Below are positions 1 through 64,000 of a DNA stretch of 64,000 bases, piece by piece. The DNA is taken from NCBI GenBank assembly GCA_041481445.1, contig JBGPBV010000015.1, positions 11,062 through 75,061 on the forward strand, in the 5' to 3' direction. The translations under genes and the position numbers were made by a program. Source of the DNA: Vicinamibacteria bacterium (GTDB lineage Bacteria; Acidobacteriota; Vicinamibacteria; Fen-336). Position 1 is the stretch's first letter; each line of letters opens with the position of its first letter. The notes beneath the pieces were generated by a model. That model saw only the letters and a list, made by a program, of their open reading frames with translations. It was not told where the DNA came from and searched no databases.

Positions 1-1
1 G

Positions 2-487
2 GACCGCATGAGCCGGGCGGACCTGCAGACCTACCTGGTCCGCCTCCTCATGAAGCAGGACCGCATGAGCATGGCCGCCTCCATCGAGAGCCGCGTGCCC
101 TTCCTGGACCACGAGCTGGTCGAGCACGTCGTCTCCATCCCGAGCCGGTTCAAGCTCCGCGGCTGGCAGACCAAGGCGGTGCTCCGGGCCGCCCTGCGGG
201 GACTGGTGCCCGCCGCGATCCTCGACCGGCCGAAGATGGGCTTTCCGGTGCCGGTGGGGGCCTGGCTGCGAGGTCCGTTCTGGCCGCTGGTCGAGGAGTT
301 CGTGCTGGGTCCGCGCGCGAGGTCGCGCGGCCTGTTCGACCCTTCCGTTCTCGCGCGCCTGGCCGAGGCGCACCGCACCGGCCGCGCCGCGCACGGGGAG
401 CGGCTCTGGCTCCTCCTGAACCTCGAGGTCTGGCACCGGGTCTTCGTGGACGGCGAGGACGCGGCGGCGGTCATGAAGGCGGCATGA
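2..487 (+). CDS. Asparagine synthetase-family amidotransferase, C-terminal fragment (5' end outside window)
   Basis: Translation matches the AsnB C-terminal synthetase domain (RVPFLDHELVEH, LWLLLNLEVW). Reading frame is open from the window edge. ATGA overlap with the next gene. Confidence 0.8.
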   Translation, partial: DRMSRADLQTYLVRLLMKQDRMSMAASIESRVPFLDHELVEHVVSIPSRFKLRGWQTKAVLRAALRGLVPAAILDRPKMGFPVPVGAWLRGPFWPLVEEFVLGPRARSRGLFDPSVLARLAEAHRTGRAAHGERLWLLLNLEVWHRVFVDGEDAAAVMKAA

Positions 488-1740
488 CTCCTCCGGATAG
501 TGGTCGGGAGATCGGCCGGGCGCGCGAGGGCGCCCTGCGCATCCTGTGGGTGAAGCCGGGCGGGTTGTGGCCGCTCAACACCGGCGGCCGTCTGCGGACC
601 TTCCACACCGTCGCCGAGCTGTCGCGCCGGCACCGGGTCGTGCTCTTGACGACGCACGGGCCGGACGACGATCCCAAGGAGCTGGCCGCCCAGCTCCCGC
701 ACTGCGAGCGCGTGGATTCGTTCCCCCACCGCGCGCCCAAGCAGGGCAGCCTGGGCCTGTTGGGCGCCCTGGTCGGCTCGTGGTTCTCCACCCTGCCGGT
801 GGACCTCTGGAAATGGCGCGTGCCCGCGTTGGCCGCGGAGGCCGCCCGGCGGATCGATCGCGGCGAAGTGGACGTCTGCGTGGCCGACTTCCTCGTCGCC
901 GTACCCAACGTGCCGATCGCAGGTCCCGTGCCGGTGGTCCTGTTCGAGCACAACGTCGAGCACCTGTTGTGGAAGCGCGTGAGCGAGGCCGAGCGCCGGC
1001 CCTGGCGGCGGCTGGTACTGGAGATCGAATGGCGCAAGATGCGCCGGTACGAGGCAAAGGCCTGCGCGCGGGCCTCGCTCACGATCGCGGTGTCCGACGT
1101 CGATCGTGACCTTCTCGCCGCCGGCGCGCCCTCCGCCCGCATCGAGGACGTCCCCACCGGCGTCGACACCTCCTATTTCATGCCCAACGGGCGAAACGAA
1201 TCGGCGGCCGGATTGGTCTTCACGGGCTCCATGGACTGGTACCCGAACGAGGACGCGATCCTCCATTTCGCGCAGGACATCCTGCCCCTCATCCGTCGCG
1301 AGGTGCCCGAGACCTCGCTCACGGTCGTGGGCCGCAAGCCCAGCGCCCGCTTGCGGGCCGCCGCCGCTTCCCTGGGCATCGAAGTCACGGGAGGCGTGGA
1401 CGACATCCGGCCCTACGTCCACCAGGCGGCGGTGTACGTCGTGCCCTTGCGAGTGGGGGGGGGCACGCGGCTCAAGATCTGCGAGGCCCTCGCCATGGGA
1501 AAGGCCCTGGTCTCCACCACGGTGGGCGCGGAGGGCCTTCCCCTGCGCTCGGGCGAGCACTTCATTCGCTCCGACGATCCGTCCGACTTCGCGCGGGCGG
1601 TGGTGTCACTCATGCGGGACTCCGGGAAGCGGCAGGCGCTGGGCGCGGCCGGCCGCCGGCTGATGGAGGAGCGTCATGGGTGGGCCGCGGTGGCGAGCCA
1701 GTTCGAAGCTCGATGCAGGGAGGTAGCGCAGTGCCATTGA
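484..1740 (+). CDS. Glycosyltransferase family 4 (GT-B, group 1)
   Basis: 418 aa. C-terminal EX7E-like region (KICEALAMGKALVSTTVGAEGLP) typical of GT4. Start overlaps the upstream stop (ATGA). Confidence 0.8.
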   Translation: MTPPDSGREIGRAREGALRILWVKPGGLWPLNTGGRLRTFHTVAELSRRHRVVLLTTHGPDDDPKELAAQLPHCERVDSFPHRAPKQGSLGLLGALVGSWFSTLPVDLWKWRVPALAAEAARRIDRGEVDVCVADFLVAVPNVPIAGPVPVVLFEHNVEHLLWKRVSEAERRPWRRLVLEIEWRKMRRYEAKACARASLTIAVSDVDRDLLAAGAPSARIEDVPTGVDTSYFMPNGRNESAAGLVFTGSMDWYPNEDAILHFAQDILPLIRREVPETSLTVVGRKPSARLRAAAASLGIEVTGGVDDIRPYVHQAAVYVVPLRVGGGTRLKICEALAMGKALVSTTVGAEGLPLRSGEHFIRSDDPSDFARAVVSLMRDSGKRQALGAAGRRLMEERHGWAAVASQFEARCREVAQCH

Positions 1741-3122
1741 GCGTGAGCGTCTTCGGTGCGGGTTACGTGGGATCGGTCACGGCGGCCTGCCTGGCCCGAG
1801 CGGGCCACCGGGTCACCGCCGTCGACGTCAACCCGGAAAAGGCGGAGATGATCAACGCGGGCGCTTCCCCGGTCGTGGAGCGAGGCCTGGGCGAGCTGAT
1901 CGCGCGCGTGGTGAGCGCGGGCCGGCTCCGGGCAACCACGTCCGGTGCGGAGGGAGTGGCGCGCTCGGACGTGGCCCTCATCTGCGTGGGCACGCCCGGC
2001 CGCCCCAACGGCCGCCTGGACGTGGACGCCCTGGCCGGCGTGGGCCGGGAGATCGGCCAGGCCCTGCGCGGCCGCCGCCGACCCTACACGGTCGTGCTCC
2101 GCAGCACCGTACTGCCCGGCACCACCGAGAAGGTGCTGCTCCCCAGCCTGCGCGCGGGGCTCGGCGCGGCGGCGGGCCCGCCGCTCCACGTGGGCGTCAA
2201 CCCCGAGTTCATGCGCGAGGGCTCGTCGCTCGAGGACTTCGCGCGCCCGCCGCTCACGCTGGTCGGATGCCTCGATCCCGAGACGGCGGCGCTGATTCGC
2301 ACGCTCTATGCGGGAGTGGAGGCGCCCTTCGTCCAGACCGAGGTGCGGACGGCGGAGATGGTGAAGTACGTGGCCAACGCCTTCCACGCCCTCAAGGTCT
2401 GCTTCGCGAACGAGATCGGCGACGTGTGCGCGGCGCTGGGCGCCGACGCCCAGGAGGTCATGCGGATCTTCCTGACCGACCGCAAGCTCAGCGTCTCCGA
2501 GGCCTACCTGCGGCCGGGCTTTGCCTTCGGCGGGTCGTGCCTCCCCAAGGACGTGCAGGCCCTGCTCTACGGGGCCCGCAGCGCCGACGTGATGCCGCCC
2601 CTGCTCAGCGCCATCCTTCCCTCCAACGAGGCCCAGGTCAGGCGGGGAGTGGAGGCGGTCCTGGCCACCGGGCGGCGCCGGGTGGGCCTGGTGGGACTGT
2701 CGTTCAAGGACGGGACCGACGACCTGCGCCACAGCCCGCTGGTGACGCTGGTCGAGAACCTGATCGGCAAGGGCTGCGACGTGCGCGTGCTCGACCGGAA
2801 CGTCTCCCTGGCCCGCCTGGTGGGCGCCAACCGCCGCTACATCGAGGAGCAGATCCCGCACATCGCATCGCTCATGTGCGACGAGCCGGAGGCGCTGCTC
2901 ACCCACGCCGAGGTCCTGGTGATCGGCAACACCGGCGAGCAGGCAGTGCAGGTCCTGGGGGCGGCCGGACCGCGACACGTGGTCGTGGACCTCACGCGCG
3001 GCCTGGTGCGTGGCCGCGTGGCGCCGCCGGTCGAGGCCGAGGCGGCACCGGCGCGCGCGCCGCAGGGCGGCGTTCCCCGTCAGGTCCCCATGCTGGCCGT
3101 GCCGACGGAGACGGAGGCCTAA
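1731..3122 (+). CDS. Nucleotide-sugar 6-dehydrogenase (UDP-glucose/GDP-mannose dehydrogenase family)
   Basis: N-terminal Rossmann motif VSVFGAGYVGS and catalytic-Cys motif GGSCLPKDV. GTG start with GGAGG 7 nt upstream. An alternative ATG lies at 1713. Confidence 0.8.
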   Translation: MPLSVSVFGAGYVGSVTAACLARAGHRVTAVDVNPEKAEMINAGASPVVERGLGELIARVVSAGRLRATTSGAEGVARSDVALICVGTPGRPNGRLDVDALAGVGREIGQALRGRRRPYTVVLRSTVLPGTTEKVLLPSLRAGLGAAAGPPLHVGVNPEFMREGSSLEDFARPPLTLVGCLDPETAALIRTLYAGVEAPFVQTEVRTAEMVKYVANAFHALKVCFANEIGDVCAALGADAQEVMRIFLTDRKLSVSEAYLRPGFAFGGSCLPKDVQALLYGARSADVMPPLLSAILPSNEAQVRRGVEAVLATGRRRVGLVGLSFKDGTDDLRHSPLVTLVENLIGKGCDVRVLDRNVSLARLVGANRRYIEEQIPHIASLMCDEPEALLTHAEVLVIGNTGEQAVQVLGAAGPRHVVVDLTRGLVRGRVAPPVEAEAAPARAPQGGVPRQVPMLAVPTETEA

Positions 3123-3129
3123 CGAACGT

Positions 3130-5010
3130 ATGTGCGGGATCGCCATCGTCGTGAGCGATCGGGAACCGGTCGACCCCGGCGAGGTGAGACGCATGTGCGA
3201 CCTCATGGCTCACCGCGGGCCCGACTCATCGGGGTTCCATGTCACTCCGATGGCCACGCTGGGCATGCGGCGTCTCCGCATCATCGACCTCGAGGGCGGG
3301 GACCAGCCGATCTACAACGAGGACCGCTCCCTGGCCATCGTGTTCAACGGCGAGATCTACAACTACCGGGAGCTGCGCGAGGAGCTCCTGGCCAGCGGCC
3401 ACCGCTTCTCCACCGAATCGGACACCGAGGTGGTGCTCCACCTCTACGAGGAGCGCGGCGAGCAGGCCCTGCCGGCGCTGCGCGGGATGTTCGCCTTCGC
3501 CATCCACGAGCGGGACAGCGGCAGGGTGTTCCTGGCCCGCGACCGGCTGGGCATCAAGCCCCTGCACTACGCGCAGGTGGACGGGCGCTTCTTCGCGTCG
3601 AGCGAGATCAAGTGCATCGCCGGTCTCCCCGGCTTCCCTCGCCACCTCGACGAGGAGGCCCTCGACCAGTACTTCTCGCTGCTCTACGTGCCCTCCCCGC
3701 GAACGATCTTCCGTGAGATCCGGAAGGTGCCGCCCGGTCACTACCTGGTCAAGGAGCCGGGCCGCCCTCCCGTGATCCAGCGGTATTGGCAGCTCCGCTC
3801 GCGTCCCTGCGCGGGCCCCAGCGAAGCGGAATGGATCGACGGCTTCCGTCGGCGCTTCGACGACGCCGTGGCCAGTCACCTGGTGGCCGACGTTCCACTC
3901 GGCGTCTTCCTCTCCGGCGGGATCGATTCCAGCGGCATCGTGGCCGCCATGTCTCGCGCCGGAGGGCGGATCAAGACGTTCTCCCTGGGCTTTGGCGCCG
4001 CCTATTCCGACTTCGACGAGCGGCGATACGCCCGCATGGTCGCCGAGCGCTATGGGACGGAGCACGAAGAGCTGATCGTGGAGCCCCGGATCGAGGAGAC
4101 CATCCAGACCCTGGCCCGCGTCTTCGACGAGCCCATGGGCGACTCGGGCGCCGTCCCCAACTTCCTCATCTGCCAGATGGCGCGCCAGCGGCTGACGGTG
4201 GCCCTGTCCGGCCTGGGCGGGGACGAGTTGGGCGGGGGCTACCAGCGCCATCTCGGCGGCGTGCTCGCCGACTGGTACCGCCGGCTGCCGCGCGTCTTGC
4301 GGGAGCACGTCATCCGGCGCCTGGTGGAGGCCATCCCCGAGCCCGCGCAGGGCGGGCGCACCCTGGACCAGGCCAAGCGCTTCGTCCACAACGGCGACCT
4401 CGACACGGTGGAGCGCTTCCTCGCCTTCTCCAGCCCCCTGGACGGCACGCGCCGAAGTCTGTACACGCCGGCGCTGCGCGCGCGGGTGGGGCTGCGCTCT
4501 CCCTACGAGCCACTGCGTCGGCTGGCGGAGGAGCAGCCCCATGCCGACACGCTCAACAAGCTCCTCTGCATCGACCTGCAGTCCTACATGGTCGACGACC
4601 TGCTCACGGTGGCGGACCGGACGAGCATGGCCGTCTCCCTGGAGGTGAGGGTCCCCTTCCTCGATCATCCCCTGGTCGAGTTCATGGCCGGCGTGCCCGG
4701 AGACCTGAAGATCCGAAGGCTCCAGAAGAAGCACCTCCTGAAGAAGGCCTTCGAGAAGGACCTTCCGCGGGAGGTCCTGCATCGGCGCAAGGCGGGGTTC
4801 AGCCTTCCCATTGCCCGCTGGCTCCGCGAGGACCTGCGCGGCCTCCTGGAGGACGTGCTTTCCCCCCGGCGGCTGGCCCAGGACGGCCTGTTCGAGCCCT
4901 CGGTGGTGGAGTCCTTGAAGCGCGAGCACTTCCTCCGCACGCGCGACCGCAGCTCGGCCCTGTGGGGGCTGCTCATGTTCCACCTGTGGGCGGACAACTA
5001 CCTGAGCTAG
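3130..5010 (+). CDS. Asparagine synthetase (glutamine-hydrolysing)-family amidotransferase, exosortase/EPS-associated type
   Basis: Starts MCGIAIV (Ntn Cys2 glutaminase). Contains SGGIDSS PP-loop and MAVSLEVRVPFLDH C-terminal motif. Confidence 0.85.
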   Translation: MCGIAIVVSDREPVDPGEVRRMCDLMAHRGPDSSGFHVTPMATLGMRRLRIIDLEGGDQPIYNEDRSLAIVFNGEIYNYRELREELLASGHRFSTESDTEVVLHLYEERGEQALPALRGMFAFAIHERDSGRVFLARDRLGIKPLHYAQVDGRFFASSEIKCIAGLPGFPRHLDEEALDQYFSLLYVPSPRTIFREIRKVPPGHYLVKEPGRPPVIQRYWQLRSRPCAGPSEAEWIDGFRRRFDDAVASHLVADVPLGVFLSGGIDSSGIVAAMSRAGGRIKTFSLGFGAAYSDFDERRYARMVAERYGTEHEELIVEPRIEETIQTLARVFDEPMGDSGAVPNFLICQMARQRLTVALSGLGGDELGGGYQRHLGGVLADWYRRLPRVLREHVIRRLVEAIPEPAQGGRTLDQAKRFVHNGDLDTVERFLAFSSPLDGTRRSLYTPALRARVGLRSPYEPLRRLAEEQPHADTLNKLLCIDLQSYMVDDLLTVADRTSMAVSLEVRVPFLDHPLVEFMAGVPGDLKIRRLQKKHLLKKAFEKDLPREVLHRRKAGFSLPIARWLREDLRGLLEDVLSPRRLAQDGLFEPSVVESLKREHFLRTRDRSSALWGLLMFHLWADNYLS

Positions 5011-5019
5011 GCGCGCCGC

Positions 5020-6177
5020 TTGTTCATGGAGGTGATGTTCTGGTCTTGCCTCGGTCTCGTGCTGTGGGCCTACGGGGGCTACCTCGTCCTCCTGGCCATC
5101 CTCGTGCGCTCCCGCCGGCGGATCCTCGTGCGAAGCCCCATCGAATCGACGGTGAGCGTGATCGTGTCCGCCTACAACGAGGAAAAGGCCATCGCGGGCA
5201 AGCTGGAAGCCATCCTGGCCCTGGATTATCCGCAGGAGAAGGTCGAGGTGATCGTGGCCTCGGATTGCTCGACCGACCACACGAACGAGATCGTGGAGGG
5301 CTTCCAGGGCCGCGGGGTGAAGCTGGTCGTGCTTCCGGAAAGGGGCGGAAAGACGGCGGCCCAGAATGCGGGCGTACGGCAGGCGAGGGGCGAGGTCCTC
5401 GTCTTCACCGACGCCACCACCCGCTTCCGCCCGGATGCGTTGAGGAACCTGCTGGAGGCCTTCGCGGACGCGAGGGTGGGCTGCGTGGGAGCGGAGCTGG
5501 AGTACGTCTCCGAGTCGGGCAGCCTGGTGGGGAAGGGCGGCGGCCTCTACTGGCGATACGAGAAGAAGGTGAAGGAGCTGGAGAGCGCGGCCAATTCCCT
5601 CATCGGCGTCTCGGGTTGCCTCTATGCCATACGGGCCCGCCTCTACACACCGATCGAGGCCGACCTCATCAGCGATTTCACCGTCGCCCTGGATACCTTC
5701 GCCAAGGGGTACATCACCGTCTATGCCCGGGGGGCCGTCTCCGAGGAGAAGACCAACGAGGACGCGCGGCGCGAGTTCGACATGAGGACCCGGGTCATCG
5801 TCCGCAGCATCCACGCCCTGGTGCGCAGGGTCGCCATGCTCAACCCGTTCCGCTACGGCCTGTTCGCGTTCCAGCTCTGGAGCCACAAGGCGCTGCGCTA
5901 CCTCGTTCCCGAGCTGCTCGCGGGCGCGTTGCTGGCCAGTCTCGCCCTGGCCCTGCTCTCCGGGCCGCGCGCCTGGCTCTACCGGATCCTGGTCGCTCTG
6001 CAGTTGGGGTCGTACCTGGGAGCGGCGGCGGTCTGGTGGGCCTCGCGGCAGTTCCGCCTCCGCGCGAGGGGTCTCTCGGTCCCCATCTACTTCCTCCAGG
6101 TGAACGCGGCCGCCTTCTGGGGGCTCGTTTCCTATCTGCGCGGGGAGCGGAAGGTCACTTGGAGCACGGCCCGTTGA
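5020..6177 (+). CDS. Glycosyltransferase family 2, membrane-anchored
   Basis: VSVIVSAYNEE...DYP...VIVASDCSTD GT-A motifs, DxD-like FTDATT, and C-terminal hydrophobic helices. Confidence 0.7.
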   Translation: MFMEVMFWSCLGLVLWAYGGYLVLLAILVRSRRRILVRSPIESTVSVIVSAYNEEKAIAGKLEAILALDYPQEKVEVIVASDCSTDHTNEIVEGFQGRGVKLVVLPERGGKTAAQNAGVRQARGEVLVFTDATTRFRPDALRNLLEAFADARVGCVGAELEYVSESGSLVGKGGGLYWRYEKKVKELESAANSLIGVSGCLYAIRARLYTPIEADLISDFTVALDTFAKGYITVYARGAVSEEKTNEDARREFDMRTRVIVRSIHALVRRVAMLNPFRYGLFAFQLWSHKALRYLVPELLAGALLASLALALLSGPRAWLYRILVALQLGSYLGAAAVWWASRQFRLRARGLSVPIYFLQVNAAAFWGLVSYLRGERKVTWSTAR

Positions 6178-6275
6178 GACCGCGCACTCCCTTCTGGGCG
6201 CCGAAGAGGAGGGCGCACGCGGTGCGTGATCATTCGGGTTTCCTGTCGCCCGGGACACCTGCCGACTTGACGCAG

Positions 6276-7517
6276 ATGATCCCGGGCCCGGTCGCATCGG
6301 CCCGCCCCGATGTCGACGGTGCCGCCGAGGCCACGCTCAAGGTTCAGCTCTGCGCTTCCTGGGCCGAGCTGGAGACATTCGCTGCCCGCTGGGAGCGGCT
6401 GCTGGCCAGCAGTCCGCGGGCAAGCACCTTCGTGACACGGGAATGGTTGGGGGCGTGGTGGACGGCGTTTGCCCCCGGGCGCCGGTTGGTAGCCCTCCTC
6501 TTCCTCGATCCGGCGGGCGAGCTGCTCGGCCTGGCTCTCCTGTACCAGGACGTCCTCGAGGGCCCGCTGGGGCTCGGCCTGGATCGTCTGCGTTTCGTCG
6601 GCGACGGCTCCAACGACTCGGACGGCCTCGACTTCGTGGTGCGGCCTGGAAATGAACGATCGTGCACCGATGCCTTCCTGTCCTGGTTCGAGCGGCAGTC
6701 GGGGGCGGAGGTGTGCGAGCTGAACACGTTCGAGTCCGACTCGCCGACCGCGGGTTGGCTCATGCGCGGCCTGAAGGAGCGCGGTTGGGCGAACGACGTC
6801 TTCACGCATCCGCGGCTCGTCATCCCGCTGCCGGCGAGCTGGGAGGATTACCTGGCCCGGTTGTCGCGCGACGAGCGCTGGCGCATAGCAAGCCATCGCC
6901 GCAAGTTGGAGAAGAAGTATCGGGTACGCATCCGGCGTTGCACCGACGAGACCGATCTTCCCCGCGATCTCGACACGCTGTTCCGGCTGCATCAGAAGCG
7001 TTGGGAGCAGCGCGGCGAACCCGGGACCTTTGCCTCGGAAGCCCGGCGACAGTTCTATGGGGACGTGGGGCGGCGGTTCCTGGCGCGGCACTGGCTGGAG
7101 TTCTGGCTGCTCGAAGTCGACGACCAGCCCCTGGCCGCGCAGTTCTGCTTCCGCTACGGTGACACCCTCCATCTGCTGCAAGAGGGCTTCGACCCTGATT
7201 ACGCGAAGGACCGGCTCGGTTCCGTCTTGCGCGCCCACGTGCTGCGCCAGGCCATCTCGGAGGGTACGCGTCGCTACGACTTCCTGGGCGGCAGTGCCGA
7301 CGGCAAGATGCGCTGGGATCCGGAGACCTGGGAATACCTCGACCTTCACTTTGCCCGGCCGGCCAGCCGTGGTGGCCTGTATCTGGACCTCCGCCGCGCC
7401 GCGCGCGCGGCGAGGGAATGGCTGCGCGCGCACCTGCCGCCCTCCCTTTTCGCGACGCTTCGCCTGGCCCAGCGGCCTGCTCGCACCTCGTCCACGCCGA
7501 AGCGGCAACGTGAATGA
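6276..7517 (+). CDS. FemAB/CelD-like (BioF2-like) GNAT-fold acyltransferase, PEP-CTERM-EPS-associated type
   Basis: Only the 3' third of the spurious 1243-aa ORF is gene-like. N-terminal WAELETFAARWERLL and central/C-terminal LFRLHQKRWEQRG, EFWLLEVDDQPLAAQFCFRYGDTLHLLQEGFDPDY match the CelD/FemAB-related family. Confidence 0.65.
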   Translation: MIPGPVASARPDVDGAAEATLKVQLCASWAELETFAARWERLLASSPRASTFVTREWLGAWWTAFAPGRRLVALLFLDPAGELLGLALLYQDVLEGPLGLGLDRLRFVGDGSNDSDGLDFVVRPGNERSCTDAFLSWFERQSGAEVCELNTFESDSPTAGWLMRGLKERGWANDVFTHPRLVIPLPASWEDYLARLSRDERWRIASHRRKLEKKYRVRIRRCTDETDLPRDLDTLFRLHQKRWEQRGEPGTFASEARRQFYGDVGRRFLARHWLEFWLLEVDDQPLAAQFCFRYGDTLHLLQEGFDPDYAKDRLGSVLRAHVLRQAISEGTRRYDFLGGSADGKMRWDPETWEYLDLHFARPASRGGLYLDLRRAARAAREWLRAHLPPSLFATLRLAQRPARTSSTPKRQRE

Positions 7518-7581
7518 CGCTCATGAATGAAGCCCACCTGCCGGCGGCAGACGCCGACGTGGCGCGGCATGTTCTTGCGAC

Positions 7582-8202
7582 ATGACCGCGCGCGTCCGGA
7601 TCGCCGGGTTGGCGCTGCTGCTCCCGGTCCTCGGCGTGGCGGGGGCTCTCGGATGGGGAGGGGACCTGCTCGTCGCACCGGATCCCTTGCCTGCCCACGC
7701 CGAAGCGATCGTGGTGCTCACGGGATCGCTGCACGGCGAGCAGTCCCGGCGCGAGGAGGCGATGCGCCTGTTCGGCGAGGGGCGTGCGGATCGGCTGATG
7801 CTCAGCGTTCCCCGGGTCATGTTCCTGGGCGAGTGGGTGCCCGACCTGATGCGCCGGTACCTGGAACGCACCTACGGGACCGCGCGGGCGCAACGAGTGG
7901 TCCTGTGTCCTCACAACGCCGACTCGACGCTGGAGGAAGCCCGGGCGCTACGCCCCTGCCTCGAGGAACAGGGCTGGCGCAGCATCATCGTGATCACCTC
8001 CAACTACCACACCCGGCGGGCCCGGCACATCTGGGGCCAGGCGTTTCGGGATGCGCATCCTCCCGTCCGCATCTTCGTGCACGGCGTCTCCGATGGGGAC
8101 TTCGAGCCGCGGGGCTGGTGGCACGACCGGCGCTACGCCAAGACCTTCCTCGGAGAGGCGACGAAGCTGGTCTGGACCTATCTGTTCGAGCGAGCAGGCT
8201 GA
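7582..8202 (+). CDS. DUF218 (YdcF/SanA/ElyC-like) domain protein
   Basis: N-terminal signal/TM segment. ITSNYHTRRA motif characteristic of DUF218. Confidence 0.6.
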   Translation: MTARVRIAGLALLLPVLGVAGALGWGGDLLVAPDPLPAHAEAIVVLTGSLHGEQSRREEAMRLFGEGRADRLMLSVPRVMFLGEWVPDLMRRYLERTYGTARAQRVVLCPHNADSTLEEARALRPCLEEQGWRSIIVITSNYHTRRARHIWGQAFRDAHPPVRIFVHGVSDGDFEPRGWWHDRRYAKTFLGEATKLVWTYLFERAG

Positions 8203-9416
8203 TGGCTGAGCACATGAGCCCTCTGTCCGGCGTGCCTGCACCTGTCTGCGTCCCCGAGCTGCGGCCGTCGGCGGTCGTTCCGCCTCCAGCCGTGCTCTTG
8301 ATCGGAGACAGCCTGAACTTCGGTGGCACGGAGGGACAGTTCGTCGAGCTGGCCCTGGGGTTGAATGAAGGGCCGTGGGACGTGCGCGTGAGCTGCATCC
8401 GGGCGGACGGACCACTGCGGGAGTCGCTCGAGACCGCGGGGATGCAGCCCTGGAGCTGCGGCCGCGGATCGTTCAAGTCTCCGCGTTTCGCGGCCGCGGT
8501 GTGGAACCTGGCCCGCTACCTTCGCGCGGAGCGCATCCAGCTCGTCCACTGCTTCGACTTCTACAGCAACATCCTGGGAGTCCCCGCCGGCCGCCTGGCC
8601 GGAGTGCCGGTCATCGCCAGCCAGCGCGAGCTGGGCGACCTGCGCTCGCCACTGCAGCGGCTGGTCTACCGCGCGATGCTGCGCCTGGCCGACTGCGTGG
8701 TCGTCAACTCGGAGGCGGTGGCGCAGCGGGTAAGGCTTCAGCGGGCCGCCCGCCCGGGCCGGCTGGTCGTCATCCCGAACGGAGTGGATCTCACGCGATT
8801 CGCGCCGGTTCCAGGGTCGGCGCGAAGCCCGGCGGGGCCCGTCACCATCGGGACGCTCGGCAACCTGCGCCCGGAGAAGGGGCTCGCGCACCTGATGCAG
8901 GCGGCGGCCCTGGTGCGCGAGACCTGTCCCCGAGCCCGCTTCGTGGTCTGGGGCGATGGTCCGCTTCGCCCGGAGCTGGAGAGGTTGGTCCGCCAGCTCT
9001 CGCTGGACGGGCTGGTCGAGCTTCGCGGCGCGACGGCGGAGCCGGAGGCGGCGCTCCGTGAGCTCGACATCTTCGTGCTCCCGTCGCTGAGCGAGGCGTG
9101 CTCGAACGCCCTCCTGCAGGCGATGGCGAGCGGCCTGGCCGTGGTGGCCACGGGGGTGGGCGGCACCCCGGCGGTGGTGACGGACGGGGAAACGGGGCTC
9201 CTGGTGGCGCCCGGAGATCCGGCGGAGCTCGCGCGCGCCATCCTCCGGCTCGTGGAGGAGCCCGCGCTGGCCGACCGGCTCCGGGCGGCGGCGCGGGCAA
9301 CGACGCGTACACGCTTCGCCTCCGACCGGATGCTCGATCGCTTTCAGGGCCTGTATCGACGATTGCTGGACGCGGGCACCGGCCCTTCCCGGTCGGGAGA
9401 CATATGTGTGGCATAG
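8202..9416 (+). CDS. Glycosyltransferase family 4
   Basis: ATG overlaps the upstream TGA. Motifs IGTLGNLRPEKG and FVLPSLSEACSNALLQAMASGLAVVATGVGG (GT4 EX7E region). Confidence 0.8.
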   Translation: MAEHMSPLSGVPAPVCVPELRPSAVVPPPAVLLIGDSLNFGGTEGQFVELALGLNEGPWDVRVSCIRADGPLRESLETAGMQPWSCGRGSFKSPRFAAAVWNLARYLRAERIQLVHCFDFYSNILGVPAGRLAGVPVIASQRELGDLRSPLQRLVYRAMLRLADCVVVNSEAVAQRVRLQRAARPGRLVVIPNGVDLTRFAPVPGSARSPAGPVTIGTLGNLRPEKGLAHLMQAAALVRETCPRARFVVWGDGPLRPELERLVRQLSLDGLVELRGATAEPEAALRELDIFVLPSLSEACSNALLQAMASGLAVVATGVGGTPAVVTDGETGLLVAPGDPAELARAILRLVEEPALADRLRAAARATTRTRFASDRMLDRFQGLYRRLLDAGTGPSRSGDICVA

Positions 9417-11275
9417 CCGGTAGGTTCAACCTCGACGGCCGCCCGGTGGATCCGGCCCTCATCACGCGCATGGCCACCGCCGTCACCCACCGCGGGCCGG
9501 ACGAGGGTGGCGTCCACTTCGCGGGAGCGATCGGGCTCGCCAACCGGCGGCTCTCGATCATCGACGTCGGCGGGGGCAAGCAGCCGATCGCGAACGAGGA
9601 CGGCACGGTGTGGGTGGTCCTCAACGGCGAGATCTACAACTTCGTGGAGCTGCGCGCTGAGCTCGAGAAGCGCGGCCACCACTTCCGCACGCGCACCGAC
9701 ACCGAGGTGATCGTCCACCTGTACGAGGACTTCGGCCCCGGCCTCCTCGAGCACCTGCGAGGGATGTTCGCCTTCGCGGTGTGGGACGAACGTCGGCGAC
9801 GGTTGCTGCTGGCCCGCGACCGGCTGGGGGAGAAGCCCCTCTACTATTCCCATCGCCCCGGCAAGTTCCTTCTCTTCGGCTCCGAGCTGAAGTCCCTCCT
9901 GGCCGACCCCGACCTTCACGTGAGCCTCAACGCGGCGGCGCTCGACCAGTACCTGAGCGTGTCGTACGTGCCGGCTCCCGACTCCATCTTCAACGAAGTG
10001 TCCAAGCTGCCGGCCGGCCACTACCTGACCTGCGACGAACAGGCCATGGAGGTCCGGGAGTACTGGGACGTGCCGCTTCCGCCCGACGGCGAGGAAGACA
10101 GGCTCGACGCCGAAGCCCTCCACGAGCGACTCCGCGAAGCCGTCCGCATACAGCTTCGGAGCGACGTGCCGCTGGGAGCGTTCCTGAGCGGCGGCATCGA
10201 CTCCACCACCATCGTGGCCACCATGGCCGAGTTCGTGGGTGCCGGGATCGTGAGCTGCTCGGTGGGCTTTGCGGAGAAAGAGCACAACGAGCTCTCGCAC
10301 GCACGCATGGTGGCCGATCTCGTGCAGAGCCGCCATCAGGAAGAGGTGGTCGAGCCGCCTTCGGCGGAGATGATCGAGCGGCTCTGCTGGCACTTCGACG
10401 AGCCCTTCGGCGACTCTTCGGCCGTGCCCACCTGGGCGGTGTCGAGACTGGCCCGCCGGCGGGTGAAGGTGGCCCTGTCGGGCGACGGCGCCGACGAGCT
10501 GTTCGGCGGCTATCGCCGTCACGCCGTCGAATCCTGGGAGCACAACCTCCGAGGCTATGGACGACTGGCCTCCCGGGCCATGTCTCGCCTGGCCGCGGCC
10601 CTTCCCGAGGGCATGACCGGACAGCACGCGTTCGCCCGCCTGGGCGCTCCCCCCGACGAGGCGTGCGCGCTGAAGTTCCAGTTTGCGAGCCGGGCCCAGC
10701 GCCTGAAGGAGCGGATCTACACGAGGGAGCTGCGCGAGGAGGTGAAGAAGAGCGATCCCGGCGCGCCCTTCAAGCGCGCCTACCAGCGCGCGCGCCGGAG
10801 CGACCCCGTCAACCGGATCCTGTACGTGGACCTCAAGACCTCGCTGGCCGACGACATGCTCGTCAAGGTCGACCGGATGAGCATGGCTCACGGGTTGGAG
10901 GTGCGCGCACCGTTCCTGGATCACCGGCTGGTGGAGATGGTCGCTCGTCTCTCCGGACGGGTGAAGCTGACCGGTTCCGCCACCAAGCCCTTGCTGCGCA
11001 CGGTACTCGACGGCCGCGTCCCCCGCGCCGCCTGGCACCGCCCCAAGCACGGGTTCACCGCGCCGGTGGCCCAGTGGCTGCGCGGATCGCTCCGCGCTTG
11101 CGCCGAGGATGTCCTCTTTCCGTCGTCCGGCGCCGGAAGCGGGCGGTTCGAGCGTAAGGGCCTCCGCCGCATCTGGGACGACCACCAGGCGGGACGGCAG
11201 AACCACGACCACGAGCTCTGGATGGTCCTCATCTTCGAGATGTGGCATCGGATGCACGCGCGGCGGGCCGCCTGA
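9404..11275 (+). CDS. Asparagine synthetase-family amidotransferase (third copy)
   Basis: Starts MCGIAGRF. Contains SGGIDST and MAHGLEVRAPFLDH. 13-nt overlap with the upstream GT4. Confidence 0.85.
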   Translation: MCGIAGRFNLDGRPVDPALITRMATAVTHRGPDEGGVHFAGAIGLANRRLSIIDVGGGKQPIANEDGTVWVVLNGEIYNFVELRAELEKRGHHFRTRTDTEVIVHLYEDFGPGLLEHLRGMFAFAVWDERRRRLLLARDRLGEKPLYYSHRPGKFLLFGSELKSLLADPDLHVSLNAAALDQYLSVSYVPAPDSIFNEVSKLPAGHYLTCDEQAMEVREYWDVPLPPDGEEDRLDAEALHERLREAVRIQLRSDVPLGAFLSGGIDSTTIVATMAEFVGAGIVSCSVGFAEKEHNELSHARMVADLVQSRHQEEVVEPPSAEMIERLCWHFDEPFGDSSAVPTWAVSRLARRRVKVALSGDGADELFGGYRRHAVESWEHNLRGYGRLASRAMSRLAAALPEGMTGQHAFARLGAPPDEACALKFQFASRAQRLKERIYTRELREEVKKSDPGAPFKRAYQRARRSDPVNRILYVDLKTSLADDMLVKVDRMSMAHGLEVRAPFLDHRLVEMVARLSGRVKLTGSATKPLLRTVLDGRVPRAAWHRPKHGFTAPVAQWLRGSLRACAEDVLFPSSGAGSGRFERKGLRRIWDDHQAGRQNHDHELWMVLIFEMWHRMHARRAA

Positions 11276-12381
11276 TGGCCACTCGCCTCGACTTCCGCCG
11301 GCGCCCGGCGCCCGAGAGCGCCCGCTTGCGCGTGGCCATGGTGGCGCCGTCCCTGGAGATCCTGGGCGGCCAGGGGGTCCAGGCGCAGGCGCTGGCCCAG
11401 GCCCTGGCCGCCGACGGCCACGTCGTGGACTTCGTCCCCATCAACCCCAGGTTCCCGCGCGGGTTGCGGGGGCTCCGCCGGCTCCCGTACGCCCGCACGA
11501 TCCTGAACCAGGCCCTCTACCTCCCCAGCCTCGCCCGGCTTCGTCGCGCGGACGCCGTCCACGCCTTCTCCGCCTCGTACTGGTCGTTCCTGCTCGCGCC
11601 GGCGCCCGCCATGCTGGTCGGACGGCTGATGCGGAAGCGCGTCATCCTGAACTATCGGAGCGGGGAGGCCGAAGACCATCTCACCTGGGGGATCCTGGTC
11701 CATCCCTGGCTGCGGCTGGCGCACGAGATCGTGGTCCCTTCGGAGTATCTCCGGGGCGTCTTCGCCCGTCACGGTTACGAGGTACGGGTGATCCGCAACG
11801 TGGTGGACACCTCGCGGTTCCGCTATCGCGAGCGCGCGCCGTTGCGGCCCCGGCTGGTTTCCACGCGGAACCTCGAGCCCTATTACCGCGTGGACGTCAC
11901 CGTGCAGGCCTTCGGGCTCGTCAAGGCGCGATACCCGGAGGCGACCCTGACCGTCGTGGGATACGGAAGCGAGGAAGAGAAGCTCCGGCGCCTGGCCGAC
12001 TCCCTCGGCACCGGTGGCATCCGCTTCGTGGGAAGGGCGGAGCGCCCGGCGTTGCCGGGCCTCTATGACGAGCACGACATCTTCGTCAATTCCTCCGTGG
12101 TCGACAACCAGCCCGTGTCGGTGCTGGAGGCCTTTGCCGCGGGACTGCCGGTCGTCTCGACGGCCACCGGCGACATCGGGGCGATGGTCCGTCAAGGGGA
12201 CACCGGTCTCCTCGTGCCCCCGCGGGACCCCTCCGCCACCGCGGCGGCGATCACCGACCTGCTGGAGAGGCCCGATCGAGCGCGGCGGATGGCGCGGCAG
12301 GCACGACAGGAGGTGGAGGAGTACGCGTGGCCCGCCGTGCGTAGCCAGTGGGCGGCGGTCTACGGGGCGAGGCCGTGGTGA
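11275..12381 (+). CDS. Glycosyltransferase family 4
   Basis: ATGA overlap with the upstream stop. C-terminal SVLEAFAAGLPVVSTATGDIGAMV typical of GT4. Confidence 0.75.
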   Translation: MATRLDFRRRPAPESARLRVAMVAPSLEILGGQGVQAQALAQALAADGHVVDFVPINPRFPRGLRGLRRLPYARTILNQALYLPSLARLRRADAVHAFSASYWSFLLAPAPAMLVGRLMRKRVILNYRSGEAEDHLTWGILVHPWLRLAHEIVVPSEYLRGVFARHGYEVRVIRNVVDTSRFRYRERAPLRPRLVSTRNLEPYYRVDVTVQAFGLVKARYPEATLTVVGYGSEEEKLRRLADSLGTGGIRFVGRAERPALPGLYDEHDIFVNSSVVDNQPVSVLEAFAAGLPVVSTATGDIGAMVRQGDTGLLVPPRDPSATAAAITDLLERPDRARRMARQARQEVEEYAWPAVRSQWAAVYGARPW

Positions 12382-12532
12382 GAGGAGCGGGATGCCGGCT
12401 CTTCGACGAGCTCGCGCGCGAGCCGATGATCGCGTCCTTCACGGCCTGGCTGACGACCTTGGCAATCTAGCGCCAATCGGCAAGCGCCCCCGCCCGCGGG
12501 GCGTCCAATATTCACCTTCCAATGCGCGTCCC

Positions 12533-12557
12533 TGTTCGCCGATGTTCCGAGCGAACA
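12533..12557. promoter_or_regulatory. Perfect 7-bp inverted repeat (TGTTCGC-N11-GCGAACA) in the 5' leader of the downstream operon
   Basis: Seen directly in the 200-nt intergenic region. Ends about 25 nt before the ATG at 12583, which has AGGAG 6 nt upstream. Confidence 0.25.
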
Positions 12558-12582
12558 GCACGGTACCGCGAAAGGAGCGACG

Positions 12583-13269
12583 ATGACTTCAGGAGCTATT
12601 GGTGTTGTGAAGTCGAACGAATCGAAGATCGCGTCAATCCAAGGGTACATAGACCGGGCGATCGACGATCTTCTCGCGTCGCTCCGCCAGCCCGGACAGC
12701 TGTCCGCGGAGGAGCGGCGCGGAATCATCGCCCGCTACACGGCGGTGCTCGAGGGGAATTTCATCTACTGGATGACCGGCGCCTACATCTCGGTCGGGTC
12801 GGACGAGGCCCGCGCCAAGATCATGGACAATCTGCGCGAAGAAGTGCGCGACTGTCATCCCGGGATGATGCGACGGTTCGCCATTGCCGCCCACGCCATT
12901 CCGACCGATGCGGATGCGCAGGCCGTCTATCGCAACCTGATGAACGTTCGCTTGTTCATCGGACGACTGTCGGCGGTGCCGATCGTGGTGACGATGGCCT
13001 TCTTCGAAGGCTTCATCCAGCGGTTCATGTCCTATCTTGCCGAGCTCGCCCAGCGCCAGGGCTCGGCCGAGATGGAATACACGGACGTCCATGGCGTTTG
13101 TGACATCACCCATACCCAAGAGCTCTTCCGGGCGCTGGAAGCGGAGATGGTGCTCGTGCACTCCTTGCCCGAGAAGGAGATCTTCGAAGGAGTCGAGCTC
13201 CTTCGGACCCTGATCCAGAGCATCGTCGTCGACAACGAGACCGCTCGTGAGATGCGGACGCCGCAATGA
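12583..13269 (+). CDS. Heme-oxygenase-like diiron enzyme (HDO; iron-containing redox enzyme family, PqqC/TenA-like fold)
   Basis: 228 aa. Contains the HDO metal-ligand signature H-x3-D-x2-H (HGVCDITH) plus upstream Glu/His (EEVRDCH, LEGNFIYW). Size similar to CADD-type HDOs. Confidence 0.7.
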   Translation: MTSGAIGVVKSNESKIASIQGYIDRAIDDLLASLRQPGQLSAEERRGIIARYTAVLEGNFIYWMTGAYISVGSDEARAKIMDNLREEVRDCHPGMMRRFAIAAHAIPTDADAQAVYRNLMNVRLFIGRLSAVPIVVTMAFFEGFIQRFMSYLAELAQRQGSAEMEYTDVHGVCDITHTQELFRALEAEMVLVHSLPEKEIFEGVELLRTLIQSIVVDNETAREMRTPQ

Positions 13270-13550
13270 GCGGCGAGGAAACCATGTCAGTCAAGGCAAC
13301 CGTGATTTCGGAGATTCAGCGGATTGCAGAGGACGACAGCAAGAGTCTGCCTCCTCTGACCGACGACCTGGTCTTGCTCGATTCGGGGCTCGACTCGCTC
13401 GGCATCGCCATCCTCGTGGCTCGGCTCGAAGAGACATTGGGATTCGATCCGTTCACCGAAACCGACGACATTGCCTATCCGGTGACGCTGGGTGACTTCA
13501 TCAGGTTCTATGAACACGCCGCCGAATCCCATGGCGTCGATTCGAGATAG
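13266..13550 (+). CDS. Acyl/peptidyl carrier protein
   Basis: 94 aa. Phosphopantetheine-attachment motif LDSGLDSLGIAILVARLEE. ATGA-type overlap with the HDO stop. Confidence 0.75.
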   Translation: MSGEETMSVKATVISEIQRIAEDDSKSLPPLTDDLVLLDSGLDSLGIAILVARLEETLGFDPFTETDDIAYPVTLGDFIRFYEHAAESHGVDSR

Positions 13551-14913
13551 GCTGGGTAGCCCGCCGGAGGGCCCGGAGCGCTTCCTGTGGGGTGCCACGG
13601 CCAGCGTTCGTCTCGGCCACCGTCTCGACGGCACGGGCCTCCGCGGCCGGGTGGCGGAGCTCGCCCGGCGGTCGGTTCTGATCGCCACTCGGGATCAGTT
13701 CGCCACGGCATTGGCGCTCATCGAGCTGGACGGAATTGCCCGCCGCCTGGTCATCTGCACACCTGACCTGCCGCCCGAGCATCTTCCCGCCGTCGTAGCC
13801 AAAGCGGGCGTGGATGCGATCGTGTCGGATCGCGATGGCGGCCATGACGCATTGGGCGTTCCCCTGCGGGTTCTCTGCAACGGCACCGTCATGCCAGCCA
13901 AAGAGACGCCGGTCACGTGCTGCAGAACGGAGTGGGTGCTCCTCACCTCCGGCACCACCGGGGCGCCCAAAATGCTCGTTCACAGCTTCGCCAGCTTGAC
14001 GGCGCCCATCGGCAGCGCCCTGGGGCAGCGCGCCGACGTCGTGTGGGGCACGTTCTACGACATCCGGCGGTATGGGGGGCTCCAGATCTTTCTCCGGGCC
14101 GTCCTGGGCCCCGGTTCCTTCGTGCTTTCCGGCGCCGGCGAGCCGACGGGAGATCATCTCGTGCGGCTGGGCGCGCATGGGGCGACGCACGTTTCGGGGA
14201 CCCCCTCGCATTGGCGTCGTGCCCTGATGAGCCCGGACGCCCGTGCGATCGCGCCGCGCTACATCCGCCTATCCGGAGAAATCGCGGACCAGGGGATCCT
14301 GAACGCTCTCCATTCGTTCTACCCGCAGGCCAGCGTCGGCCATGCCTTCGCCTCCACGGAGGCCGGCGTGGGATTCGAAGTCAACGATGGTCTCGAGGGG
14401 TTTCCGGCGAGCATGGTCGGCGCGCCCGGCGACGTGCAGATCAAGGTCGTCGAAGGTTCGCTGCGCATCCGTTCCGCGCGGAATGCCGTCCGCTATGTCG
14501 GCGATGACGACTCCACGCTCACCGATGACGAAGGCTTCGTCGACACCGGCGACATGGTGGAACGCCGCGGCGACCGGTACTACTTCCTCGGTCGAAGGAG
14601 CGGCATCATCAACGTCGGAGGATTGAAGGTCTACCCGGAGGAAGTCGAGGCGGCGATCAACCGACACCCGGCGGTGCGCATGTCGATGGTGCGGTCCCGG
14701 AGAAGTCCCATTACCGGTTCCCTCGTCGCCGCCGACGTCGTCTTGAAGGGAGAGCCCGATTCGAGCGGCGCCGCTGGCGAGATGGTGGACTTCAAGCGCG
14801 AGATCCTCCAGATCTGTCACGACCGCCTGGCCCCCCACAAGATTCCGGCGACCATCCGTTTCGTTCCTGCCCTGGAGATTGCCGCCGCCGGCAAGCTGGC
14901 CCGTCATGCGTAG
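13510..14913 (+). CDS. ANL-superfamily adenylating enzyme (acyl- or aminoacyl-carrier-protein ligase)
   Basis: Core motifs LLTSGTTGAPK (A3), FASTEAG (A5), GDMVERRGDRYYFLGRRSGIINVGGLKVYPEEVE (A7/A8), terminal GK. Start ambiguous between Met codons at 13510 and 13531; it overlaps the ACP 3' end. Confidence 0.8.
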   Translation: MNTPPNPMASIRDRLGSPPEGPERFLWGATASVRLGHRLDGTGLRGRVAELARRSVLIATRDQFATALALIELDGIARRLVICTPDLPPEHLPAVVAKAGVDAIVSDRDGGHDALGVPLRVLCNGTVMPAKETPVTCCRTEWVLLTSGTTGAPKMLVHSFASLTAPIGSALGQRADVVWGTFYDIRRYGGLQIFLRAVLGPGSFVLSGAGEPTGDHLVRLGAHGATHVSGTPSHWRRALMSPDARAIAPRYIRLSGEIADQGILNALHSFYPQASVGHAFASTEAGVGFEVNDGLEGFPASMVGAPGDVQIKVVEGSLRIRSARNAVRYVGDDDSTLTDDEGFVDTGDMVERRGDRYYFLGRRSGIINVGGLKVYPEEVEAAINRHPAVRMSMVRSRRSPITGSLVAADVVLKGEPDSSGAAGEMVDFKREILQICHDRLAPHKIPATIRFVPALEIAAAGKLARHA

Positions 14914-15640
14914 GGTGATCGTGACGGGCGGAAGCCGGGGCCTGGGTCTGGGGATCGTCCGCCGGCTCACCGCCGAGGGCTACTGCGCCGTCGCCGTCGC
15001 GCGGCAGATGAACGATCAGCTCGCCTCGACGATCGAACGCGCGGAGCGGTCGCGTTCGGGGTCGCTCCATTTCATGCCGTTCGATCTCGGAGACGTGCAG
15101 GAGATACCGAACTTCGTCAAGAAGCTGCGGAAGGATTTCGGCCCGATCTACGGGCTCGTCAACAACGCCGCGCTGGGCTCGGAGGGCGCGCTGGCCCTCA
15201 TGCACAATGCGCAAATCGAGCGCCTGATTCGCCTGAATACGCTCTCGCCAATCATCCTGACCAAATACGTGGTCCGCCACATGATGGCGGACGGCGGCGG
15301 CCGCGTCGTCAACGTCGCGTCGATCGTTGGCTTCACGGGATACAGCGGCCTCTCGGTCTACAGCGCGACGAAAGCGTCCTTGATTGGATTCACGCGATCG
15401 CTGGCGCGCGAGGTCGGCCGGCGCGGCGTCAACGTGAACGCGGTCGCGCCCGGATTCCTGGACACGGAGATGACCCAGGGCCTGGACGGCGAGCGCCGCG
15501 AGCAGGTGGCGCGCCGGAGCGCGCTGGGCCGGTTTCCCGAAGTGGACGACGTCGCCGACGCGGTCGAGTTTCTGCTCGGATCGAAGGCCAAGAGCATCAG
15601 CGGGACCGTGCTCACCGTGGATGCGGGCAGCACGGCGTGA
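14906..15640 (+). CDS. Short-chain dehydrogenase/reductase (FabG-like)
   Basis: VIVTGGSRGLG Rossmann motif, NNAA, and catalytic S...YSATK. Overlaps the ligase stop. Confidence 0.8.
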   Translation: MRRVIVTGGSRGLGLGIVRRLTAEGYCAVAVARQMNDQLASTIERAERSRSGSLHFMPFDLGDVQEIPNFVKKLRKDFGPIYGLVNNAALGSEGALALMHNAQIERLIRLNTLSPIILTKYVVRHMMADGGGRVVNVASIVGFTGYSGLSVYSATKASLIGFTRSLAREVGRRGVNVNAVAPGFLDTEMTQGLDGERREQVARRSALGRFPEVDDVADAVEFLLGSKAKSISGTVLTVDAGSTA

Positions 15641-15665
15641 ACGGTCGTATCAAGGTGCTCGAGCC

Positions 15666-17522
15666 ATGACCGTCAACCAGGCCGAGACGGCCGTGCGACC
15701 TGCCCCCGGCAAACCGTCGTCGGCCAAGGCCTGGTCGCGCGCCCTCGAGCTGACCGCACCGATCGTCCGACGTCCCGATCGCATCTTGCCGACCGTCATC
15801 GAGGAGCTCGCGGAGAAGCTCGGGGACGCGCCGGCCCTCCTCTCGGACGGCGAGTGCCTGACCTATCGTGCCCTCGCGGAACGATCGACGCGATATGCCC
15901 GGTGGGCGATCGAGCAGGAGCTCGCCAAGGGCGACGCCGTCTGCCTCTTGATGCCGAACCGCCCTGAGTACATGGCCATCTGGCTCGGGATCACGCGCGT
16001 CGGCGGCGTCGTCGCGCTGCTCAACACGAATCTCGCCGGGCCCTCGCTCGCGCATTGCATCAACATCGCCGCCCCCCGACATCTCATCGTGGCCGTGGAG
16101 CTCATCGATCGGGTGACCGCCCTGCGGCAAGACCTCGCCGGTGCGCCGAAGATCTGGGTTCACGGCGCCGGTCACGACCACTGTCCGCGCATCGACCACG
16201 AAATCGAACGATACCGCGGCGACACGCTGCCGGAGGCCGAGCGCCGGCCCGTGACCATCGACGATCGCGCGCTCTACATCTACACCTCCGGCACGACCGG
16301 GCTGCCCAAGGCCGCCAACGTGAGCCATGCCCGGGTGATGCAATGGAGCCACTGGTTCGCCGGGCTGATGGACACTCGCTCGAGCGACCGGATGTACACC
16401 TGCCTGCCGATGTATCACAGCGTCGGCGGCGTGCTCGCGACGGGTGCGGTCCTGGTGGGCGGCGGCTCGGTGGTGATCCGCGAAACATTCTCTGGACACC
16501 ACTTCTGGAGTGACGTCGTCCGCTGGGACTGCACGCTGTTCCAGTACATCGGTGAGCTGTGCCGGTACCTGCTGCATGCCGAGCCGCACCCGCCCGAGAG
16601 GGATCACCGGATCAGGATGTGTTGCGGCAACGGGCTGAGGCCTGACGTCTGGAACTCCTTCAAGGAACGGTTTCGCATTCCGCAGATCCTGGAGTTCTAC
16701 GCGGCGACGGAGGGCAACGTCTCGCTGGTCAATGTGGAAGGCAGGCCCGGCGCCATCGGCCGCGTCCCGCTGTTCCTGGCCCACCGATTTCCGGCGACGC
16801 TCGTGAAATACGACGCGGAGGCGGACGCGCCCGTGCGCGACGCGCGCGGATTCTGCGTTCGCTGTGCGCCGAACGAAGTGGGCGAAGCGATCGGCCAGCT
16901 TCTGAGGGACCGGTCGAACGTTGGCAGCCGGTTCGAGGGCTACACGGACGAGGAAGCCTCGGAGAACAAGATCCTGCGCAATGTGGTGGAGCCGGGAGAC
17001 GCGTGGTTCCGGACGGGCGACCTGATGCGAAAGGACGAGCACGGCTATTTCTATTTCGTCGATCGGATTGGCGACACCTTCCGTTGGAAGGGCGAGAACG
17101 TCGCCACCTCCGAGGTCTCGGAGGCGATCTGCGGGTTTCCGGGAATCAGGGAGGCCAACGTCTACGGCGTGGCCATTCCGGGCACCGACGGCCGGGCGGG
17201 CATGGCGACCATCGTCACCGACGATGGGCTGGATCTCGCCGCCTTCCGGACGCACCTGGTCGACCGCCTCCCCGAGTACGCGCGGCCGGTATTCCTGCGC
17301 GTGCGGGACGACTTGGAAGTGACCGCCACCTTCAAGCACACAAAGAGCGCTTTGGTGCGCGAAGGTTACGACCCGGTCGCAATCGCAGACGCCATCTATT
17401 TCGACGATCGCGAACGCCAGGCGTTCGTCCGGCTCGACAAGGCGCTTCACGACCGCATCCAGAGCGGCCAGATCCGCCCTGACCGCCGTCCGAATGCGGC
17501 ACGCGGCAGCAAGACAGGCTGA
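15666..17522 (+). CDS. Long-chain fatty-acid-CoA ligase (FATP/very-long-chain acyl-CoA synthetase-like)
   Basis: YIYTSGTTGLPKAANVSH, YAATEGN, WFRTGDLMRKDEHGYFYFVDRIGDTFRWKGENVATSEVSE. About 620 aa, typical of the FATP family. Confidence 0.8.
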   Translation: MTVNQAETAVRPAPGKPSSAKAWSRALELTAPIVRRPDRILPTVIEELAEKLGDAPALLSDGECLTYRALAERSTRYARWAIEQELAKGDAVCLLMPNRPEYMAIWLGITRVGGVVALLNTNLAGPSLAHCINIAAPRHLIVAVELIDRVTALRQDLAGAPKIWVHGAGHDHCPRIDHEIERYRGDTLPEAERRPVTIDDRALYIYTSGTTGLPKAANVSHARVMQWSHWFAGLMDTRSSDRMYTCLPMYHSVGGVLATGAVLVGGGSVVIRETFSGHHFWSDVVRWDCTLFQYIGELCRYLLHAEPHPPERDHRIRMCCGNGLRPDVWNSFKERFRIPQILEFYAATEGNVSLVNVEGRPGAIGRVPLFLAHRFPATLVKYDAEADAPVRDARGFCVRCAPNEVGEAIGQLLRDRSNVGSRFEGYTDEEASENKILRNVVEPGDAWFRTGDLMRKDEHGYFYFVDRIGDTFRWKGENVATSEVSEAICGFPGIREANVYGVAIPGTDGRAGMATIVTDDGLDLAAFRTHLVDRLPEYARPVFLRVRDDLEVTATFKHTKSALVREGYDPVAIADAIYFDDRERQAFVRLDKALHDRIQSGQIRPDRRPNAARGSKTG

Positions 17523-17527
17523 GGTGC

Positions 17528-18922
17528 GTGAGCTCACCCATGGCGTTTGATCAAATCCGGAGTGTCGTGGCCACGCTCGAGTCCGACATCGCGAGCGGCC
17601 CCATCGTCCCGACGGTGGCGCCGCACGAGATTCGCAACTACCTCGGCTCGCGCTATGACTTCACGAAGCCAATGGCACTCGACGACGTCACCGCGGACGT
17701 CGAAGGGATGATGCGGAGGTGGCAGGTGCAGGTCACCCATCCGCGTTACTTCGGCCTCTTCAACCCGAGCGTGACCCTGGCGTCGGTGATCGCGGACACG
17801 CTGGTCGCCATGTACAACCCGCAACTGGCGACCTGGCGTACCTCGCCGGCGGCGAACGAGATCGAACGTCACACCCTTGCCTGGCTGACGGGCAAGTTCG
17901 GCCTGCCCGCCGCCACGATTGCCAGCTTCACGACCGGCGGAGCCGAGGCGAACCTCTCGGCGGTGATCGTGGCATTGACGCGGGCCTTCCCGGAGTACGG
18001 CGAAGGCGGGCTTCGGAGCCTGTCCGCGTCGCCGACCATCTACCTGACCCACGAAGCCCACGACTCGTTCCACAAGATCGCGCACATGACGGGGATCGGG
18101 CGCCGGGCGCTGCGGACGGTCGCGACCGACCGCGATCTGAAGATGGATCTCGTGGATCTGGCCAGACGAGTCGCCGAGGATCGCCGAAACGGGCTCGCGC
18201 CCGTCATGGTCGTCGGTACTGCCGGGACCACGGCGGCGGGCGCGATCGATCCCCTGCCGGATCTGGCTTGCTTCTGCCGGTCGGAGGAGCTGTGGCTTCA
18301 CGTCGACGCGGCGTGGGGGGGCGCCGCCATCCTCTCCCCACGCCTCCGCGGTCATCTCGCCGGCATCGAGGCTGCCGACTCGATCACGTGCGACGCGCAT
18401 AAATGGTTCTCGGTGCCCATGGGTGCCGGGATGTTCTTCTGCCGGCATCCCGACGCGGTTGGCGAGGCTTTCCGCGCGCAGACCTCCTACATGCCGGGAA
18501 GGACGGCGGGGCCGGTGGCCGATCCCTACACCACCTCGGTTCAGTGGTCGCGCCGCTTCATCGGCTTGAAGCTGTTTCTTGCCCTCGCCCAGCACGGCGA
18601 GTCCGGGTACGTCGAGATGATCGAGCACCAGGCTCGCATGGGTGACGTGCTGCGGGAGTCGGTCGAGCGTGCGGGGTGGCGCATCGTCAACCGCACGCCC
18701 CTGCCCCTCGTGTGCTTCACCCGGGATGGCCTCGTCGCCCGCCGCTTCCTCGCCGCGCTTCACGAGCGTCAGATCGCATGGATGTCGGAAGTACGCCTGG
18801 GCGACGAAGCGCCGGTCGTGCGTGCGTGTGTCACGAGTTTCCGGACAAGCCAGGCCGACATCGAGTGGGTGGTGCGCGAGATGAGCCGGCTCGCTTTGCA
18901 GGAGTCCGAGGTCAGGGCATGA
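17528..18922 (+). CDS. Group II PLP-dependent amino-acid decarboxylase
   Basis: 464 aa. PLP-lysine motif SITCDAHKWF and the fold-type I decarboxylase pattern. 6-nt gap from the ligase, 4-nt overlap with the next gene. Confidence 0.8.
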   Translation: MSSPMAFDQIRSVVATLESDIASGPIVPTVAPHEIRNYLGSRYDFTKPMALDDVTADVEGMMRRWQVQVTHPRYFGLFNPSVTLASVIADTLVAMYNPQLATWRTSPAANEIERHTLAWLTGKFGLPAATIASFTTGGAEANLSAVIVALTRAFPEYGEGGLRSLSASPTIYLTHEAHDSFHKIAHMTGIGRRALRTVATDRDLKMDLVDLARRVAEDRRNGLAPVMVVGTAGTTAAGAIDPLPDLACFCRSEELWLHVDAAWGGAAILSPRLRGHLAGIEAADSITCDAHKWFSVPMGAGMFFCRHPDAVGEAFRAQTSYMPGRTAGPVADPYTTSVQWSRRFIGLKLFLALAQHGESGYVEMIEHQARMGDVLRESVERAGWRIVNRTPLPLVCFTRDGLVARRFLAALHERQIAWMSEVRLGDEAPVVRACVTSFRTSQADIEWVVREMSRLALQESEVRA

Positions 18923-20217
18923 GACGCGAGACCATCGCCATCCATGGCGGCTACGAGGTCGATCCAACGACGAAGGCCGTTGCCGTGCCGATCTATCAGA
19001 CCGTCGCCTATGCGTTCGACAACGCCGACCATGGGGCGGCCCTGTTCAATCTCGAGGTCGAGGGATATCGCTACACCCGCATCGGCAACCCGACGACGGC
19101 GGTGCTGGAGCGGCGCGTGGCCGCCCTCGAAGGAGGACTGGAAGCGTTGTGTGTGTGCTCGGGACAGGCGGCGGTCCACTACGCGACGCTCAACGTGACC
19201 GGTCTGGGCAGCAATATCGTCTCCGTTCCACAGCTCTACGGCACCACCCACACCCTGTTCGCCCACCTTCTGCCCAATCAGGGAGTCACCGTCCGCTTCG
19301 CGGCGTCGGATCGTCCCGACGCCATCGAGAAGCTGATCGACGACCAGACGCGCGCCGTCTTCTGCGAAAGCGTCGGCAATCCCGCGGGGAACATCTGCGA
19401 CATCGAGGCCCTGGCTCGCGTGGCCCACGAGCACGGCGTGCCCCTCATCGTCGACAACACGGTCGCCACCCCGATTCTGCTGCGGCCGATCGAATACGGC
19501 GCCGACGTCGTGGTGCATTCGCTCACGAAGTTCATGGGCGGGCACGGCACGACGCTCGGCGGCGCCATCGTCGACAGCGGCCGGTTTCCCTGGAAGGAGC
19601 ACGCGCGACGCTTCCCGATGTTCAGCCGGCCGGACCCGTCGTACCACGACCTGGTCTATACCGACCATTTCAAGGAGGCGGCGTACATCGGGCGCTGCCG
19701 CAGCGTGTATCAGCGGACGACGGGATCGGTGCTGTCGCCCCTCAGCGCGTTCCTGCTGCTGCAAGGCATCGAGACGGTTGCCCTGCGGGTCGGCCGCCAT
19801 GTGGAGAACGGCAGGGCGGTGGCGGAATTCCTGGGCAAGGATCGGCGAGTGGAGTGGGTCAACTACGCCGGCTTCCCGGAGAATGCCTTTCATGCGCTCG
19901 CCCTGAAGTATCTCGGCGGCCGGGCCTGTTCTCTCATGACCTTCGGAGTCAAGGGAGGATTCGAAGCCGGCCAGAAGTTCTACGACGCGCTCAAGCTGAT
20001 CAAGCGCCTCGTCAATCTGGGCGACGCCAAGTCATTGGCCTGCCATCCCGCGTCCACCACGCATCGACAAATGTCCGCGGACGAGCAACGCCGCGCCGGC
20101 GTGACGCCGGAAACGATCCGGCTCAGCGTCGGCATCGAACACATCGACGACATCATCGGCGACCTGGACCAGGCGCTCGATGCGATGGAATCAGCTCCGC
20201 AAGGTGAGGTCCCATGA
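18919..20217 (+). CDS. MetY/MetZ-family PLP enzyme (O-acyl-homoserine sulfhydrylase / gamma-replacement family)
   Basis: MRRETIAIHGGYEVDP..., YTRIGNPT, and HSLTKFMGGHGTTLGGAIVD with the PLP lysine. ATG overlaps the decarboxylase stop. Confidence 0.85.
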   Translation: MRRETIAIHGGYEVDPTTKAVAVPIYQTVAYAFDNADHGAALFNLEVEGYRYTRIGNPTTAVLERRVAALEGGLEALCVCSGQAAVHYATLNVTGLGSNIVSVPQLYGTTHTLFAHLLPNQGVTVRFAASDRPDAIEKLIDDQTRAVFCESVGNPAGNICDIEALARVAHEHGVPLIVDNTVATPILLRPIEYGADVVVHSLTKFMGGHGTTLGGAIVDSGRFPWKEHARRFPMFSRPDPSYHDLVYTDHFKEAAYIGRCRSVYQRTTGSVLSPLSAFLLLQGIETVALRVGRHVENGRAVAEFLGKDRRVEWVNYAGFPENAFHALALKYLGGRACSLMTFGVKGGFEAGQKFYDALKLIKRLVNLGDAKSLACHPASTTHRQMSADEQRRAGVTPETIRLSVGIEHIDDIIGDLDQALDAMESAPQGEVP

Positions 20218-21254
20218 TCACCGAACGCCGATCATCTTCAGGTCTCGCGACGTTGGGGCCGGCGCGGCGTGGGCGCGGCCAGGCGCCGACGGGATTTCGC
20301 GGATCCGATCCGAATTGCATCGACATCGGGCTCATGAACAACATGCCTGATGCGGCGCTCGATGCCACGGAACGGCAGTTCCGCGCGCTGCTCGGAGCGG
20401 CGGCGAAGGACATCGTCGTACGCCTGACCCTCTACACGCTGCCGGAGGTTCCTCGCACCGAGTTCGGCCGGCGGCAGGTGAGCAGCTATTCCAACTTCGA
20501 TGAGCTGTGGGACCGCCATCACGACGGTCTCATCGTGACCGGGACGGAGCCGCGGGCGGCGGATCTCAAGGACGAGCCGTTCTGGGGCAGCCTGACCCGC
20601 GTTCTGGAGTGGGCCGAGGGCAACACGCACTCGACGATCCTCTCTTGTCTGGCCGCGCACGCGGGCATTCTCCACATCGATGGCATCGCGAGACGCCCGC
20701 TAGGCGACAAGCGCTTCGGCGTGTTCGAGTGTGTGCGCGTTTCGGATCATCCGCTGACGGCCGCCGCTCCGAGTCGCCTGCAGATGCCGCATTCCCGGTG
20801 GAACGAGATCCCCGAGGAAGCCCTGCTGGCGTGCGGCTATCGTGTCCTCACGCGGTCAGAAGACGCGGGGGTCGACGCCTTCGTGAAGCAGCGCAAGAGC
20901 TTGTTCGTCTTCTTCCAGGGTCATCCCGAATATGAGGCCACTACGTTGCTGCTGGAATATCGCCGGGATATCGGGCGGTTCCTCAGGGGAGAGAGAGACA
21001 CATATCCTCCCCTGCCGCAAGGCTACTTCGACGAAGAAACGGTGCACGCACTGACCACCCTGCGAGAGCGAGCACTCTCGGACCGCCGCGAGGAGCTGCT
21101 TGCCGAGTTCCCGATTGCCATGGCGGCCGGCAAGGTCACGAACAACTGGCGATCGACCGCGGAAGGCCTCTATCGCAATTGGTTGCTGTATATCTGCGCG
21201 GCAAAGAAGCAAAGCTGCGCGCGAGATGGAAGTCGCAAACGGCAATCGGTGTGA
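20214..21254 (+). CDS. MetA-family homoserine O-acyltransferase (O-succinyl/acetyl)
   Basis: [22 protein letters not shown], and [11 protein letters not shown] motifs of the MetA family. ATGA overlap with the MetY-like gene. Confidence 0.8.
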
Positions 21255-22408
21255 GAGGGAGAGTGCCGGTGATATGGGGCCTGTCGACCTTGCTCGTCAC
21301 CGGGCTTCTCGCCGCCTGTTCCAGCCCTGAAGCCAAGGTCGCCGGCACTTGGAGCCCGAAGGCCGCTGCCGCCTACCTCGATGAACGAGCAGACTGGTGG
21401 ATGGGATGGCAGGGGGCGGCCCGTGACCATGGGACTTGTTGCGTCTCATGCCATACGGCGCTGCCGTACGCCCTCTCTCGCGCCGCCCTCCGGAAGGCGC
21501 TGGCGGATGACGCTCTTTCCAACAACGAACGGAGACTCCTGGACAACGTCACGAAGCGTGTGCGCCTTTGGAAAGAGGTCGGACCCTACTACGGCGATCG
21601 TGACGGCAGCGCTTCCAAAGCCACCGAATCCCGCGGAACCGAAGCCGTCCTCAATGCCTTGATCCTCGTCTACCATGACGCTCAGAACGGCCGATTCAGC
21701 GAGGATACGCGAACCTCACTGGACAACATGTGGGCGCAGCAGGAGACGACGGGCGATCAAGGGGGTGCGTGGCCCTGGCTTCAGTTCGGTTTGAGCCCCT
21801 GGGAAGGAAGAGACTCCCAGTACTATGGAGCCGCACTTGCCGCGCTCGCGGTGGGCACGGCTCCAGGGCATTACCGTTCGAGCGCCGCGATACAGGGCAA
21901 CGTGGAGCGCTTGCGCTCGTATCTGGACCGCGAATACCCAAAGCAGCCTTTATCCAATCGCGTGGTCCTTCTGTGGGCTTCGACGAAATGGTCAGGGCTC
22001 CTCGAGAAAGAACGTGAAGAGTCTCTCGTCGCCGAACTTCTCGGGGAGCAGCGATCAGACGGAGGCTGGAGCCTCTCTTCACTGGCCAGGTCGCGGAGAG
22101 GTTCAACTCTGCGTTCCTATGTTCGGTCGTGGATACGAGACGATCGGACGCTGGTGGAGACGAAGAGTGACGGCTGTGCCACCGGCCTGGTCGCGTTCGT
22201 CCTGTTGGAGACCGACATGCCTCGCGAGAATGTCCAGCTTCAGGAGGGTCTATCCTGGTTGGTGGCCAATCAGGACAAAACCGAAGGCTCTTGGCCGGCC
22301 TACTCTCTCAACCGGCGACGCGATCCATCCTCCAATATCGGTCGCTTCATGAGTGACGCGGCGACGGGCTACGCCGTGCTCGCGCTCACTCGAGCCAACC
22401 GTTTTTGA
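21251..22408 (+). CDS. Lipoprotein with prenyltransferase/terpene-cyclase-like QW repeats and a single CXXCH motif
   Basis: Signal peptide with lipobox (LLAAC). QW-type motifs [34 protein letters not shown] at 21437-21454. Confidence 0.55.
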
Positions 22409-22496
22409 ATCAACGCGAGCGTTGTCCGGAGCCCCCGGCGCCGAGGACAACCTACGGCGTCGCGCGGGGACCACAGCCGGCCTGAAGGAGGAGGGA

Positions 22497-23888
22497 ATGT
22501 TGCGGACCGCCGCCGAGCTCGTCAGGGCCGATCAGGAGCATCTGATCCACCCGCTGCACCATCCCGTCGACAACTCGAACACGATCGTCTACGTCCGTGG
22601 GCGCGGCGTCACCGTCCAGGACATTGACGGGCACGAGTACATGGACGGGCTCTCCGGCCTCTGGAACGTGAACGTGGGACACGGTCGCGCCGAGCTGGCG
22701 GAGGCGGCCGCGGCGCAGATGAAAGAGCTCGCCTACTTCTCCGGCTTCGTGGGCTCGTCGAACATCCCGTCGATCACGTTGGCGGAACGCCTCCTGGAAA
22801 TCACCGACCACACCATGCAGGCGGTCTTTCTGACGTCGGGCGGCGCGGAGGCGAACGAGTCGGCATTCAAGACCGCGCGCTTCTTCTGGAAAGCGCGCGG
22901 CAAGCCCGACAAGGTGAAGATCATTGCCCGCGACCAGGCATACCACGGGCTCACGCTCCAGACGATGAGCGCCACCGGGATGGGCGGCGACTACTGGAAG
23001 ATGTTCGAGCCGCGCGTGCCGGGGTTCCTTCACATCCAGACGTGTTATCCGTATCGATACCAGGGGGCGAAGCCCGGCGAGAGCGTGGGCCAGGCCGCAG
23101 CCAGGGAGCTGGAGGAGGCAATCCTCCGCGAGGGCCCCGACACGATTGCCGCCTTCGTCGGAGAGCCAATCCACGGCGCGGGTGGCGTGTTCTACCCGAC
23201 CGACGACTACTGGCCGCGCGTGCGCGAAGTCTGCACGCGCCATGACGTGCTGCTGATCGACGACGAGATCATCACCGGCTTCTGCCGCACCGGACGCTGG
23301 TTCGGCCTCTCGCATTGGAACGTGACGCCGGACATCCTGTCCTTCGCGAAGGGGGTCACGTCCGGTTACCTGCCGCTCGGCGGGATCATGGTGACCCGCG
23401 CGATCAAGGAGGTCATGGACTCGGTCAAGCCCGACGACCGGTGGATGCATGCGTACACGAACTCGGGCCACCCCACCTGTTGCGCGGTCGCGGTGAAGAA
23501 CATCGAGATCCTGCAGCGCGAGCGGCTCTGGGAGAACGCGGCGACGATGGGCCGGCGACTGCAGGCCGGTCTCAAGGCGGCGTTCGGCGATCACCCGAAC
23601 ACGGGCGACATCCGGAGCGGGAAGGGGCTGCTGGCGGCGGTGGAGTTCGTGGAGGATCGAGCGACCAGGAAGAACTTCGCGAAGATCCTGAAGATCGCCG
23701 CGCGCCTCAAGGCCGAGATGATGAAGCGTGGAGTGATCACGCGCACGCGACCCGCGGTCGGTGCCGATCCCGCACCTGGTGACATCCTCTTCTTCGCGCC
23801 CCCACTCGTCGTCACCGAGGCGGAGATCGACCGGTTGGTCAGCGTGGCGCGCGACGCCGTCGAGGTCGTGCTTGGCGCCCCGCGTTAG
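22497..23888 (+). CDS. Class III (omega) aminotransferase
   Basis: GGAGG 7 nt upstream. SGLWNVNVGHGR resembles the omega-TA substrate loop. DDEIITGFCRTGRWFG and the PLP-lysine region SFAKGVTSGYLPLGG. Confidence 0.8.
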   Translation: MLRTAAELVRADQEHLIHPLHHPVDNSNTIVYVRGRGVTVQDIDGHEYMDGLSGLWNVNVGHGRAELAEAAAAQMKELAYFSGFVGSSNIPSITLAERLLEITDHTMQAVFLTSGGAEANESAFKTARFFWKARGKPDKVKIIARDQAYHGLTLQTMSATGMGGDYWKMFEPRVPGFLHIQTCYPYRYQGAKPGESVGQAAARELEEAILREGPDTIAAFVGEPIHGAGGVFYPTDDYWPRVREVCTRHDVLLIDDEIITGFCRTGRWFGLSHWNVTPDILSFAKGVTSGYLPLGGIMVTRAIKEVMDSVKPDDRWMHAYTNSGHPTCCAVAVKNIEILQRERLWENAATMGRRLQAGLKAAFGDHPNTGDIRSGKGLLAAVEFVEDRATRKNFAKILKIAARLKAEMMKRGVITRTRPAVGADPAPGDILFFAPPLVVTEAEIDRLVSVARDAVEVVLGAPR

Positions 23889-23907
23889 TGGCGAGCTTCG
23901 ATCAGCC

Positions 23908-24924
23908 GTGACGATCGACTTCCGGGCGACCACTCCGTGTGAAGCTGCGGCGCTCTCGGACGTCCTGGGACGGATGTTCCAGCCCGCGGGGGCTTCGTTC
24001 CCGGCCGACAAGCACATGGTATGGAAGTACTGGTCGGCCCGCCCAGACTGGGCGGGTTCGCGCAGTTTCACCGCCCGGCATGACGGCGCCATCGTGGCGC
24101 ACGCCGCGGCGTGGCCGGTGCGCGTGTGCGTTCCCGGTCAGGTAGTCCCTGCGGTGCATTTGATCGACTGGGCGGCGGATCCGGAGCATCCAGGAGCGGG
24201 CATCTGGCTCCTGCGGCGGATCGGCGCCAAGGTACCCTTGATGATCGCAACCGGCGGCAGCGAGATCGCGCGGCGTATCCTCCCCGTCATCGGTTTCCGT
24301 CCACACGGCGAGCTTTACAAGTTTGCCCGCCCGGTGCGTCCGCTGCGGCAGGCGTTGACCACGACGGAGAGAAATTGGAGACTCCCTGCGCGATTGCTGC
24401 GGAATACCTTCCGGCGCCTGTCGTCGCCGCTGTCGCTTCCGCGCGGATGGTCGGCACTGCCGCTGGCCCCGGAAGAGGTTCCGCAGGGGTTGTGGCCTCA
24501 GCCTTCTCCCGCCACCGCCGTAACCGCGCGGGACACAGGCTTCTACCGGTATTTCGTGGATTCTCCCTCTACTCGGCACGTGCTGTTCGGCTTGGAGAAG
24601 AGCCGCGAGCTGGTCGGGTACTTCTGTCTCGCTTTCGCGCCGCAGGTGGCGCGCATCGCGGATCTCTGGCTGCCCTCCACGAAGATCGAAGACTGGTGCG
24701 CCGGCTTCCGGACCGCGGCGGTCCTGGCCGCTCGTGAAGAGGGGGTCTGCCAAGTATCGGCCTGGGCCTCGACCGCAGTGGGCAAGGAAGGGCTTTTTCG
24801 CGCCGGCTTCTACCGGCTGCGCGAGCGCGAAGCGGTGAGCCTTTTCGGCGATGACAAGTTCTTGGAGGGGCGGCAGCTGCACGTGCAGATGCTCGACTGT
24901 GATGCCAGTTTCGTGTCCGCCTAG
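23908..24924 (+). CDS. Hypothetical protein (possible GNAT-like acyltransferase)
   Basis: Non-repetitive coding-like composition fills the aminotransferase-to-kinase gap. No confident family match. GTG start assumed. Confidence 0.35.
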   Translation: MTIDFRATTPCEAAALSDVLGRMFQPAGASFPADKHMVWKYWSARPDWAGSRSFTARHDGAIVAHAAAWPVRVCVPGQVVPAVHLIDWAADPEHPGAGIWLLRRIGAKVPLMIATGGSEIARRILPVIGFRPHGELYKFARPVRPLRQALTTTERNWRLPARLLRNTFRRLSSPLSLPRGWSALPLAPEEVPQGLWPQPSPATAVTARDTGFYRYFVDSPSTRHVLFGLEKSRELVGYFCLAFAPQVARIADLWLPSTKIEDWCAGFRTAAVLAAREEGVCQVSAWASTAVGKEGLFRAGFYRLREREAVSLFGDDKFLEGRQLHVQMLDCDASFVSA

Positions 24925-24991
24925 GCTGTGTCCTGCCTGACCCGAGATGCGTGTCGACCGGAACCCTCGTCAACGCAGTGGGGGCCAATGA

Positions 24992-27568
24992 ATGAGCGCC
25001 CGGCGGCTTAGGCGGCGATCGGTCTCGCGCTCGGCGCGGTTGGGTCGGACGCCGCGCCCGGCCGAGCGGCCGGCGCCGGCGCGGCCGCGGCTCGAGGTCT
25101 GGAAGCTGGGCGGGGCGTCGCTCGCCGACGCCAGCGCCGTGCGCCGGGCCGTCGGGCTCGTGCAGAGGCACCCCGGCGACCTCGTCGTCGTCGTCTCCGC
25201 TCTCAAGGGCGTCACCGATGGGCTGCTCGAAGGCGCCCATCGCTCCGCTTCCGGAGACGTGGTTGCGGCCAGCGCCCAGGCGGCGGCGTTCCTGCGCCGG
25301 CACCGCGCGCTCGTCCTGGACCTGGTCGCGCCCGGGCCGGATCGCCGCCGTCTCCTGTCCGAGGCCGACCGGGCGGCCCGCGAGTACCGCGAGATCTGCC
25401 GGGCGGTGGCCACCCTCGGCCACCTCTCGCCCCGGACGAGCGACGTCCTCGTCTGCCGCGGCGAGCGCGTGGCCGCGGCGGTCGTCGCCGCGACGCTCTC
25501 TGCGGCCGGCCGCGCGGCGGCGCGGGTGGACGCGCTCGACGTCGTATCCACCGACGGCCATCATGGCGCGGCGGCCCCGGACCTGGCCGCAACGCGCCGG
25601 CGCGCGCGGAAGGCCCTCCCGGCGCTCCTGCGACAGGGCATTACGCCGATCGTCCCCGGCTTCTTCGGCCGCGCCCCCGACGGGACCGTCGCCACGCTGG
25701 GCCGCGGCGGCACGGACCTGACGGCTACCCTTCTCGGCCGCGTCCTCGGCGCCTCGCGCGTGGTCCTGTGGAAGGGCGTACCGGGCATCCTCACCGCGGA
25801 CCCCGGCCACGTCGCGGATGCGCGGCTCATCCCTCAGCTCCACTACCGCGAGGCGGCGGAGGTCGCGTACTTCGGCGCCAAGGTCCTGCATCCGCGCGCT
25901 CTCATCCCGCTCGACGGGAGCCGGGTGCGGCTCCACGTGCGGTCCTTCCTGAGTCCCGAAGCTCCGGGCACCGAGGTGTCCGCCCGGCGCACGCTGAACC
26001 GCTACCCGGTGAAGGGCCTGGCCGTCGAGGCCTCGCAGGCCCTCGTCACCGTCGCCGGCAAGGGCATGATGGGCATGCCCGGCATCGCCGCCCGCACCTT
26101 CGGCGCGATCCACGGCGAGGGCATCTCCGTCTCGACGATCTTCCAGGCCTCCTCGGAGAACTCGATCGGCTTCACCCTCTCCGAGGGGGACGCGCCGCGG
26201 GCGGTGGAAGCCTTGCGCCGCGTCTTCAAGGACGAGATCGCCTCCGGCCTCATCGACGGCGTGACCGCGCGCCCAGGCGTGGGCGTGGTGGCCGTGGTGG
26301 GAGAAGGCATGGCGGGGACCCCGGGCATCGCCGCCCGCGTGTTTACCGCCCTCGGCGGCGGCGGGGTCAACGTGTTGGCGATCGCCCAGGGCTCCTCCGA
26401 GCGGAACATCACCCTCGTCGTCGATCGCTCACAGCTGGCGGAGGCCGCGCGCCGGATCCACACCACGTTCCAGCTCGCGAAGATCGGCGGCGGGAAGAGC
26501 CCGGAGCCCCCGCGCACCGACGTGGTGCTGCTCGGCTTTGGCCATGTCGGGCGCGCGCTGGCCGCCCTCGCCGCGCGCAACGGCCACGCCGGGGTCAAGG
26601 TGGTGGGGCTCCTCGACCGCTCCGGCTACGTCTTCGATCCGCGGGGACTGTCCCGGTCTCGCCTCCTCAAGCTGGCCCGAGGCAAGGACCGCGGCACGCT
26701 GGTCGCCAACCTCGGCGGCGTGAAGGCGGACGCCGACGCCGCCCTGGCCCACATCGCCAACCATGCGGTGACGCGCCCGGTCGTGGTCGACGTGACGGCG
26801 GAGGAAACGGGCGACCTGCTCCTCAAGGCCGCGGGGCAGGGCTTCGACCTCGTGCTCGCCAACAAGAAGCCGCTGGCGGGACCCTTCGAAGACTACTCGC
26901 GCCTGCGGGCGGCGGTGCAGCGCTCCGGCCGCCGGCTGCGCTTCGAGGCCACGGTGGGCGCGGGGATGCCGATCCTCGACACGCACCTCAAGCTCGTGGA
27001 CAGCGGCGACCGCGTCCTGCGCGTCGAGGGCTGCCTCAGCGGCACCCTGGGCTACGTGCTGTCATCGGTTTCCGAAGGCAAGCCCTTTTCGGCCGCGGTG
27101 CGGGAGGCGGTGGCGCTCGGCTACGCCGAGCCCGATCCACGCGACGACCTCTCGGGCCGCGACGCCGGCCGCAAGGGCCTCATCCTCGGCCGGCTGCTCG
27201 GATACACCGGGCCGCCCCCCGTGGCCGAGGACCTGGTGCCGCCCGCGCTGAGGCAGGTGAAGCTCGACGAGTTCCTGGCGAAGCTCCCTACCCTCGACGA
27301 GGAGTGGCGGCAGCGGGTGGAGCTCGAGAAAAGCCGCGGCCGCGTGCTGCGTTACGTCGTGGTGGCGACACCCCGCAGCGTGCGCGCGCAGCTCGTCGCC
27401 GTGCCCGTCGACTCCGCCGTGGGCGCCCTGAGGGGCACGCGCAACCTCGTGTCCTTCACCACGCGGCGCTACCGGAGAGAGCCCCTCGTCATCACGGGAC
27501 CGGGGGCGGGACCGGAGGTGACGGCGGCCGGGATACTGAACGACCTGCACCATCTGGCGGTCACGTAG
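24992..27568 (+). CDS. Bifunctional aspartokinase / homoserine dehydrogenase
   Basis: LEVWKLGGASLAD aspartokinase N-terminus, two ACT-like regions, then VVLLGFGHVGRAL NAD-binding and homoserine dehydrogenase C-terminal domains. The N-terminal roughly 35 aa are Arg/Pro-rich, so the true start may be downstream. Confidence 0.8.
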   Translation: MSARRLRRRSVSRSARLGRTPRPAERPAPARPRLEVWKLGGASLADASAVRRAVGLVQRHPGDLVVVVSALKGVTDGLLEGAHRSASGDVVAASAQAAAFLRRHRALVLDLVAPGPDRRRLLSEADRAAREYREICRAVATLGHLSPRTSDVLVCRGERVAAAVVAATLSAAGRAAARVDALDVVSTDGHHGAAAPDLAATRRRARKALPALLRQGITPIVPGFFGRAPDGTVATLGRGGTDLTATLLGRVLGASRVVLWKGVPGILTADPGHVADARLIPQLHYREAAEVAYFGAKVLHPRALIPLDGSRVRLHVRSFLSPEAPGTEVSARRTLNRYPVKGLAVEASQALVTVAGKGMMGMPGIAARTFGAIHGEGISVSTIFQASSENSIGFTLSEGDAPRAVEALRRVFKDEIASGLIDGVTARPGVGVVAVVGEGMAGTPGIAARVFTALGGGGVNVLAIAQGSSERNITLVVDRSQLAEAARRIHTTFQLAKIGGGKSPEPPRTDVVLLGFGHVGRALAALAARNGHAGVKVVGLLDRSGYVFDPRGLSRSRLLKLARGKDRGTLVANLGGVKADADAALAHIANHAVTRPVVVDVTAEETGDLLLKAAGQGFDLVLANKKPLAGPFEDYSRLRAAVQRSGRRLRFEATVGAGMPILDTHLKLVDSGDRVLRVEGCLSGTLGYVLSSVSEGKPFSAAVREAVALGYAEPDPRDDLSGRDAGRKGLILGRLLGYTGPPPVAEDLVPPALRQVKLDEFLAKLPTLDEEWRQRVELEKSRGRVLRYVVVATPRSVRAQLVAVPVDSAVGALRGTRNLVSFTTRRYRREPLVITGPGAGPEVTAAGILNDLHHLAVT

Positions 27569-27582
27569 GGCGTTATACGGCC

Positions 27583-28590
27583 TCAGACACCCTTCCCCAT
27601 GGCCTTCAACACCGAATGCGGCACCATCAATGCCAGTCGTTCCAGCCACGCGCCTTCGAGTTGGGGAAGCAGGGTGCGTGCCTCATCGCGCCGATTCAGG
27701 TGAATCAAGTGCCGCAGCATTCTCCGCCTGCAGTCCGCAAGGACCGTTGCCACCTCGCCCCCGCGTACCTGCATGAACTCCGCGTCACGCGCCCACGTGC
27801 GCTTGATCAGCGTTATGCGCGCCTTGGCTGACTCGAATGGAGTGGCTTGCGTCAGCCGTGGACCGTCATGCGAGGACTGCAAAGCGGTGTCGACATCCAG
27901 GTACGCGCAGTCACGCGCGCGCGCAATGAGGGCGAAGCATTCCCAGTCCTCGTAGGTGGGCAGGTCCACCCCAAAATGCAGCGCGTCGCCCACGACAGAG
28001 CGACGCACGAGCAGGGTGTTGACATTGATATAATTGGCATGCAGCTCCTGTGCGTACATCGAGCCCACGTGCACTCGCACGGCCGCATCGGCCGGTGGCA
28101 GTGTCGCGGGCAGCGGCCAGCGTTCGGAGTAAAGTCGCCCCGGGGCCAGAATATCATCCCAGCTGCGCGTATCGCCACTCCAGCGCACCAGCCAATGTGG
28201 CACGATGCTGCCGTCTGGGAATAACTGGCCGAAGTCCGAGAAGCAAAACGCAAGTGCCCGATCGCTCTCCATCGGCGGGCGCGGCAGCGCCAGCCGATGC
28301 GGCAGCCAGACGTCGTCGGAGTCCGCGAAGGCGATGAGATCGTACCTGGCGGCGGCCACGCCCGTGTTGCGTGCGCGTCCTGCACCGCCGTTTGTCACTT
28401 GCAGGTAGCGCACGCGGCCATGCCAAGGACCGTTCGCGGTCCCCACCACCGCCGCCGTATCGTCGGTCGACCCATCGTCGACAACGATGATTTCATCGTT
28501 ATCGGCCATGGCCGCGACCACGCTTGCCAGCGCACGCGGCAGCAGCTCGGCACGGTTATAGGTCGGGATGACGATACTGATTGGTTCCAT
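27583..28590 (-). CDS. Glycosyltransferase family 2
   Basis: MEPISIVIPTYNRAELL, DEIIVVDDGSTDDT, and DSDD (DxD). Start chosen at the Met preceding the conserved SIVIPTYN. Confidence 0.7.
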   Translation of the reverse strand: MEPISIVIPTYNRAELLPRALASVVAAMADNDEIIVVDDGSTDDTAAVVGTANGPWHGRVRYLQVTNGGAGRARNTGVAAARYDLIAFADSDDVWLPHRLALPRPPMESDRALAFCFSDFGQLFPDGSIVPHWLVRWSGDTRSWDDILAPGRLYSERWPLPATLPPADAAVRVHVGSMYAQELHANYINVNTLLVRRSVVGDALHFGVDLPTYEDWECFALIARARDCAYLDVDTALQSSHDGPRLTQATPFESAKARITLIKRTWARDAEFMQVRGGEVATVLADCRRRMLRHLIHLNRRDEARTLLPQLEGAWLERLALMVPHSVLKAMGKGV

Positions 28591-28615
28591 GCGCAACTCT
28601 GCACGGCGAGCGACC

Positions 28616-29848
28616 ATGGCCCACGCGCTCGGAGAGAATACCGCGGTTACCGTAGAATCCGCAATCAACGTCCAACGCGGTGGACAACGATTCATGCTGA
28701 CCCGACGCCTTACCGGTCTCAATGGCCTGCGTGAGCTGCGAGAACCGTGGCTGTCCTTGCACGACGGAGCCGATTTGTACGCGCGCTACGAGTGGCACCT
28801 GGCCTGCGGTATGCATCTGCTGGACGATGTGTCGCTCGCCTACGTGCAGGTGCTCGACGGCGACCGGACGGTGGCCATCGTGCCTGCCATCGCGAGCCGC
28901 GAGCGATTTCGGCCCTTCGGCCAACTGCGGGTGCTCAGCCTTGGCCTGCATCCGCACCTGGCCCTGGCGGATTTCCCGCTCGCCGCCGATGTTCGTGTGG
29001 AGGACGTTGCGGCCGCGCTGCGCGCGGCGCTGGCGGCCTGGCCAGAGCACTGGGATGCGCTGCGATGGCCACGCGTCCTGGCCTCGAGCCACGCGATGCG
29101 CTTGGCGCACGCATTCGACGCCTCCGCGGCCCACATATCGCCAGCGTCGCCATGCAACACGCTCGACACGCGGCGGCCGTTCGTGAGCCTGTCCAAGAAC
29201 CTCCGGGCCACTTTGCGCAAGTCACAAAAACGGTTGGAGGAATCCGGCGGTGCGCATATCACGTGCAACGATGTGCCAGCCGAAGCGGCAAGCGGCAGCC
29301 GACCGGCTGCGCTGCACATTGGTGCCGACGGGATCGATGCCGCCTACGATGCATTTCTCGCGATCGAGGCCTCCGGCTGGAAGGGTGAGGCAGGCGCTGG
29401 CTCGGCTATCCGCCTGAATCCCGCCACGCGCGGTTTCTATGCCGAGCTGCTGGCACTTCGCGGCGCCGATTTCGTGCCCGAAGTCACGCTGCTGGTGCGC
29501 GGCACGACGCCGATCGCCGCGCAGTTCTCGGTGCGTGTGAACCGCTGCAAGCACGTGCTCAAGATCGGCTACGACGAAGCCGAGTCACGCTTTTCGCCGG
29601 GGCAGGTGCTGGTGGCCAGGGTGCTCGAAGCTGCCAGTGGGGGCATGATCGAGCGCATCAACCTGGTCACTGACATGCCATGGCACCGGGCGTGGCGCCC
29701 GGTGCCCGAGCCGACATTCCACGTAGCCGTGTTTCGCCGGCGCTGGCGCGCCGCGCTGTATCGCGGCTATTCCTGGGCCCTTCGGTCGGCGAGAATGGCG
29801 TTGCTGGCCTTTCGGGGACTGCGTGCACGTCCGGGTGATCTGCATTAA
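28616..29848 (+). CDS. FemAB/CelD-like GNAT-fold acyltransferase (second paralog)
   Basis: LRELREPWLSL, GWKGEAGAG, and LLVRGTTPIAAQFSVRVNRCKHVLKIGYDEAESRFSPGQVL parallel the 6276-7517 protein. Start uncertain (alternatives at 28568 and 28694). Confidence 0.55.
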   Translation: MAHALGENTAVTVESAINVQRGGQRFMLTRRLTGLNGLRELREPWLSLHDGADLYARYEWHLACGMHLLDDVSLAYVQVLDGDRTVAIVPAIASRERFRPFGQLRVLSLGLHPHLALADFPLAADVRVEDVAAALRAALAAWPEHWDALRWPRVLASSHAMRLAHAFDASAAHISPASPCNTLDTRRPFVSLSKNLRATLRKSQKRLEESGGAHITCNDVPAEAASGSRPAALHIGADGIDAAYDAFLAIEASGWKGEAGAGSAIRLNPATRGFYAELLALRGADFVPEVTLLVRGTTPIAAQFSVRVNRCKHVLKIGYDEAESRFSPGQVLVARVLEAASGGMIERINLVTDMPWHRAWRPVPEPTFHVAVFRRRWRAALYRGYSWALRSARMALLAFRGLRARPGDLH

Positions 29849-29936
29849 CTTCCGCTGGCCCGGCATCGTGGTCTCCATCGCCAGCGCCGGCGACCTGTTG
29901 GACGAACCGTACCTTCGCATGTGTAGACGTTGACCG

Positions 29937-31385
29937 ATGCAGAACTCCCGAGACATCGCATGTGACACTGTCGTCGTCGGCAGCGGGATGGGCGGTAGCA
30001 CGTTCGCGTACGGGCTTGCTCGTCGCGGCTTCGATATCGTTGTCATCGATGAAGGACAACTCGTGCCGGCAGCGACTACTCTATCGCCGGTGCATCAATC
30101 GCTCCTGCCGTCCGGATCCCTGGTAGGAGGGCTCACAAAGACGTATGGCGCAGCGATGTATCGGCTGCGAGAACTCGATTTCGAGGCAACGGAGTTGGAG
30201 GCGGGAGTTTCACCCGCCTGGCCGTTCGGCTACGCTGACCTGGAGCCATACTACGGAGAAGCGGAGCGTCTGTATCGAGTGCATGGGTCGAGCGAGAACG
30301 ACCCGTCCGAGCCACCGCGCTCCACACCCTGGCCCTACGCGCCCATTCCCCATCAAGGTCCTGTTCGCGAGTTGGTCGGGCGTATTACACATAAAGCGGG
30401 CGTCCCGGTGTCCTATGTCCCTCGTGCTATCGACTATGATCCCGAGCACGGTGGAGCATGCGTACTCTGTCGGCACTGTGACGCGTACTTTTGCCCGCGC
30501 GACGCGAAGATGGATGCGGAAATCGGCGCTCTCCGTCCCGCGATGCGGATTGGGGCAGTCAAACTGATGACGCAGACCCAATGCCTGCGCGTCCTCACGA
30601 CGTCCGATGGACGAAGGGCCACTGGGGTTCGCGTACGCCGCGAAGGGGAAGAGTACACGATTCACGCGCGCATCGTGGCGTTGGCATGCGGTGTCACGGG
30701 AACTCCGACGCTCCTGTGGCGCTCGCGCTCGGGTGGTGCGCCACATGCCAATGGGGTTGCCAACGGCTCAGGCACGCTCGGGCGGCGGGTGGCCGCGCAC
30801 CGACAAGCCTGGGTGTTTCCCGTGTCGCCGTTGGTGCAGCGAACGCCATTCCATCAGAAGACGTTTGCGATGAACGCTTTTTACGCATCGGCTCCCAACT
30901 GGCCGCACGCCCTTGGAACCATCCAATCGGCCGGTTACATCGAGCCCCTTTCATTCTCTCGCCGCTATCGCCCCTTTGTTGCCGCGGCCCTGTTCAACAG
31001 CTTTCAGACTTTCGTCATGAACGAAATGCTGCCGTCGCCTCACACAGGATATGTCTTGACGGATGGTGGTGCGGAACGCCTCGGGATGCCGTTGGAGAAT
31101 CCGAAAACATTCTCAAGACTCCGCCAGCATGCGATAGAGCTTTTCAAGCGTGCCGGATATCCGGTACTCGCACCGCGAATCTACGGTGCCTGGCATTGGG
31201 TAGGGTCGGCGCGAATGGGCAAGGATCCTTCCACGTCGATTGTCGATTCCTTGTGTCGTACTCATGATGTCGATGGACTGTACCTCGTCGACGCGAGCGC
31301 CCTGCCAACGGCGGGCGCGGTCAACACGGGGTTGACGATCGCCGCCGTAGCGCTGCGAGCGGCCGCGGCCGTGCCGAAGCCCTAG
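29937..31385 (+). CDS. GMC-family FAD-dependent oxidoreductase
   Basis: N-terminal VVVGSGMGGS FAD-binding motif. C-terminal GSARMG...VDGLYLVDASALPT typical of GMC oxidoreductases. Confidence 0.75.
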   Translation: MQNSRDIACDTVVVGSGMGGSTFAYGLARRGFDIVVIDEGQLVPAATTLSPVHQSLLPSGSLVGGLTKTYGAAMYRLRELDFEATELEAGVSPAWPFGYADLEPYYGEAERLYRVHGSSENDPSEPPRSTPWPYAPIPHQGPVRELVGRITHKAGVPVSYVPRAIDYDPEHGGACVLCRHCDAYFCPRDAKMDAEIGALRPAMRIGAVKLMTQTQCLRVLTTSDGRRATGVRVRREGEEYTIHARIVALACGVTGTPTLLWRSRSGGAPHANGVANGSGTLGRRVAAHRQAWVFPVSPLVQRTPFHQKTFAMNAFYASAPNWPHALGTIQSAGYIEPLSFSRRYRPFVAAALFNSFQTFVMNEMLPSPHTGYVLTDGGAERLGMPLENPKTFSRLRQHAIELFKRAGYPVLAPRIYGAWHWVGSARMGKDPSTSIVDSLCRTHDVDGLYLVDASALPTAGAVNTGLTIAAVALRAAAAVPKP

Positions 31386-31535
31386 GATCGCCCGGCACTT
31401 CTTCTCCTCGGCGGAGGCCGCGGCGCTGATGGCGCTGCCTTGGTCGTCCCGGCCGCAACTCCACACGCGGACGGTCTCGCAAGCGGTGCGCGCCCGATCA
31501 GGGGCGCGTGGGTGCGGGCGGTAGGCGAGGCACCC

Positions 31536-32897
31536 TCAGCGTTGAGCCTGCTTCGCGGCCCCGGTGGGCAGCTCGGCGAGAAACAGATCGCTCCGCCCCG
31601 AGCCATCCATGTCCGACGTGAAGAGCACGTACTCACCATCCGGTGAGAACTTGGCAAAGCTGAAGAAGGTGTAATTCCCCGTCGTGTTGTACGGATGTCC
31701 CAGGAGGCGCCGCTGACCGTTGGCGGTGATGAGGACCATCCCTCCGGGCGCGAGCCAGAAGTCTTCGGGCGGCCGCAAGCTTCCATAGTGGGTGAACACC
31801 GCCCATTGGTCGTTGAGGTCGGCGGGGTGCTGGATCCAGTTGCCATTGCCGTGAACCAGGGTCGCGTTGGCGGGCCCGCCGATGTGCTCCCCCGAGCTGG
31901 GCAGGTCGGAGGTGAACATGGCAAAGTCGGGCGGGAAATGCATGTTCCAATCCACGACCAGCCAGCGCCGCCGCAGGCTCGCGTTGTGCCCGAATGGAAT
32001 CCCGGGATCGCCCGCGGTACTCCCGATGATGCTGCTCGTATTCCAATCCCAGATCGAGAGCCCATTTGCCGGTGAATTCAGGGCCAGCCCCACGTAGCGC
32101 CCTGCCCGGTCGATGCGCGGCTCGTTCATGTTCGTATTGGTGTATGTCTTCTTGATGTTCGTACTGGGCTCGAAGGCGACCATCGTGGGACCGGTGGCCC
32201 CCCGCATCCAGACGAACATCCCGTCGCTCTCGCTCTGGTGCAGCCAAACCGCCCTGGGCTCGGTCTGGGGCCAGCCGTTGCCGGGGGCCGCCGTCATCGT
32301 CCGGAGGTCGAAGCGGACGATCGAGGTGCCGTTGCTCGAATAGGCGTAATGAGGCGTCGCGGGGTTGTTGGAGAAGGTGAAGGCCAGGTCCATGAACGGG
32401 GCAAGGCTGCCGGTGAGCGGGCGGGGATTGCTGACGCCGACACCCGGGGTGAAGTCGATCAGCCAGTGCACCGCGCCGCTGTACACCAGTATCGCGCGAG
32501 TGTTTCCGTTGTACGGCAGGGACACTTCGTCACCGCCCTCGGCGTAATCGTGGCCCCAGTTCGGGCCCGGGGCCGGGAAAGCGGCGGAGGTGAGCTTGTC
32601 GATCCTGACGTTCGTCGTTGGATCGGAGTACCAGTTGCCGGCCGCCATCGAGCGTACGTTGAGCGCATCGTAGGCCGCGGTGAGCGGTACCTGCGAGGTC
32701 AGGGCCTCCGGCAACAGCGTGGGATCCGCGGCGGCGCGGCCGGCCTTGTCGTCCGCGACGGTGCTGCTGGTCTTCTCTGCGGACCCACCCGGCGGCGGCG
32801 CGCATGCCGACAGCATTGGCAGGGCGATCCCGCCGAGAGCGGCCAGGGTCAAGGCGAGGCGCGCGCTCCTCTCGCCGCAGCAAGAACGGGAACCCAT
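31536..32897 (-). CDS. Lipoprotein with C-terminal TolB/PD40-like beta-propeller repeats
   Basis: Signal peptide with LSAC lipobox. C-terminal FSPDGEYVLFTSDMDGSGRSDLFLAEL resembles PD40 repeats. Confidence 0.5.
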   Translation of the reverse strand: MGSRSCCGERSARLALTLAALGGIALPMLSACAPPPGGSAEKTSSTVADDKAGRAAADPTLLPEALTSQVPLTAAYDALNVRSMAAGNWYSDPTTNVRIDKLTSAAFPAPGPNWGHDYAEGGDEVSLPYNGNTRAILVYSGAVHWLIDFTPGVGVSNPRPLTGSLAPFMDLAFTFSNNPATPHYAYSSNGTSIVRFDLRTMTAAPGNGWPQTEPRAVWLHQSESDGMFVWMRGATGPTMVAFEPSTNIKKTYTNTNMNEPRIDRAGRYVGLALNSPANGLSIWDWNTSSIIGSTAGDPGIPFGHNASLRRRWLVVDWNMHFPPDFAMFTSDLPSSGEHIGGPANATLVHGNGNWIQHPADLNDQWAVFTHYGSLRPPEDFWLAPGGMVLITANGQRRLLGHPYNTTGNYTFFSFAKFSPDGEYVLFTSDMDGSGRSDLFLAELPTGAAKQAQR

Positions 32898-33075
32898 CAG
32901 TCGCCATTCTCCGGCAGTAAGGCCGTCGTTACCAACCCAGGGTGTCACGAGACCCTCCAGACCGTGCGCCATCGGAGACGCGAGCACCGCCCCCGGGGGA
33001 AGTCAGCTCGTGAGCCGTTCGCGTCGACGGGTTACGCGGGGGAAACCCTGCGGGGGCTCAGCCCGGGCGATCCAT

Positions 33076-33522
33076 TCACGGCAGCCACTTTCGTACCGTG
33101 ACCGTGGTGCCGTGGCCCGGCCGGCTCGAGATGTCAAACTCGTCCATCAGCCGGCGCACTCCGGGCAGGCCCAGGCCAAGGCCCGATCCGGTGGAGTAGC
33201 CCGCGCTCAGGGCGACCGCGATGTCCGAGATGCCTGGCCCCTCATCCCGAGCGACGATGACCAGGCCTGGCCGGTCGTTCCGACGATCCTCGCCCAGCAC
33301 GATCTCTCCCGTGGTGGCGTACTCGAGGATGTTGCGCGCCAGCTCCGAGATGGCGGTGACGATCAAGGTCACGTCGCCGCCCGTAAAACCCAGCCCCACC
33401 GCCAGGGCGCGGCCCCGCTGCCGGGCGGTGACGATATCGCCCGACGAGCGGATCGGCACCACGTTCTTCTCCGGGGTGGTCGCTTCCGGTCCCGCTGCCC
33501 GGCTAGTCGACATACGTTGCAC
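33076..33522 (-). CDS. GHKL ATPase-only protein (RsbW/RsbT-like anti-sigma regulatory kinase)
   Basis: N-box ELARNILEYA, G1 ARDEGPGI, G2 GSGLGLGL. About 148 aa with no DHp domain. Confidence 0.65.
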   Translation of the reverse strand: MQRMSTSRAAGPEATTPEKNVVPIRSSGDIVTARQRGRALAVGLGFTGGDVTLIVTAISELARNILEYATTGEIVLGEDRRNDRPGLVIVARDEGPGISDIAVALSAGYSTGSGLGLGLPGVRRLMDEFDISSRPGHGTTVTVRKWLP

Positions 33523-33820
33523 CCACCATCACCTGCTGCTTCGGATGGGCTGGCCCGCCTCGAGAGTGAGGGCGGTGGGGACGTCCTCCACACCGAGGGC
33601 GAGCTGGCCCATCGAGAAAGCCGGCGTGGTTCTCGTGGACTTCTGGGTGGGAGGAGAGGAAGTCTGAGCGCGTCGCGTCGCGTCCGTGTTCGGCAAGTGC
33701 AAGAAAAGGTGACCCCGGGGCGGCCTCAGCGTAGGGAGACTAGCGCCCGGCCCGCGCGCAGTCAAGGAGGGGGCAGGCGCAGCTCCGCCTACGACGAAGA
33801 ACCCCCATGGCCGCTGGCCT

Positions 33821-34498
33821 TCAGGACGAGGCTGAACCGGAGCCGGCCGCCCTGGGTCTGGTCCTGATGAAGCTCAGGGTGCCCGATTCGTTCCCTTGCC
33901 CGTCCACCAGGTCGTCCACCAGGCGCAGCAGTCGCTGGCAGTTCCGGTAGGCCACGTCCAGCATCCGCTGGCCCTGGGCGTTCAGCTCACCGCCTCGTCC
34001 GCCCTTGAGCAGGCTGAGTGAATCGTGGAGCGACCTGACGGGCGCCGACATCTCGTGGCTCATGACGGAGAGGAGCTCGTTCTCGAGCGGCGGGGTCCTC
34101 CTCCGCGCGAGATGCTGGCTCTGGGTGCTCTGGAAGTCGTGCCGGACGGCGTTGATCCGCGGCCCCGGCTCCTCGTTGAGGTCGCACACCGACGAGTTCT
34201 GTTCCTGGTAGACCCGGTAGACCCGCCGCGTCAGCTCGAAAGGGGCCAGGCAATCCGCGAAGAGCTCGGAGGCCCTCCGGACGACGCGCGTGCTCTCGTC
34301 GACGGCTGACATCTCGACGAGGACCGCCATCAGCGCTTTCTGGTGAACGGCGGCCATCTCCAGCACGCTGAAGCCCTCGCCGGCCGCCCGGCGTCCGAGC
34401 TGATAGGCCCGGAACAGCGCGTCTTCTCCACCTTCCGCGCAGTACTCCCGCAACGCCGCCGAGTATTGCTCGGTCAGCTCGCCCAGAGCGATCGTCAT
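33821..34498 (-). CDS. Histidine-kinase-like protein with HisKA (DHp) domain but no catalytic ATPase domain
   Basis: H-box LLSVMSHEMSAPVRSL. ORF ends about 40 aa after the DHp. The Arg/Pro/Gly-rich 5' extension of the ORF was excluded. Confidence 0.5.
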   Translation of the reverse strand: MTIALGELTEQYSAALREYCAEGGEDALFRAYQLGRRAAGEGFSVLEMAAVHQKALMAVLVEMSAVDESTRVVRRASELFADCLAPFELTRRVYRVYQEQNSSVCDLNEEPGPRINAVRHDFQSTQSQHLARRRTPPLENELLSVMSHEMSAPVRSLHDSLSLLKGGRGGELNAQGQRMLDVAYRNCQRLLRLVDDLVDGQGNESGTLSFIRTRPRAAGSGSASS

Positions 34499-34810
34499 GC
34501 CGACCCTCACGGGAACCGCGGCGCTACCGCCGCGCGTCGTCCGTGCCCGGGGCGTCCCCGACCCCGAGCCTCCTGGGACAAGACCCGTCGGCGCCGACGG
34601 AGGAGGGGCGACACGGTGGGATGTTAGCGATGGTCTCTGGGCGCGGCCATGAGGGATCCCCCTCATACTCGCCGGGATGCGCCCCTCATTTTCACGGCCC
34701 CCGCCCGGCCAGGCGGGGACGGCCCCGACCCTCAGGTCAAGCCTCCCGGCTGACGACGCGCGATCCCTCCTCCCGCCGCCAGAGGCAGGGAACAGGGCAA
34801 AGCGACGGGG

Positions 34811-35455
34811 TCAGGACAGGTGGCCGTGCTTGGCGGCGAAGCGGAGGAGCTCGACGGTGCTGTGCAGGCCGAGCTTCTCCATGAGGTGGGTGCGGTGGTT
34901 GTCCACCGTCTTGGCGCTGATGCAGAGGATGTTGGCCACCCGGGCATTGGTGCAGCCCTCGACCAGGAGCTGAAAGACCTCCCGCTCACGGTCGGTCAGC
35001 CGGGAGTAAGGGTCCTCCGCGACCGGCTCGTCCGCCTGGTAGCCCTTCGCCAGGGCATTGGAGGCCTGGGGGCCGAAATAGCCTCTGCCCGATCCCAAGG
35101 CCCGGAGGGCCGCCACCAGCTCAGAGGCGGCGCCGTCCTTGACCAGATAGCCGGAGGCCCCCGCGCGCACCGTCTTGAGGACGTATTCCTCGTCATCGTG
35201 CATGGTGAGGACCAGGATCCGCGCCCTGGGCAGCGCCTTGTGAATGCGACGGGCGGCTTCCAGGCCATTCAGGCGGGGCATGGTGAGGTCGAGCACCACC
35301 ACGTCGGGTCTGGTCTCCAGCGCCTTGGCCAGCGCCTCGCTCCCGTCGGCGGCTTCGGCCACCACTTCGAACTCCCCCGCGGCCTTCAGGATGCTCACCA
35401 GGCCCTGACGAAGGATCGTGTGGTCGTCGGCCAGGAGGATCCGGAGCCGGCTCAT
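34811..35455 (-). CDS. Response regulator, NarL/FixJ family (REC + LuxR-type HTH)
   Basis: ILLADDH...VVLDLTMP receiver, and C-terminal LTDREREVFQLLVEGCTNARVANILCISAKTV. Confidence 0.85.
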   Translation of the reverse strand: MSRLRILLADDHTILRQGLVSILKAAGEFEVVAEAADGSEALAKALETRPDVVVLDLTMPRLNGLEAARRIHKALPRARILVLTMHDDEEYVLKTVRAGASGYLVKDGAASELVAALRALGSGRGYFGPQASNALAKGYQADEPVAEDPYSRLTDREREVFQLLVEGCTNARVANILCISAKTVDNHRTHLMEKLGLHSTVELLRFAAKHGHLS

Positions 35456-36255
35456 CAGCTCCGCGCCTCGCCTTCCCGTTCGAGAGGGACTTCGACCTCG
35501 AGTGTCGTCCCCTCTCCCGGCCGCGACGTCAGCGTGAAGCGACCCGCGAACAGGTGGACGCGGTCCCGCATCCCGCGCAGTCCGAAACCGCGCTCCTCGT
35601 CGGTCGAGCGCAGGACCTCGGCCGCGTCGAACCCGGCGCCGCGGTCCTCCACCCTGAGGAGCAGCCGCTCCTCCGCCGCGCGGAGCTGGACCCGCACCGT
35701 GGGCGTCTGGGCGTGCTTGGCCACGTTGGTCAGGGCCTCCTGGACCAGGCGGAAGACCAGGTTCTGCACATCAGGATCCGTCCGCTCGCCCACCTCTTCC
35801 GACACGAGCTCGACCTCGATGCCGGTCCGCTTCTGGAAAGTGCGGGCCAGCCACCGGAGGGTGGGCAGCAGACCCAGCTCGTCGAGCATCTGCGGGCGCA
35901 GGAGATGGGAGATCTGGCGCACGTCCTGCAAGGTGCGGTCCGCCAGCTCCCGCAGCTCCCCCAGCCGCAGCGACAACTCGCGGTTGTCCGGCGCCGCCCA
36001 CTGCTCGAGGAGCGCGAGTTGGATCTTGAGCGCGGTCAGGGACTGGCCGACGCCATCATGGAGCTCGCGAGAGATCCGGCCACGCTCGGCCTCCTGCACC
36101 CGCAGGATCCCCTTGGAGATGAGCCGAAACCGCTTCTCGCCTTCGCCGAGGCGTTGGAGGAGACGCGCGTTCTCGGAGGTGATCCTGGCCACCTCCTGCG
36201 CGATCTCTCGCACGGACTCCAGTCCCGTCCCGGGATCGCGGCGGTCAGAATCCAT
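35455..36255 (-). CDS. Cytoplasmic sensor histidine kinase, HisKA_3 family
   Basis: ELHDGVGQSLTAL H-box and the HATPase motifs RVEDRGAGF, GFGLRGMRDR. Start overlaps the regulator stop. Confidence 0.8.
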   Translation of the reverse strand: MDSDRRDPGTGLESVREIAQEVARITSENARLLQRLGEGEKRFRLISKGILRVQEAERGRISRELHDGVGQSLTALKIQLALLEQWAAPDNRELSLRLGELRELADRTLQDVRQISHLLRPQMLDELGLLPTLRWLARTFQKRTGIEVELVSEEVGERTDPDVQNLVFRLVQEALTNVAKHAQTPTVRVQLRAAEERLLLRVEDRGAGFDAAEVLRSTDEERGFGLRGMRDRVHLFAGRFTLTSRPGEGTTLEVEVPLEREGEARS

Positions 36256-39200
36256 CCGCGGAGGCCGGTCCCTTCAGCGTTGCGCCGGGAGCGGCCCGCT
36301 CGAGGGCCGCAGGATGGGCGGAGATCCAGGCTTCGATCTCCTGCACCGCGGGGAGTCCGGCAAAGGAGCGGCGGAGGTCCTTGTCGAGCCCGTCCCTGAG
36401 CTTCGCCATGCGGCGGGCGCTCTCCTGGTACGCGGCCGCCGCCGCCGCCGCCTCGCCCTTCTTCTCCAGGATCCGACCGAGCAGCGCGTGCAGGCGATAC
36501 AGGCCGGCTTCCCATCCGCACCTCTCGGCCACCTCCAGCGCGCGCCGGGTCGATTCCTCGGCCTCGCGCAGGCGGCCGCGGCCGAGCTCGGCCCGGGCCT
36601 GGGCCTCCGCGGCCCGAATGCGCAGCAAGGCGTCTCCCAGCGCGTCCGCTTCACGCACGATGACACCCAGGGCCGCCGCCGCGGCCGCTGGATCAAGGGC
36701 CGCCGCCTGCGCGAGGCGGGCGCGCAGGAGGGCAGCCCGGCCCTTGCTCGCGGCCGCCTGCTCGACCGCGCGGCCCCGGTCGAGCCGCGCGGCCTCCCTC
36801 TCCCCCCTGCGGCCGTGCCACTCTCCCCGCAGTACGTAATAGTCTGAGGACTGCTCGCGGTTTCCCGTCTCGCGCACCCACGCCTCGGCCACATCGAGCT
36901 TCGCCCTGGCCGCGTCGAGGCGGCCCACGTCGAGCAGGACCGCCGCCTGTTTCAGGGTGAATTCCGCGAGGCCCCGCTTGTCGTCGAGCTGCTTCAGCAG
37001 GGTCAGGGCCTCCTCGAGGGACGTGAGTGCGGCCCCGTAGCGGCCCTCGTAATGGTGGAGAACGCCGAGGTTGCCGAAGGAAACGGCCATGGCATTCTTG
37101 AAGTCGATCTCGCGGCTCCGCTCCAAGGCGTCCATGAAGGACTTGAACGCCTCCGCCCAGCGACCCTGGGCCATCTGGAGGAAGCCCATGTTCTGGATGG
37201 ACAGGATGATGCCGCTCTTCTCTCCGACCTTCCGGCGCCGATCCAGGCTCTGCTGCCAGTAGACGAGCGCGTTGTCGTATTCCCCCGCGAGGAACAAGAC
37301 GTAGCCCACGTTGTCGTAGCTCTGCGCCAGCTGCCGCTCGTCGCCCAGGTCGCGCCGGATCCTCAGGGCCTCCTGGTAGGACTCGCGGGCCCGCACGTAG
37401 TCGCCGCGCCCCTCGTACAGGACGCCGAAATCGTCGAAGATACCGGCTAGCCCGTCCTTGTCGCCGATCTTCTCGTATATCTGACGCGCCTGCTGCAAAT
37501 CCGGCGCCGCCTCTCCGAAGCGGCCCATGGCCACGTACACCCGGGCCCGGTTCTTCAGGCCGGTGGCGAGCCCGTGTTCGTCGCCGAGACGCCGCCTCAT
37601 GACGGCGGCCGCCGAGTACTTCTCGAGGGCCTCCGGATACTGCCCGAGCTGGTGGTAGGCAACGCCCATGGCGTTCAGGGTTTCGGCCTGTCCCTGTTCG
37701 CTGTGCAGCTGGTTGTGCAGGGTGAGGGCACGGACGAGATAGTCGTTGACGGCCCGGGCGGCGTCTCCCACCAGGATGGTGTTCTTGCCCAGCAGGAACC
37801 AGGCTCGGGGATCGTTCCGGTCGAGGGCGGTGGCCTTCTGCAAGCTCTCCACGGCCTTGGCGATCTCGCCCTGCGCCCCCTGGGCGGCGGCCAGGTCGAG
37901 CAGGACTTCCGCGTCGTTGGGGTAGCGCGCGGCCAGCGCAGCATACCTCTTCGCGGCCTCGGCCGGATCGCCGCGCAGCATGGCCAGGCGCGCGGAGACC
38001 CGGTATTGCAGCCGCGTCTCTCCCGGCTCCACGGCGCGGGCGGCGTTCTCGGCGGCGGCCAGGGCCTTCTCGTGGTCGCCGAGGCTTTCGTAGGTCTGGC
38101 TGAGCCGCTCGAACGCGGCCGCGAACCCGCGGTCGGCCTCCACCGCTCGCTCGAGGGCCGTGGCGGCCGTGCTGTAATCCCCGAGCAGCATCCGCTCCCG
38201 GCCTTCCCGGTAAGCGCTCGCCGCCGCCAGCGAAGTGGTCTCGGGGGGTGGGCTCTCCATGCCCGACCGCCCCGCCCCCAGCTCTCGGCGCAGCTGTTCC
38301 CCCAGGCTTCCCACCATGCGGAAGACCCCGCCCGCGTCGGCGCTCTCGGCGCTGAGGTGCCGTGTGCTCAGGGCGCCCCCCGGCTCGACAGAGACCAGGC
38401 GCAGGTCCACCCGCACCGTGTCTCCCGCGCGGCGGACGCTCCCCGTCACCAGGGTATCGACGTCCAGGAGCGGAGCGAGCCGGCGCAGCACGCCCTCGTC
38501 GTACGGGCCGGCGGCCAGTTGAAGGTCGCGCAGCGTCCGCAGGACACGCTGCGCATCCAGGACCCGCAGGTCCGGGCTCTCCGAGAGGTTCGCGGTGATC
38601 ATCTCGGCCATCCCGGTACCGGTCCACGCCAAAGCCGGGTCGTGGGTCTCGTCGACCAGGGGCAGCACCGCCACGGCGTGCCGGGCGACGGCGGGAGCGG
38701 GCGCAGGGCGGGAGAGTCGGGGCAGGAGGGGCAGGCCGGAGACCAGCCGGAAGGCGCTCCACGCCGCGGTAGCCGCGACGAGCGCCACCACGAGCGCGAG
38801 CCAGCGGCGGGGCATCCGGGCGAGCCGGCTCGGCGCCCGCTTCCGGTCCAGGTCCGCGACGAGCTGGCGGGCGGTCTGGTACCGGCGCGCGGGGCTGCGT
38901 TCGAGGCAGCGCCGGATCACGCCCCATATGTAGGGTGGCACCTGTACTCCCGTCTCGCCGATGTCGCGGACGCGCCCGCTGATCCGCTGGGCCAGGACCT
39001 CCGCCTGGGAGTCGCCCCTGAAGGGGAGCTGCCCGCTGAGCATCTCGTAGAAGAGGATGCCGAGGGCGTAGATGTCGCTGCGCCCATCGACGGGCTCGCC
39101 GCAGACCTGCTCCGGCGAGAGGTAGGCTGGAGTACCGACCACGGCTCCGGCCCGTGTCAGGCCATCGCGGTCGAGGGATCGCGCCACGCCGAAGTCGGTG

Positions 39201-39724
39201 ACGTAGGCGGTATCGTCCGCCTCCAGGAGTATGTTCGCCGGCTTCAGGTCCCGGTGGACGACCCTCGCGTCATGGGCGTCCTGGAGGGCCTCCGCGATCT
39301 GCCGGACGATGTGGACGGCCCGCTCGGGGGGCAGGGGCCCGCCCTTGTCCAGGGCATCGAGGAGCGATCGCCCCTCGACATAGCGCATGGTCAGGAAGCG
39401 GAGCCCGTTGCTCTCCCCGATGTCATGGATGCGCACCACGTTGCGGTGGGTGACCTGCCGCGCGAGGACGAGCTCGCGGCGGAAGCGATCGATCCATTCC
39501 GGGTCGGTCCCAAGGTCGGGCCTCAGGACCTTCAGCGCGACGTCGAGGTTCAGCTCTTCGTCGTGCGCCCGATAGACGACGCCCATGCCGCCCACCCCGA
39601 CCAGGGCCAGGATGCGGTAGCGGCTGCCGATGAGAGTGCCAGGAGCGAGACGTCGAAGGGCGTCGACACTCGTTTCAGTGTCGGGTGGGCGCGGACGGGG
39701 AGGCGCTGGGTTGTCGCTCGACAC
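36245..39724 (-). CDS. Ser/Thr protein kinase with TM segment and long TPR-repeat C-terminal region
   Basis: LVGVGGMGVVYRA, VALKVL, HRDLKPANILL, DFGVAR, then hydrophobic segment WLALVVALVAATAAW and about 700 aa of TPR-like repeats. Confidence 0.8.
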   Translation of the reverse strand: MSSDNPAPPRPRPPDTETSVDALRRLAPGTLIGSRYRILALVGVGGMGVVYRAHDEELNLDVALKVLRPDLGTDPEWIDRFRRELVLARQVTHRNVVRIHDIGESNGLRFLTMRYVEGRSLLDALDKGGPLPPERAVHIVRQIAEALQDAHDARVVHRDLKPANILLEADDTAYVTDFGVARSLDRDGLTRAGAVVGTPAYLSPEQVCGEPVDGRSDIYALGILFYEMLSGQLPFRGDSQAEVLAQRISGRVRDIGETGVQVPPYIWGVIRRCLERSPARRYQTARQLVADLDRKRAPSRLARMPRRWLALVVALVAATAAWSAFRLVSGLPLLPRLSRPAPAPAVARHAVAVLPLVDETHDPALAWTGTGMAEMITANLSESPDLRVLDAQRVLRTLRDLQLAAGPYDEGVLRRLAPLLDVDTLVTGSVRRAGDTVRVDLRLVSVEPGGALSTRHLSAESADAGGVFRMVGSLGEQLRRELGAGRSGMESPPPETTSLAAASAYREGRERMLLGDYSTAATALERAVEADRGFAAAFERLSQTYESLGDHEKALAAAENAARAVEPGETRLQYRVSARLAMLRGDPAEAAKRYAALAARYPNDAEVLLDLAAAQGAQGEIAKAVESLQKATALDRNDPRAWFLLGKNTILVGDAARAVNDYLVRALTLHNQLHSEQGQAETLNAMGVAYHQLGQYPEALEKYSAAAVMRRRLGDEHGLATGLKNRARVYVAMGRFGEAAPDLQQARQIYEKIGDKDGLAGIFDDFGVLYEGRGDYVRARESYQEALRIRRDLGDERQLAQSYDNVGYVLFLAGEYDNALVYWQQSLDRRRKVGEKSGIILSIQNMGFLQMAQGRWAEAFKSFMDALERSREIDFKNAMAVSFGNLGVLHHYEGRYGAALTSLEEALTLLKQLDDKRGLAEFTLKQAAVLLDVGRLDAARAKLDVAEAWVRETGNREQSSDYYVLRGEWHGRRGEREAARLDRGRAVEQAAASKGRAALLRARLAQAAALDPAAAAAALGVIVREADALGDALLRIRAAEAQARAELGRGRLREAEESTRRALEVAERCGWEAGLYRLHALLGRILEKKGEAAAAAAAYQESARRMAKLRDGLDKDLRRSFAGLPAVQEIEAWISAHPAALERAAPGATLKGPASADGF

Positions 39725-39728
39725 TTGA

Positions 39729-40694
39729 TCAAAGGACCGGCCGCTCGCGGGCGGGCGCGGCCCCCCGACCCCCCGGAGCCTTCACGGAATCCCCGATCCG
39801 CCGTTGCAGCTCCCCGAGCAGCGCAGGCTGGCCGGCAGCGTGCGCCATCGCCGAAGTCCGGAACAGCTGCTGCATCCTGCGATCCAGGCGGAGGCTGGCG
39901 ATCACGATGGCGGCATGCTCGGCCAGGGACTCGAGGATCTCGAGGTCGAGCTGTGCAAACCCGGTGGCGCGCTTCCGGCCGTCGACATAGATCATGCCCA
40001 CGATCTCGTCGTCCTGGCGCATCGGGACGCAGGCCAGCGTGCCCAGCGCCATCTCGACCACGCTCGGACGCTTGCCCAGGAAGGCATCGGTCTGGGCGTC
40101 GGACACCACGACCGAAGTCCCCGTGTTCAGCACCCGCTGGATGGCCCCCACGCTCCCCGCGAAGCGCTCGCCCGCGAGGTCATCCGACGAGAAGCCGGCC
40201 GACACCTCCACGCGAAGGGCCCCCTCGGGCCCGGTCAGCAGGACGAAGCCCCTTTCCGCCCCCGTGACCTCCATGGCCGACTCGAGGAAACGAAGCAGGA
40301 AATCGAAGGGCTCGAGGTCGGCGCCCAGCCGGCGACGCATCTCGACGGAGGTATTGAGCCGGGCCAGGCGGTCCGCTTCCAGAACCGAAACTGCCGCTTC
40401 CAGGATGACGTCGAATCGGCCCATGATCCCCCCGAAGCTGAGCCAGTCCCCGTCCGACAGGGGCGCACCGGACGCCTCGAGGCCGTTGACGAAAGTACCG
40501 TTCTTGCTCCGCAGATCCTCGAGAGACCAGCCGGTGCCGTTCCACCGAAGCCGAGCATGGCGCTTCGAGACGCGGCGGTCTTCCAGCACGAGTCCGCTTT
40601 CCGGCTCACGTCCCACGAGAAGTGTCTCCCCGTCCCGAAGGATCAAGAACCTGGAGGCCCGCTCGGGTGGATGAAGGGTGAGCCTTGCGGGCAT
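39729..40694 (-). CDS. FHA-domain plus GAF-domain protein
   Basis: N-terminal FHA (LVGREPESGLVLEDRRVSKRHARL...SKNGTFVNG) and C-terminal GAF-like region (GFVLL...MIYVD). 4-nt gap to the downstream kinase. Confidence 0.75.
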   Translation of the reverse strand: MPARLTLHPPERASRFLILRDGETLLVGREPESGLVLEDRRVSKRHARLRWNGTGWSLEDLRSKNGTFVNGLEASGAPLSDGDWLSFGGIMGRFDVILEAAVSVLEADRLARLNTSVEMRRRLGADLEPFDFLLRFLESAMEVTGAERGFVLLTGPEGALRVEVSAGFSSDDLAGERFAGSVGAIQRVLNTGTSVVVSDAQTDAFLGKRPSVVEMALGTLACVPMRQDDEIVGMIYVDGRKRATGFAQLDLEILESLAEHAAIVIASLRLDRRMQQLFRTSAMAHAAGQPALLGELQRRIGDSVKAPGGRGAAPARERPVL

Positions 40695-40709
40695 CCGAGG
40701 TCACTCACG

Positions 40710-41792
40710 TCACGGCGGCGGGACGGGTGAAGGCGTCGGGCTCGGCTCGGGCGTAGGCGACGGCGTAGGGTCAGGCGAAGGCGGCGGCGAAGGCGGCGGG
40801 GGCGGCGGCGTAGGGTCAGGCGAAGGCGGCGGCGAAGGCGGCGGGGGCGGCGGCGTAGGGTCAGGCGAAGGCGGCGGCGTAGGTGCGGGCGAAGGCTGGG
40901 ACCCAGGGAGGGACGCCTTCTCCAGGCTGAACCTCAGTGTGTCAGCCGCGGCGCGCCGGCGGCCGGCGACGTTGACCCGGCTATCATCGTTGGCTCGGTA
41001 GACATCGAAGATGGCGTCGCCGCTCCTGAGCTTGATGTAGTCCATCAAGCCCACCACCTCGGCGATGGCCGAGACGGTCGCGCCCGCCCCGTACTGGGTT
41101 CGGGCCTGGCCGATCCGACGCTGCACCTCGGCCACGGTTTCGACGCGAATGAGCGCCCGCTGGGCCCTCGCGCTGTCGCCGGTCATGACGGCCAGTTCCT
41201 CGCTCCGACTGACGAGGTCTTCGTTCAAGGTGGCCTCGAGGATGTTGAACTTCTCCGCGAGGATGGTGTCGAGGGGGCGGGAATCGGCGACGATCATGAA
41301 CTCGGAGAACCCGCCGCCGGAGCCCCCGGCGCGGTAACTGCCGATTCCGACGAAACGGGTGATGTCGTGGAGGGGACCGTCGCGGGGCCCCGAGTAGAGG
41401 GCCAGGGGCGAGTTGGCCACCAGCACGAGGTTGTGAGTGTGAATCGAGACCGTGACGACGCCGGCGAAGGTCAGCGCGCTCCACTCGGTGGGCTCGATGC
41501 GGATCATCACCGGGAAGGCCTCGGGCACGCTCACGCCCGGACCGGGGAGCCGCGACAGGATCGCGCTGTCCGCGGGGCTCACCAGGCGAGCGGAAACGTC
41601 GAGCGCGTCCTCGTTCAGGCCCACCACTTGCTCAAAGGCGATGGACAGGTCGCCGGCAATGCCGCCCGGCAAATCGAAGTGGCCTCTGGCTTCGTTGCCG
41701 GAGATCGTCAGGGGGACCGGGGTCTGGGCGAACGCGTAGGGAGCGACTACGAGTACCAGGGCCCCGACGTGAATCTTCAACAGCCACCGCAT
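40710..41792 (-). CDS. Secreted protein with C-terminal proline-rich tandem repeats
   Basis: Signal peptide MRWLLKIHVGALVLVVAPYAFAQ. C-terminal (PSPDPTPPPPPPSPP)x2 plus variant, encoded by a 45-bp DNA tandem repeat. Confidence 0.5.
   Translation of the reverse strand: MRWLLKIHVGALVLVVAPYAFAQTPVPLTISGNEARGHFDLPGGIAGDLSIAFEQVVGLNEDALDVSARLVSPADSAILSRLPGPGVSVPEAFPVMIRIEPTEWSALTFAGVVTVSIHTHNLVLVANSPLALYSGPRDGPLHDITRFVGIGSYRAGGSGGGFSEFMIVADSRPLDTILAEKFNILEATLNEDLVSRSEELAVMTGDSARAQRALIRVETVAEVQRRIGQARTQYGAGATVSAIAEVVGLMDYIKLRSGDAIFDVYRANDDSRVNVAGRRRAAADTLRFSLEKASLPGSQPSPAPTPPPSPDPTPPPPPPSPPPSPDPTPPPPPPSPPPSPDPTPSPTPEPSPTPSPVPPP
40765..40885. repeat. 45-bp tandem repeat, 2.7 copies (unit gtagggtcaggcgaaggcggcggcgaaggcggcgggggcggcggc)
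   Basis: Seen directly. Two perfect copies followed by a diverged partial copy inside the 3' end of the minus-strand secreted-protein gene. Confidence 0.7.
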
Positions 41793-41957
41793 GCGACACC
41801 CCGCTTCGTTGGCGACCCTAGAGACACTTCCGCGCCGGGGCATCTTGGTCCCTCCCGGAAATGAAGTCAAGCGACCGCCCTACGTGACTTCCGGGAACCG
41901 GTCGGGTCTACTTCGCGGGCCCCACCGCGGCGGCTCTTCCTGACCTTCGGCGCCCTC

Positions 41958-41988
41958 TTCAAGGGTCCTCTCGCGGCCGCGTATAATC
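41958..41988 (+). promoter_or_regulatory. Candidate sigma70-type promoter (TTCAAG-N18-TATAAT) for the sensor kinase gene
   Basis: A perfect TATAAT hexamer is conspicuous in 70% GC DNA. A -35-like TTCAAG lies 18 nt upstream. About 50 nt upstream of the GTG at 42037. Confidence 0.3.
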
Positions 41989-42036
41989 CGCGCAACCGAT
42001 GACGGCCGACCCGCGACGTACGAACACAACCTCGCC

Positions 42037-45000
42037 GTGATCCGGGGCCGGGGAAAGGCCCCGCCCGCGCGCGCCCGCCGGCGCGCCGCGCTCGTCCTCG
42101 TCCTGGCCGCGACGGCGGCGGCGCCGTGCGCGCGCGCGGCCGGCCTGGACCCGAGGAAGGCTCTCACCCAGTACAACCTCGACGCCTGGACCACCGAGAG
42201 CGGCCTGCCCCAGAACACGATCACCGCCGTCGTGCAGACCCAGGACGGCTACCTCTGGCTCGGGACCTTCGGCGGGCTCGCCCGGTTCGACGGTGCGCGG
42301 TTCGTGGTGCTGGACAAGAGCACGACGCCGCCCCTCCCCAACAGCGGCGTGCATGCGCTCCTGGCCGACCGCAACGGCGGGCTGTGGGTCGGCACCAACG
42401 GCGGCGGCCTCATGTTCCTCAAGGACGGCGTGGCCCGGACCTTCCGCGTGGCCGACGGCCTGGGGGCGGACATCGTCCGATCGCTGTTCCAGGACAGCAA
42501 GGGGCGGGTCTGGGCCGGGACCAACGCCGGGCTCTCGCTCCTCGAGGGCGGCCGCTTCCGCTCCTGGAACGCCGCCAGCGGGTTCACGAGCCGGGTGGTG
42601 CGGGCCATCCGCGAGGACGCGCAGGGCGCCCTGTGGATCGGCACCAACGGCGACGGCCTCTTCCGGATGCAGGACGGCCGCTTCACCCGGCTCACGCGGA
42701 AGGACGGCCTGCCCAGCGACCTCGTCTTCTCCCTGGCCTTCGACCACCAGGGCGCCCTGTGGGTGGGCACCAACGGCGGCGGCCTCGCCCGCTACGCCGA
42801 CGGACGCTTCCGGGTCTACGGCTCCGCCGACGGGTTGGACGGCGACATCATCTGGGCGCTCCACGAGGACGCGGACGGCAGCCTCTGGGTGGGCACCTAC
42901 GGCGCGGGCTTGTTCCGGCGCGAAGGCGAGCGCTTCCGTGGGCTCGGCACGCGCTCCGGCCTCAGCAGCGACTTCGTGCGTGCCCTCGGCCAGGACCACG
43001 AGGGCAGCCTCTGGATCGGCACGAACACCGGCGGCCTCGCCCGCCTGCGTGACGGAAAGTTCAACACCTACACCGCGCGGGAGGGCCTGCCGAGCGACGT
43101 GGCCAAGACCGTCCTCGCCTCGCCGGACGGCGCGGTGTGGATCGGCACTTCCGGCGGCGGCCTGGCCCGGATGAAGGACGGCGCGTTCGAGACCTGGTCG
43201 CGCCGCCAGGGATTGCCGCACGACTTCGTGCAGGCCTTGCTCCTGGACGCGGAGGGCTCCCTGTGGGTGGGGACGAACGGCGGCGGGGTGGCGCGGTTCG
43301 CCCACGGGGTCTTCCGCACGTACACGGTGAAGGACGGGCTCGTGGACGACCACGTGGCCGCGCTGGCCCAGGACAGGGACGGCGCGATCTGGATCGGCAC
43401 CAACGCCGGCGGCCTCTCCCGCCTCGACCACGGACGCTTCTCCTCCTTCACGCACGAGGACGGCCTGGGCGCCAACCTCGTGATGGCCCTGGTGGTCGAC
43501 CGTCGTGGCGCGGTCTGGGTGGGGACGGACGGGGGCGGCCTGACGCGCATCGAGGGCGGCAAGGCGCGCACGTTCACCGTGGCCGACGGCCTCGCCGCCG
43601 ACACCGTCCTCTGCCTCTACGAGGACGGCGAGGGCGACCTGTGGGTGGGCACCTCCGGGGGCGGCCTGTCCCGTTTCCACGACGGGCTCTTCGTCAACTT
43701 CACCACCCGAGACGGCCTGCACGACGACGTCGTGTTCGCGGTGCTGGAGGACTCGAAGGGCGGCTTGTGGCTGTCCGGCAACCGCGGCCTCTCCCGCGTG
43801 GACAAGCGCGCGCTGCTCGCTCGTACCCGCACCGGGCGGATCGAGCCCGAGGTGTTCGGCGTCGCGGACGGGATGAAGAGCAACGAGTGCTCGGGGGTGT
43901 CGCAGCCGGCGGCGACGCGGCTGCCGGACGGGAGGCTCGTCTTCCCGACGACCCGCGGCATCGTCGTGGTCGACCCGGAGCGGCTTCCCCGCAACCAGAC
44001 CCCGCCGCCGGTGAGAGTGGAGGAGCTGCTGGCGGGCGGGACGGTCTACGAGGGCGAGCGCCGGGAGCTGCCGCCGGGAGCCGCCAACTGGGAGATCCGC
44101 TTCACCGCCTTGAGCTTCCTGGCCCCGTCCCAGGTCCGCTTCCGCTACCGGCTGGCCGGCTTCGACGACGATTGGGTGGACGCCGGCCCGCGCCGCTCTG
44201 CGTTCTACACGCAGGTGCCGCCGGGGGAGTACACCTTCGAGGTCCTCGCCGCCAACAACGACGGCGTGTGGACCGCGGCCCCCGCGCGGATCGGCGTCCG
44301 GCTGCGACCGCGCTTCTACCAGACGCGCGCGTTCTCCGCGATCGTGATCGCGTCGCTGCTCGTGGCCGGCGCGCTGGGCTACGCCATGCACGTGCGCGGC
44401 CTCCACGCCCGGCGGCGCGAGCTGGAGAGGCTGGTCCAGGAGCGCACGCATGCGCTGGCCGAGCAGCAGCGCCACGCGGAGGAGGCGCGCGCGGAGGCGG
44501 AGCGCCAGCGGGAGATCGCCCAGCACGCGACCGCGGTCAAGACGGAGATGCTGCAGATCGCGGCCCACGACCTGAAGAACCCGCTCCAGGTCGTGCTCGG
44601 CCACGCCGAGATGGCGGAGATCTCGCACCGTGAAGGCCGGCCCATCCGCGAGTTCATCGAGAGCATCCACCAGGCGGCGGGGCGCATGCTGGGCATCCTC
44701 GGGCGGCTGCTCGACGCCTCCGCCATGGACGCGGGCAAGCTCGTCCTGCGCCCGCAGCGGCTGGACCTCGGCGACGTGGCGCGGCAGGTGGTGGACAGTA
44801 ACCGGCCGGCGGCCGGGCGCAAGGGCCAGGCCCTGGAGCTCACCGTCGAGGGTCGGCTCCCCGTCACCGGCGATGCCGACCGGCTGTTCGAGGTCGTGGA
44901 CAACCTCGTGGGCAACGCGATCAAGTACTCGCCCCTCTCCTCGCGGATCGAGGTGGCGGCGCGGCCCCGCGACGGGCGCGCGGTGGTGGAGGTGTTGGAC

Positions 45001-45219
45001 CAGGGCCCCGGCCTGAGCGAGGAGGACAAGCGCCGGATGTTCGGACGCTTCCAGAGGCTCTCCGCCATCCCGACCGGGGGCGAGCCCGCCACCGGCCTCG
45101 GTCTCTCCATCGCCAGGCAGCTGGCGGAGCTGATGGGCGGAGAGGTCTACGCGGAGAGCGCGGGACCGGGCCGGGGCTCGTCGTTCACGCTGGCCATGCC
45201 GCCCGCGCCCCCGGCCTGA
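42037..45219 (+). CDS. Sensor histidine kinase with periplasmic two-component-regulator beta-propeller repeats and Y_Y_Y domain
   Basis: Signal peptide. About 12 repeats of the GLxxVxxDxxGxLWVGTxGGGLxR type, TM segment (AIVIASLLVAGALGYA), HisKA (AAHDLKNPLQ), HATPase (GLGLSIARQLAELMGGEV). No receiver domain. Confidence 0.8.
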   Translation: MIRGRGKAPPARARRRAALVLVLAATAAAPCARAAGLDPRKALTQYNLDAWTTESGLPQNTITAVVQTQDGYLWLGTFGGLARFDGARFVVLDKSTTPPLPNSGVHALLADRNGGLWVGTNGGGLMFLKDGVARTFRVADGLGADIVRSLFQDSKGRVWAGTNAGLSLLEGGRFRSWNAASGFTSRVVRAIREDAQGALWIGTNGDGLFRMQDGRFTRLTRKDGLPSDLVFSLAFDHQGALWVGTNGGGLARYADGRFRVYGSADGLDGDIIWALHEDADGSLWVGTYGAGLFRREGERFRGLGTRSGLSSDFVRALGQDHEGSLWIGTNTGGLARLRDGKFNTYTAREGLPSDVAKTVLASPDGAVWIGTSGGGLARMKDGAFETWSRRQGLPHDFVQALLLDAEGSLWVGTNGGGVARFAHGVFRTYTVKDGLVDDHVAALAQDRDGAIWIGTNAGGLSRLDHGRFSSFTHEDGLGANLVMALVVDRRGAVWVGTDGGGLTRIEGGKARTFTVADGLAADTVLCLYEDGEGDLWVGTSGGGLSRFHDGLFVNFTTRDGLHDDVVFAVLEDSKGGLWLSGNRGLSRVDKRALLARTRTGRIEPEVFGVADGMKSNECSGVSQPAATRLPDGRLVFPTTRGIVVVDPERLPRNQTPPPVRVEELLAGGTVYEGERRELPPGAANWEIRFTALSFLAPSQVRFRYRLAGFDDDWVDAGPRRSAFYTQVPPGEYTFEVLAANNDGVWTAAPARIGVRLRPRFYQTRAFSAIVIASLLVAGALGYAMHVRGLHARRRELERLVQERTHALAEQQRHAEEARAEAERQREIAQHATAVKTEMLQIAAHDLKNPLQVVLGHAEMAEISHREGRPIREFIESIHQAAGRMLGILGRLLDASAMDAGKLVLRPQRLDLGDVARQVVDSNRPAAGRKGQALELTVEGRLPVTGDADRLFEVVDNLVGNAIKYSPLSSRIEVAARPRDGRAVVEVLDQGPGLSEEDKRRMFGRFQRLSAIPTGGEPATGLGLSIARQLAELMGGEVYAESAGPGRGSSFTLAMPPAPPA

Positions 45220-45255
45220 CGACCGGAGGGACGCGCGTGCCCGAGGACGTGGCGG

Positions 45256-45675
45256 TCAGGATAGCTCCTTGAACGGATTGAACACTCGTAGTCCCGGTCT
45301 TCGAAAATGCCGGTCGTTGCCCGTGACGATGGTGAGCCCATGCCGGCGTGCCGTGGCCGCGATGTAGCTGTCCTCCAGCGGCATCCGCTGCCCTGCTTCA
45401 TCCAGTTGGCGTTGCTGCTCGGCCCAGACGTGGGCGACCGACACGTTGAAACCGTGAATCCGTCCGTGAAGCGCATCGACCAGACGGGTGAGCCACTCCC
45501 GGAGAGCCTCACGCTGCCGACCCTTTTTCGTGCGAACCCAGTAAGCGAGCTGGGCAATGACGATAGCGCTCGTGTAACAGCGTTGCTGTTCCGCACGAAG
45601 CCAGCCGATCACCTTCGGGTCGCCGTGGCTCTTCGCCGGCTGGCTCAATACGTCGGCATCGAGCAGCCAGCTCAC
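45256..45675 (-). CDS. vapC: PIN-domain toxin VapC
   Basis: LLDADVLS N-terminal acidic residue, LEDSYIAATARRHGLTIVTGNDRHF PIN C-terminus. GTG start overlapping the antitoxin TGA (GTGA). Confidence 0.7.
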   Translation of the reverse strand: MSWLLDADVLSQPAKSHGDPKVIGWLRAEQQRCYTSAIVIAQLAYWVRTKKGRQREALREWLTRLVDALHGRIHGFNVSVAHVWAEQQRQLDEAGQRMPLEDSYIAATARRHGLTIVTGNDRHFRRPGLRVFNPFKELS

Positions 45676-45896
45676 AGCTTGGAGCGGAAACTCTCGCGCC
45701 GCCGCGGGGGAAGGTCGTCCATCGGCACCGGACATTCCTCGAGGACGGCCAACCAGTTCGCGCTCCGCGAAATGCGACGAAACACGATGGCATCCTCCTC
45801 GGCGTCGAAATCGGCCTCGAACACGTCACCCGGCCTGGCCGGAGCAAGGCCGGTGGGCACGGTGAGGCGGCGCTTCGCGTCCAGCGTGATCACCAT
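45672..45896 (-). CDS. vapB: AbrB/SpoVT-type antitoxin VapB
   Basis: 74 aa. MVITLDAKRRLTVPTGLA swapped-hairpin motif. Immediately upstream of VapC and overlapping it. Confidence 0.6.
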   Translation of the reverse strand: MVITLDAKRRLTVPTGLAPARPGDVFEADFDAEEDAIVFRRISRSANWLAVLEECPVPMDDLPPRRRESFRSKL

Positions 45897-45962
45897 GGTG
45901 GGATAATCCCACTTCGGTCCCTCGGGATCAAACCGGGCCAGCTCAGAACGCCCGCAACGGCG

Positions 45963-46988
45963 TCACTCCCAGTTGAGGAGGACGCGCCCGGAGCTCCCGC
46001 TGTCCATCACCTCGAACGCGTGCTCGAAGTCCGTGCAGGAGAAGCGATGCGTGATCACGGGCTTGATGTCGAGCCCGCTGTGGAGCATGACCGTCATCTT
46101 GTACCAGGTCTCGTACATCTCGCGGCCGTAGATGCCCTTGATCGTCAGCATGCTGAAGATGACGGTGTTCCAGTCGATGGCGACCTCGCGGGAGGGGATT
46201 CCCAGGAGGGCGATCTTCGCCCCGTGCGCCATGTTCGCGAGCATGTCGCGGAAGGCCTGGCCGTTGCCCGACATCTCCATGCCGACGTCGAAGCCCTCCG
46301 TCATCCCGAGCTGGCCCTGGACGTCGGGCAGGCTCGTCTCCCGCGGATCGACGGCGAGGGTGACTCCCATCTTCCGCGCCAGCTCGAGCCGGTAGGGGTT
46401 GAGGTCGGTGATCACGACGTGGCGCGCCGCGGCGTGACGCGCGACCGCCGCCGCCATGATGCCGATGGGGCCGGCGCCGGTGACGAGGACGTCCTCGCCG
46501 AGGACGGGGAAGGAGAGCGCCGTGTGCACGGCGTTGCCGAAGGGATCGAAGATGGCAGCCACGTCTTCGTCGATCCCGCTGGCGTGCACCCAGACGTTGC
46601 TCATGGGCAGGACGAGGTACTCGGCGAAGGCGCCCGCGCGGTTGACGCCGACACCCTGGGTATCCGCGCAGAGGTGCCGCCGGCCGGCCAGGCAGTTGCG
46701 GCACCGCCCGCACACGACGTGGCCCTCGCCGCTGACGATCTGTCCGGGGTGGAAGTCGGCCACGTTGGACCCGACCTCGACGACCTCGCCCACGAACTCG
46801 TGGCCGATGACCAGGGGCACGGGGATGGTCTTGGCCGCCCACTCGTCCCACTTGTAGATGTGCAGGTCGGTGCCGCAGATCCCCGTCCGATGGATGCGGA
46901 TGAGCACGTCGTTGATGCCGACCCGCGGCTCGGGGACGTCGGTGAGCCACAGCCCGCGTTCGGCCCGGCTCTTCACCAGCGCTTTCAT
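45963..46988 (-). CDS. tdh: L-threonine 3-dehydrogenase
   Basis: Near-collinear match to characterised Tdh (MKALVKS...[10 protein letters not shown]...CGTDLHIY...GHEFVGEVV...[13 protein letters not shown]...ITHRF). Confidence 0.9.
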
Positions 46989-46992
46989 GGGG

Positions 46993-48402
<1,410 letters not shown>

Positions 48403-48438
48403 GGGTCGATTGTATGCGGCGTTTGCGGTTGACCGCGG

Positions 48439-49047
48439 CTAGAAGCGCAGCCCCACGGAGGCGGTGGCCTTGAAGTTGTGGCTCCAGAGACCATCGTCGA
48501 TGACGTCCCGGTCAGCGGTGAACGCCGGCCCGGAATAACGCAGGAGCTGGTCTCCGGCTTCCACTCGGACCACCAGGCGGTCGCGGGGATAGGCCTCGAA
48601 GCCGCCGGTCAACTGCACCGTGGGGACGGTGTCGCCACCGATCGCACACACGAGGGGCGGCGGGAAGATGGCGATGCAGGGGAAGGGCTCCGGGGCTTCC
48701 GAGAAGGCGACGGCGCCGGCGCGCAGGGCCAGGAAGACGCCCGTGCGTCCGAGGTGCGGTCCGCCGCGGAGGCCGGCCAGCCCTTCCAGGCGCGAGCCGC
48801 TGAAGGCGGGGGAGCCGATGCCTGCGGGGAAGAGGTTGATCTCCCCGTCCGCGGCGAGCCAGCGGCTCAAACGATAGGAGACCCGCGCGCCGAAGCCCGC
48901 CTCCGTCTCGTCGAACTCGTGCAGCGAGCGAACGGACACCTGAAGGCTCACGTCGCCCCGACGGTCCTGCGCCTGCGCCGGCGCGGGGTCCGCCACGAGA
49001 AGACAGGCGAAGAGCATCGCTGACCCGAATGGGACCCGTGCCGTCAT
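48439..49047 (-). CDS. Outer-membrane beta-barrel protein (OmpW/porin-like)
   Basis: Signal peptide ending AQAQD, alternating amphipathic strands, C-terminal aromatic residue (…SVGLRF). Confidence 0.5.
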   Translation of the reverse strand: MTARVPFGSAMLFACLLVADPAPAQAQDRRGDVSLQVSVRSLHEFDETEAGFGARVSYRLSRWLAADGEINLFPAGIGSPAFSGSRLEGLAGLRGGPHLGRTGVFLALRAGAVAFSEAPEPFPCIAIFPPPLVCAIGGDTVPTVQLTGGFEAYPRDRLVVRVEAGDQLLRYSGPAFTADRDVIDDGLWSHNFKATASVGLRF

Positions 49048-49054
49048 GATTTCA

Positions 49055-51943
49055 TCACTCCCTCAACCCCGCCTCCCAGTTGACCACCACCGTGAACGGG
49101 ACCGTGTGGCTGCCCCCGGGCTCGGTGATGAAGAGGTAACGCTTGCCGTCGGGCGCGAGGTCCCAGCCGACGTTGAGCAGCGGCGGCGGAGCCGCGAACA
49201 GCCGGCGCGGCGTCCCCGCCTGGAATCCCTTGCTGAGGTCGATGTCGACCGCCATCTGCTCGAGGTCGAGCGACGTATAGAACAACGCCCTGCCGTCGGC
49301 CCGCCACCGGGGAAAGAGGCCGGATCCTTTGGAGACCAGCCACTTGGCCCCGCTTGCGCCGGCGCCGGCCTCGGGCGAGAACGGCCGGACGTAGATCTCC
49401 CACGTGCCCGCTTCTCGAGACGAGTAGGCGATCCACCGGCCGTCGGGGGAGACATGTCCCATGGATTCGGCGAACGGCGTCTGAAGAATGGCAATGGGTC
49501 TGGCTTCACCCTGCATCGGCAACGCCCACAAATCCGAGCCGGTGTTCGTCCCGTTGCTCGAAAAAATCAAGTAGCGCCCGTCTTTGGTCAGACTGCTGGG
49601 ACTCTTGGGTTCGTCGGACGAGAAGAGCAGCCGTTCCTCGGCCGAGGCATCGGCCGGCTTGGTGTACAAGTCCACTCGGCCCGAGCGCTCCGAGCTGAAG
49701 ACAATGGACTTTCCGTCCGGCGACCACACGGGGTAGTCGTCCCTTGCTCGGTCGAATGTGAACCGGGTCGCGGTCGCTCGCGCCACGTCCACGATCCAGA
49801 TGTCGCGGTTCGCGGCGGGGCCAAGAGCAACGGCCACGCGGGTTCCGTCGGGCGACATGGCCGGATTCGCATACTCGCCTGGCTCGCCCAGCGTGCCTCC
49901 TGGATGGCCTTGCTGGTCGAACCACGTGAGCGCCATCCTCGACGCGCGGCCGGCGAGGTAGACGAGCGTGCCCGTTTGCGATACGGAGAACAGGCCGGCA
50001 TTTGCAGGAACGAACGAGTCAACGCCTTCGGCAATCGCGGCCGGCTCTCCGCTCAGCGCCACGCTGGCGGGATCGAACCGCTGCGCCATCAGCGTTGTCT
50101 CTCGCATGAAGACGAGGTGCCCAAGTCCCCCGTGGGGCGAGGCCGCATAGTACGCCTGCCGGTTGCTCGCGAGGAGACGTTCCAGGCTCTGGTCTTCCGG
50201 TCTCGCATCGATCGAGCCGATGTAGACACCCATCTTGTTCGGGTCGGCCGACGCTCGCTGATAGAGAAAATGCCGGCCGTCGGGCAGGAATTGCGGCCAG
50301 CGGTGGGTGGTCTCGCCCTTCTCGAGCACCGTCGCGGGAACCGGCACACCACCGGACGCCGACAGCCGGAGCAGAGGCCCGTCCGGGGACATCCCGGCCA
50401 CGATCACGCCGTCGCGATTCCACGCCGCGCCGTGCAGATAGCCGGGCACATCCGCCAGTGTCTGCGGCGGCCCTCCCTGAGTGTCGATCTTCGTGAGCTT
50501 GTTCCGGGCGGAGAAGATGACGTAGCGGCTGTCCCACGACCAGGACGCGGGAGGGGTGACGGCAATGGTTTCCGTGCCCGGAAGTGGCCTGGCCTCGACG
50601 GTCTCGAGCGAGCGCAACCAGAACCGCGTCACGCCGTCCTCGCCCCGGGCGGGGAACACGATCCAGCGGCCGTCGGGAGACACCGCCATCGCGTTGCTGA
50701 AGTAGGTCATCTTCTCGGCCGGTCCCACTTCGAAACGGACGGGCCGCCCGCTGCTCCTGTTCGATCGCCAGGGCGCCCAGATGGCGATCCCCACCACCGC
50801 GAGGAGGACGAGAGCCGCGGCCACCGCGGGAGAGAGCCATCTCTTCCCGGGGTTCGGGGCCCCGGTCGCGGTCGCGGAGTACGGTCCCGATGGCGCCGCG
50901 TCGAGCAGCGCCATCGCGTCGCCGATGTGGCGCAGCCGCTGGCTCGGGTTCTTCTCCAGGCAGCGCTTCAGCAGTCGATGCGCCTGGCTCGGTACCTTGT
51001 CCCATCCCGGCTCGTCCCTGAGGACGCTCGCGATGGTCTCCTGCAGGGAATCGCCGCCGTGCGGCCGCGTTCCGCTGAGCATCTCGTAGACCACGACGCC
51101 GAAGGCCCAGATATCCGCGCGCCGGTCGACCGAACGGCCACGCACCTGTTCGGGGCTCATGTACGCCGCCGTGCCGAGGATGAGGCCGGCCTCCGTCGCC
51201 GGTGCACCGGGCGGCACCGGGCTCGGCCCCTCCACACCATCGCCGCTCGCGGGATCGAGGGCTTTCGCGAGGCCGAAGTCCAACACCTTCACCGTGCCGT
51301 CCTCGCGGACCTTGATGTTCGCGGGCTTCAGGTCCCGATGGACGATCCCTCGCTCGTGCGCGGCCTCGAGAGCCTCCGCGATCTGCCTGGCGATCGATAA
51401 GGCCTCGTCGATGGGGATCGGCCCTCTCGCGATCCGATCGGCGAGCGTCGGGCCTTCGACGAGCTCCATCACCAGGGCCCGGAGGCCGCCGGCGTCTTCG
51501 AGGCCGTGGATCTGCGCGATGTGCGGATGATTGAGCGCCGCCAGGAGCTGCGCTTCGCGGCTGAACCGTGCCAGGCGATCGGGATCATCAGCCACCGCGG
51601 GCAGCAGGAGCTTGATCGCGACGTGGCGGTCGAGCTTCGTGTCGCGGGCGCGATAGACCTCGCCCATCCCACCCGTGCCGATGCGCGCCAGGAGCTGGTA
51701 GGAGCCGATGCGCTGCCCCTCGAGGCTCTTCCTCGGCAGGGTGTCGTCGAACAGCACGGCCGGCGTCTCCAGGAAGCTCGCCGCCTGCTCGTGCGACGCC
51801 AGCAACTTCTCGACGGCCTCGCGCAGGGCCTCGTCGCCGTGGCAGGCCGCGGCCACGTAGGCCGGGCGGTCGTCCAACGCCAGCGCCCGCGCCCCCTCGA
51901 ACACCTCTTTCAGGCGCGGCCAGGCTTCGGGAGGGAGGCTCAC
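49055..51943 (-). CDS. Ser/Thr protein kinase fused to TolB/PD40-type beta-propeller repeats
   Basis: Kinase motifs GTGGMGEVYRA, HRDLKPANIKV, DFGLAK, one TM segment, then PD40-like repeats (SPDGRWIAF, SPDGTRVA, SPDGKSIVFSS, SPDGRWIAYSS). Confidence 0.8.
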   Translation of the reverse strand: MSLPPEAWPRLKEVFEGARALALDDRPAYVAAACHGDEALREAVEKLLASHEQAASFLETPAVLFDDTLPRKSLEGQRIGSYQLLARIGTGGMGEVYRARDTKLDRHVAIKLLLPAVADDPDRLARFSREAQLLAALNHPHIAQIHGLEDAGGLRALVMELVEGPTLADRIARGPIPIDEALSIARQIAEALEAAHERGIVHRDLKPANIKVREDGTVKVLDFGLAKALDPASGDGVEGPSPVPPGAPATEAGLILGTAAYMSPEQVRGRSVDRRADIWAFGVVVYEMLSGTRPHGGDSLQETIASVLRDEPGWDKVPSQAHRLLKRCLEKNPSQRLRHIGDAMALLDAAPSGPYSATATGAPNPGKRWLSPAVAAALVLLAVVGIAIWAPWRSNRSSGRPVRFEVGPAEKMTYFSNAMAVSPDGRWIVFPARGEDGVTRFWLRSLETVEARPLPGTETIAVTPPASWSWDSRYVIFSARNKLTKIDTQGGPPQTLADVPGYLHGAAWNRDGVIVAGMSPDGPLLRLSASGGVPVPATVLEKGETTHRWPQFLPDGRHFLYQRASADPNKMGVYIGSIDARPEDQSLERLLASNRQAYYAASPHGGLGHLVFMRETTLMAQRFDPASVALSGEPAAIAEGVDSFVPANAGLFSVSQTGTLVYLAGRASRMALTWFDQQGHPGGTLGEPGEYANPAMSPDGTRVAVALGPAANRDIWIVDVARATATRFTFDRARDDYPVWSPDGKSIVFSSERSGRVDLYTKPADASAEERLLFSSDEPKSPSSLTKDGRYLIFSSNGTNTGSDLWALPMQGEARPIAILQTPFAESMGHVSPDGRWIAYSSREAGTWEIYVRPFSPEAGAGASGAKWLVSKGSGLFPRWRADGRALFYTSLDLEQMAVDIDLSKGFQAGTPRRLFAAPPPLLNVGWDLAPDGKRYLFITEPGGSHTVPFTVVVNWEAGLRE

Positions 51944-51971
51944 GCGTTTTGGATTCTACTCGCCGGCGGGC

Positions 51972-52550
51972 TCACTCCCGCGCCGACAATCGCTGATGGA
52001 GCCAGGCCTTGGCCATGGCCCATTCGCGCTCGACCGTCGCCGCCGACACGCCGAGCGCGTCGGCTGTTTCGGGGATGTCGAGGCCGGCGAAGAATCTCAG
52101 CTCCACGACGCGGCACTGCCGGGCATCGAGCGCAGACAAGGCTTCGAGCGCCTCGTCGAGGGCGAGAACGTCCACGCTGGCGGCGGGAGCCGCGGCCGGG
52201 ATCCTCTCGTCCAGGCTGATCACGGTGGCGCCGCCGCCGCGCTTGTCGGCCCGCTTTCGGCGCGCGTGATCGACGAGGACCTGGCGCATCAGGCGGGCGG
52301 CAATGGCAAAGAAGTGCGTCCGGCTGGTCACCGTCATGCGGTCGACGTCGACCAGGCGCAGGAAGACCTCGTGCACCAGGCCCGTCGCCTGGAGGACGTG
52401 TCCCGGCGCTTCCCGCCGGAGATGACCGCGCGCCACCCGCCGCAGCTCGTCGTACACCAGCGGGACGAGGCGGTCGAGCGCCGCGGCGTCCCCCTGGCCC
52501 CAGGACAGGAGCAGCCCGGTGACTTCGTGAGCGCGGGAGGGGTCCGTCAT
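51972..52550 (-). CDS. ECF-type RNA polymerase sigma factor (kinase-associated subgroup)
   Basis: TGLLLSWGQGDAAALDRLVPLVYDELRRVA N-terminus typical of ECF sigmas encoded beside Ser/Thr kinases. Sigma-4 HTH ETADALGVSAATVEREW. Confidence 0.8.
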   Translation of the reverse strand: MTDPSRAHEVTGLLLSWGQGDAAALDRLVPLVYDELRRVARGHLRREAPGHVLQATGLVHEVFLRLVDVDRMTVTSRTHFFAIAARLMRQVLVDHARRKRADKRGGGATVISLDERIPAAAPAASVDVLALDEALEALSALDARQCRVVELRFFAGLDIPETADALGVSAATVEREWAMAKAWLHQRLSARE

Positions 52551-52607
52551 CAGGTCGTGAGGGGAAAGGAGTGGATTGTGCGCTTCTTATCTCAGGAGGG
52601 GAAACCC

Positions 52608-53144
52608 ATGAAGATCATTGCCGTCGGAAGCCGTGTGGCCTTGTTCGTGAGCGCCATCGTCCTCGTCGCCCAGATCTCGCCCGCCCGGGCGGGCGGAAAC
52701 GATCGGAGAGAGGGGAAGAGAGACCATCGGCGCGCCGAGATCACGTTCACGAAATGGATCACTGCCCCCACCGCCACCGGTGCGCTCATGGCGGGCTTTA
52801 CCGGGGGCGACGTCGAGGGTGACTTTGCCGGGGAGATTCTGGCGCGACAAGAGAGCGTCGACAAACGCGTCCTTCGGCTCGAGGCCGTCTACGAGGTCCA
52901 GGCCGGGGACCGCTCCTTCGTCGCTCTCATCCGTGGCGGGACGGGTGAGACAAAGAGCGGCGAGACGGCAGCCTTCTCGGGCGCGGGCCTGCTGGACGGC
53001 ACCGTCCTCTCCGGGTGGCGGACGGGCGCCAAGGTCCACGTGGCATTCCAGACGATGTACAACTGTTCCCCCGCACCCGCCGGCAAATGCTTCGAGGGCA
53101 CGATCACGATCGAGCGCCCCGATCACGAGGATGACGAGGACTGA
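52608..53144 (+). CDS. Secreted hypothetical protein with acidic C-terminus
   Basis: GGAGG RBS 7 nt upstream, signal peptide MKIIAVGSRVALFVSAIVLVAQISPARA. No family recognised. Confidence 0.45.
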   Translation: MKIIAVGSRVALFVSAIVLVAQISPARAGGNDRREGKRDHRRAEITFTKWITAPTATGALMAGFTGGDVEGDFAGEILARQESVDKRVLRLEAVYEVQAGDRSFVALIRGGTGETKSGETAAFSGAGLLDGTVLSGWRTGAKVHVAFQTMYNCSPAPAGKCFEGTITIERPDHEDDED

Positions 53145-53170
53145 TCCCGGATCCGAGTGGCCTCCGGCGT

Positions 53171-53590
53171 CTACTCGAGCAGACGCCTGAGGATCCGCAC
53201 CAGCGCCCGCTGCTCGCGGAGGGAGAGGCGTTCGAGGATGGCGGGCGGAGCGGTCATGCGGTCGAGCAGCAGGGCGCGAAGCCGGGAACCGGTCGGGGTG
53301 AGCACCAGGACCTTCACCCGCCGGTCCCCGGCCGACGGGTGGCGACGAACGAGGCCCCGGGATTCCAGCCGGTCCACGAGCCCCGTGACGTTGGAGGCGT
53401 CGCAGGCGAGCGTCTCCGCGAGGCGGCCCATCGGGAGGGGCCGATCGGGCTCGATCAGGTGCAGGACGTGGCACTGCGCGGGCGAGAGCTGGAGCCGCGC
53501 GGCCAGCGGGGGGAGGTTGGCGCGCTGGGCGAAGAAGAGCCGCACGAGCAGCTCCCAGGGGTCGCCGGCGGGAGGCCGCTCGCGCTTCAT
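53171..53590 (-). CDS. MarR-family transcriptional regulator
   Basis: Winged-helix region LSPAQCHVLHLIEPDRPLPMGRLAETLACDASNVTGLVDRLESRGLVRR. Divergent from lon. Confidence 0.75.
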   Translation of the reverse strand: MKRERPPAGDPWELLVRLFFAQRANLPPLAARLQLSPAQCHVLHLIEPDRPLPMGRLAETLACDASNVTGLVDRLESRGLVRRHPSAGDRRVKVLVLTPTGSRLRALLLDRMTAPPAILERLSLREQRALVRILRRLLE

Positions 53591-53654
53591 CCAGCACAGT
53601 ATGATTCAGCGCCCGATCATTGACAAGCTCAAGTATCGGTCCTATCTTGCATGT

Positions 53655-55934
<2,280 letters not shown>

Positions 55935-55956
55935 CCGGCGGCCCCCGATCCCGGCT

Positions 55957-57270
55957 CTACCGTTCCGACCCATCACGCAGCGCGGCCGCCTCGGACAGGC
56001 CGGTCGCGATCTCGGGCAGTATGCCGCGCTCCACGTAGATCGGCACGACCAGCTCGCGTAGCCGCGGCAGCTGGCGGCCGAACGCGATCCCTCCCAGGAT
56101 GCACGCACAACCGCCGAACAGGATGGTACCCGGCGCGCCGATGCGCGCCGCCATCCCGCCGGCCAGCAGGCTGCCGAAGGGGGCGGTGCCCATGAAGGCC
56201 ATGGTGTAGAAGGCCATCACCCGGCCGCGCATGTCCTCGCGCACGATGGTCTGGATGATCGTGTTGCTCGAGGCCAGCTGCACCATGAAACCGAGGCCGG
56301 TGACGACCATGAGCACGAGGGACAGGGCGAGGGTGCGCGAAAGCGAGAATGCGATCAGCCCGCACCCGAACAGCATCGAGGCCGCGGAAATCACCCGGCC
56401 CAGCCCGAGCACGCTGCGCCGCGAGGCCAGGTACACCGCGCCCCCGAGCGCCCCGATGCCCGTCGCCCCCATGAGGAAGCCGAGGGTGTGGGGGCCGCCG
56501 TGCAGCACCTGGTCCGCGACCACCGGCATCAGCACCGTGTAGGGCATTCCCATCAAGCTGATCAGGGTGACCAGCAACAGCACCGACCGGATGGGCGCGA
56601 AGCCGAACGCGTAGCGGAAGCCGTCGCGCAGCTCCAGGAGGACGCGCTTGTCCCCGCCGCGCGGCTCCGTCTCCGCCAGCCGCATCATCATCAAGGAGGC
56701 GATCACGGCCACGTAGGACACGCCGTCGAGGAGGAAGCACCAGCCCTCTCCGGCCACCGCGATGAGGACGCCGGCCACGGACGGGCCGACCAGGCGCGCG
56801 CCGTTGACCATCGAGGAGTTCAACGCGATCGCGTTCGGCAGGTCCGCGCGGTCGGTGACCATGTCCACCACGAAGGCCTGGCGCGCGGGCGTGTCGAAGG
56901 CGTTGATGACGCCCTGGAGGGCGCCGAGAAGGAGGATGTGGGTGACGTTGATCGTCCCGGCCAGGGCGAGGCCGGCCAGGGCGAAGGACTGGAGCATCGA
57001 GAGCACCTGGGTGACCACGAGGACCCGGTGGCGGGTCCAGCGATCCACCCACACCCCGGCCAGCGGCGCCAGCAGGAAGGTCGGGATCTGGCCGGCGAAG
57101 CCGACGATGCCGAGCATGGCCGCGGATCCGGTGAGGCGATACACCAGCCAGCTGGTGGCGACGCGCGTGATCCAGGTGCCGACGAGGGAGACGCCCTGCC
57201 CGGCGAAGAAGAGCCGGTAGTTGCGGTGCGAGAGGGCCCGCACCATGAAGCCCAGGCGCGAAGAGCCCAC
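55957..57270 (-). CDS. MFS transporter (EntS/YbdA-like)
   Basis: 12 predicted TM helices. N-terminal RNYRLFFAGQGVSLVGTWI and VDRWTRHRVL motif typical of this MFS family. Confidence 0.75.
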   Translation of the reverse strand: MGSSRLGFMVRALSHRNYRLFFAGQGVSLVGTWITRVATSWLVYRLTGSAAMLGIVGFAGQIPTFLLAPLAGVWVDRWTRHRVLVVTQVLSMLQSFALAGLALAGTINVTHILLLGALQGVINAFDTPARQAFVVDMVTDRADLPNAIALNSSMVNGARLVGPSVAGVLIAVAGEGWCFLLDGVSYVAVIASLMMMRLAETEPRGGDKRVLLELRDGFRYAFGFAPIRSVLLLVTLISLMGMPYTVLMPVVADQVLHGGPHTLGFLMGATGIGALGGAVYLASRRSVLGLGRVISAASMLFGCGLIAFSLSRTLALSLVLMVVTGLGFMVQLASSNTIIQTIVREDMRGRVMAFYTMAFMGTAPFGSLLAGGMAARIGAPGTILFGGCACILGGIAFGRQLPRLRELVVPIYVERGILPEIATGLSEAAALRDGSER

Positions 57271-57279
57271 GCTCGGCGG

Positions 57280-59535
57280 TCAGGAGCTCACAGGCGGAGC
57301 GGTGTCCAGCCCTCGGGGTGCGTCACGCCGGGCGAGCGATCGCAGGGCGGCGGCGAGGATCGGGACCACGCCCAGCGTGAGGAAGACCCCGTCCGCGAAG
57401 ATCCGCACCCGCTCCAGGGTGTGGAACGTCCCGGTCATCAAGAAGGTGAGCCGGCGTGCGTGCCAGTAGCCATGGCCGAGGGAGTCCCACAGCTGAAGGA
57501 CGCCGCCGGGAAAGAGGTCGGTCAGCACCATGAGGGCGAGGCCCACGTTCAGCCCCCAGAATCCCACGCGCACGAACTTCACGGTGCCGGCCCAGACCGC
57601 GTCCGTCTGCATGGCGCGGAGACAGAACACGAGGACGGCGAGGGCCAGCATCCCGAACACCCCGAACATCGCGGCGTGGCCGTGGTTGCTGGTCAGCAGC
57701 GTGCCCACCTCGAAGTACGAGACGATCGGAAGGTTGATGAGGAACCCGAACACGCCGGCCCCGACGAAGTTCCAGAATCCCACCGCCATCAAGAAGTAGA
57801 TCGCCCACATCTGGCCCCCCGCGAAGGGGCCGCCGCACTCGTGGCAGGGGCGGTCCTTGATGCGCACGAAGTCCCAGGCGTCGAGGGTGAGCAGGGTCAG
57901 GGGCACGACCTCCAGGGCCGAGAAGGCGGAGGCGAGTCCCATGTTCAAGGTGCCCTGGCCGGTGAAGTACCAGTGGTGGCCGGTGCCGATGATGCCGCCG
58001 CCCAGGTACAGGATGGCGTCGAGGTACACGACGCGGGTGGCCGTGGTCACGGTCACGAGCCCCATCTGGTGGAACATCGTCGCCACCAGGACGGTCGCGA
58101 AGAGCTCGAAGAACCCTTCCACCCAGAGGTGGATGATCCAGAAGCGCCAGTTGTCGATGATCGCGAAGTTGGTATGGCTCCCGTAGAAGAGAGCGGGCAG
58201 GTAGAAGATCGGGATGGCCGCCGCCGAGTAGAGGAAGAGCGAGGCCAGCTCCGAGCGGCCGGAAACCCTCATGGCGGGTCGCAACGCGCGGAACATGAGG
58301 ACGAGCCACAGCACGAGGCCGGCCGCCAGCAACAACTGCCACCCCCGGCCCAGGTCCAGGTATTCCGAGCCTTGATGGCCGAGCCAGAACCAGAGGTCCC
58401 CGAGCCGGTCGCCGATTCCCAGGGCCTCGCCGAGGAGGCTGCCGAGGACGACGAAGACGAGCGCGCCGAACAGCACGTTCGTGCCGAGGCGTTGTCCTTT
58501 GGGCTCTTCGCGGCCCACGAGCGGAGCGAGGAAGAGGCCCCCGCCGACCCAGGCGGTGGCGATCCAGAAGATCGCGAGCTGGAGGTGCCAGGTTCGGAGC
58601 AGGTTGTAGGGGAGATAGGACGCGATGGAGAGGCCGTAGAACGCCCCCGGCTCGACCCGGTAATGGGCGAGAGCGCCCCCGGCGAGACTCTGCAGCAGGA
58701 AGAGGGCGGCGACGATCCCAAAGAACTTTCCGGTGGCCCACTGGCTCGGCGTCAGCTTCCATCCGGAGAGGGCGCTGTCGTGGAAGTGCGCGGGCGACTT
58801 TTCGCCACCCCAGCCGAGGTAGTCGAACTTGCCGAAGAAGAAGAGGATCGCTCCGATGCCGGAGAGGAGGGTGATCAGGCTCAGGGCGCTCCAGAGGTAG
58901 GTCGAGCTGCTCGGGCGGTTGCCGACGAGCGGTTCGTACGGCCAGTTGTTCGTGTAGGAGTAGTCCTTCCCGGGGCGGTTGGCCACGGTGGCCCAGGTGG
59001 CCCAGGCAAAGTAGGTGGTCAGGGCCTTCACCTCGGACGGGTCCTTGATGAACGAGGGCCCGAGCCCCGGTGCCGGTGTCGGTCCGCGGAAGTACCGTTC
59101 CCACTCGCGGCCCTGGATCTCGAGGGAGGACGCCTCACAGGGGCTGAACACGAGAGTGTCCGTCGGGGGATCGTATCGGTTCGTCTTCAGGTCGCTCGCG
59201 ACGCCCCCGGGGGTGGTCGCCCCGCCGCAGATCTCCGCGAGGCGGTGGAGATACTCGGCGCTGTAGTCCGGCCCGAGGTAGGCACCATGACCCCAGAGCG
59301 TCCCGTGCTCCATGAGGCCGTACTTGAGGAAGACATCCTGCCCGTGGAGGATGGCCGGCCGGTCGAAGAGCGTGGCTCCGCTCGCGTCCGTGACCCGCGC
59401 GGGAATCGGGGGCGCGTTCGTGTACGTGAGAACGGTGACGAGCGAAAGCACCGAGAACCCGGCGATCACTACCAGGATGGCGCCGTGGCGCCACCAGGGT
59501 GAGAGCCGTACGGGTTCGTCTGGTGGCTGCGTCAT
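57280..59535 (-). CDS. Quinol-dependent nitric-oxide reductase, single-subunit qNOR (NorZ/NorB long form)
   Basis: About 750 aa. N-terminal periplasmic NorC-like extension without CXXCH, then heme-copper oxidase subunit I-like helices with conserved His ligands (GHHWYF, HLWVEG, HGHAAMFG). Confidence 0.8.
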   Translation of the reverse strand: MTQPPDEPVRLSPWWRHGAILVVIAGFSVLSLVTVLTYTNAPPIPARVTDASGATLFDRPAILHGQDVFLKYGLMEHGTLWGHGAYLGPDYSAEYLHRLAEICGGATTPGGVASDLKTNRYDPPTDTLVFSPCEASSLEIQGREWERYFRGPTPAPGLGPSFIKDPSEVKALTTYFAWATWATVANRPGKDYSYTNNWPYEPLVGNRPSSSTYLWSALSLITLLSGIGAILFFFGKFDYLGWGGEKSPAHFHDSALSGWKLTPSQWATGKFFGIVAALFLLQSLAGGALAHYRVEPGAFYGLSIASYLPYNLLRTWHLQLAIFWIATAWVGGGLFLAPLVGREEPKGQRLGTNVLFGALVFVVLGSLLGEALGIGDRLGDLWFWLGHQGSEYLDLGRGWQLLLAAGLVLWLVLMFRALRPAMRVSGRSELASLFLYSAAAIPIFYLPALFYGSHTNFAIIDNWRFWIIHLWVEGFFELFATVLVATMFHQMGLVTVTTATRVVYLDAILYLGGGIIGTGHHWYFTGQGTLNMGLASAFSALEVVPLTLLTLDAWDFVRIKDRPCHECGGPFAGGQMWAIYFLMAVGFWNFVGAGVFGFLINLPIVSYFEVGTLLTSNHGHAAMFGVFGMLALAVLVFCLRAMQTDAVWAGTVKFVRVGFWGLNVGLALMVLTDLFPGGVLQLWDSLGHGYWHARRLTFLMTGTFHTLERVRIFADGVFLTLGVVPILAAALRSLARRDAPRGLDTAPPVSS

Positions 59536-59582
59536 GGCACCTCCCCGCATGCCCCCGTCGGGCGAGGGCGAGCACAGGCCGG

Positions 59583-61265
59583 CTATCGCGGCTTGACCTC
59601 CACGAGCACGGGCAGGTTGTCGGACTGCAGGCCCGGCACGGCGGCTGCGTAGGGGTGGAAGCGGCTCGGGAAACCGGTGACGCGGCTCGTGTTGAAGACG
59701 CCCCAGAGAGGGCTCGCGAAGAGCGGGAGGCTGGGTGCGCTGTCGACGAAGATCTTCTGCAGGCTGCGGCTCACCTGCATCTGCTCCGTCTCCTCCGCGC
59801 TCGCCTCCAGACGGCGCAGCAGGCGCCCCGCTTCTTCGCTGCCGAAGCGGTGGAAGTCGGCCGCCACCTTCTCCCCGATCGGGCGCACCAGCAATGGATC
59901 GAGCTGGCTGCGGTAGAACTGGTAGGGGGTCGCGCCACGCTCCGCGAACCAGATGCCCATGTCGAAGCGGCCCCGCTCCAGGGCCTCGTGGAAGGCGTCG
60001 TAGCCGAGGGGCCTCACGGTCACGTCGACTCCGACCTCGGCCAGGTTCTGGCGGATGATTCCCGCGGCCGTCACCCAGTCGGACCAGCCGTCCACGACGG
60101 CGAGGTCGTAGCGCATCGGCCCGCCGCCGGATACGGCCCGGACGACGTCGCCCTTTCGGGCGAGGCCCGCGGCGTCCAACTGCTTGCCCGCTTGCGCGAC
60201 GTCGCGCCGCGTCCAGGCGCCGCTCTGGACCAGGGCGGGATCCTTCCAGACCTTTTGCGACTCCGCGAGCCCGGTGGCGTCCGCCGGCACCGCGTAGCCG
60301 TTGAGGGCCTCCCGCATGATCCGGGGCCGGTCGATGGCCAGGCTGATGGCCTTGCGCGATTCGGGGTCGTCGAAGGGCTTCTTCTGGGTGTTGACGTAGA
60401 GCATGACCGTGGGGCCCAGGTCCGGGTACCAGTAGAGGTGGCGAGCCGGAGCCGTCGCCACCCAGCTCTTCTCGATGTCGGCGACGAAGAGCGAGGCCCA
60501 GTCGAGGTCGGCGGTGGTCAGGCCGTTCAGGATCTCCTCGTTGTTGCGGTACAGCCGGACGCGCAGCGCGTCGACGCCGGGCTTGCCCGCCTGCCAGTAT
60601 TTCGGGTTCCGCCTCAGCTCGTAGACGGTGGGCTCGAACCGCCGCACCTCGACGAAGGGACCCGTCCCCACCGGGCTCGGATCATCGAAGGTGGCGGGTT
60701 GCGCCACGTCCTTCCAATGGTGCTCGGCCACGATCGGCTGGGTGCCGACGGCTTCGAAGCCCGGGGTGTAGGCCCGCCTGAAGGTGAACTCGACGGTCGC
60801 GGGGTCGATGACCTTCACGTCGCCGAGGAAGCCCCACACGCCCGGGCGGTCGAGGGCGGGAAATCGGCGCATCAGGTCGAAGGTGAAGGCGACGTCGCGG
60901 GCGGTGAACGGCGCTCCGTCGGACCACACCACGCCCGGGCGGATGGAGAACTGCAGGCTCAGGTTCCCGGCGCCCCACTTGTAGGCGCTGGCCAGCCACG
61001 GCAGGTAGGTCCGGGTGGCGCGGCTGTAGACGATCAAGGGCTCGTGGACGCCGGCGGTGGCCGGCCACCGGGTGTCGGTGTCGTCGCGGAACGGGTTGAA
61101 GGCCCGTTTCCAATCGTTCGCCCGCGGGCCCGGCGACACCGTGAGCGCGGTGCCGGGCGCGCCCGCGTCCTGCCCGGTGCACGGTGGCGCAGCGGCGGCG
61201 AGGACGGCCGTCATCGTGCCGGCGATCGCCAGCGCGCAGGACGGGCGAGACGTGAATGGGCGCAT
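59583..61265 (-). CDS. ABC transporter substrate-binding protein, family 5 (peptide/nickel/opine type)
   Basis: Signal peptide then SBP_bac_5 hallmarks (KWSDGAPFTARDV-like VWSDGAPFTARDVAFTF). Upstream part of the ORF (Thr/Pro-rich) excluded. Confidence 0.75.
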   Translation of the reverse strand: MRPFTSRPSCALAIAGTMTAVLAAAAPPCTGQDAGAPGTALTVSPGPRANDWKRAFNPFRDDTDTRWPATAGVHEPLIVYSRATRTYLPWLASAYKWGAGNLSLQFSIRPGVVWSDGAPFTARDVAFTFDLMRRFPALDRPGVWGFLGDVKVIDPATVEFTFRRAYTPGFEAVGTQPIVAEHHWKDVAQPATFDDPSPVGTGPFVEVRRFEPTVYELRRNPKYWQAGKPGVDALRVRLYRNNEEILNGLTTADLDWASLFVADIEKSWVATAPARHLYWYPDLGPTVMLYVNTQKKPFDDPESRKAISLAIDRPRIMREALNGYAVPADATGLAESQKVWKDPALVQSGAWTRRDVAQAGKQLDAAGLARKGDVVRAVSGGGPMRYDLAVVDGWSDWVTAAGIIRQNLAEVGVDVTVRPLGYDAFHEALERGRFDMGIWFAERGATPYQFYRSQLDPLLVRPIGEKVAADFHRFGSEEAGRLLRRLEASAEETEQMQVSRSLQKIFVDSAPSLPLFASPLWGVFNTSRVTGFPSRFHPYAAAVPGLQSDNLPVLVEVKPR

Positions 61266-61344
61266 CAGGCTCCCTTCTGCGCCGAAGTCTAATCGAGACC
61301 ACTTCGTCGAGGGGAGCGCGGACCCGAGTATCCTGTCAGGGTCC

Positions 61345-61947
61345 ATGAGAGTGATCGGCGCCTTCGTAGCCCTGCTGTCGGTAGCCGCGCCGGCCCCGGG
61401 CCCCGTGTCGGTCACCGAGCCCAAGACCGGCCTCACCTTCGCGACCAGGGTCGGCGACATGTCGCTTCTGGGCGTCGGCCTGCGGACCAAGACGTTCCTG
61501 AGATTCAAGGTCTATGCCCTCGGGCTGTACGTTGCGGACCCCGCGTTGTCTGGACCCCTCGCCGTGCACAAGGGGAAGCTCGGCGCCTCGGCTTTCTACC
61601 GGGACCTCGTCGTCGGCGACTTCGAGAAGCAGTTCGTCCTGAAGCTCGTGCGGGATCTCTCGGCGGAGCAGATCCAGGGAACCTTCCGGTCTCACCTGAC
61701 GGCGGCCAATCCAGGGCTGCTCGACCAGTTCGTGTCCTACTTCGGCCCGACGAGGGCGGGCCAGGAGTGCGTCCTGCACTGGGTGCCGGGCGGAAGCCTG
61801 GAAACGACCGTCGGCGGAATCGTCAAGCCACCGATCGCGGACAAGGCCTTCGCGGACGCCGTCTTCTCCATCTGGCTTCGCGATCGCCCTGAAGAGGACC
61901 CGATCCGGAAGCAGGTCGTGTCGCGCGCCAAGGAACTGATCAGGTAG
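61345..61947 (+). CDS. Chalcone-isomerase-like family periplasmic protein
   Basis: Signal peptide MRVIGAFVALLSVAAPA. TGLTFATRVGD...LLGVGLRTKTFLRFKVYALGLYV matches the CHI-like fold family. Confidence 0.55.
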   Translation: MRVIGAFVALLSVAAPAPGPVSVTEPKTGLTFATRVGDMSLLGVGLRTKTFLRFKVYALGLYVADPALSGPLAVHKGKLGASAFYRDLVVGDFEKQFVLKLVRDLSAEQIQGTFRSHLTAANPGLLDQFVSYFGPTRAGQECVLHWVPGGSLETTVGGIVKPPIADKAFADAVFSIWLRDRPEEDPIRKQVVSRAKELIR

Positions 61948-62019
61948 CGGGCCTGCCGCTTGGCGACGGATGTATCCTACGCGCCCCCGCCGGGCGGCGG
62001 TCGGGGCAGGGGAGTGAGC

Positions 62020-63672
62020 GTGATCCGAAGCTCGGTCGTGGCGGCGATGCTGGGTCTGGCGGCGATGGCGGTGGCTGGGCCGCCGGCCGCCGAGGCGGCG
62101 GACACGGAGCTCGTCTCGTTGTTCCGCGAGTGGCGGTCCTTCCAGAGGCCGCCGCGGCGGGACGGCGTGCCGGACTACACGGCGGGCACCATGGCCGCCC
62201 AGCAGCGCGCGCTGGCCGCCTACCAGCGTCGCCTGGCCGCGATGGACCCGAGCGGCTGGCCGATCGCCCAGCAGGTGGACTATCACCTCGTGCGCGCGGA
62301 GATGAACGGGCTCGACTTCGACCACCGCCGGCTGCGGCCGTGGGCCAACAACCCGGCCTTCTACGTGACGGTCTTCACGTCGGAGAGTGACCAGCCCGCG
62401 CGCGAGGGGCCGCACGCCGACGCCGCGGTCGAGGTCTGGACCTTCACGTTCCCGCTCACGGACGAGCAGTCACGGCGCCTGGGCGTCGGCGTCCGAGCCA
62501 TTCCCGCGCTGCTCCAGCAGGCGCGGACCAATCTCGTCGGGAAGGGCAGGGACCTTTGGACGCTGGGCACGCAGGCCGTGCGGCAGCAGGGCGCCGATCT
62601 CGCCCTTCTGGCGTCGAAGGTCGAGGACGCTCCCGGCGGCCTGGCCGCCGACGTCCAGCGTGCGCGGGAGGCGACGGATGCCTTCGCGGCCTGGCTCGCC
62701 GAGCAGGCGCCCTCGCGGACGGGTCCTTCTGGAGTGGGCATCGCCAACTACGACTGGTACCTGGAGAACGTCCAGCTCGCTCCCTACACCTGGGCCCAGG
62801 AAGTCACGATCATGGAGCGCGAGCTGGCGCGCGCCCACGCCCTCCTCGCGCTGGAGGAGCAGCGCAACGCCGCGCTGCCGCCGCCCGTCCCCATCGCGAG
62901 CGCGGAAGAGCACGCCCGCCGCTTCGACGCCGCCATCACCGAGTACATGGCGTTCCTCAAGGACCGCGACATCCTCACCGTGCGCGACGACATGGAGCCC
63001 GCCCTGCGACACTCCATCGGTCCCTTCGACCCCGGCCCGCGCGAGTTCTTCACGGAGGTGGACTACCGCGACCCCGAGGTGATGCGCACGCACGGTTACC
63101 ACTGGTTCGACAAGGCGCGGATGGCGCACGATCCGCACCCGAGCCCGGTGCGCCGGGACGCGCTCCTCTACAACATCTTCAACACGCGCACCGAGGGCCA
63201 TGCCACCGGGTGGGAGGAGCTGATGATGCAGGCGGGGATGCTCGACTCCCGCCCGCGCTCACGGGAGCTCGTGTACATCCTGCTCGCCGAGCGCGCGGCG
63301 CGCGCGCTGGGGGATCTCCGGATGCACGCGAACGAGTGGACGCTCGAGCAGGCGGCGGCCTTCGCGTCGGAGAACACGCCGCGCGGGTGGCTGAGCCTGA
63401 AGGGCGCGCTCGTCCGCGACGAGCAGTTCCTCTACCTGCAGCAGCCGGCCTACGGCACCAGCTACCTGATCGGCAAGATCGAGGTCGAGAAGCTGCTGGC
63501 GGAGCGCAAGCGGCAGCAGGGCGAGGCGTTCCGGATGAGGGCGTTCATGGACGAGCTCGACGCCGCGGGCCTGATCCCGGCGTCGCTGATCCGCTGGGAG
63601 CTGACGGGGCGGATGCCGGACGAGGTCCGGCGGATGCTGGCCCCGGCGGCGCAGCCTTCACCGGCTCACTGA
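62020..63672 (+). CDS. DUF885-family secreted protein
   Basis: GTG start giving signal peptide MIRSSVVAAMLGLAAMAVAGPPAAEA. Length and helical composition are typical of DUF885. The ORF-track start at 61960 is a TTG. Confidence 0.5.
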   Translation: MIRSSVVAAMLGLAAMAVAGPPAAEAADTELVSLFREWRSFQRPPRRDGVPDYTAGTMAAQQRALAAYQRRLAAMDPSGWPIAQQVDYHLVRAEMNGLDFDHRRLRPWANNPAFYVTVFTSESDQPAREGPHADAAVEVWTFTFPLTDEQSRRLGVGVRAIPALLQQARTNLVGKGRDLWTLGTQAVRQQGADLALLASKVEDAPGGLAADVQRAREATDAFAAWLAEQAPSRTGPSGVGIANYDWYLENVQLAPYTWAQEVTIMERELARAHALLALEEQRNAALPPPVPIASAEEHARRFDAAITEYMAFLKDRDILTVRDDMEPALRHSIGPFDPGPREFFTEVDYRDPEVMRTHGYHWFDKARMAHDPHPSPVRRDALLYNIFNTRTEGHATGWEELMMQAGMLDSRPRSRELVYILLAERAARALGDLRMHANEWTLEQAAAFASENTPRGWLSLKGALVRDEQFLYLQQPAYGTSYLIGKIEVEKLLAERKRQQGEAFRMRAFMDELDAAGLIPASLIRWELTGRMPDEVRRMLAPAAQPSPAH

Positions 63673-63733
63673 CCTTCTCGCCGCCTGGACGGTTTTTCGA
63701 AACCCTCGCCGCGTCTGGTGCGTATCCAATGCC

Positions 63734-64000
63734 ATGGCGATCTCCAACCAGTTGAGGCACATCCTCCGGCGGCTGGCCCGGGCCCCCCTGTTCACCTCGG
63801 TGACGGTGGCGACCCTGGCCATCGCCATCGGGGCCAACACCGCCATCTTCAGCGTCTTGGAGGGCGTCCTCCTGAAGCCCCTGCCGTACCCGCGGCCGGA
63901 GGAGCTGGTCGGCGTCTGGCACACGGCCCCGGGCGTCAACATCACGGATTTGAACTCTGCGCCGTCCCTCTACTTCACCTATCGCGAGGACGGCCGGACG
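63734..64000 (+). CDS. ABC transporter permease, ADOP/MacB-like FtsX family, N-terminal fragment (3' end outside window)
   Basis: MAISNQLRHILRRLARAPLFTSVTVATLAIAIGANTAIFSVLEGVLLKPLPYPRPEELV is the stereotyped N-terminus of acidobacterial duplicated orphan permeases. Reading frame is open to the window end. Confidence 0.6.
   Translation, partial: MAISNQLRHILRRLARAPLFTSVTVATLAIAIGANTAIFSVLEGVLLKPLPYPRPEELVGVWHTAPGVNITDLNSAPSLYFTYREDGRT

Follow-up and report, generated by a model that had tools for sequence, protein, structure and literature searches.

A conserved eight-gene enzyme cassette with a distinct diiron oxidase in exopolysaccharide loci of Acidobacteriota

Here we report a real, undescribed enzyme cassette from a Vicinamibacteria bacterium, located in a 64,000-nucleotide (64-kb) stretch of DNA (the window). 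The cassette unites three enzyme classes of unusual chemistry: a heme-oxygenase-like diiron oxidase (HDO) of a new subfamily, a probably private MetA/MetY pair and carrier-protein chemistry. Its eight-gene arrangement is conserved across soil Acidobacteriota and is no chance event. A preliminary description of this DNA held that the gene combination is not a known canonical pathway, and our search of the searchable literature likewise found no description of it. Because the cassette is conserved and lies inside surface-polysaccharide clusters, its product is probably an unusual non-sugar decoration or anchor for the cell surface, and not a free lipid. Acidobacteriota count among the most abundant bacteria in soil, and their surface polymers, the chemistry of which is almost unknown, affect soil aggregation and carbon retention.

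Organization of the cassette

The eight genes lie on the forward strand and encode, in order, the HDO (12583..13269; PF14518 at 35 bits), a stand-alone carrier protein (ACP/PCP; 13284..13550; PF00550), a divergent short ANL adenylating enzyme (ANL1; 13531..14913; PF00501 and PF13193), a FabG-like short-chain dehydrogenase/reductase (SDR; 14906..15640; PF00106 at 179 bits), a FATP/FadD6-type long-chain acyl-CoA synthetase (15666..17522; PF00501), a group II PLP-dependent amino-acid decarboxylase (17540..18922; PF00282 at 215 bits), a MetY-type O-acyl-homoserine gamma-replacement enzyme (18919..20217; PF01053 at 415 bits) and a MetA-type homoserine O-acyltransferase, probably a succinyltransferase (20214..21254; PF04204 at 223 bits). 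Pfam thus confirms every enzyme family named in the preliminary description, and the open reading frames and junction coordinates bear out its view of one coupled unit with overlapping or near-overlapping junctions. Catalytic residues are intact in all cassette enzymes.

The HDO and carrier-protein genes share an ATGA overlap if the latter starts at 13266, overlapping the HDO stop, rather than at 13284, the NCBI call. For ANL1, we favour the NCBI start at 13531 over the previously proposed 13510, because the resulting 20-nt overlap with the ACP gene recurs in most related loci. ANL1 and the SDR overlap by 8 nt (SDR start 14906, ANL1 end 14913), and a 25-nt gap (15640 to 15666) separates the SDR from the FATP-like ligase. 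The decarboxylase starts at 17540 or at an alternative GTG at 17528, and ATGA overlaps join it to MetY (18919/18922) and MetY to MetA (20214/20217); the NCBI call for MetA is a shorter form starting at 20334.

The cassette is preceded, across a 201-nt gap, by a long co-directional exopolysaccharide (EPS) operon (2..12381, forward strand), which encodes AsnB-like amidotransferases, a UDP-glucose dehydrogenase (UGDH), a GT2 glycosyltransferase, a FemAB-like protein, a DUF218 protein and two GT4 glycosyltransferases. The AsnB paralogues best match TIGR03108, 'XrtA/PEP-CTERM system amidotransferase', at 608–642 bits (cut-off 817). Downstream, the eight coupled genes stand as proposed, but the co-directional run does not end with them at 21254; it continues on the same strand to 27568 with four accessory genes. 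The first encodes a predicted lipoprotein (21269..22408) with an LLAAC lipobox and a CVSCH sequence (CxxCH motif), which has no Pfam, NCBIfam or PDB match, and homologues of which adjoin the cassette in at least six related loci. It is followed by a class-III (omega-type) aminotransferase (22497..23888; PF00202 at 298 bits), homologues of which (73–78% identity) lie close to the cassette elsewhere in several loci, and by a GNAT-like protein (23908..24924; weak PF13527 match), a homologue of which (68% identity) adjoins an HDO homologue in one locus (L010). The last gene encodes a bifunctional aspartokinase/homoserine dehydrogenase (ThrA; 24992..27568; AA_kinase, ACT and Homoserine_dh Pfam families, assigned to the identical protein), which is the likely source of homoserine for the cassette.

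Conservation across related loci

We compared the cassette with 80 related loci from Vicinamibacteria, Bryobacterales, Terriglobia (including the cultured Acidipila rosea) and Rokubacteria-labelled metagenome-assembled genomes (MAGs). All eight genes are present in 35 of these loci, 28 of them with identical order, and 30 of the 80 are truncated where the locus ends. Gene order is thus conserved, contrary to one of the outcomes that the preliminary description named as refuting its view. The overlaps also recur (ACP/ANL, −20; ANL/SDR, −5 or −8), and a carrier-protein orthologue is found in most related loci. About half of the loci contain a long form with two extra alpha/beta hydrolases, which are absent from the window. 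The cross-phylum identity of the cassette is 84–92%, indicating transfer of the whole block.

Several reduced variants occur: HDO–ACP–ANL1–MetA, HDO–decarboxylase–MetY–MetA, and HDO with GNAT and ThrA. These variants show that the two halves of the cassette occur apart, and thus need not make one molecule. Other variant loci swap in LbH, Acyl_transf_3, P450 or luciferase-like genes, as expected of a tailoring and transfer module. The decarboxylase, MetY and MetA genes are kept together across loci, although their internal order permutes.

These patterns bear on the idea that MetA and MetY are housekeeping methionine genes for direct sulfhydrylation, in an operon whose other genes, for fatty-acid and amino-acid functions, are unrelated to them. 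Both enzymes do reach the curated cut-offs of ordinary families with their catalytic residues kept, and MetY, 80–88% identical across classes, surpasses all other proteins of the set in conservation. Nevertheless, we regard this idea as very unlikely, given that the eight-gene order and its overlaps are kept across classes, that the cross-phylum identity points to whole-block transfer, that several MAGs contain a pair of diverged cassettes, both of which encode MetY and MetA (for example L025/L045, and L020/L046 on long-read contigs), and that the HDO–ACP–ANL1–MetA variant lacks MetY while ANL1 and MetA overlap by 4 nt. An Rfam search of the window also detected no SAM riboswitch and no other known RNA element. 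The movement of the decarboxylase–MetY–MetA trio as a block, together with the doubled cassettes, makes the pair likely to be dedicated rather than merely housekeeping, in line with the initial proposal.

A distinct HDO subfamily

The ligand set of the HDO (E87, H92, E142, H170, D174 and H177) is invariant or nearly so across 52 and 36 sequences and corresponds to the three-His/three-carboxylate set of the HDO superfamily. An AF2 model (pLDDT 92) has the heme-oxygenase-like helical fold, and a Foldseek search with this model retrieved CADD as the best match (TM 0.65–0.69), followed by HrmI, UndA, RohS and the PqqC/TenA folds. A phmmer search against the PDB gave no match, whereas a profile search matched CADD at an E value of 1.7e-9. 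The ligand residues align with a region that we take to hold the CADD metal ligands, and identity to CADD is just 15–16%.

Orthology with CADD was considered and rejected on the basis of the missing phmmer match, the low identity and the gene setting: CADD (CT610) is a stand-alone, self-sacrificing p-aminobenzoate synthase, whereas the present HDO gene is always embedded in the cassette. CADD, HrmI, UndA, BesC and SznF have the same helical fold and conserved dimetal ligands as the cassette HDO, which nonetheless forms a subfamily distinct from them. This subfamily comprises just 338 cluster representatives among 1.84 billion proteins; metagenomes hold more than 5000 near-orthologue clusters, and relatives occur in 277 species genomes. 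Distant relatives (30–35% identity) are stand-alone genes without the cassette in the three loci with readable context.

Acyl-activating enzymes, carrier protein and reductase

The phosphopantetheine site of the carrier protein reads LDSLG. In the PDB, ANL1 is closest to CoA ligases of the medium-chain, aryl and dicarboxylate types (ACSM2A, benzoate-CoA ligase, MenE and MatB), at no more than 57 bits. The SDR has the TGxxxGxG and YxxxK motifs and scores 196 bits against TIGR01830, under the cut-off of 298. The FATP-type ligase, which contains the DRIGDTFRWKGENV motif, exceeds the cut-off of NF006134 (767 bits, cut-off 625).

The decarboxylase–MetY–MetA trio

The decarboxylase contains a DAHK lysine motif; its best NCBIfam matches (DABA decarboxylase and PanP) fall far under their cut-offs, and the closest PDB entry is 4rit, a decarboxylase that is itself uncharacterised. 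MetY, which was aligned to 8sf5 and has the PLP lysine, passes the cut-off of the ordinary O-acetylhomoserine (OAH/OAS) sulfhydrylase subfamily (TIGR01326; 591 bits, cut-off 495) and scores 652 bits against NF004757, under the cut-off of 790. Over 420 residues it is about 60% identical to solved sulfhydrylases. MetA exceeds the cut-off of NF003776 (411 bits, cut-off 358), and its catalytic Cys and the His and Glu of GHPEYE line up with those of solved MetA. MetA and MetY look catalytically canonical, and MetY is not separable by sequence from a plain homocysteine synthase.

This resemblance raises an alternative in which the trio would make homocysteine and then homocysteamine (3-aminopropanethiol) or, after methylation, 3-methylthiopropylamine, with N-acylation by the ANL enzymes; the product, separate from the polysaccharide, would be an N-acyl amine, a low-molecular-weight thiol or a compound resembling a cofactor. 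The sulfhydrylase score and identity of MetY agree with such a route, as does the decarboxylase that always accompanies it, and ANL enzymes can form amides. We nonetheless consider it improbable: the conserved set includes no sulfur-assimilation or methyltransferase gene, and the route leaves the HDO, ACP and SDR without a role and the EPS context unaccounted for.

Exopolysaccharide and exosortase setting

Long exopolysaccharide operons have the cassette at their end, and genes for exosortases, XrtA-type chain-length determinants, FemAB-like and AsnB-like proteins and deacetylases are found around it. In L089, the stop of a GT4 gene and the start of the HDO gene overlap, and this GT4 gene is preceded by AsnB, UGDH, deacetylase, Epimerase_2 and Wzy_C genes; in L090, MurJ/MatE, deacetylase, UGDH, GT4 and FemAB-like genes precede the HDO; and L087 and the window contain the same type of EPS operon. 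An exosortase-family gene lies within 10 kb in four related loci (TIGR02602; 133.6 bits, cut-off 105.55), an XrtA-type chain-length determinant, a FemAB pepcterm-like gene or an export protein lies nearby in several, and PEP-CTERM-like C-termini occur in three. The 64-kb window contains no exosortase or PEP-CTERM gene, and Pfam labels indicate no exosortase in the 10 kb further upstream either. At least 42 of the 80 loci have an EPS-type neighbour; about half have none within 10 kb by this lower-bound method, which counts against an EPS module.

The preliminary description had envisaged, as a speculative scenario, a free-standing lipid pathway, a context at odds with the embedding of the cassette in exopolysaccharide loci, some of them of exosortase type, in many lineages. 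In that self-contained pathway, MetY would join an acyl-derived carbon nucleophile to O-acyl-homoserine by a C–C gamma-replacement of the Fub7/CndF type, and reduction, decarboxylation and oxidation would then give a free alkyl-amine or alkyl-piperidine lipid. A dedicated MetA and PF01053 pair does share the cassette with an SDR, an HDO and enzymes that activate acyl groups, and the MetY score against Fub7 nearly matches that against solved OAH sulfhydrylases (424 versus 482 bits), so C–C chemistry is compatible with the sequence. However, MetY passes the ordinary sulfhydrylase cut-off, and the conserved set has no KS/PKS, thiolase or other source of an enolisable nucleophile, no imine reductase, and none of the transporters or regulators that usually mark clusters for secreted metabolites. 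The polysaccharide-assembly context in many lineages, with a translationally coupled glycosyltransferase in L089, also argues against this pathway, as do the very high sequence conservation and phylum-wide spread, which are unusual for a specialised metabolite. The proposed alkyl-amine or alkyl-piperidine product therefore finds no support, and we judge the pathway unlikely.

A model for the cassette

Our leading reading, to which we give somewhat less than an even chance, is that exosortase/PEP-CTERM-type EPS loci in Acidobacteriota have a conserved accessory module of 8–10 genes, of which these eight genes represent the short form, the product being a non-sugar substituent or amine-bearing anchor of the surface polysaccharide. 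We infer all steps of the pathway, in which a homoserine-derived aminopropyl or aminocarboxypropyl unit would be joined to an acyl group oxidised by the HDO. MetA would convert homoserine, probably supplied in the window by ThrA, to O-succinyl (or O-acyl) homoserine, and MetY would pass the 3-amino-3-carboxypropyl group to a nucleophile, possibly sulfide or else a thiol, hydroxyl or amine group carried by a partner molecule; from the MetY product, the group II decarboxylase would generate a 3-substituted propylamine. At the same time, a long-chain fatty acid would be activated by the FATP-type ligase, ANL1 would load an acid onto the dedicated carrier protein, and the SDR and diiron HDO would tailor the carrier-bound acyl group (keto/hydroxy interconversion; hydroxylation, desaturation or N-oxygenation). 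The amino-alkyl/acyl unit could then be handed to a polymer, lipid or sorted protein by the two hydrolases, where present, or by FemAB-like, GNAT-like or LbH transferases. Precedents for such a module are the Nod-factor (NodF/NodE/NodB/NodA) and RfbK-O sets compared below. For amine acceptors of sortase-like enzymes, the T9SS linking sugar is a precedent (PMC7468200). The FATP-type ligase does not fit readily into a polysaccharide setting, which counts against the module.

A more specific version, which we consider a long shot, is a SAM-independent 3-amino-3-carboxypropyl transfer with O-succinylhomoserine as donor, a MetY-type transferase, a decarboxylase as finisher and a carrier-bound, HDO-oxidised acyl acceptor, in which the amine-terminated lipid or glycan substituent would serve as the long-sought exosortase acceptor or linker for PEP-CTERM proteins in Acidobacteriota.

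A polysaccharide substituent or a protein/polymer anchor would represent a new kind of glycan modification. The model, if true, would also open the still uncharacterised genes found with exosortase systems (ligase, decarboxylase and hydrolases) to biochemistry for the first time, and would provide a new reaction for the HDO and gamma-replacement enzyme families. Acidipila rosea DSM 103428 is a cultured carrier, and the role of the cassette is thus open to experiment.

Comparison with known systems

Like the cassette, the fusaric acid Fub5/Fub7 and CndF systems place a private homoserine O-acyltransferase beside a PF01053 enzyme. Their clusters also provide for a carbon nucleophile, either a beta-keto acid or an aldehyde of PKS origin, and for downstream cyclisation or reduction, whereas the cassette does not. 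In rhizobitoxine biosynthesis, RtxA is accompanied by the diiron desaturase RtxC, so that a diiron oxidase acts on a gamma-substituted product. The cassette differs from all three in its MetA-type (PF04204) rather than MetX-type acyltransferase, its lack of a PKS, aldehyde or serinol supply, its constantly attached decarboxylase and its polysaccharide-assembly context.

Carrier-protein-dependent acyl substituents of glycans are exemplified by the Nod factors (NodF/NodE with NodB/NodA), and RfbK-O of Vibrio cholerae O1 makes the tetronate on perosamine. By their descriptions, these systems resemble the cassette in having a dedicated ACP with an ANL or KS enzyme, a dehydrogenase and an acyltransferase in a glycan locus with a polysaccharide deacetylase; unlike the cassette, they are not known to contain an HDO, MetA/MetY or a decarboxylase. 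The butirosin BtrI/BtrJ/BtrK and vicenistatin VinL/VinN/VinM/VinO sets are cassettes for ACP-tethered amino-acid decarboxylation in which, again by description and as in ours, a PLP decarboxylase works with one small ACP and two enzymes that activate carboxylates. Their decarboxylases are of the Orn/DAP fold type and their pathways feed antibiotics, in contrast to the present cassette.

Like the long cassette, the exosortase A (XrtA/EpsH1) set combines an ANL ligase and a PLP decarboxylase with a pair of dissimilar alpha/beta hydrolases; the set lies inside PEP-CTERM/exosortase-type EPS loci, and the cassette appears to do so in some related loci. The acyl-CoA ligase (TIGR03098), hydrolase 1 (TIGR03100) and hydrolase 2 (TIGR03101) of this set are uncharacterised 'hypothetical equivalogs' defined by bioinformatics. 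The set presumably also includes a PLP decarboxylase of the Orn/DAP/Arg fold type (TIGR03099), from which the cassette decarboxylase (PF00282, group II, fold type I) differs, and the HDO, SDR, FATP, MetY and MetA are not known to belong to it. The FATP-type ligase scores far below the TIGR03098 cut-off (125.8 bits, cut-off 592), and this family is not among the best 25 matches of ANL1. The long-form hydrolases, which the window form lacks, have TIGR03101 (72 bits, cut-off 203) and TIGR03100 (63 bits, cut-off 168), both 'exosortase A system-associated', as their sole NCBIfam matches, with scores far below these cut-offs. The nearest described relatives of the cassette are the uncharacterised hydrolases associated with the exosortase A system.

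Organization of the eight-gene cassette

The cassette (12583-21254, plus strand) encodes a heme-oxygenase-like diiron oxidase (HDO), a carrier protein (ACP), a divergent short adenylating enzyme (ANL1), a short-chain dehydrogenase (SDR), a FATP-type ligase, a decarboxylase, and MetY-type and MetA-type enzymes. All eight open reading frames were present at the positions claimed in the preliminary description, and a Pfam search confirmed every family assignment proposed there, with the HDO matching PF14518 (heme-oxygenase-like oxidase), the carrier protein PF00550, both ANL1 and the FATP-type ligase PF00501/PF13193, the SDR PF00106, the decarboxylase PF00282, MetY PF01053 and MetA PF04204. The HDO and carrier protein genes share an ATGA overlap (13266/13269), or are separated by a 14-nt gap if the carrier protein starts at 13284. 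The carrier protein and ANL1 genes overlap by 20 nt (13531/13550) and the ANL1 and SDR genes by 8 nt (14906/14913); a 25-nt gap (up to 15666) lies between the SDR and FATP-type ligase genes, and a 5- or 17-nt gap (up to 17528 or 17540) between those of the FATP-type ligase and the decarboxylase. ATGA overlaps join the decarboxylase to MetY (18919/18922) and MetY to MetA (20214/20217). Junction overlaps are kept across related loci, recurring at -20 for ACP/ANL1, -5 or -8 for ANL1/SDR and about -13 for SDR/FATP, which strongly supports a single, translationally coupled unit, as had been claimed. A promoter and terminator scan gave signal at or below chance level.

A new HDO subfamily

The first cassette protein is a genuine HDO and belongs to a new subfamily, because a 52-sequence HDO profile reaches CADD (E 1.7e-9), the residues E87, H92, E142, H170, D174 and H177 are conserved, and the predicted structure (pLDDT 92) superposes best on CADD (TM 0.65-0.69), followed by HrmI and UndA. 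A phmmer search of the PDB with the HDO returned no match, and only 338 cluster representatives among 1.84 billion proteins matched it. A protein search for intermediate relatives (38-47% identity) recovered mostly cassette orthologues, plus one 1-kb contig. The three distant relatives (30-35% identity) whose contexts were inspected for a known biosynthetic gene cluster are stand-alone genes, with unrelated neighbourhoods around them. Many JGI records label the HDO family (P0001, P0006, P0009 and others) as 'DNA-binding Lrp family transcriptional regulator'; this label conflicts with the HDO fold and metal ligands and probably represents a propagated misannotation.

Adenylating and homoserine-related enzymes

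The FATP-type ligase scores 767 bits against a curated cut-off of 625 for the FadD6/FATP-type long-chain acyl-CoA synthetase model and contains the DRIGDTFRWKGENV motif. ANL1 is a divergent short ligase, the nearest solved relatives of which are medium-chain, aryl and dicarboxylate CoA ligases. The decarboxylase belongs to group II, and none of its NCBIfam and PDB matches is a close characterized relative. MetA (NF003776, 411 bits against a cut-off of 358) retains the catalytic Cys and the GHPEYE motif, and has Arg at the position that distinguishes MetA enzymes transferring acetyl groups from those transferring succinyl groups, which is Glu in Bacillus cereus; this Arg would fit an acidic acyl donor. 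MetY scores 591 bits against the OAH/OAS sulfhydrylase subfamily cut-off of 495, and its alignments over ~420 residues reach 482 bits with solved sulfhydrylases and 424 bits with Fub7, so similar that the MetY nucleophile cannot be read from the sequence. A homocysteine-derived thiol or amine small molecule is an improbable product. The formation of a free alkyl-amine or piperidine by C–C gamma-replacement, put forward in the preliminary description, is likewise unlikely, as the cassette contains no source of the nucleophile and the genomic context does not fit.

Conservation and variants of the cassette

A scan of species-representative genomes yielded 277 stretches encoding HDO relatives, and we analysed the best 80 loci, reading their gene content by tblastn with the window proteins. 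These 80 derive from Vicinamibacteria, Bryobacterales and Terriglobia/Acidobacteriaceae, including the cultured Acidipila rosea DSM 103428, together with metagenome-assembled genomes (MAGs) labelled Rokubacteria and single MAGs labelled Chloroflexota and Alphaproteobacteria. All eight genes occur in 35 of the 80 loci, 28 of them in the window order, so that the gene order recurs in other genomes; 30 loci are truncated by the locus end, and the remaining 15 are reduced or rearranged. Compared with its homologues in these loci, other classes included, MetY is typically ~80-88% identical, the decarboxylase ~70-80%, the HDO ~60-70% and ANL1 ~55-60%. The decarboxylase, MetY and MetA genes move as a block with a permuting internal order (MetA–decarboxylase–MetY in five loci, MetY–MetA–decarboxylase in one), which argues for sequential action.

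Several MAGs carry two diverged cassettes (for example, the locus pairs L025/L045 and, on long-read contigs, L020/L046). Two loci from one study, L044 and L045, have essentially identical cassettes (99-100% protein identity) in MAGs labelled as different phyla, 'Acidobacteria AA35' and 'Rokubacteria AR7'. One or both of the bins must therefore be contaminated, so that not all phylum labels can be trusted and the apparent carriage by Rokubacteria is provisional.

In ~40 loci, a long form of the cassette contains two alpha/beta hydrolases between the HDO and the carrier protein, which the preliminary description had overlooked. Their sole NCBIfam matches, both far under the cut-offs, are TIGR03101 and TIGR03100 ('hydrolase 2/1, exosortase A system-associated'). 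Reduced forms comprise HDO–ACP–ANL1–MetA–lipoprotein (L006, 10001-14579, with a 4-nt ANL1/MetA overlap, and also L073), HDO–decarboxylase–MetY–MetA (L020) and an HDO adjoining only GNAT and ThrA homologues (L010); they may show which cassette enzymes rely on one another. In most of these variants a homoserine-related partner is retained with the HDO, a hint that the HDO acts on a homoserine-derived substrate. The insertions seen in variant cassettes are genes for transferases or tailoring enzymes, namely an LbH (hexapeptide-repeat) transferase, Acyl_transf_3, a P450 and a luciferase-like oxygenase, as well as for an unassigned ~390-aa protein.

These comparisons bear on whether the cassette consists of housekeeping methionine genes in a chance operon. 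We consider this very unlikely, given the conserved synteny, the duplication of cassettes in single MAGs, the existence of a MetY-less variant, and an Rfam scan of the window that found no match and no SAM riboswitch.

G+C content is 0.64-0.67 at window positions 12001-24000 and 28001-32000, versus 0.70-0.72 in the flanks, and GC3 is 0.80 for the HDO, 0.72 for ACP, 0.77 for MetA and 0.70 for the lipoprotein gene, versus 0.86-0.93 for the neighbouring exopolysaccharide (EPS) genes and ThrA. These low values are compatible with acquisition of the cassette block by transfer.

Exopolysaccharide context and neighbouring genes

The window cassette follows a long co-directional EPS operon, a context that the preliminary description had passed over. 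The operon encodes a polysaccharide deacetylase, a heparinase II/III-like protein, a methyltransferase, UDP-glucose dehydrogenase, GT2 and GT4 glycosyltransferases, a FemAB-like protein and five AsnB-like glutamine amidotransferase paralogues (window 2-487, 3130-5010 and 9404-11275, and two upstream of the window, at 1-621 and 5454-7358 of locus L087). The best NCBIfam match of the two paralogues tested was, below its cut-off, the XrtA (exosortase A)/PEP-CTERM system amidotransferase model. The presence of so many paralogues suggests that the polymer carries several amidated carboxylates or amide-linked substituents.

Comparable neighbours occur in two loci from other lineages. According to Pfam labels, in L089 the HDO start overlaps the stop of the GT4 gene ending an operon of AsnB, CofD, UGDH, GT, deacetylase, Epimerase_2 and Wzy_C genes, and in L090 the HDO is preceded by MurJ/MatE, methyltransferases, a deacetylase, UGDH, GT4 and a FemAB-like gene. 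Flanking open reading frames from the 80 loci were then grouped into clusters, and cluster representatives were compared with family libraries. An exosortase-family protein scored above the TIGR02602 cut-off in four loci, and an XrtA-type chain-length determinant reached 272 bits against a cut-off of 279; other flanking families included a priming sugar transferase, a FemAB pepcterm-like protein, a Wza-like exporter and NusG-like antiterminators. At least 42 of the 80 loci have one or more such EPS/exosortase-type neighbours. PEP-CTERM-like C-termini were present in three loci.

Downstream of the cassette, a predicted lipoprotein (21269-22408, plus strand; 379 aa) contains the lipobox LLAAC, a CxxCH heme-c-type motif and repeated GGW-like motifs. 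It had no match in Pfam, NCBIfam or the PDB, and its single-sequence structure model (pLDDT 34) was uninformative; homologues lie immediately next to the cassette in six or more further loci, among them L006, L011, L012, L027, L059 and L073. In ThrA (24992-27568, plus strand), a bifunctional aspartokinase/homoserine dehydrogenase, an Arg-rich N-terminal stretch of ~45 residues precedes the kinase motif, and the true start may therefore be further downstream. The GNAT–ThrA pair also lies beside an HDO homologue in L010. The GNAT-like protein has no similarity to the ~390-aa accessory protein of other loci. Further downstream, on the minus strand, are two large Ser/Thr protein kinases (36245-39724 and 49055-51955), one with TPR repeats and one with PD40/TolB-like repeats, and a DUF6689 protein (40710-41879).

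Proposed function and comparison with known systems

The block behaviour of the genes, taken together with the EPS context, leads us to propose tentatively, as the best-supported reading, that the cassette serves exosortase-type EPS loci as an accessory module, building either an amino-alkyl/acyl substituent that is not a sugar or an anchor that bears an amine; we regard this as a serious possibility rather than a probability, and we infer all of its chemical steps. MetA would convert homoserine to O-acyl-homoserine, MetY would form a gamma-substituted 2-aminobutyrate and the decarboxylase would yield a 3-substituted propylamine, while the HDO, carrier protein, ANL1, SDR and FATP-type ligase block would perform carrier-protein acyl chemistry. 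Two other products were rejected: a hydroxamate siderophore (decarboxylase, N-oxygenase and acylation), as an NIS synthetase, a receptor and a transporter are all lacking and the surrounding genes are of EPS type, and a sphingolipid-like product (ACP, acyl-ACP synthetase, PLP enzyme and reductase), as there is no alpha-oxoamine synthase.

The proposed accessory module has precedents for its individual features. ACP-dependent acyl decorations of glycans are made by NodF/E/B/A and the Vibrio cholerae tetronate genes, ACP-tethered decarboxylation occurs in BtrI/J/K and VinL/N/M/O, and rhizobitoxine RtxA/RtxC pair an ether- or thioether-forming MetY homologue with a diiron oxidase. The T9SS linking sugar is a precedent for amine acceptors of sortase-like enzymes (PMC7468200), and exosortases were without experimental analysis as of a 2018 review (PMC6098224).

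The cassette is real and widespread, it is strongly conserved, and its chemistry is intriguing, with a mechanism that we can only infer. Its enzyme families are all known already; for XrtA systems, a gene set that is uncharacterized but loosely similar to the cassette has been defined before. Our literature search found no description of the eight-gene cassette, and the ligase, decarboxylase and hydrolases go unmentioned in Haft 2006.

Follow-up and report, generated by a model that had tools for sequence, protein, structure and literature searches.

A heme-oxygenase-like di-metal oxygenase gene heads a conserved eight-gene cassette with a carrier protein in uncultured Acidobacteriota and Rokubacteria

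Introduction

Can a heme-oxygenase-like di-metal oxidase/oxygenase (HDO) act on a substrate that is held by a carrier protein? The question is raised by a locus in a 64,000-nucleotide stretch of DNA from a Vicinamibacteria bacterium (GenBank assembly GCA_041481445.1, contig JBGPBV010000015.1, positions 11,062 to 75,061; hereafter the window), in which the gene for a small HDO stands immediately upstream of a gene for a carrier protein (ACP). Reactions are known for about a dozen of the more than 10,000 predicted HDOs, and almost every one that has been deorphanised gave new chemistry. The substrates of the validated enzymes (roughly a dozen) are free fatty or amino acids, peptides or the enzyme's own side chains, and in every substrate-bound structure of an HDO with three His and three carboxylate ligands (3H/3C) the substrate itself ligates Fe1. 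The sequence-only reading of this locus had called HDO chemistry on ACP-bound substrates scarcely characterised, and our searches agree, finding no described case in the searchable literature.

O2-activating di-iron sites do act on carrier-held acyl or aminoacyl thioesters in other protein folds, as in the ferritin-like stearoyl-ACP delta-9 desaturase, in CmlA and in PvfB/HamC. The likeness to HDOs is one of functional analogy only, as the folds (ferritin-like four-helix bundle or metallo-beta-lactamase) are unrelated.

Results

The window encodes an intact HDO

The HDO open reading frame, 228 codons and a TGA stop, occupies exactly positions 12,583-13,269 of the forward strand, on which all features given below also lie. 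A Shine-Dalgarno sequence, AGGAG (12,573-12,577), precedes the ATG with a 5-nt spacer, and a gap of 201 nt separates this region from the glycosyltransferase gene upstream. The GC3 of the gene (0.79) is typical among the genes of the window. A scan for promoters and terminators gave counts no higher than those in shuffled controls.

The protein matched PF14518 over residues 55-205 with a score of 35.2 bits (gathering cutoff 28.9; E = 1.4e-8), a domain also carried by 120 of 120 homologs among the matches listed. A PDB search with the single sequence returned no match; CADD was reached with the family profile only (E = 1.6e-9), in an alignment that pairs all six metal ligands. E87, H92, E142, H170, D174 and H177 correspond one-to-one to CADD E81, H88, E142, H174, D178 and H181. 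On core helix 1 (12,841-12,858), E87 (12,841-12,843) and H92 (12,856-12,858) lie in EEVRDCH (residues 86-92), with a spacing of E-x4-H compared to E-x6-H in CADD. Core helix 2 contributes E142 in FFEGF (13,006-13,008), and core helix 3 the triad H170-x3-D174-x2-H177 in HGVCDITH (residues 170-177; 13,090-13,113), a motif that the sequence-only reading had recognised but numbered one residue too low. Among 56 diverse family members, at identities down to 24%, 54-56 retain the six residues, which were invariant in all 63-65 cassette orthologs that cover them (53-89% identity). A further carboxylate, E188 (13,144-13,146), lies three turns past H177 and is an invariant feature of this family, where CADD has Leu; it may act in the second sphere or in substrate binding.

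An AlphaFold2 model, the structure prediction that had been proposed as a check, was confident (pLDDT 94.6, pTM 0.90) and formed the seven-helix heme-oxygenase-like bundle. The predicted ligands sit on the expected core helices of the model (74-89/92-102, 131-158 and 165-189), an assignment to helices rather than a 3D geometry. The Pfam match, the CADD alignment and the ortholog invariance uphold the original description: the protein is a small di-metal enzyme of the heme-oxygenase-like kind and has the complete set of six ligands. We are confident that the reading frame codes for a real, intact HDO. From the alignments we infer that E87 and H92, E142, and H170, D174 and H177 bind two metals, most likely a diiron pair, and that the protein is probably a functional O2-activating enzyme.

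Could the protein instead be something other than an oxygenase, either a metal-free protein of the same fold (TenA/thiaminase II or PqqC type) or a regulator? The earlier reading had named TenA/thiaminase-II or PqqC homology, or a structural model without a diiron site, as the results that would overturn it, and neither was obtained. The nearest relatives were the metal-binding HDOs CADD, HrmI, UndA and BesC rather than TenA or PqqC, and both the models and the closest structural neighbours place the protein outside the latter two groups. No Pfam match to TENA/THI-4 or to any DNA-binding domain was found at E <= 0.01, and an invariant, full 3-His/3-carboxylate set would be left unexplained without metals. 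We therefore regard a non-oxygenase role as highly improbable.

The HDO gene heads a conserved eight-gene cassette

The HDO is the first gene of a cassette with the order HDO-ACP-ligase-SDR-long-chain acyl-CoA synthetase-PLP decarboxylase-MetY-MetA. The ACP (13,266-13,550) has 94 residues, or 88 from an ATG at 13,284, and matched PF00550 (PP-binding) with 24.8 bits (cutoff 20.8). Its predicted phosphopantetheine attachment site is S44 (13,395-13,397) in G-L-D-S-L-G, and G-L-D-S-L with this serine was kept in nearly all of 56 orthologous ACPs. The HDO stop had been reported to overlap the ACP start. The ATGA overlap is real for the longest reading frame, in which stop and start are coupled, but the second in-frame ATG at 13,284 is equally good. 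It is preceded by GAGGA, would leave a 14-nt spacer after the HDO gene, and places the possible ACP start 18 nt downstream of that of the longest frame; orthologous ACPs were called at 91 residues with a gap of 18 nt.

The third gene encodes a divergent ANL adenylating ligase (13,492-14,913; start codon uncertain), which is the presumed ACP loader. Its A3 motif (TSGTTGAPK) and A10 lysine are intact, and the motif T-F-Y-D-I-R-R-(Y/F)-G-G is invariant. The stretch T-F-Y-D-I-R-R resembles the aromatic-Asp signature of amino-acid-activating domains, but a BLAST alignment with the window's acyl-CoA synthetase sets R192, not D190, opposite the His, and we drew no conclusion on an amino acid substrate from this A4 motif. 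A FabG-like short-chain dehydrogenase/reductase (SDR; 14,879-15,640) was assigned from domain matches and locus comparison, as was a group II PLP-dependent amino-acid decarboxylase (17,528-18,922). Between them lies the long-chain acyl-CoA synthetase (15,621-17,522; NF006134/PRK08279, 767 bits, cutoff 625). The cassette ends with a MetY-type O-acetylhomoserine aminocarboxypropyltransferase (18,919-20,217; TIGR01326, 591 bits, cutoff 495), whose homology begins about 81 codons inside the reading frame 18,676-20,217, and a MetA-type homoserine O-acyltransferase (20,214-21,254; NF003776, 411 bits, cutoff 358).

Further co-directional, tightly packed genes (21,179-27,568) lie outside the conserved cassette and encode a lipoprotein-like protein of 409 residues, a class III aminotransferase, a GNAT-like protein of 387 residues and an aspartokinase-homoserine dehydrogenase. 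The 409-residue protein was considered as a ninth member and discarded: it lies 3' of MetA in six distinct loci only. It is also unrelated to the GNAT-like proteins of 370-416 residues in other cassettes.

Across 71 HDO loci, which include contig-truncated ones so that many missing genes reflect contig or flank ends, 56 contain the ACP and 55 the ligase. The SDR was present in 48 loci and the acyl-CoA synthetase in 47, followed by the decarboxylase (38), MetY (36) and MetA (at least 25). In about 90% of the loci long enough to judge, both ACP and ligase accompany the HDO, usually directly downstream. The ACP follows the HDO directly in most loci, with an alpha/beta-hydrolase pair in between in about 16 more, and the HDO is the gene that most often directly adjoins the ACP. 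Co-location outlasts reordering of the genes (loci L017, L023, L042, L054 and L057). The hosts are classes of Acidobacteriota and Rokubacteria, together with single MAGs of Alphaproteobacteria, Thermoleophilia and Verrucomicrobiia. Eight MAGs hold two diverged copies, whose HDOs are 63-83% identical, with a separate MetY and MetA for each wherever the sequence extends far enough. The cassette is a self-contained, horizontally mobile unit, and the HDO very likely belongs to its pathway.

Departures from this arrangement were also found. At least four loci have an HDO and no detectable ACP (L011, L018 and L038/L039). One of these, L018, reads HDO-hydrolase-decarboxylase-MetY-MetA and lacks the ACP, ligase, SDR and acyl-CoA synthetase, while the MAGs with the ACP-less copies L038 and L039 also carry full ACP copies (L015 and L023). 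HDO homologs outside any cassette (30-46% identity) occur in DPANN archaea and one groundwater bacterium; they keep all ligands and Y52, N59, F60, W63, N83, F148, Y166 and E188. The clade as a whole, with 5,151 matches in a collection of 5.8 billion proteins, was confined to uncultured soil and groundwater lineages. Several orthologs bear the JGI name 'Lrp family transcriptional regulator', and one family member (P0200, 30% identity) is found on contigs of at most 3 kb.

Literature searches returned nothing relevant on this HDO-ACP-ligase-SDR-acyl-CoA synthetase-decarboxylase-MetY-MetA combination. What is new here, beyond the HDO-ACP pair already recognised, is that the HDO heads a conserved, multi-phylum cassette that includes dedicated MetY, MetA and PLP decarboxylase genes.

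The cassette differs from the exosortase A set

In the window, the cassette lies directly 3' of an exopolysaccharide (EPS) locus whose best matches are the XrtA/PEP-CTERM amidotransferase and the stp1/stp2 glycosyltransferases. The exosortase A (XrtA/PEP-CTERM) cassette comprises a TIGR03098 acyl-CoA ligase, a TIGR03099 decarboxylase, TIGR03100/TIGR03101 hydrolases and an ACP, all the families being of the 'hypothetical equivalog' grade, and it shares an ACP, an ANL ligase and a PLP decarboxylase with the HDO cassette. We know of no HDO, SDR, second ligase, MetY or MetA in the described XrtA set. TIGR03098 scored 125.8 bits for the acyl-CoA synthetase and 77 bits for a ligase ortholog against a cutoff of 592, and the cassette decarboxylase did not match TIGR03099. 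An alpha/beta-hydrolase pair was present in 17 loci, with TIGR03101 and TIGR03100 as best NCBIfam matches, whereas the window's cassette has none; the scores in those other loci were 56-74 bits for TIGR03100 (cutoff 168) and 67-72 bits for TIGR03101 (cutoff 203). All scores for this set fell far short of the family cutoffs, and only about six to eight loci have EPS-type genes at a distance of up to 10 kb. An exosortase/EPS link holds in the window, but on these two counts we discarded it as the explanation of the cassette and treat it as context only. Literature searches for exosortase with ACP and decarboxylase gave nothing relevant; Craig et al. 2011, a paper cited in PMC4897644, reportedly link N-acyl amino acid synthases to PEP-CTERM.

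Comparison with characterised HDOs

CADD is the closest solved relative by both sequence profile and structure. Might the window's HDO then be a self-sacrificial enzyme of the CADD/PabS kind, in which radical hole-hopping excises its own side chains to give a small metabolite such as p-aminobenzoate? The CADD relay residue Y170 aligns with an invariant Tyr (Y166), invariant aromatics (Y52, F60 and W63) surround the predicted site, and homologs are present in reduced DPANN genomes that lack pathway partners. However, the 4-aminobenzoate synthases CtCADD and NePabS (PDB 1RCW, 8VA9 and 9PJ4) are only 16-17% identical to the HDO, and equivalents of the two side chains described in a review as sacrificial, Tyr27 and Lys152, are missing. 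Opposite Lys152 stands F148, a position with Phe in 46 of the 56 family members and in 64 of 64 orthologs, and there is no conserved Tyr N-terminal to Y52, where CADD has Tyr27. CADD Y141 aligns with Phe or Leu. The family also differs from CADD by a one-residue E-G-N insertion in auxiliary helix alpha-2 and by the invariant E188, and its ACP-cassette context is unrelated to folate synthesis. Finally, an enzyme that is destroyed stoichiometrically fits poorly at the head of an eight-gene cassette. We consider a self-sacrificial role very unlikely.

The C-C cleaving olefin synthases UndA and BesC are 12-15% identical to the HDO, do not adjoin carrier-protein genes, depend on the carboxylate or amine of a free substrate at Fe1, and have no Glu in auxiliary helix alpha-2. 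HrmI is a 3H/3C enzyme that acts on free lysine. SznF and RohS, the 3-His/4-carboxylate N-oxygenases, have no detectable sequence similarity to the HDO, which, compared with SznF, RohS and HrmI, has no cupin or other fused domain. A. baumannii DtpC was considered as a close relative and set aside, being an SznF-like HDO not close to the window's protein. The window's HDO adds a new member to a known superfamily and would make a good target for deorphanisation.

A conserved turn may provide a seventh ligand

In the 3-His/4-carboxylate subclass (SznF and RohS), a beta-turn insertion in auxiliary helix alpha-2 carries a Glu that ligates Fe1. In the model of the window's HDO, helices 42-56 and 60-70 are split by a coil, E57-G58-N59 (12,751-12,759), as assigned by DSSP; it lies directly before core helix 1, in what is topologically auxiliary helix alpha-2. 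The three residues were invariant in 63 of 63 orthologs, and position 57 has Glu in 31 of the 56 wider-family members and in four of five cassette-less homologs (L064 and L069-L071, but not L072), including three of the four archaeal ones. CADD, a 3H/3C enzyme, has a one-residue deletion at this site. A profile of residues 36-108, searched for an alignment to SznF Glu189, found CADD again and gave no SznF alignment. From its place in the model, E57 may be a seventh, Glu, ligand positioned where SznF has its own, and by analogy the turn hints at heteroatom oxygenation.

Is the substrate tethered to the carrier protein?

The cassette contains no ketosynthase or condensation enzyme, and its free-standing ACP and ligase therefore fit the usual logic of on-carrier tailoring, which is established natural-product enzymology. 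In such a pathway the divergent ligase would load a carboxylic or amino acid onto the ACP, and the HDO would carry out an O2-dependent oxidative tailoring of the thioester: heteroatom hydroxylation if E57 is a ligand, or otherwise C-H hydroxylation or desaturation. With a carboxylate supplied by auxiliary helix alpha-2, Fe1 would no longer depend on a carboxylate from the substrate, a group that a thioester does not have. The SDR would set an oxidation state, the MetA/MetY/decarboxylase arm would yield a homoserine- or homocysteine-derived amino acid or amine, and the acyl-CoA synthetase would provide a fatty acyl group to give an acylated amino compound.

The proposal that the HDO works on a carrier-tethered substrate gains from the presence of ACP and ligase genes in 56 and 55 of the 71 loci, from the usual place of the ACP right after the HDO and, in the window, from the stop-start coupling of the longest frame; it is weakened in that the link is to the cassette as a whole, and by the ACP-less loci and the archaeal homologs without a cassette. 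The alternative is that the HDO of the same cassette acts on a free small molecule, either a homoserine-, homocysteine- or methionine-derived amino acid, its decarboxylated amine or an UndA-like free fatty acid, with the ACP serving acyl delivery only. Characterised HDOs all use free substrates that coordinate Fe1, and in L018 and L038/L039 an HDO is kept beside decarboxylase, MetY and MetA genes with no ACP, although the ACPs of the full copies could serve L038 and L039 in trans. The cassette-less archaeal homologs retain almost all of the invariant residues, which suggests substrate recognition independent of the ACP. Two basic positions could bind a free carboxylate: R51, an Arg in 44 of the 56 family members, and R46, where 43 of them have Arg or Lys. 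Against this, the HDO most often lies directly beside the ACP, and a free-standing ACP and ligase without a condensing enzyme would then have no obvious purpose. We regard a free substrate as a real possibility, if on balance a doubtful one. Tethering to the ACP is itself a tentative assignment, falling a little short of an even chance, and the full reading (a di-metal HDO in a cassette pathway that oxidises its substrate on the ACP) has in our estimate a probability of roughly 45%.

Discussion

How far can the product be specified? In the most specific form that we considered, the HDO would be a 3-His/4-carboxylate heteroatom oxygenase with E57 as seventh ligand, N- or S-oxygenating a homoserine- or homocysteine-derived amino acid or amine from the cassette MetA, MetY and PLP decarboxylase, possibly as an ACP thioester, to which a fatty acyl group is then joined. 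The product would be either a metal chelator (acyl-hydroxamate or thiohydroxamate type) or a homotaurine-type sulfinate or sulfonate aminolipid, and would be widespread among the uncultured Acidobacteriota and Rokubacteria of soil. This detailed picture is unlikely to be right in full. If it were, with the substrate carrier-tethered, it would give the first HDO on a tethered substrate and a metabolite class so far unrecognised for the two phyla.

Were the substrate ACP-bound, HDO chemistry would reach as far as carrier-tethered intermediates, and the rule that has been proposed, a carboxylate in auxiliary helix alpha-2 in place of coordination by the substrate, would be put to the test. As a compact, repeatedly transferred set of eight genes, the cassette would lend itself to synthesis and expression as a whole. 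Its dedicated MetA/MetY pair suggests that in Acidobacteriota and Rokubacteria secondary or envelope metabolism has taken over the gamma-replacement chemistry of O-acyl-homoserine.

Fold and metal ligands of the HDO

The heme-oxygenase-like di-metal oxidase/oxygenase (HDO) is encoded by a 228-codon ORF (12583-13269, +; ATG start, TGA stop) with a ribosome-binding site, AGGAG, at 12573-12577 (+). The gene lies 201 nt from an upstream glycosyltransferase gene, and its codon-position GC is in line with that of other genes in the window. The protein matched Pfam PF14518 (Haem_oxygenas_2, "iron-containing redox enzyme") above the gathering score; no NCBIfam model matched it, and as a single sequence it matched no PDB chain. 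A family profile built from 56 diverse relatives (identity down to 24%) matched Chlamydia CADD/CT610, now named 4-aminobenzoate synthase, at E = 1.6e-9. The profile aligned the metal ligands of HDO and CADD as E87/E81, H92/H88, E142/E142, H170/H174, D174/D178 and H177/H181. The AlphaFold2 model was all-helical and highly confident (pLDDT 94.6, pTM 0.90), and its top Foldseek match in the PDB was CtCADD (TM 0.65-0.72).

The six ligand residues were kept in 54-56 of the 56 family members, and in every cassette-type ortholog covering the position (63-65 loci, identity 53-89%). The sequence-only reading of an intact di-metal HDO therefore holds: neither loss of the di-metal site nor TenA or PqqC as best relatives was found. 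EEVRDCH lies upstream as proposed, at residues 86-92, while HGVCDITH is present but spans residues 170-177 (nt 13090-13113), one later than first placed. On all testable points, sequence and predicted structure agree that the protein belongs to the HDO superfamily; that it is non-enzymatic or metal-free seems highly improbable.

Orthologs carry the database label "iron-containing redox enzyme family protein". Many of them (the proteins P0001, P0006, P0009, P0011, P0040 and others) are named 'DNA-binding Lrp family transcriptional regulator' by JGI. Their sole Pfam domain is PF14518, and the Lrp name looks like a propagated annotation error.

Comparison with CADD and SznF

Beyond the ligands, the orthologs share Y52, N59, F60, W63, N83, F148, Y166 and E188 without exception, and conservation of these residues across the wider family is 82% or higher. 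CADD is the closest relative of HDO, but its sacrificial Lys152 lies opposite F148 of the HDO family and its Tyr27 has no conserved tyrosine counterpart. We therefore rejected a CADD-type pABA synthase, and a self-sacrificing reaction of the CADD kind is very improbable.

The model shows a helix ahead of core helix 1, topologically auxiliary helix alpha-2, that is interrupted by the coil E57-G58-N59 (residues 57-59), with helical segments at 42-56 and 60-70. These three residues are invariant in 63/63 orthologs and correspond to an insertion of one residue when compared with CADD. SznF has a beta-turn interrupting the same helix, with its seventh ligand, Glu189, at the tip, and a ligand of this type has been proposed to make coordination by the substrate unnecessary and to bias the reaction towards heteroatom oxygenation. 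An alignment of the HDO family to SznF was sought and none was obtained. By analogy with SznF, E57 is a candidate seventh metal ligand, at roughly even odds, and HDO may belong to the SznF/RohS subclass with a 3-His/4-carboxylate (3H/4C) ligand set.

HDO leads a conserved cassette

The HDO stop codon was previously read as overlapping the start of the carrier protein (ACP) gene. ATGA at 13266-13269 does open a 94-aa ORF, but translation could equally well begin at 13284, at an in-frame ATG with GAGGA ahead of it, and ACPs of orthologous loci are called with an 18-nt gap after HDO. With either start the two genes are tightly coupled.

Scanning one genome per species gave 68 loci, all from MAGs. 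They came from Acidobacteriota (Vicinamibacteria, Bryobacterales, Terriglobia), Rokubacteria, Verrucomicrobiia, one alphaproteobacterium, one Thermoleophilia and four DPANN archaea. Cassette membership was assigned by tblastn with window proteins against the loci. Among the 71 loci holding HDO, where many absences are contig or flank ends, we found ACP in 56, an ANL ligase in 55, a FabG-like short-chain dehydrogenase/reductase (SDR) in 48, a long-chain acyl-CoA synthetase in 47, a group II PLP decarboxylase in 38, MetY in 36 and MetA in at least 25. Gene order differs in five loci (L017, L023, L042, L054, L057), yet the genes remain clustered. Rokubacteria have one copy type without ACP and SDR (HDO-ligase-acyl-CoA synthetase-MetY-MetA-decarboxylase).

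Eight MAGs each contain two diverged cassettes (L015/L038, L018/L040, L020/L035, L023/L039, L026/L043, L028/L051, L036/L047 and L056/L061), with HDO copies 63-83% identical. Where sequence extends that far, each copy has its own MetY (80-92%) and MetA (54-81%). Both proteins pass NCBIfam cutoffs, yet their genes belong specifically to the cassette and are not housekeeping genes that happen to lie nearby. One short Bryobacteraceae contig (L048) has two HDO paralogs in divergent orientation, one on each strand and ~1.2 kb apart, which share 62% and 64% identity with the query; the second is directly followed by a ligase, with no ACP in between.

An alpha/beta-hydrolase pair, absent from the window, occurs inside the cassette in 17 loci, between HDO and ACP where both genes are present. 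Its top matches, below threshold, were "exosortase A system-associated" hydrolases 2 and 1. Similarity of the cassette to the exosortase A-associated ligase/ACP/decarboxylase/hydrolase set is limited to the kinds of genes present, with no family cutoff reached. Occasional inserts encode GT2, Acyl_transf_3, a hexapeptide acyltransferase, an ATP-grasp enzyme, an extra ligase or GNAT-like proteins of 370-416 aa. Full-text literature searches gave no description of this cassette, which is undescribed and widespread.

Neighbouring genes in the window

An EPS locus directly precedes the cassette, with best matches to XrtA/PEP-CTERM-type amidotransferases and glycosyltransferases. Its three paralogous asparagine-synthase-like amidotransferases (8-487, partial; 3010-5010; 9098-11275; all +) each best matched TIGR03108 (XrtA/PEP-CTERM system amidotransferase), below cutoff. 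Between them lie stp1/stp2-like GT4 glycosyltransferases, a GT2 and a UDP-glucose dehydrogenase; no exosortase gene was present among the scanned window genes. EPS-type genes lie within 10 kb of the cassette in only ~6-8 loci.

Further co-directional genes without conserved partnership encode a 409-aa protein, a class III aminotransferase, a GNAT-like protein and ThrA. The 409-aa protein (21179-22408, +) matched no Pfam or NCBIfam model; it has a lipoprotein-type signal (…LLAAC|SS), a haem-c-type CxxCH motif (CVSCH) and repeated GGxWP/DGGWS/EGSWP. It follows MetA in the window, L001, L003/L004/L007, L037 and L040, and is absent there in most cassettes. Downstream of ThrA, a FemAB-like (Acetyltransf_6) 426-aa protein (28568-29848, +) and a GMC-family FAD oxidoreductase (29937-31385, +) are likewise not conserved near the cassette in other loci. 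Two Ser/Thr protein kinases of very large size, with TPR repeats in one and a TolB-like beta-propeller in the other, and an FHA-domain protein (36245-39724, 39729-40694 and 49055-51943, all on the minus strand) appear unrelated to the cassette.

Is the substrate tethered?

We put the probability that HDO acts on a substrate tethered to ACP at about 45%. Full-text searches found no report of an HDO acting on a carrier-tethered substrate. HDO adjoins ACP in most loci, and ACP and ligase co-occur with it in ~90% of loci with enough sequence for a judgement, both of which favour tethering. As the cassette contains no ketosynthase or condensation enzyme, ACP and ligase look as if they work together to sequester a substrate for tailoring; in a thioester the substrate's own carboxylate is masked, a situation to which a carboxylate from auxiliary helix alpha-2 would be well matched.

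Several observations count against tethering. All validated HDOs, about a dozen in a 2026 review, use a free substrate, a peptide or their own side chains, and the substrate ligates Fe1 in every substrate-bound structure of the 3-His/3-carboxylate (3H/3C) type. HDO occurs in L011, L018 and L038/L039, where we found no ACP nearby. Distant homologs that lack the cassette also keep nearly all ortholog-invariant residues, including E57 in 4/5. These archaeal and other homologs (30-46% identity) neighbour TrmB regulators, a flavin reductase, a methyltransferase, an ornithine-cyclodeaminase-family gene and a rhodanese. The DPANN members (L069 7575-8195, L070 6662-7276, L071 1040-1543 and L072 2822-3496; 30-37% identity), from the reduced genomes of Aenigmarchaeota, Nanoarchaeota and Woesearchaeota, have the full ligand set, and the genes beside them include those for the flavin reductase, the rhodanese, the ornithine-cyclodeaminase-family protein and TrmB regulators. 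That HDO instead oxidizes a free substrate within the same pathway is somewhat less probable than tethering.

Proposed role of the cassette

With a tethered substrate, we infer the following scheme, in which each step is a proposal. The ligase, with intact A3 and A10 motifs and an invariant T-F-Y-D-I-R-R-(Y/F)-G-G, would put an acid onto Ser44 of ACP, and the HDO di-metal site would use O2 to oxidize the tethered intermediate. N- or S-oxygenation would be favoured if E57 is a ligand, and C-H hydroxylation or desaturation if it is not. The SDR would set the hydroxyl/keto state. MetA and MetY could supply an O-acyl-homoserine-derived amino acid, from which the decarboxylase would make an amine. 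The PRK08279-type synthetase would contribute a long-chain acyl group, so that the pathway would yield an acylated amino compound with a role in the envelope, in EPS decoration or in metal binding. An uncharacterised HDO leading an undescribed, widespread cassette is a good target for deorphanisation, though no surprise in kind.

Follow-up and report, generated by a model that had tools for sequence, protein, structure and literature searches.

Gene content and junctions of the array

The window, meaning the whole stretch of 64,000 nucleotides analysed here (GCA_041481445.1, JBGPBV010000015.1:11062-75061), derives from a Vicinamibacteria-type acidobacterium. A same-strand gene array was located at 12583-24924, continuing up to 27568 when the adjoining bifunctional aspartokinase-homoserine dehydrogenase (AK-HSD) is included (Table 1). 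The core of this array comprised eight genes, encoding a candidate heme-oxygenase-like (HO-like) oxidase, an acyl carrier protein (ACP), a short ligase, an SDR, a FATP-type acyl-CoA synthetase (FACS), a decarboxylase (DC), MetY, and MetA. An earlier note on this DNA had left out the HO-like oxidase, the ACP, the SDR, the downstream AK-HSD, and the exopolysaccharide (EPS) locus in which the array is set.

Table 1. Coordinates of the array and its flanking genes in the window.
Feature	Coordinates	Strand	Basis
EPS-type genes upstream: UDP-sugar dehydrogenase, two XrtA/PEP-CTERM-like amidotransferases, GT2, two GT4	1110..12381	+	TIGR03108 608-641 bits, TIGR03088; best matches, below cutoffs
Candidate promoter region, 201-bp intergenic gap	12382..12582	+	Strong SD (AAAGGAG); sole sizeable gap preceding the array
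HDO candidate (heme-oxygenase-like dimetal oxidase), 228 aa	12583..13269	+	PF14518, 35.2 bits vs cutoff 28.9
Acyl carrier protein, 94 aa, GLDSL motif	13266..13550	+	PF00550; start overlaps HDO stop (ATGA)
AAL (short adenylate-forming ligase), start codon uncertain	13492..14913	+	PF00501/PF13193
FabG-like SDR, probable start ATG 14906	14879..15640	+	PF00106; TIGR01830 196 bits, below cutoff
FACS, FATP-type (very-)long-chain acyl-CoA synthetase	15621..17522	+	NF006134, 767 bits vs cutoff 625
DC, group II PLP decarboxylase	17528..18922	+	PF00282, 215 bits
MetY-clade PLP gamma-replacement enzyme, 432 aa	18919..20217	+	TIGR01326, PF01053
MetA-type homoserine O-acyltransferase, 346 aa	20214..21254	+	PF04204, NF003776
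Lipoprotein-like protein X, CxxCH motif, Vicinamibacteria-type accessory	21263..22408	+	Sequence; 74-77% identity in L001-L005
Class III (omega-)aminotransferase, lineage-specific accessory	22497..23888	+	PF00202; best NCBIfam PRK07480/07481, below cutoffs
GNAT-like protein, lineage-specific accessory, start inferred	23908..24924	+	Weak Acetyltransf_9 match
AK-HSD	24992..27568	+	PF00696 + ACT + PF00742
EPS-type genes downstream: GT2 (minus strand), FemAB/CelD-like GNAT, GMC oxidoreductase	27583..31385	.	Family matches

No sigma-70 consensus was found in the 201-bp gap ahead of the array, and no exosortase gene was identified in the window. The PDB relatives of the short ligase were remote (ACSM2A and benzoate-CoA ligase, about 57 bits), and this enzyme is presumed to load the ACP. 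FACS scored 438 bits against human FATP2 structures and, judged by its sequence, is a genuine FATP-type enzyme. Protein X gave no match in Pfam or NCBIfam. The class III aminotransferase was found in Vicinamibacterales and in some Bryobacterales loci. AK-HSD was 94-95% identical in two related loci (L001 and L003), adjoined the module only in Vicinamibacteria-type loci, and is the likely supplier of homoserine.

The decarboxylase, metY, and metA genes were joined by the two ATGA overlaps that the earlier note had described, at 18919-18922 and 20214-20217, and both were confirmed from the sequence. At the first junction (GTCAGGGCATGAGACGC), the TGA of the decarboxylase occupied 18920-18922 and the ATG of the MetY-like gene 18919-18921. 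At the second junction (GGTCCCATGATCACC), the TGA of metY occupied 20215-20217 and the ATG of the MetA-like gene 20214-20216. The MetY start was supported by homologues of 432 aa whose alignment begins at residues 1-5, and the MetA start by a normal length of about 35 residues ahead of the NxMP motif. An SD-like GAGG was located 6-12 nt 5' of each of these two ATGs, within the preceding gene. Overlaps of 4 nt are common in compact operons. The decarboxylase and metY genes were spaced by -4 in 39 loci out of 72, and their spacing exceeded 37 nt in three only; it is the conservation of this overlap, not the overlap itself, that surpasses chance.

No promoter-like site was detected between the decarboxylase, metY, and metA genes. 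Terminator-like matches numbered four against 7.5 expected, all of them intragenic and thus at a sub-random level. A promoter or terminator structure between 17522 and 18919, which the earlier note had set against its own operon reading, was not detected. The organisation of metY-metA together with the decarboxylase and the acyl-activating enzymes, as that note had proposed, is therefore borne out.

Identity of the core enzymes

The MetY-like protein passed the subfamily cutoff of TIGR01326 (591.9 bits vs 495.1) and matched PF01053 with 416 bits. It stayed below the equivalog cutoffs of PRK06084 (653 vs 790), PRK08248 (572 vs 726), and PRK07812 (525 vs 703). Comparison with proteins of known structure gave 481 bits with Thermotoga maritima MetY (7KB0) and 424 bits with Fub7. 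The earlier note had called for a comparison of active-site residues. In alignments to 7KB0, 8SF5, 2CTZ, and 8ERB, all catalytic residues were canonical, and the shared invariant columns Y52/R54, S81-G82-Q83, Y107, E150, N154, D179, S201, K204, and R-SVG were retained. About 14 clade-specific substitutions were observed in the module MetYs, several of them flanking active-site motifs; these included I51R adjoining Y52/R54, G109T near Y107, I375C ahead of HPASTTH, and H363R.

The phylogeny that the note had also suggested was built by neighbour joining from 106 sequences, a limited sampling with a single non-module representative of known genomic context. The module-linked MetYs formed a monophyletic clade (bootstrap 91/100), away from 7KB0, 8SF5, and the MetY of a classical AK-HSD/MetY/MetX operon (L168), and were thus not nested with classical-operon or characterized MetYs. 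The L168 protein grouped with T. maritima MetY. CndF/Fub7-type enzymes were rejected as nearest relatives, since Fub7 (8ERB) clustered with the T. thermophilus OAHS outside the module clade. One member of the module clade (P0219) sits in a non-module, fragmentary context, and the clade could partly mirror taxonomy.

The sequence of the MetY-like protein is close to that of a canonical sulfhydrylase, and we therefore regard a non-sulfur gamma-replacement as a possibility. With its PLP and catalytic residues all conserved, the enzyme could equally serve general homocysteine synthesis. As it scores as a bona fide sulfhydrylase, sulfide, giving homocysteine, is the single most likely choice of nucleophile, a choice to which we give less than an even chance. 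A dedicated module using another nucleophile, in which the decarboxylase would turn a non-proteinogenic amino acid into an unusual amine, appears rather unlikely. The nucleophile could be carbon-based, for instance a 3-oxoacid that the FACS/ACP/SDR branch supplies (in the manner of CndF/Fub7), or the module could make its own O-, N-, or S-nucleophile. The separate clade and the substitutions flanking the active site are consistent with this, Fub7 demonstrates that a MetY-like sequence can carry out C-C gamma-substitution, and the FabG-like SDR, hydrolases/thioesterases, and ACAD-like enzymes could produce and release a 3-oxoacid. Furthermore, MetY was kept in 97% and MetA in 92% of the long loci described below, whereas the genuine supply gene, AK-HSD, was lineage-specific, which suggests that the product of MetY and MetA is no common metabolite. 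However, the protein lies above the sulfhydrylase subfamily cutoff, Fub7 belongs to another clade, the new Arg residues may simply mark the use of O-succinyl- instead of O-acetyl-homoserine, and the core has no obvious maker of a special small nucleophile. Such enzymes also carry no distinguishing sequence signature; we know of none that is diagnostic for C-C gamma-substitution.

The MetA-like protein matched PF04204 and scored 410.6 bits with NF003776 (cutoff 358). The triad Cys145/His/Glu was invariant among 57 module MetAs. The acyl-donor (succinyl vs acetyl) position, which we take to be the equivalent of E. coli G111 and B. cereus E111, was Arg in the window and varied among L, R, M, and K across the module MetAs. 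Both the MetA_acetyl and the MetA_succinyl models were far below their cutoffs for the window protein.

In the decarboxylase, the DAHKW motif with the PLP-lysine was present, and QTSYMPG aligned with the catalytic Tyr of 4RIT, a position at which the aldehyde synthase 6EEQ has Phe. The retained catalytic-loop Tyr therefore marks the protein as a decarboxylase rather than an aldehyde synthase. Assignment to a named decarboxylase was rejected for RhbB (160 bits vs 900), PanP (139 vs 606), and MfnA (90 vs 299), and the protein had no close characterized relative.

The AF2 model of the HDO candidate had a pLDDT of 72, and its best Foldseek matches were CADD, BesC, UndA, and AetD, with TM values of only 0.5-0.6. 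The invariant residues were E57, E86/87, H92, E142, H170, D174, and H177. They provide a CADD-like H-x3-D-x2-H motif and invariant Glu residues for putative metal binding. This gene was present in 51 of 52 long window-type loci and was not universal in the second module family.

Conservation of the module and its proposed route

The core recurred in around 160 loci, each covered with a context of ±10 kb. They came from Vicinamibacterales, Bryobacterales, Terriglobales (among them the isolate Tunturiibacter lichenicola), Rokubacteriota, and metagenome lineages, and the eight core genes remained together though their order was permuted. In the 64 long loci, with at least 8 kb on either side of the decarboxylase gene, that gene was adjoined by metY in 62, metA in 59, FACS in 61, and all three in 57. 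A second deep module family had the same gene set, with its decarboxylase about 45-55% and its MetY 72-81% identical to those of the window, and linkage to the module was seen even at MetY identities of 65% (P0121) and 52% (P0126). Pairwise distances of the decarboxylase, MetY, MetA, and FACS were correlated (Spearman 0.76-0.82), and their trees were congruent. The arrangement that the earlier note had judged atypical is thus not an accident of one genome; it belongs to a conserved module whose genes co-diverge. The module very probably acts as one functional unit.

Accessory genes included a CP-TE didomain, an ACAD-like enzyme, an aaRS-like ligase, a P450, and hydrolases, a set that is typical of carrier-protein biosynthesis. 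One variant added a Lys/Orn-N-hydroxylase-like flavoenzyme and an ATP-grasp ligase. EPS genes were found beside the module here as well as in distant variants, and EPS-type neighbours were found in 33 of 78 long loci; the module sits in EPS loci often, not always. No description of the module was found in the literature, and it appears to be a widespread, previously undescribed module of soil bacteria.

In Vicinamibacteria, the metY-metA pair lies near AK-HSD and resembles classical methionine operons, an observation that counts against a dedicated module. An ordinary housekeeping metY-metA pair that just shares its location or its transcript with an unrelated acyl/decarboxylase cassette, and perhaps does double duty, would have no chemical tie to the decarboxylase. 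Such an explanation agrees with the canonical sequence and the scores above the family cutoffs, with the frequency of metY-metA/metX pairs, with an AK-HSD adjacency like that of L168, and with the 88-94% conservation among Vicinamibacteria, which is typical for core genes. We nevertheless consider it improbable. The linkage persists through order permutation, across phyla and in two deep module families, the pair co-diverges with the decarboxylase and FACS, and the module MetYs form a monophyletic clade apart from the classical-operon type. Two decarboxylase loci occurred in seven genomes, and in the five that were comparable each cassette had its own MetY/MetA pair; the two MetY copies were 84-95% identical in four of these and a near-duplicate pair in one. 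Furthermore, cross-phylum identities with Rokubacteriota reached 82-89%, which points to transfer of the whole module.

Our preferred reading, given somewhat less than an even chance, is that metY and metA are integral to a dedicated, horizontally mobile biosynthetic module with a route to an amine-bearing product, and are not a free-standing methionine operon. The module probably uses homoserine to make a lipid or polysaccharide decoration that bears an amine. Gene linkage is the basis of every step of this route beyond family assignment. Homoserine, here from the adjoining AK-HSD, would be O-acylated by the MetA-type enzyme, as its homology and intact triad suggest. The MetY-clade enzyme, by its family membership, would then exchange the O-acyl group at C-gamma for the nucleophile, with a gamma-substituted 2-aminobutyrate as the product. 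The translationally coupled decarboxylase would strip the alpha-carboxylate to leave a 3-substituted propylamine (3-mercaptopropylamine in the case of sulfide); that it acts on the MetY product can reasonably be inferred from gene linkage and the intact catalytic Tyr. The amine would be joined to acyl units, a long-chain acyl-CoA from FACS and a second unit from the short ligase/ACP/SDR branch. The HO-like oxidase would carry out the tailoring, together with lineage-specific enzymes (hydrolases, thioesterases, ALDH, omega-transaminase, ACAD, and P450). Such a route would end in a lipid or acyl decoration that contains an amine and is often made alongside exopolysaccharide.

We lean slightly towards the order MetA, MetY, decarboxylase. 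In the reverse order, the decarboxylase would first turn some other amino acid into an amine, such as a diamine or an omega-amino acid, to serve as the N-nucleophile for MetY; attachment of a 3-amino-3-carboxypropyl group would give a carboxy-polyamine or nicotianamine-like product. The best family matches of the decarboxylase, the 2,4-diaminobutyrate decarboxylase RhbB and PanP, recall such a route, as do the polyamine-type accessories (SpuC-like omega-transaminase and aminoaldehyde-type ALDH) and the variant with the N-hydroxylase-like flavoenzyme and ATP-grasp ligase. However, all of these RhbB/PanP-type and accessory matches fall far short of their cutoffs, amines serve known MetY enzymes poorly as nucleophiles, the core has no source of a diamine precursor, and the FATP-type synthetase would be left without a role. 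We consider this order highly unlikely.

Comparison with known systems

The direct-sulfhydrylation systems of metY with metA or metX, represented by T. maritima MetY, share the enzyme families, the catalytic residues, and an adjoining, translationally coupled pair with the window. They differ in that the window pair is embedded in, and co-evolves and is co-duplicated with, an eight-gene acyl/decarboxylase module, and in that the module MetY forms a separate clade under all equivalog cutoffs with its own substitutions.

Fungal CndF/Fub7 shares the Cys/Met-metabolism PLP fold, O-acylhomoserine as electrophile precursor, and a location in a biosynthetic cluster instead of a methionine operon. In contrast, the module MetY is bacterial, lies off the Fub7 branch, and has a decarboxylase, a FATP-type synthetase, and an ACP as partners; the nucleophile and any C-C bond formation are hypothetical here.

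Capsule/EPS-decoration amine-forming PLP enzymes and the RhbB/Ddc siderophore pathways use a group II decarboxylase whose product amine is then acylated or ligated. The module resembles them in having a group II decarboxylase, with a small amine for acylation or ligation as its predicted product, and, in one variant, the added ATP-grasp ligase and N-hydroxylase-like flavoenzyme. It differs in showing no equivalog-level similarity to RhbB and in a precursor that would come via MetA/MetY, not by an aspartate-semialdehyde transaminase.

The XrtA/PEP-CTERM EPS cassette consists of a TIGR03098 acyl-CoA ligase, an ACP, a TIGR03099 PLP decarboxylase, and TIGR03100/03101 hydrolases. The likeness lies in a ligase, an ACP, a PLP decarboxylase, and two alpha/beta-hydrolases, often within EPS loci, and the amidotransferases and GT4s of the window best matched the XrtA-system families TIGR03108 and TIGR03088, below cutoffs. 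Identity with this cassette was rejected: TIGR03098 matched FACS only, with 126 bits vs 592, the hydrolases reached 38-78 bits vs 168-203, and TIGR03099 had no match in the module. The module decarboxylase is of group II, not of the DAP-decarboxylase type, and the described XrtA cassette has no MetY, MetA, HO-like oxidase, or FATP-type synthetase. The XrtA cassette, like the module, is suspected to yield an acyl-amine or lipoamino product. Exosortase-linked N-acyl amino acid synthases have been reported as well (Craig, Cherry & Brady 2011, as cited in PMC11631085).

The gene array around the MetY/MetA pair

The window has a GC content of about 69%, and its genes were called from third-position GC together with domain scans. 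The MetY-like and MetA-like genes belong to a same-strand array that is nearly free of gaps. The earlier note had described 4-nt overlaps on both sides of the MetY-like gene, and the sequence read-out agrees exactly. At GGCATGAGA, the stop codon of the group II PLP decarboxylase (DC) at 18920-18922 overlaps the MetY-like ATG at 18919, and at CCCATGATC, the MetY stop at 20215-20217 overlaps the MetA-like ATG at 20214. SD-like GAGG motifs for both starts lie inside the preceding genes, and the start choices match homologue lengths and alignments.

Features of the window by position (FACS, FATP-type acyl-CoA synthetase; AK-HSD, bifunctional aspartokinase-homoserine dehydrogenase)
Feature	Position	Strand	Remark
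AsnB-type paralogue	2-487	+	
UDP-glucose/GDP-mannose dehydrogenase	1110-3122	+	
AsnB-type paralogue	2923-5010	+	
AsnB-type paralogue	9098-11275	+	
HO-like protein	12583-13269	+	
ACP	13266-13550	+	ATGA overlap with HO-like gene
Short adenylate-forming ligase	13492-14913	+	
FabG-like SDR	14879-15640	+	
Long-chain acyl-CoA synthetase (FACS)	15621-17522	+	
Group II decarboxylase (DC)	17528-18922	+	
MetY	18919-20217	+	
MetA	20214-21254	+	
Unknown lipoprotein-like protein with CxxCH (X)	21263-22408	+	
Class III aminotransferase	22497-23888	+	
GNAT-like protein	23908-24924	+	
AK-HSD	24992-27568	+	67-nt gap before
Signalling region	33076-45219 and 49055-52586		
NorB-type protein	57300-59580	-	

The array of about 12-15 kb is preceded by a single sizeable gap, 12382-12582 (201 bp). 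This gap contains a strong SD sequence (AAAGGAG) before the HO-like gene, and a sigma-70 consensus was looked for there and not found. The earlier note had named a separate promoter/terminator structure at 17522-18919 as evidence against its operon reading. No sigma-70-like promoter was found in window 12000-28000, and the four terminator-like matches in this interval were all intragenic and fewer than the average of 7.5 in shuffled sequences.

Protein X, directly after MetA, has a lipoprotein-like N-terminus and a CVSCH motif of the heme-c type (CxxCH), and gave no match in Pfam or NCBIfam. It was 74-77% identical in other Vicinamibacteria cassettes, and copies of 43-50% identity were present near some Terriglobia/Bryobacterales modules.

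The window flanks were of the exopolysaccharide (EPS) type, with a UDP-sugar dehydrogenase, three AsnB-like amidotransferases, GT2s, GT4s, a FemAB-like GNAT, and a GMC oxidoreductase. The best match of the AsnB-type paralogues was the XrtA/PEP-CTERM amidotransferase TIGR03108 at 608-641 bits, under the cutoff of 817. The dehydrogenase ORF carries an N-terminal extension of about 210 aa before its first domain, which may be a start-codon artefact. Further along, the window encodes a dense signalling region with histidine kinases, two Ser/Thr kinases (TPR or PD40 propeller), an FHA-GAF protein, a DUF6689 protein, a Reg_prop/Y_Y_Y hybrid kinase, and an ECF sigma factor, as well as a NorB-type nitric-oxide reductase/heme-copper oxidase subunit with a fused cytochrome-c-like domain.

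Conservation, permutation and duplication of the module

The exact MetY sequence of the window has no database record, and its context was taken from close homologues. Hundreds of MetY relatives with 88-94% identity were found in Acidobacteriota/Vicinamibacteria MAGs, and on long contigs they occur in this 12-13-gene array, with other flanks and one additional RCC1-repeat gene. This beta-propeller gene lies between FACS and DC in other Vicinamibacteria-type cassettes (L001 6845-8608, L003 6740-8608, and L004 6746-8605). The window lacks it, and its FACS-DC spacing is 5 nt.

A DC scan of species-representative genomes yielded 80 loci at 69-89% identity from Vicinamibacterales, Bryobacterales, Terriglobales, Rokubacteriota, and a few MAGs with odd labels, including the Terriglobales isolate Tunturiibacter lichenicola MP8S11. 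When the window proteins were mapped on these loci, the eight-gene core (HO-like oxidase, ACP, short ligase, SDR, FACS, DC, MetY, and MetA) stayed together almost everywhere. Core gene orders were permuted (MetA-DC-MetY, MetY-MetA-DC, and MetY-DC), and the DC>MetY junction was -4 in 39 of 72 loci and at most 37 nt in all but three. With a variant DC as seed, a metagenome scan added 80 further loci, a second deep family whose DC is about 45-55% and MetY 72-81% identical to those of the window and which also has ACP, ligase, SDR, FACS, MetY, and MetA. Counted over all loci that extend at least 8 kb on each side of DC (n=64), 62 contained MetY, 61 FACS, 59 MetA, and 57 all three.

The distances of DC, MetY, MetA, and FACS correlated (Spearman 0.76-0.82) and their trees were congruent. 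Seven genomes carried two DC loci each. In the five that could be compared, the MetY copies were 84-95% identical in four and a near-duplicate pair in one, and each copy stayed with its own cassette in all five. The coupling of MetY/MetA to the decarboxylase and the acyl-activating enzymes, as noticed in the window, was strongly supported by a module that is conserved, permuted, duplicated, and co-diverging.

Three module-bearing MAGs were labelled Actinobacteria (L005), Gammaproteobacteria (L061), and Thermoleophilia (L076). In the MetY and DC trees, L061 and L076 nest inside acidobacterial/Rokubacteriota clades, and L005, which is outside the trees, was 89-91% identical to the Vicinamibacteria-type cassette of the window. 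Either mis-binning or recent horizontal transfer would account for them. Rokubacteriota modules were 82-89% identical to the window DC and MetY.

Accessory genes varied by lineage. Directly after MetA, Terriglobia loci encode a pair of alpha/beta-hydrolases and an aminoaldehyde-type ALDH (35 and 28 loci), and the Vicinamibacteria extras were X, the transaminase, the GNAT-like protein, and AK-HSD. When flanking ORFs were clustered without bias, they also included acyl-CoA-dehydrogenase-like (ACAD-like) and truncated class-II aaRS-like proteins, a carrier-protein-thioesterase didomain, an esterase, a P450, a luciferase-like monooxygenase, and a membrane O-acyltransferase. Accessory genes of this kind mark a carrier-protein-based biosynthetic pathway whose tailoring steps vary.

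The aaRS-like protein is about 316 aa long and resembles amino acid:carrier-protein ligases. It and the ACAD-like protein (L092 13700-14650 and L126 12141-13370) recur beside second-family modules (15 loci each). In a Terriglobales subtype (L073 13750-14886 and 13 similar loci), the SDR is absent and the didomain directly follows MetA. This subtype and the SDR/hydrolase/ALDH subtype co-exist within the same Terriglobales genomes.

Wzc, Wzx, Wzy, Wza, Bac_transf, and RmlC flank Terriglobales and distant-variant modules. The idea that the module always lies in EPS loci was not supported: by a BLAST-based census, no more than 33 of 78 long loci had EPS-type neighbours, an association that recurs without being universal.

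A separate clade of MetY and its partner enzymes

The MetY-like protein belongs to PF01053. It scored 592 bits against TIGR01326 (cutoff 495) and stayed under all equivalog cutoffs of the NCBIfam models. Among solved structures, 8SF5 and T. maritima MetY 7KB0 (481 bits), both bona fide sulfhydrylases, were closest, and Fub7 and T. thermophilus OAHS scored 424 bits.

Searched exhaustively, 1.84 billion representatives gave 33,885 MetY relatives, among which the nearest full-length representatives fall to 65% identity and then 52%. The 65% representative (P0121) and one at 52% (P0126) come from variant modules inside EPS loci, with FACS, Bac_transf, Wzc, DC, an unknown protein of about 224-254 aa (U224), MetY, MetA, Wza, and BBP2. 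These modules further hold GT4 (L085) or Wzx (L167), and one adds a flavin monooxygenase and an ATP-grasp protein. Another 52% representative, P0128, lies within a classical AK-HSD/MetY/MetX operon.

The earlier note had called the setting of the pair atypical beside housekeeping metY-metA pairs and had proposed a phylogeny of the MetY-like protein. An NJ tree built from 106 sequences placed all module-linked MetYs in one clade (91/100 bootstrap), apart from the group of the classical-operon MetY of L168, T. maritima MetY, and 8SF5, and apart from T. thermophilus OAHS with Fub7. Two members of the clade, P0130 and P0219, come from fragmentary, frameshifted assemblies whose contexts were uninformative. 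With +-10 kb of context analysed per locus, a purely housekeeping reading of MetY/MetA is unlikely.

In the alignment, all PLP and catalytic residues of the MetY-like protein were kept. About 14 substitutions were specific to the module clade (a stricter set was also drawn up), and several adjoin active-site motifs: I51R beside Y52/R54, G109T beside Y107, and I375C before HPASTTH, in addition to H363R and R21V. These changes could point to another nucleophile, or simply to the use of O-succinylhomoserine. The MetA-like protein passed NF003776 (411 bits against 358) and kept its Cys-His-Glu triad. It has Arg at the site that sets acetyl/succinyl preference in known MetAs, a position variable among its relatives.

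The decarboxylase belongs to group II (PF00282), with no equivalog among NCBIfam models and 160 bits against the RhbB cutoff of 900. Its nearest structure is an uncharacterized Sphaerobacter enzyme. The alignment showed that it retained the Tyr of the catalytic loop, a position occupied by Phe in aldehyde synthases, so the predicted reaction should release an amine. An aldehyde-synthase reading, which would have explained the adjoining ALDH, was rejected because of the same Tyr. GABA-shunt, DABA/1,3-diaminopropane, and DMSP-like readings of DC with the transaminase and ALDH were not adopted, since the latter two are lineage-specific and rarely together, a methyltransferase gene is absent, and every match fell below its cutoff. 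The long synthetase is a true FATP-type enzyme (NF006134, 767 bits against 625; human FATP2, 438 bits), and the short ligase was only remotely related to any solved structure.

The HO-like protein passed PF14518 weakly and contains a CADD-like H-x3-D-x2-H motif with invariant glutamates. Its structure model (pLDDT 72) matched only HO-like dimetal oxidases (HDOs), namely CADD, BesC, UndA, and AetD, at TM 0.5-0.6. U224 of the variant modules has 2,580 homologues with many invariant His/Asp/Glu residues and no Pfam domain. It adjoins DC in some variant modules (L085 9068-9742 (-); also L157, L087, L106, L115, and L130). As a divergent HDO homologue it was rejected, with an hhalign probability of 0.2% and no sequence similarity. 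Its confident AF2 model (pLDDT 92) weakly matched CADD, PolF, HamA, and TenA, which weakly suggests an HO-like fold. Only a minority of second-family loci contain U224, which occurs outside the module as well, as in Rhodopila globiformis beside thiolase/ChsH2-like genes. An HO-like oxidase as a universal component was dropped on these grounds: lack of sequence likeness, weak fold match, minority presence, and extra-module copies.

Proposed pathway and similar known systems

The module, as its gene content reads, would be a biosynthetic or EPS-decoration cluster with dedicated MetA/MetY gamma-replacement, built from known enzyme families. MetA would activate homoserine, and the MetY-clade enzyme would perform gamma-replacement on it. 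The interpretation of the earlier note is partly supported, and strongly so for the genomic coupling. Its suggested chemistry, in which the decarboxylase could act on the MetY product to yield an amine, stays a prediction, and the product of this step would be a 3-substituted propylamine. Acyl partners would come from the FATP-type synthetase and the ligase/ACP/SDR branch, and the end product could be an amine lipid or an acyl decoration, often EPS-associated.

Sulfide, giving homocysteine, is favoured as the single most likely nucleophile, as the MetY-clade enzyme is canonical in sequence. A non-sulfide nucleophile, following the CndF/Fub7 precedent (PMC11331486) or another, is almost as likely, because MetY and MetA are near-universal in the module, whereas the true supply gene AK-HSD is lineage-specific, and because of the clade-specific substitutions. 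A more far-reaching proposal remains tentative and is probably not correct in full: an ancient, distinct MetY clade with its own MetA, group II DC, FATP-type synthetase, and HO-like oxidase would have been recruited to a new pathway, in which activated homoserine is joined to a non-sulfide, module-derived nucleophile and decarboxylated to a previously unknown class of amine lipids or EPS substituents in abundant soil Acidobacteriota and Rokubacteriota.

Few soil bacteria are as abundant as the Acidobacteriota, and few are biochemically so poorly understood. The module is highly conserved, with 70-90% identity between classes, occurs in duplicate in some genomes, and seems to pass from phylum to phylum, which argues that its product, possibly a surface lipid or exopolysaccharide modification, is important for soil life. 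If so, genes auto-annotated as methionine metY/metA would form a separate clade that serves another pathway, with consequences for metabolic reconstructions and for enzyme discovery, where PLP gamma-replacement catalysts are sought after. With a core of eight genes and a cultured carrier, Tunturiibacter lichenicola, the module is directly testable.

Full-text literature searches did not return a description of the module, nor is it mentioned in an HDO review or in an Acidobacteria comparative-genomics paper. The Terriglobia hydrolases weakly matched the exosortase A system-associated hydrolase 1/2 models. This recalls an uncharacterized cassette of XrtA loci composed of an acyl-CoA ligase, an ACP, a PLP decarboxylase, and two hydrolases; however, module members all fall under the cutoffs of those families. 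It also recalls the N-acyl amino acid synthases, which are reported to be linked to PEP-CTERM/exosortase loci (work cited in PMC11631085).
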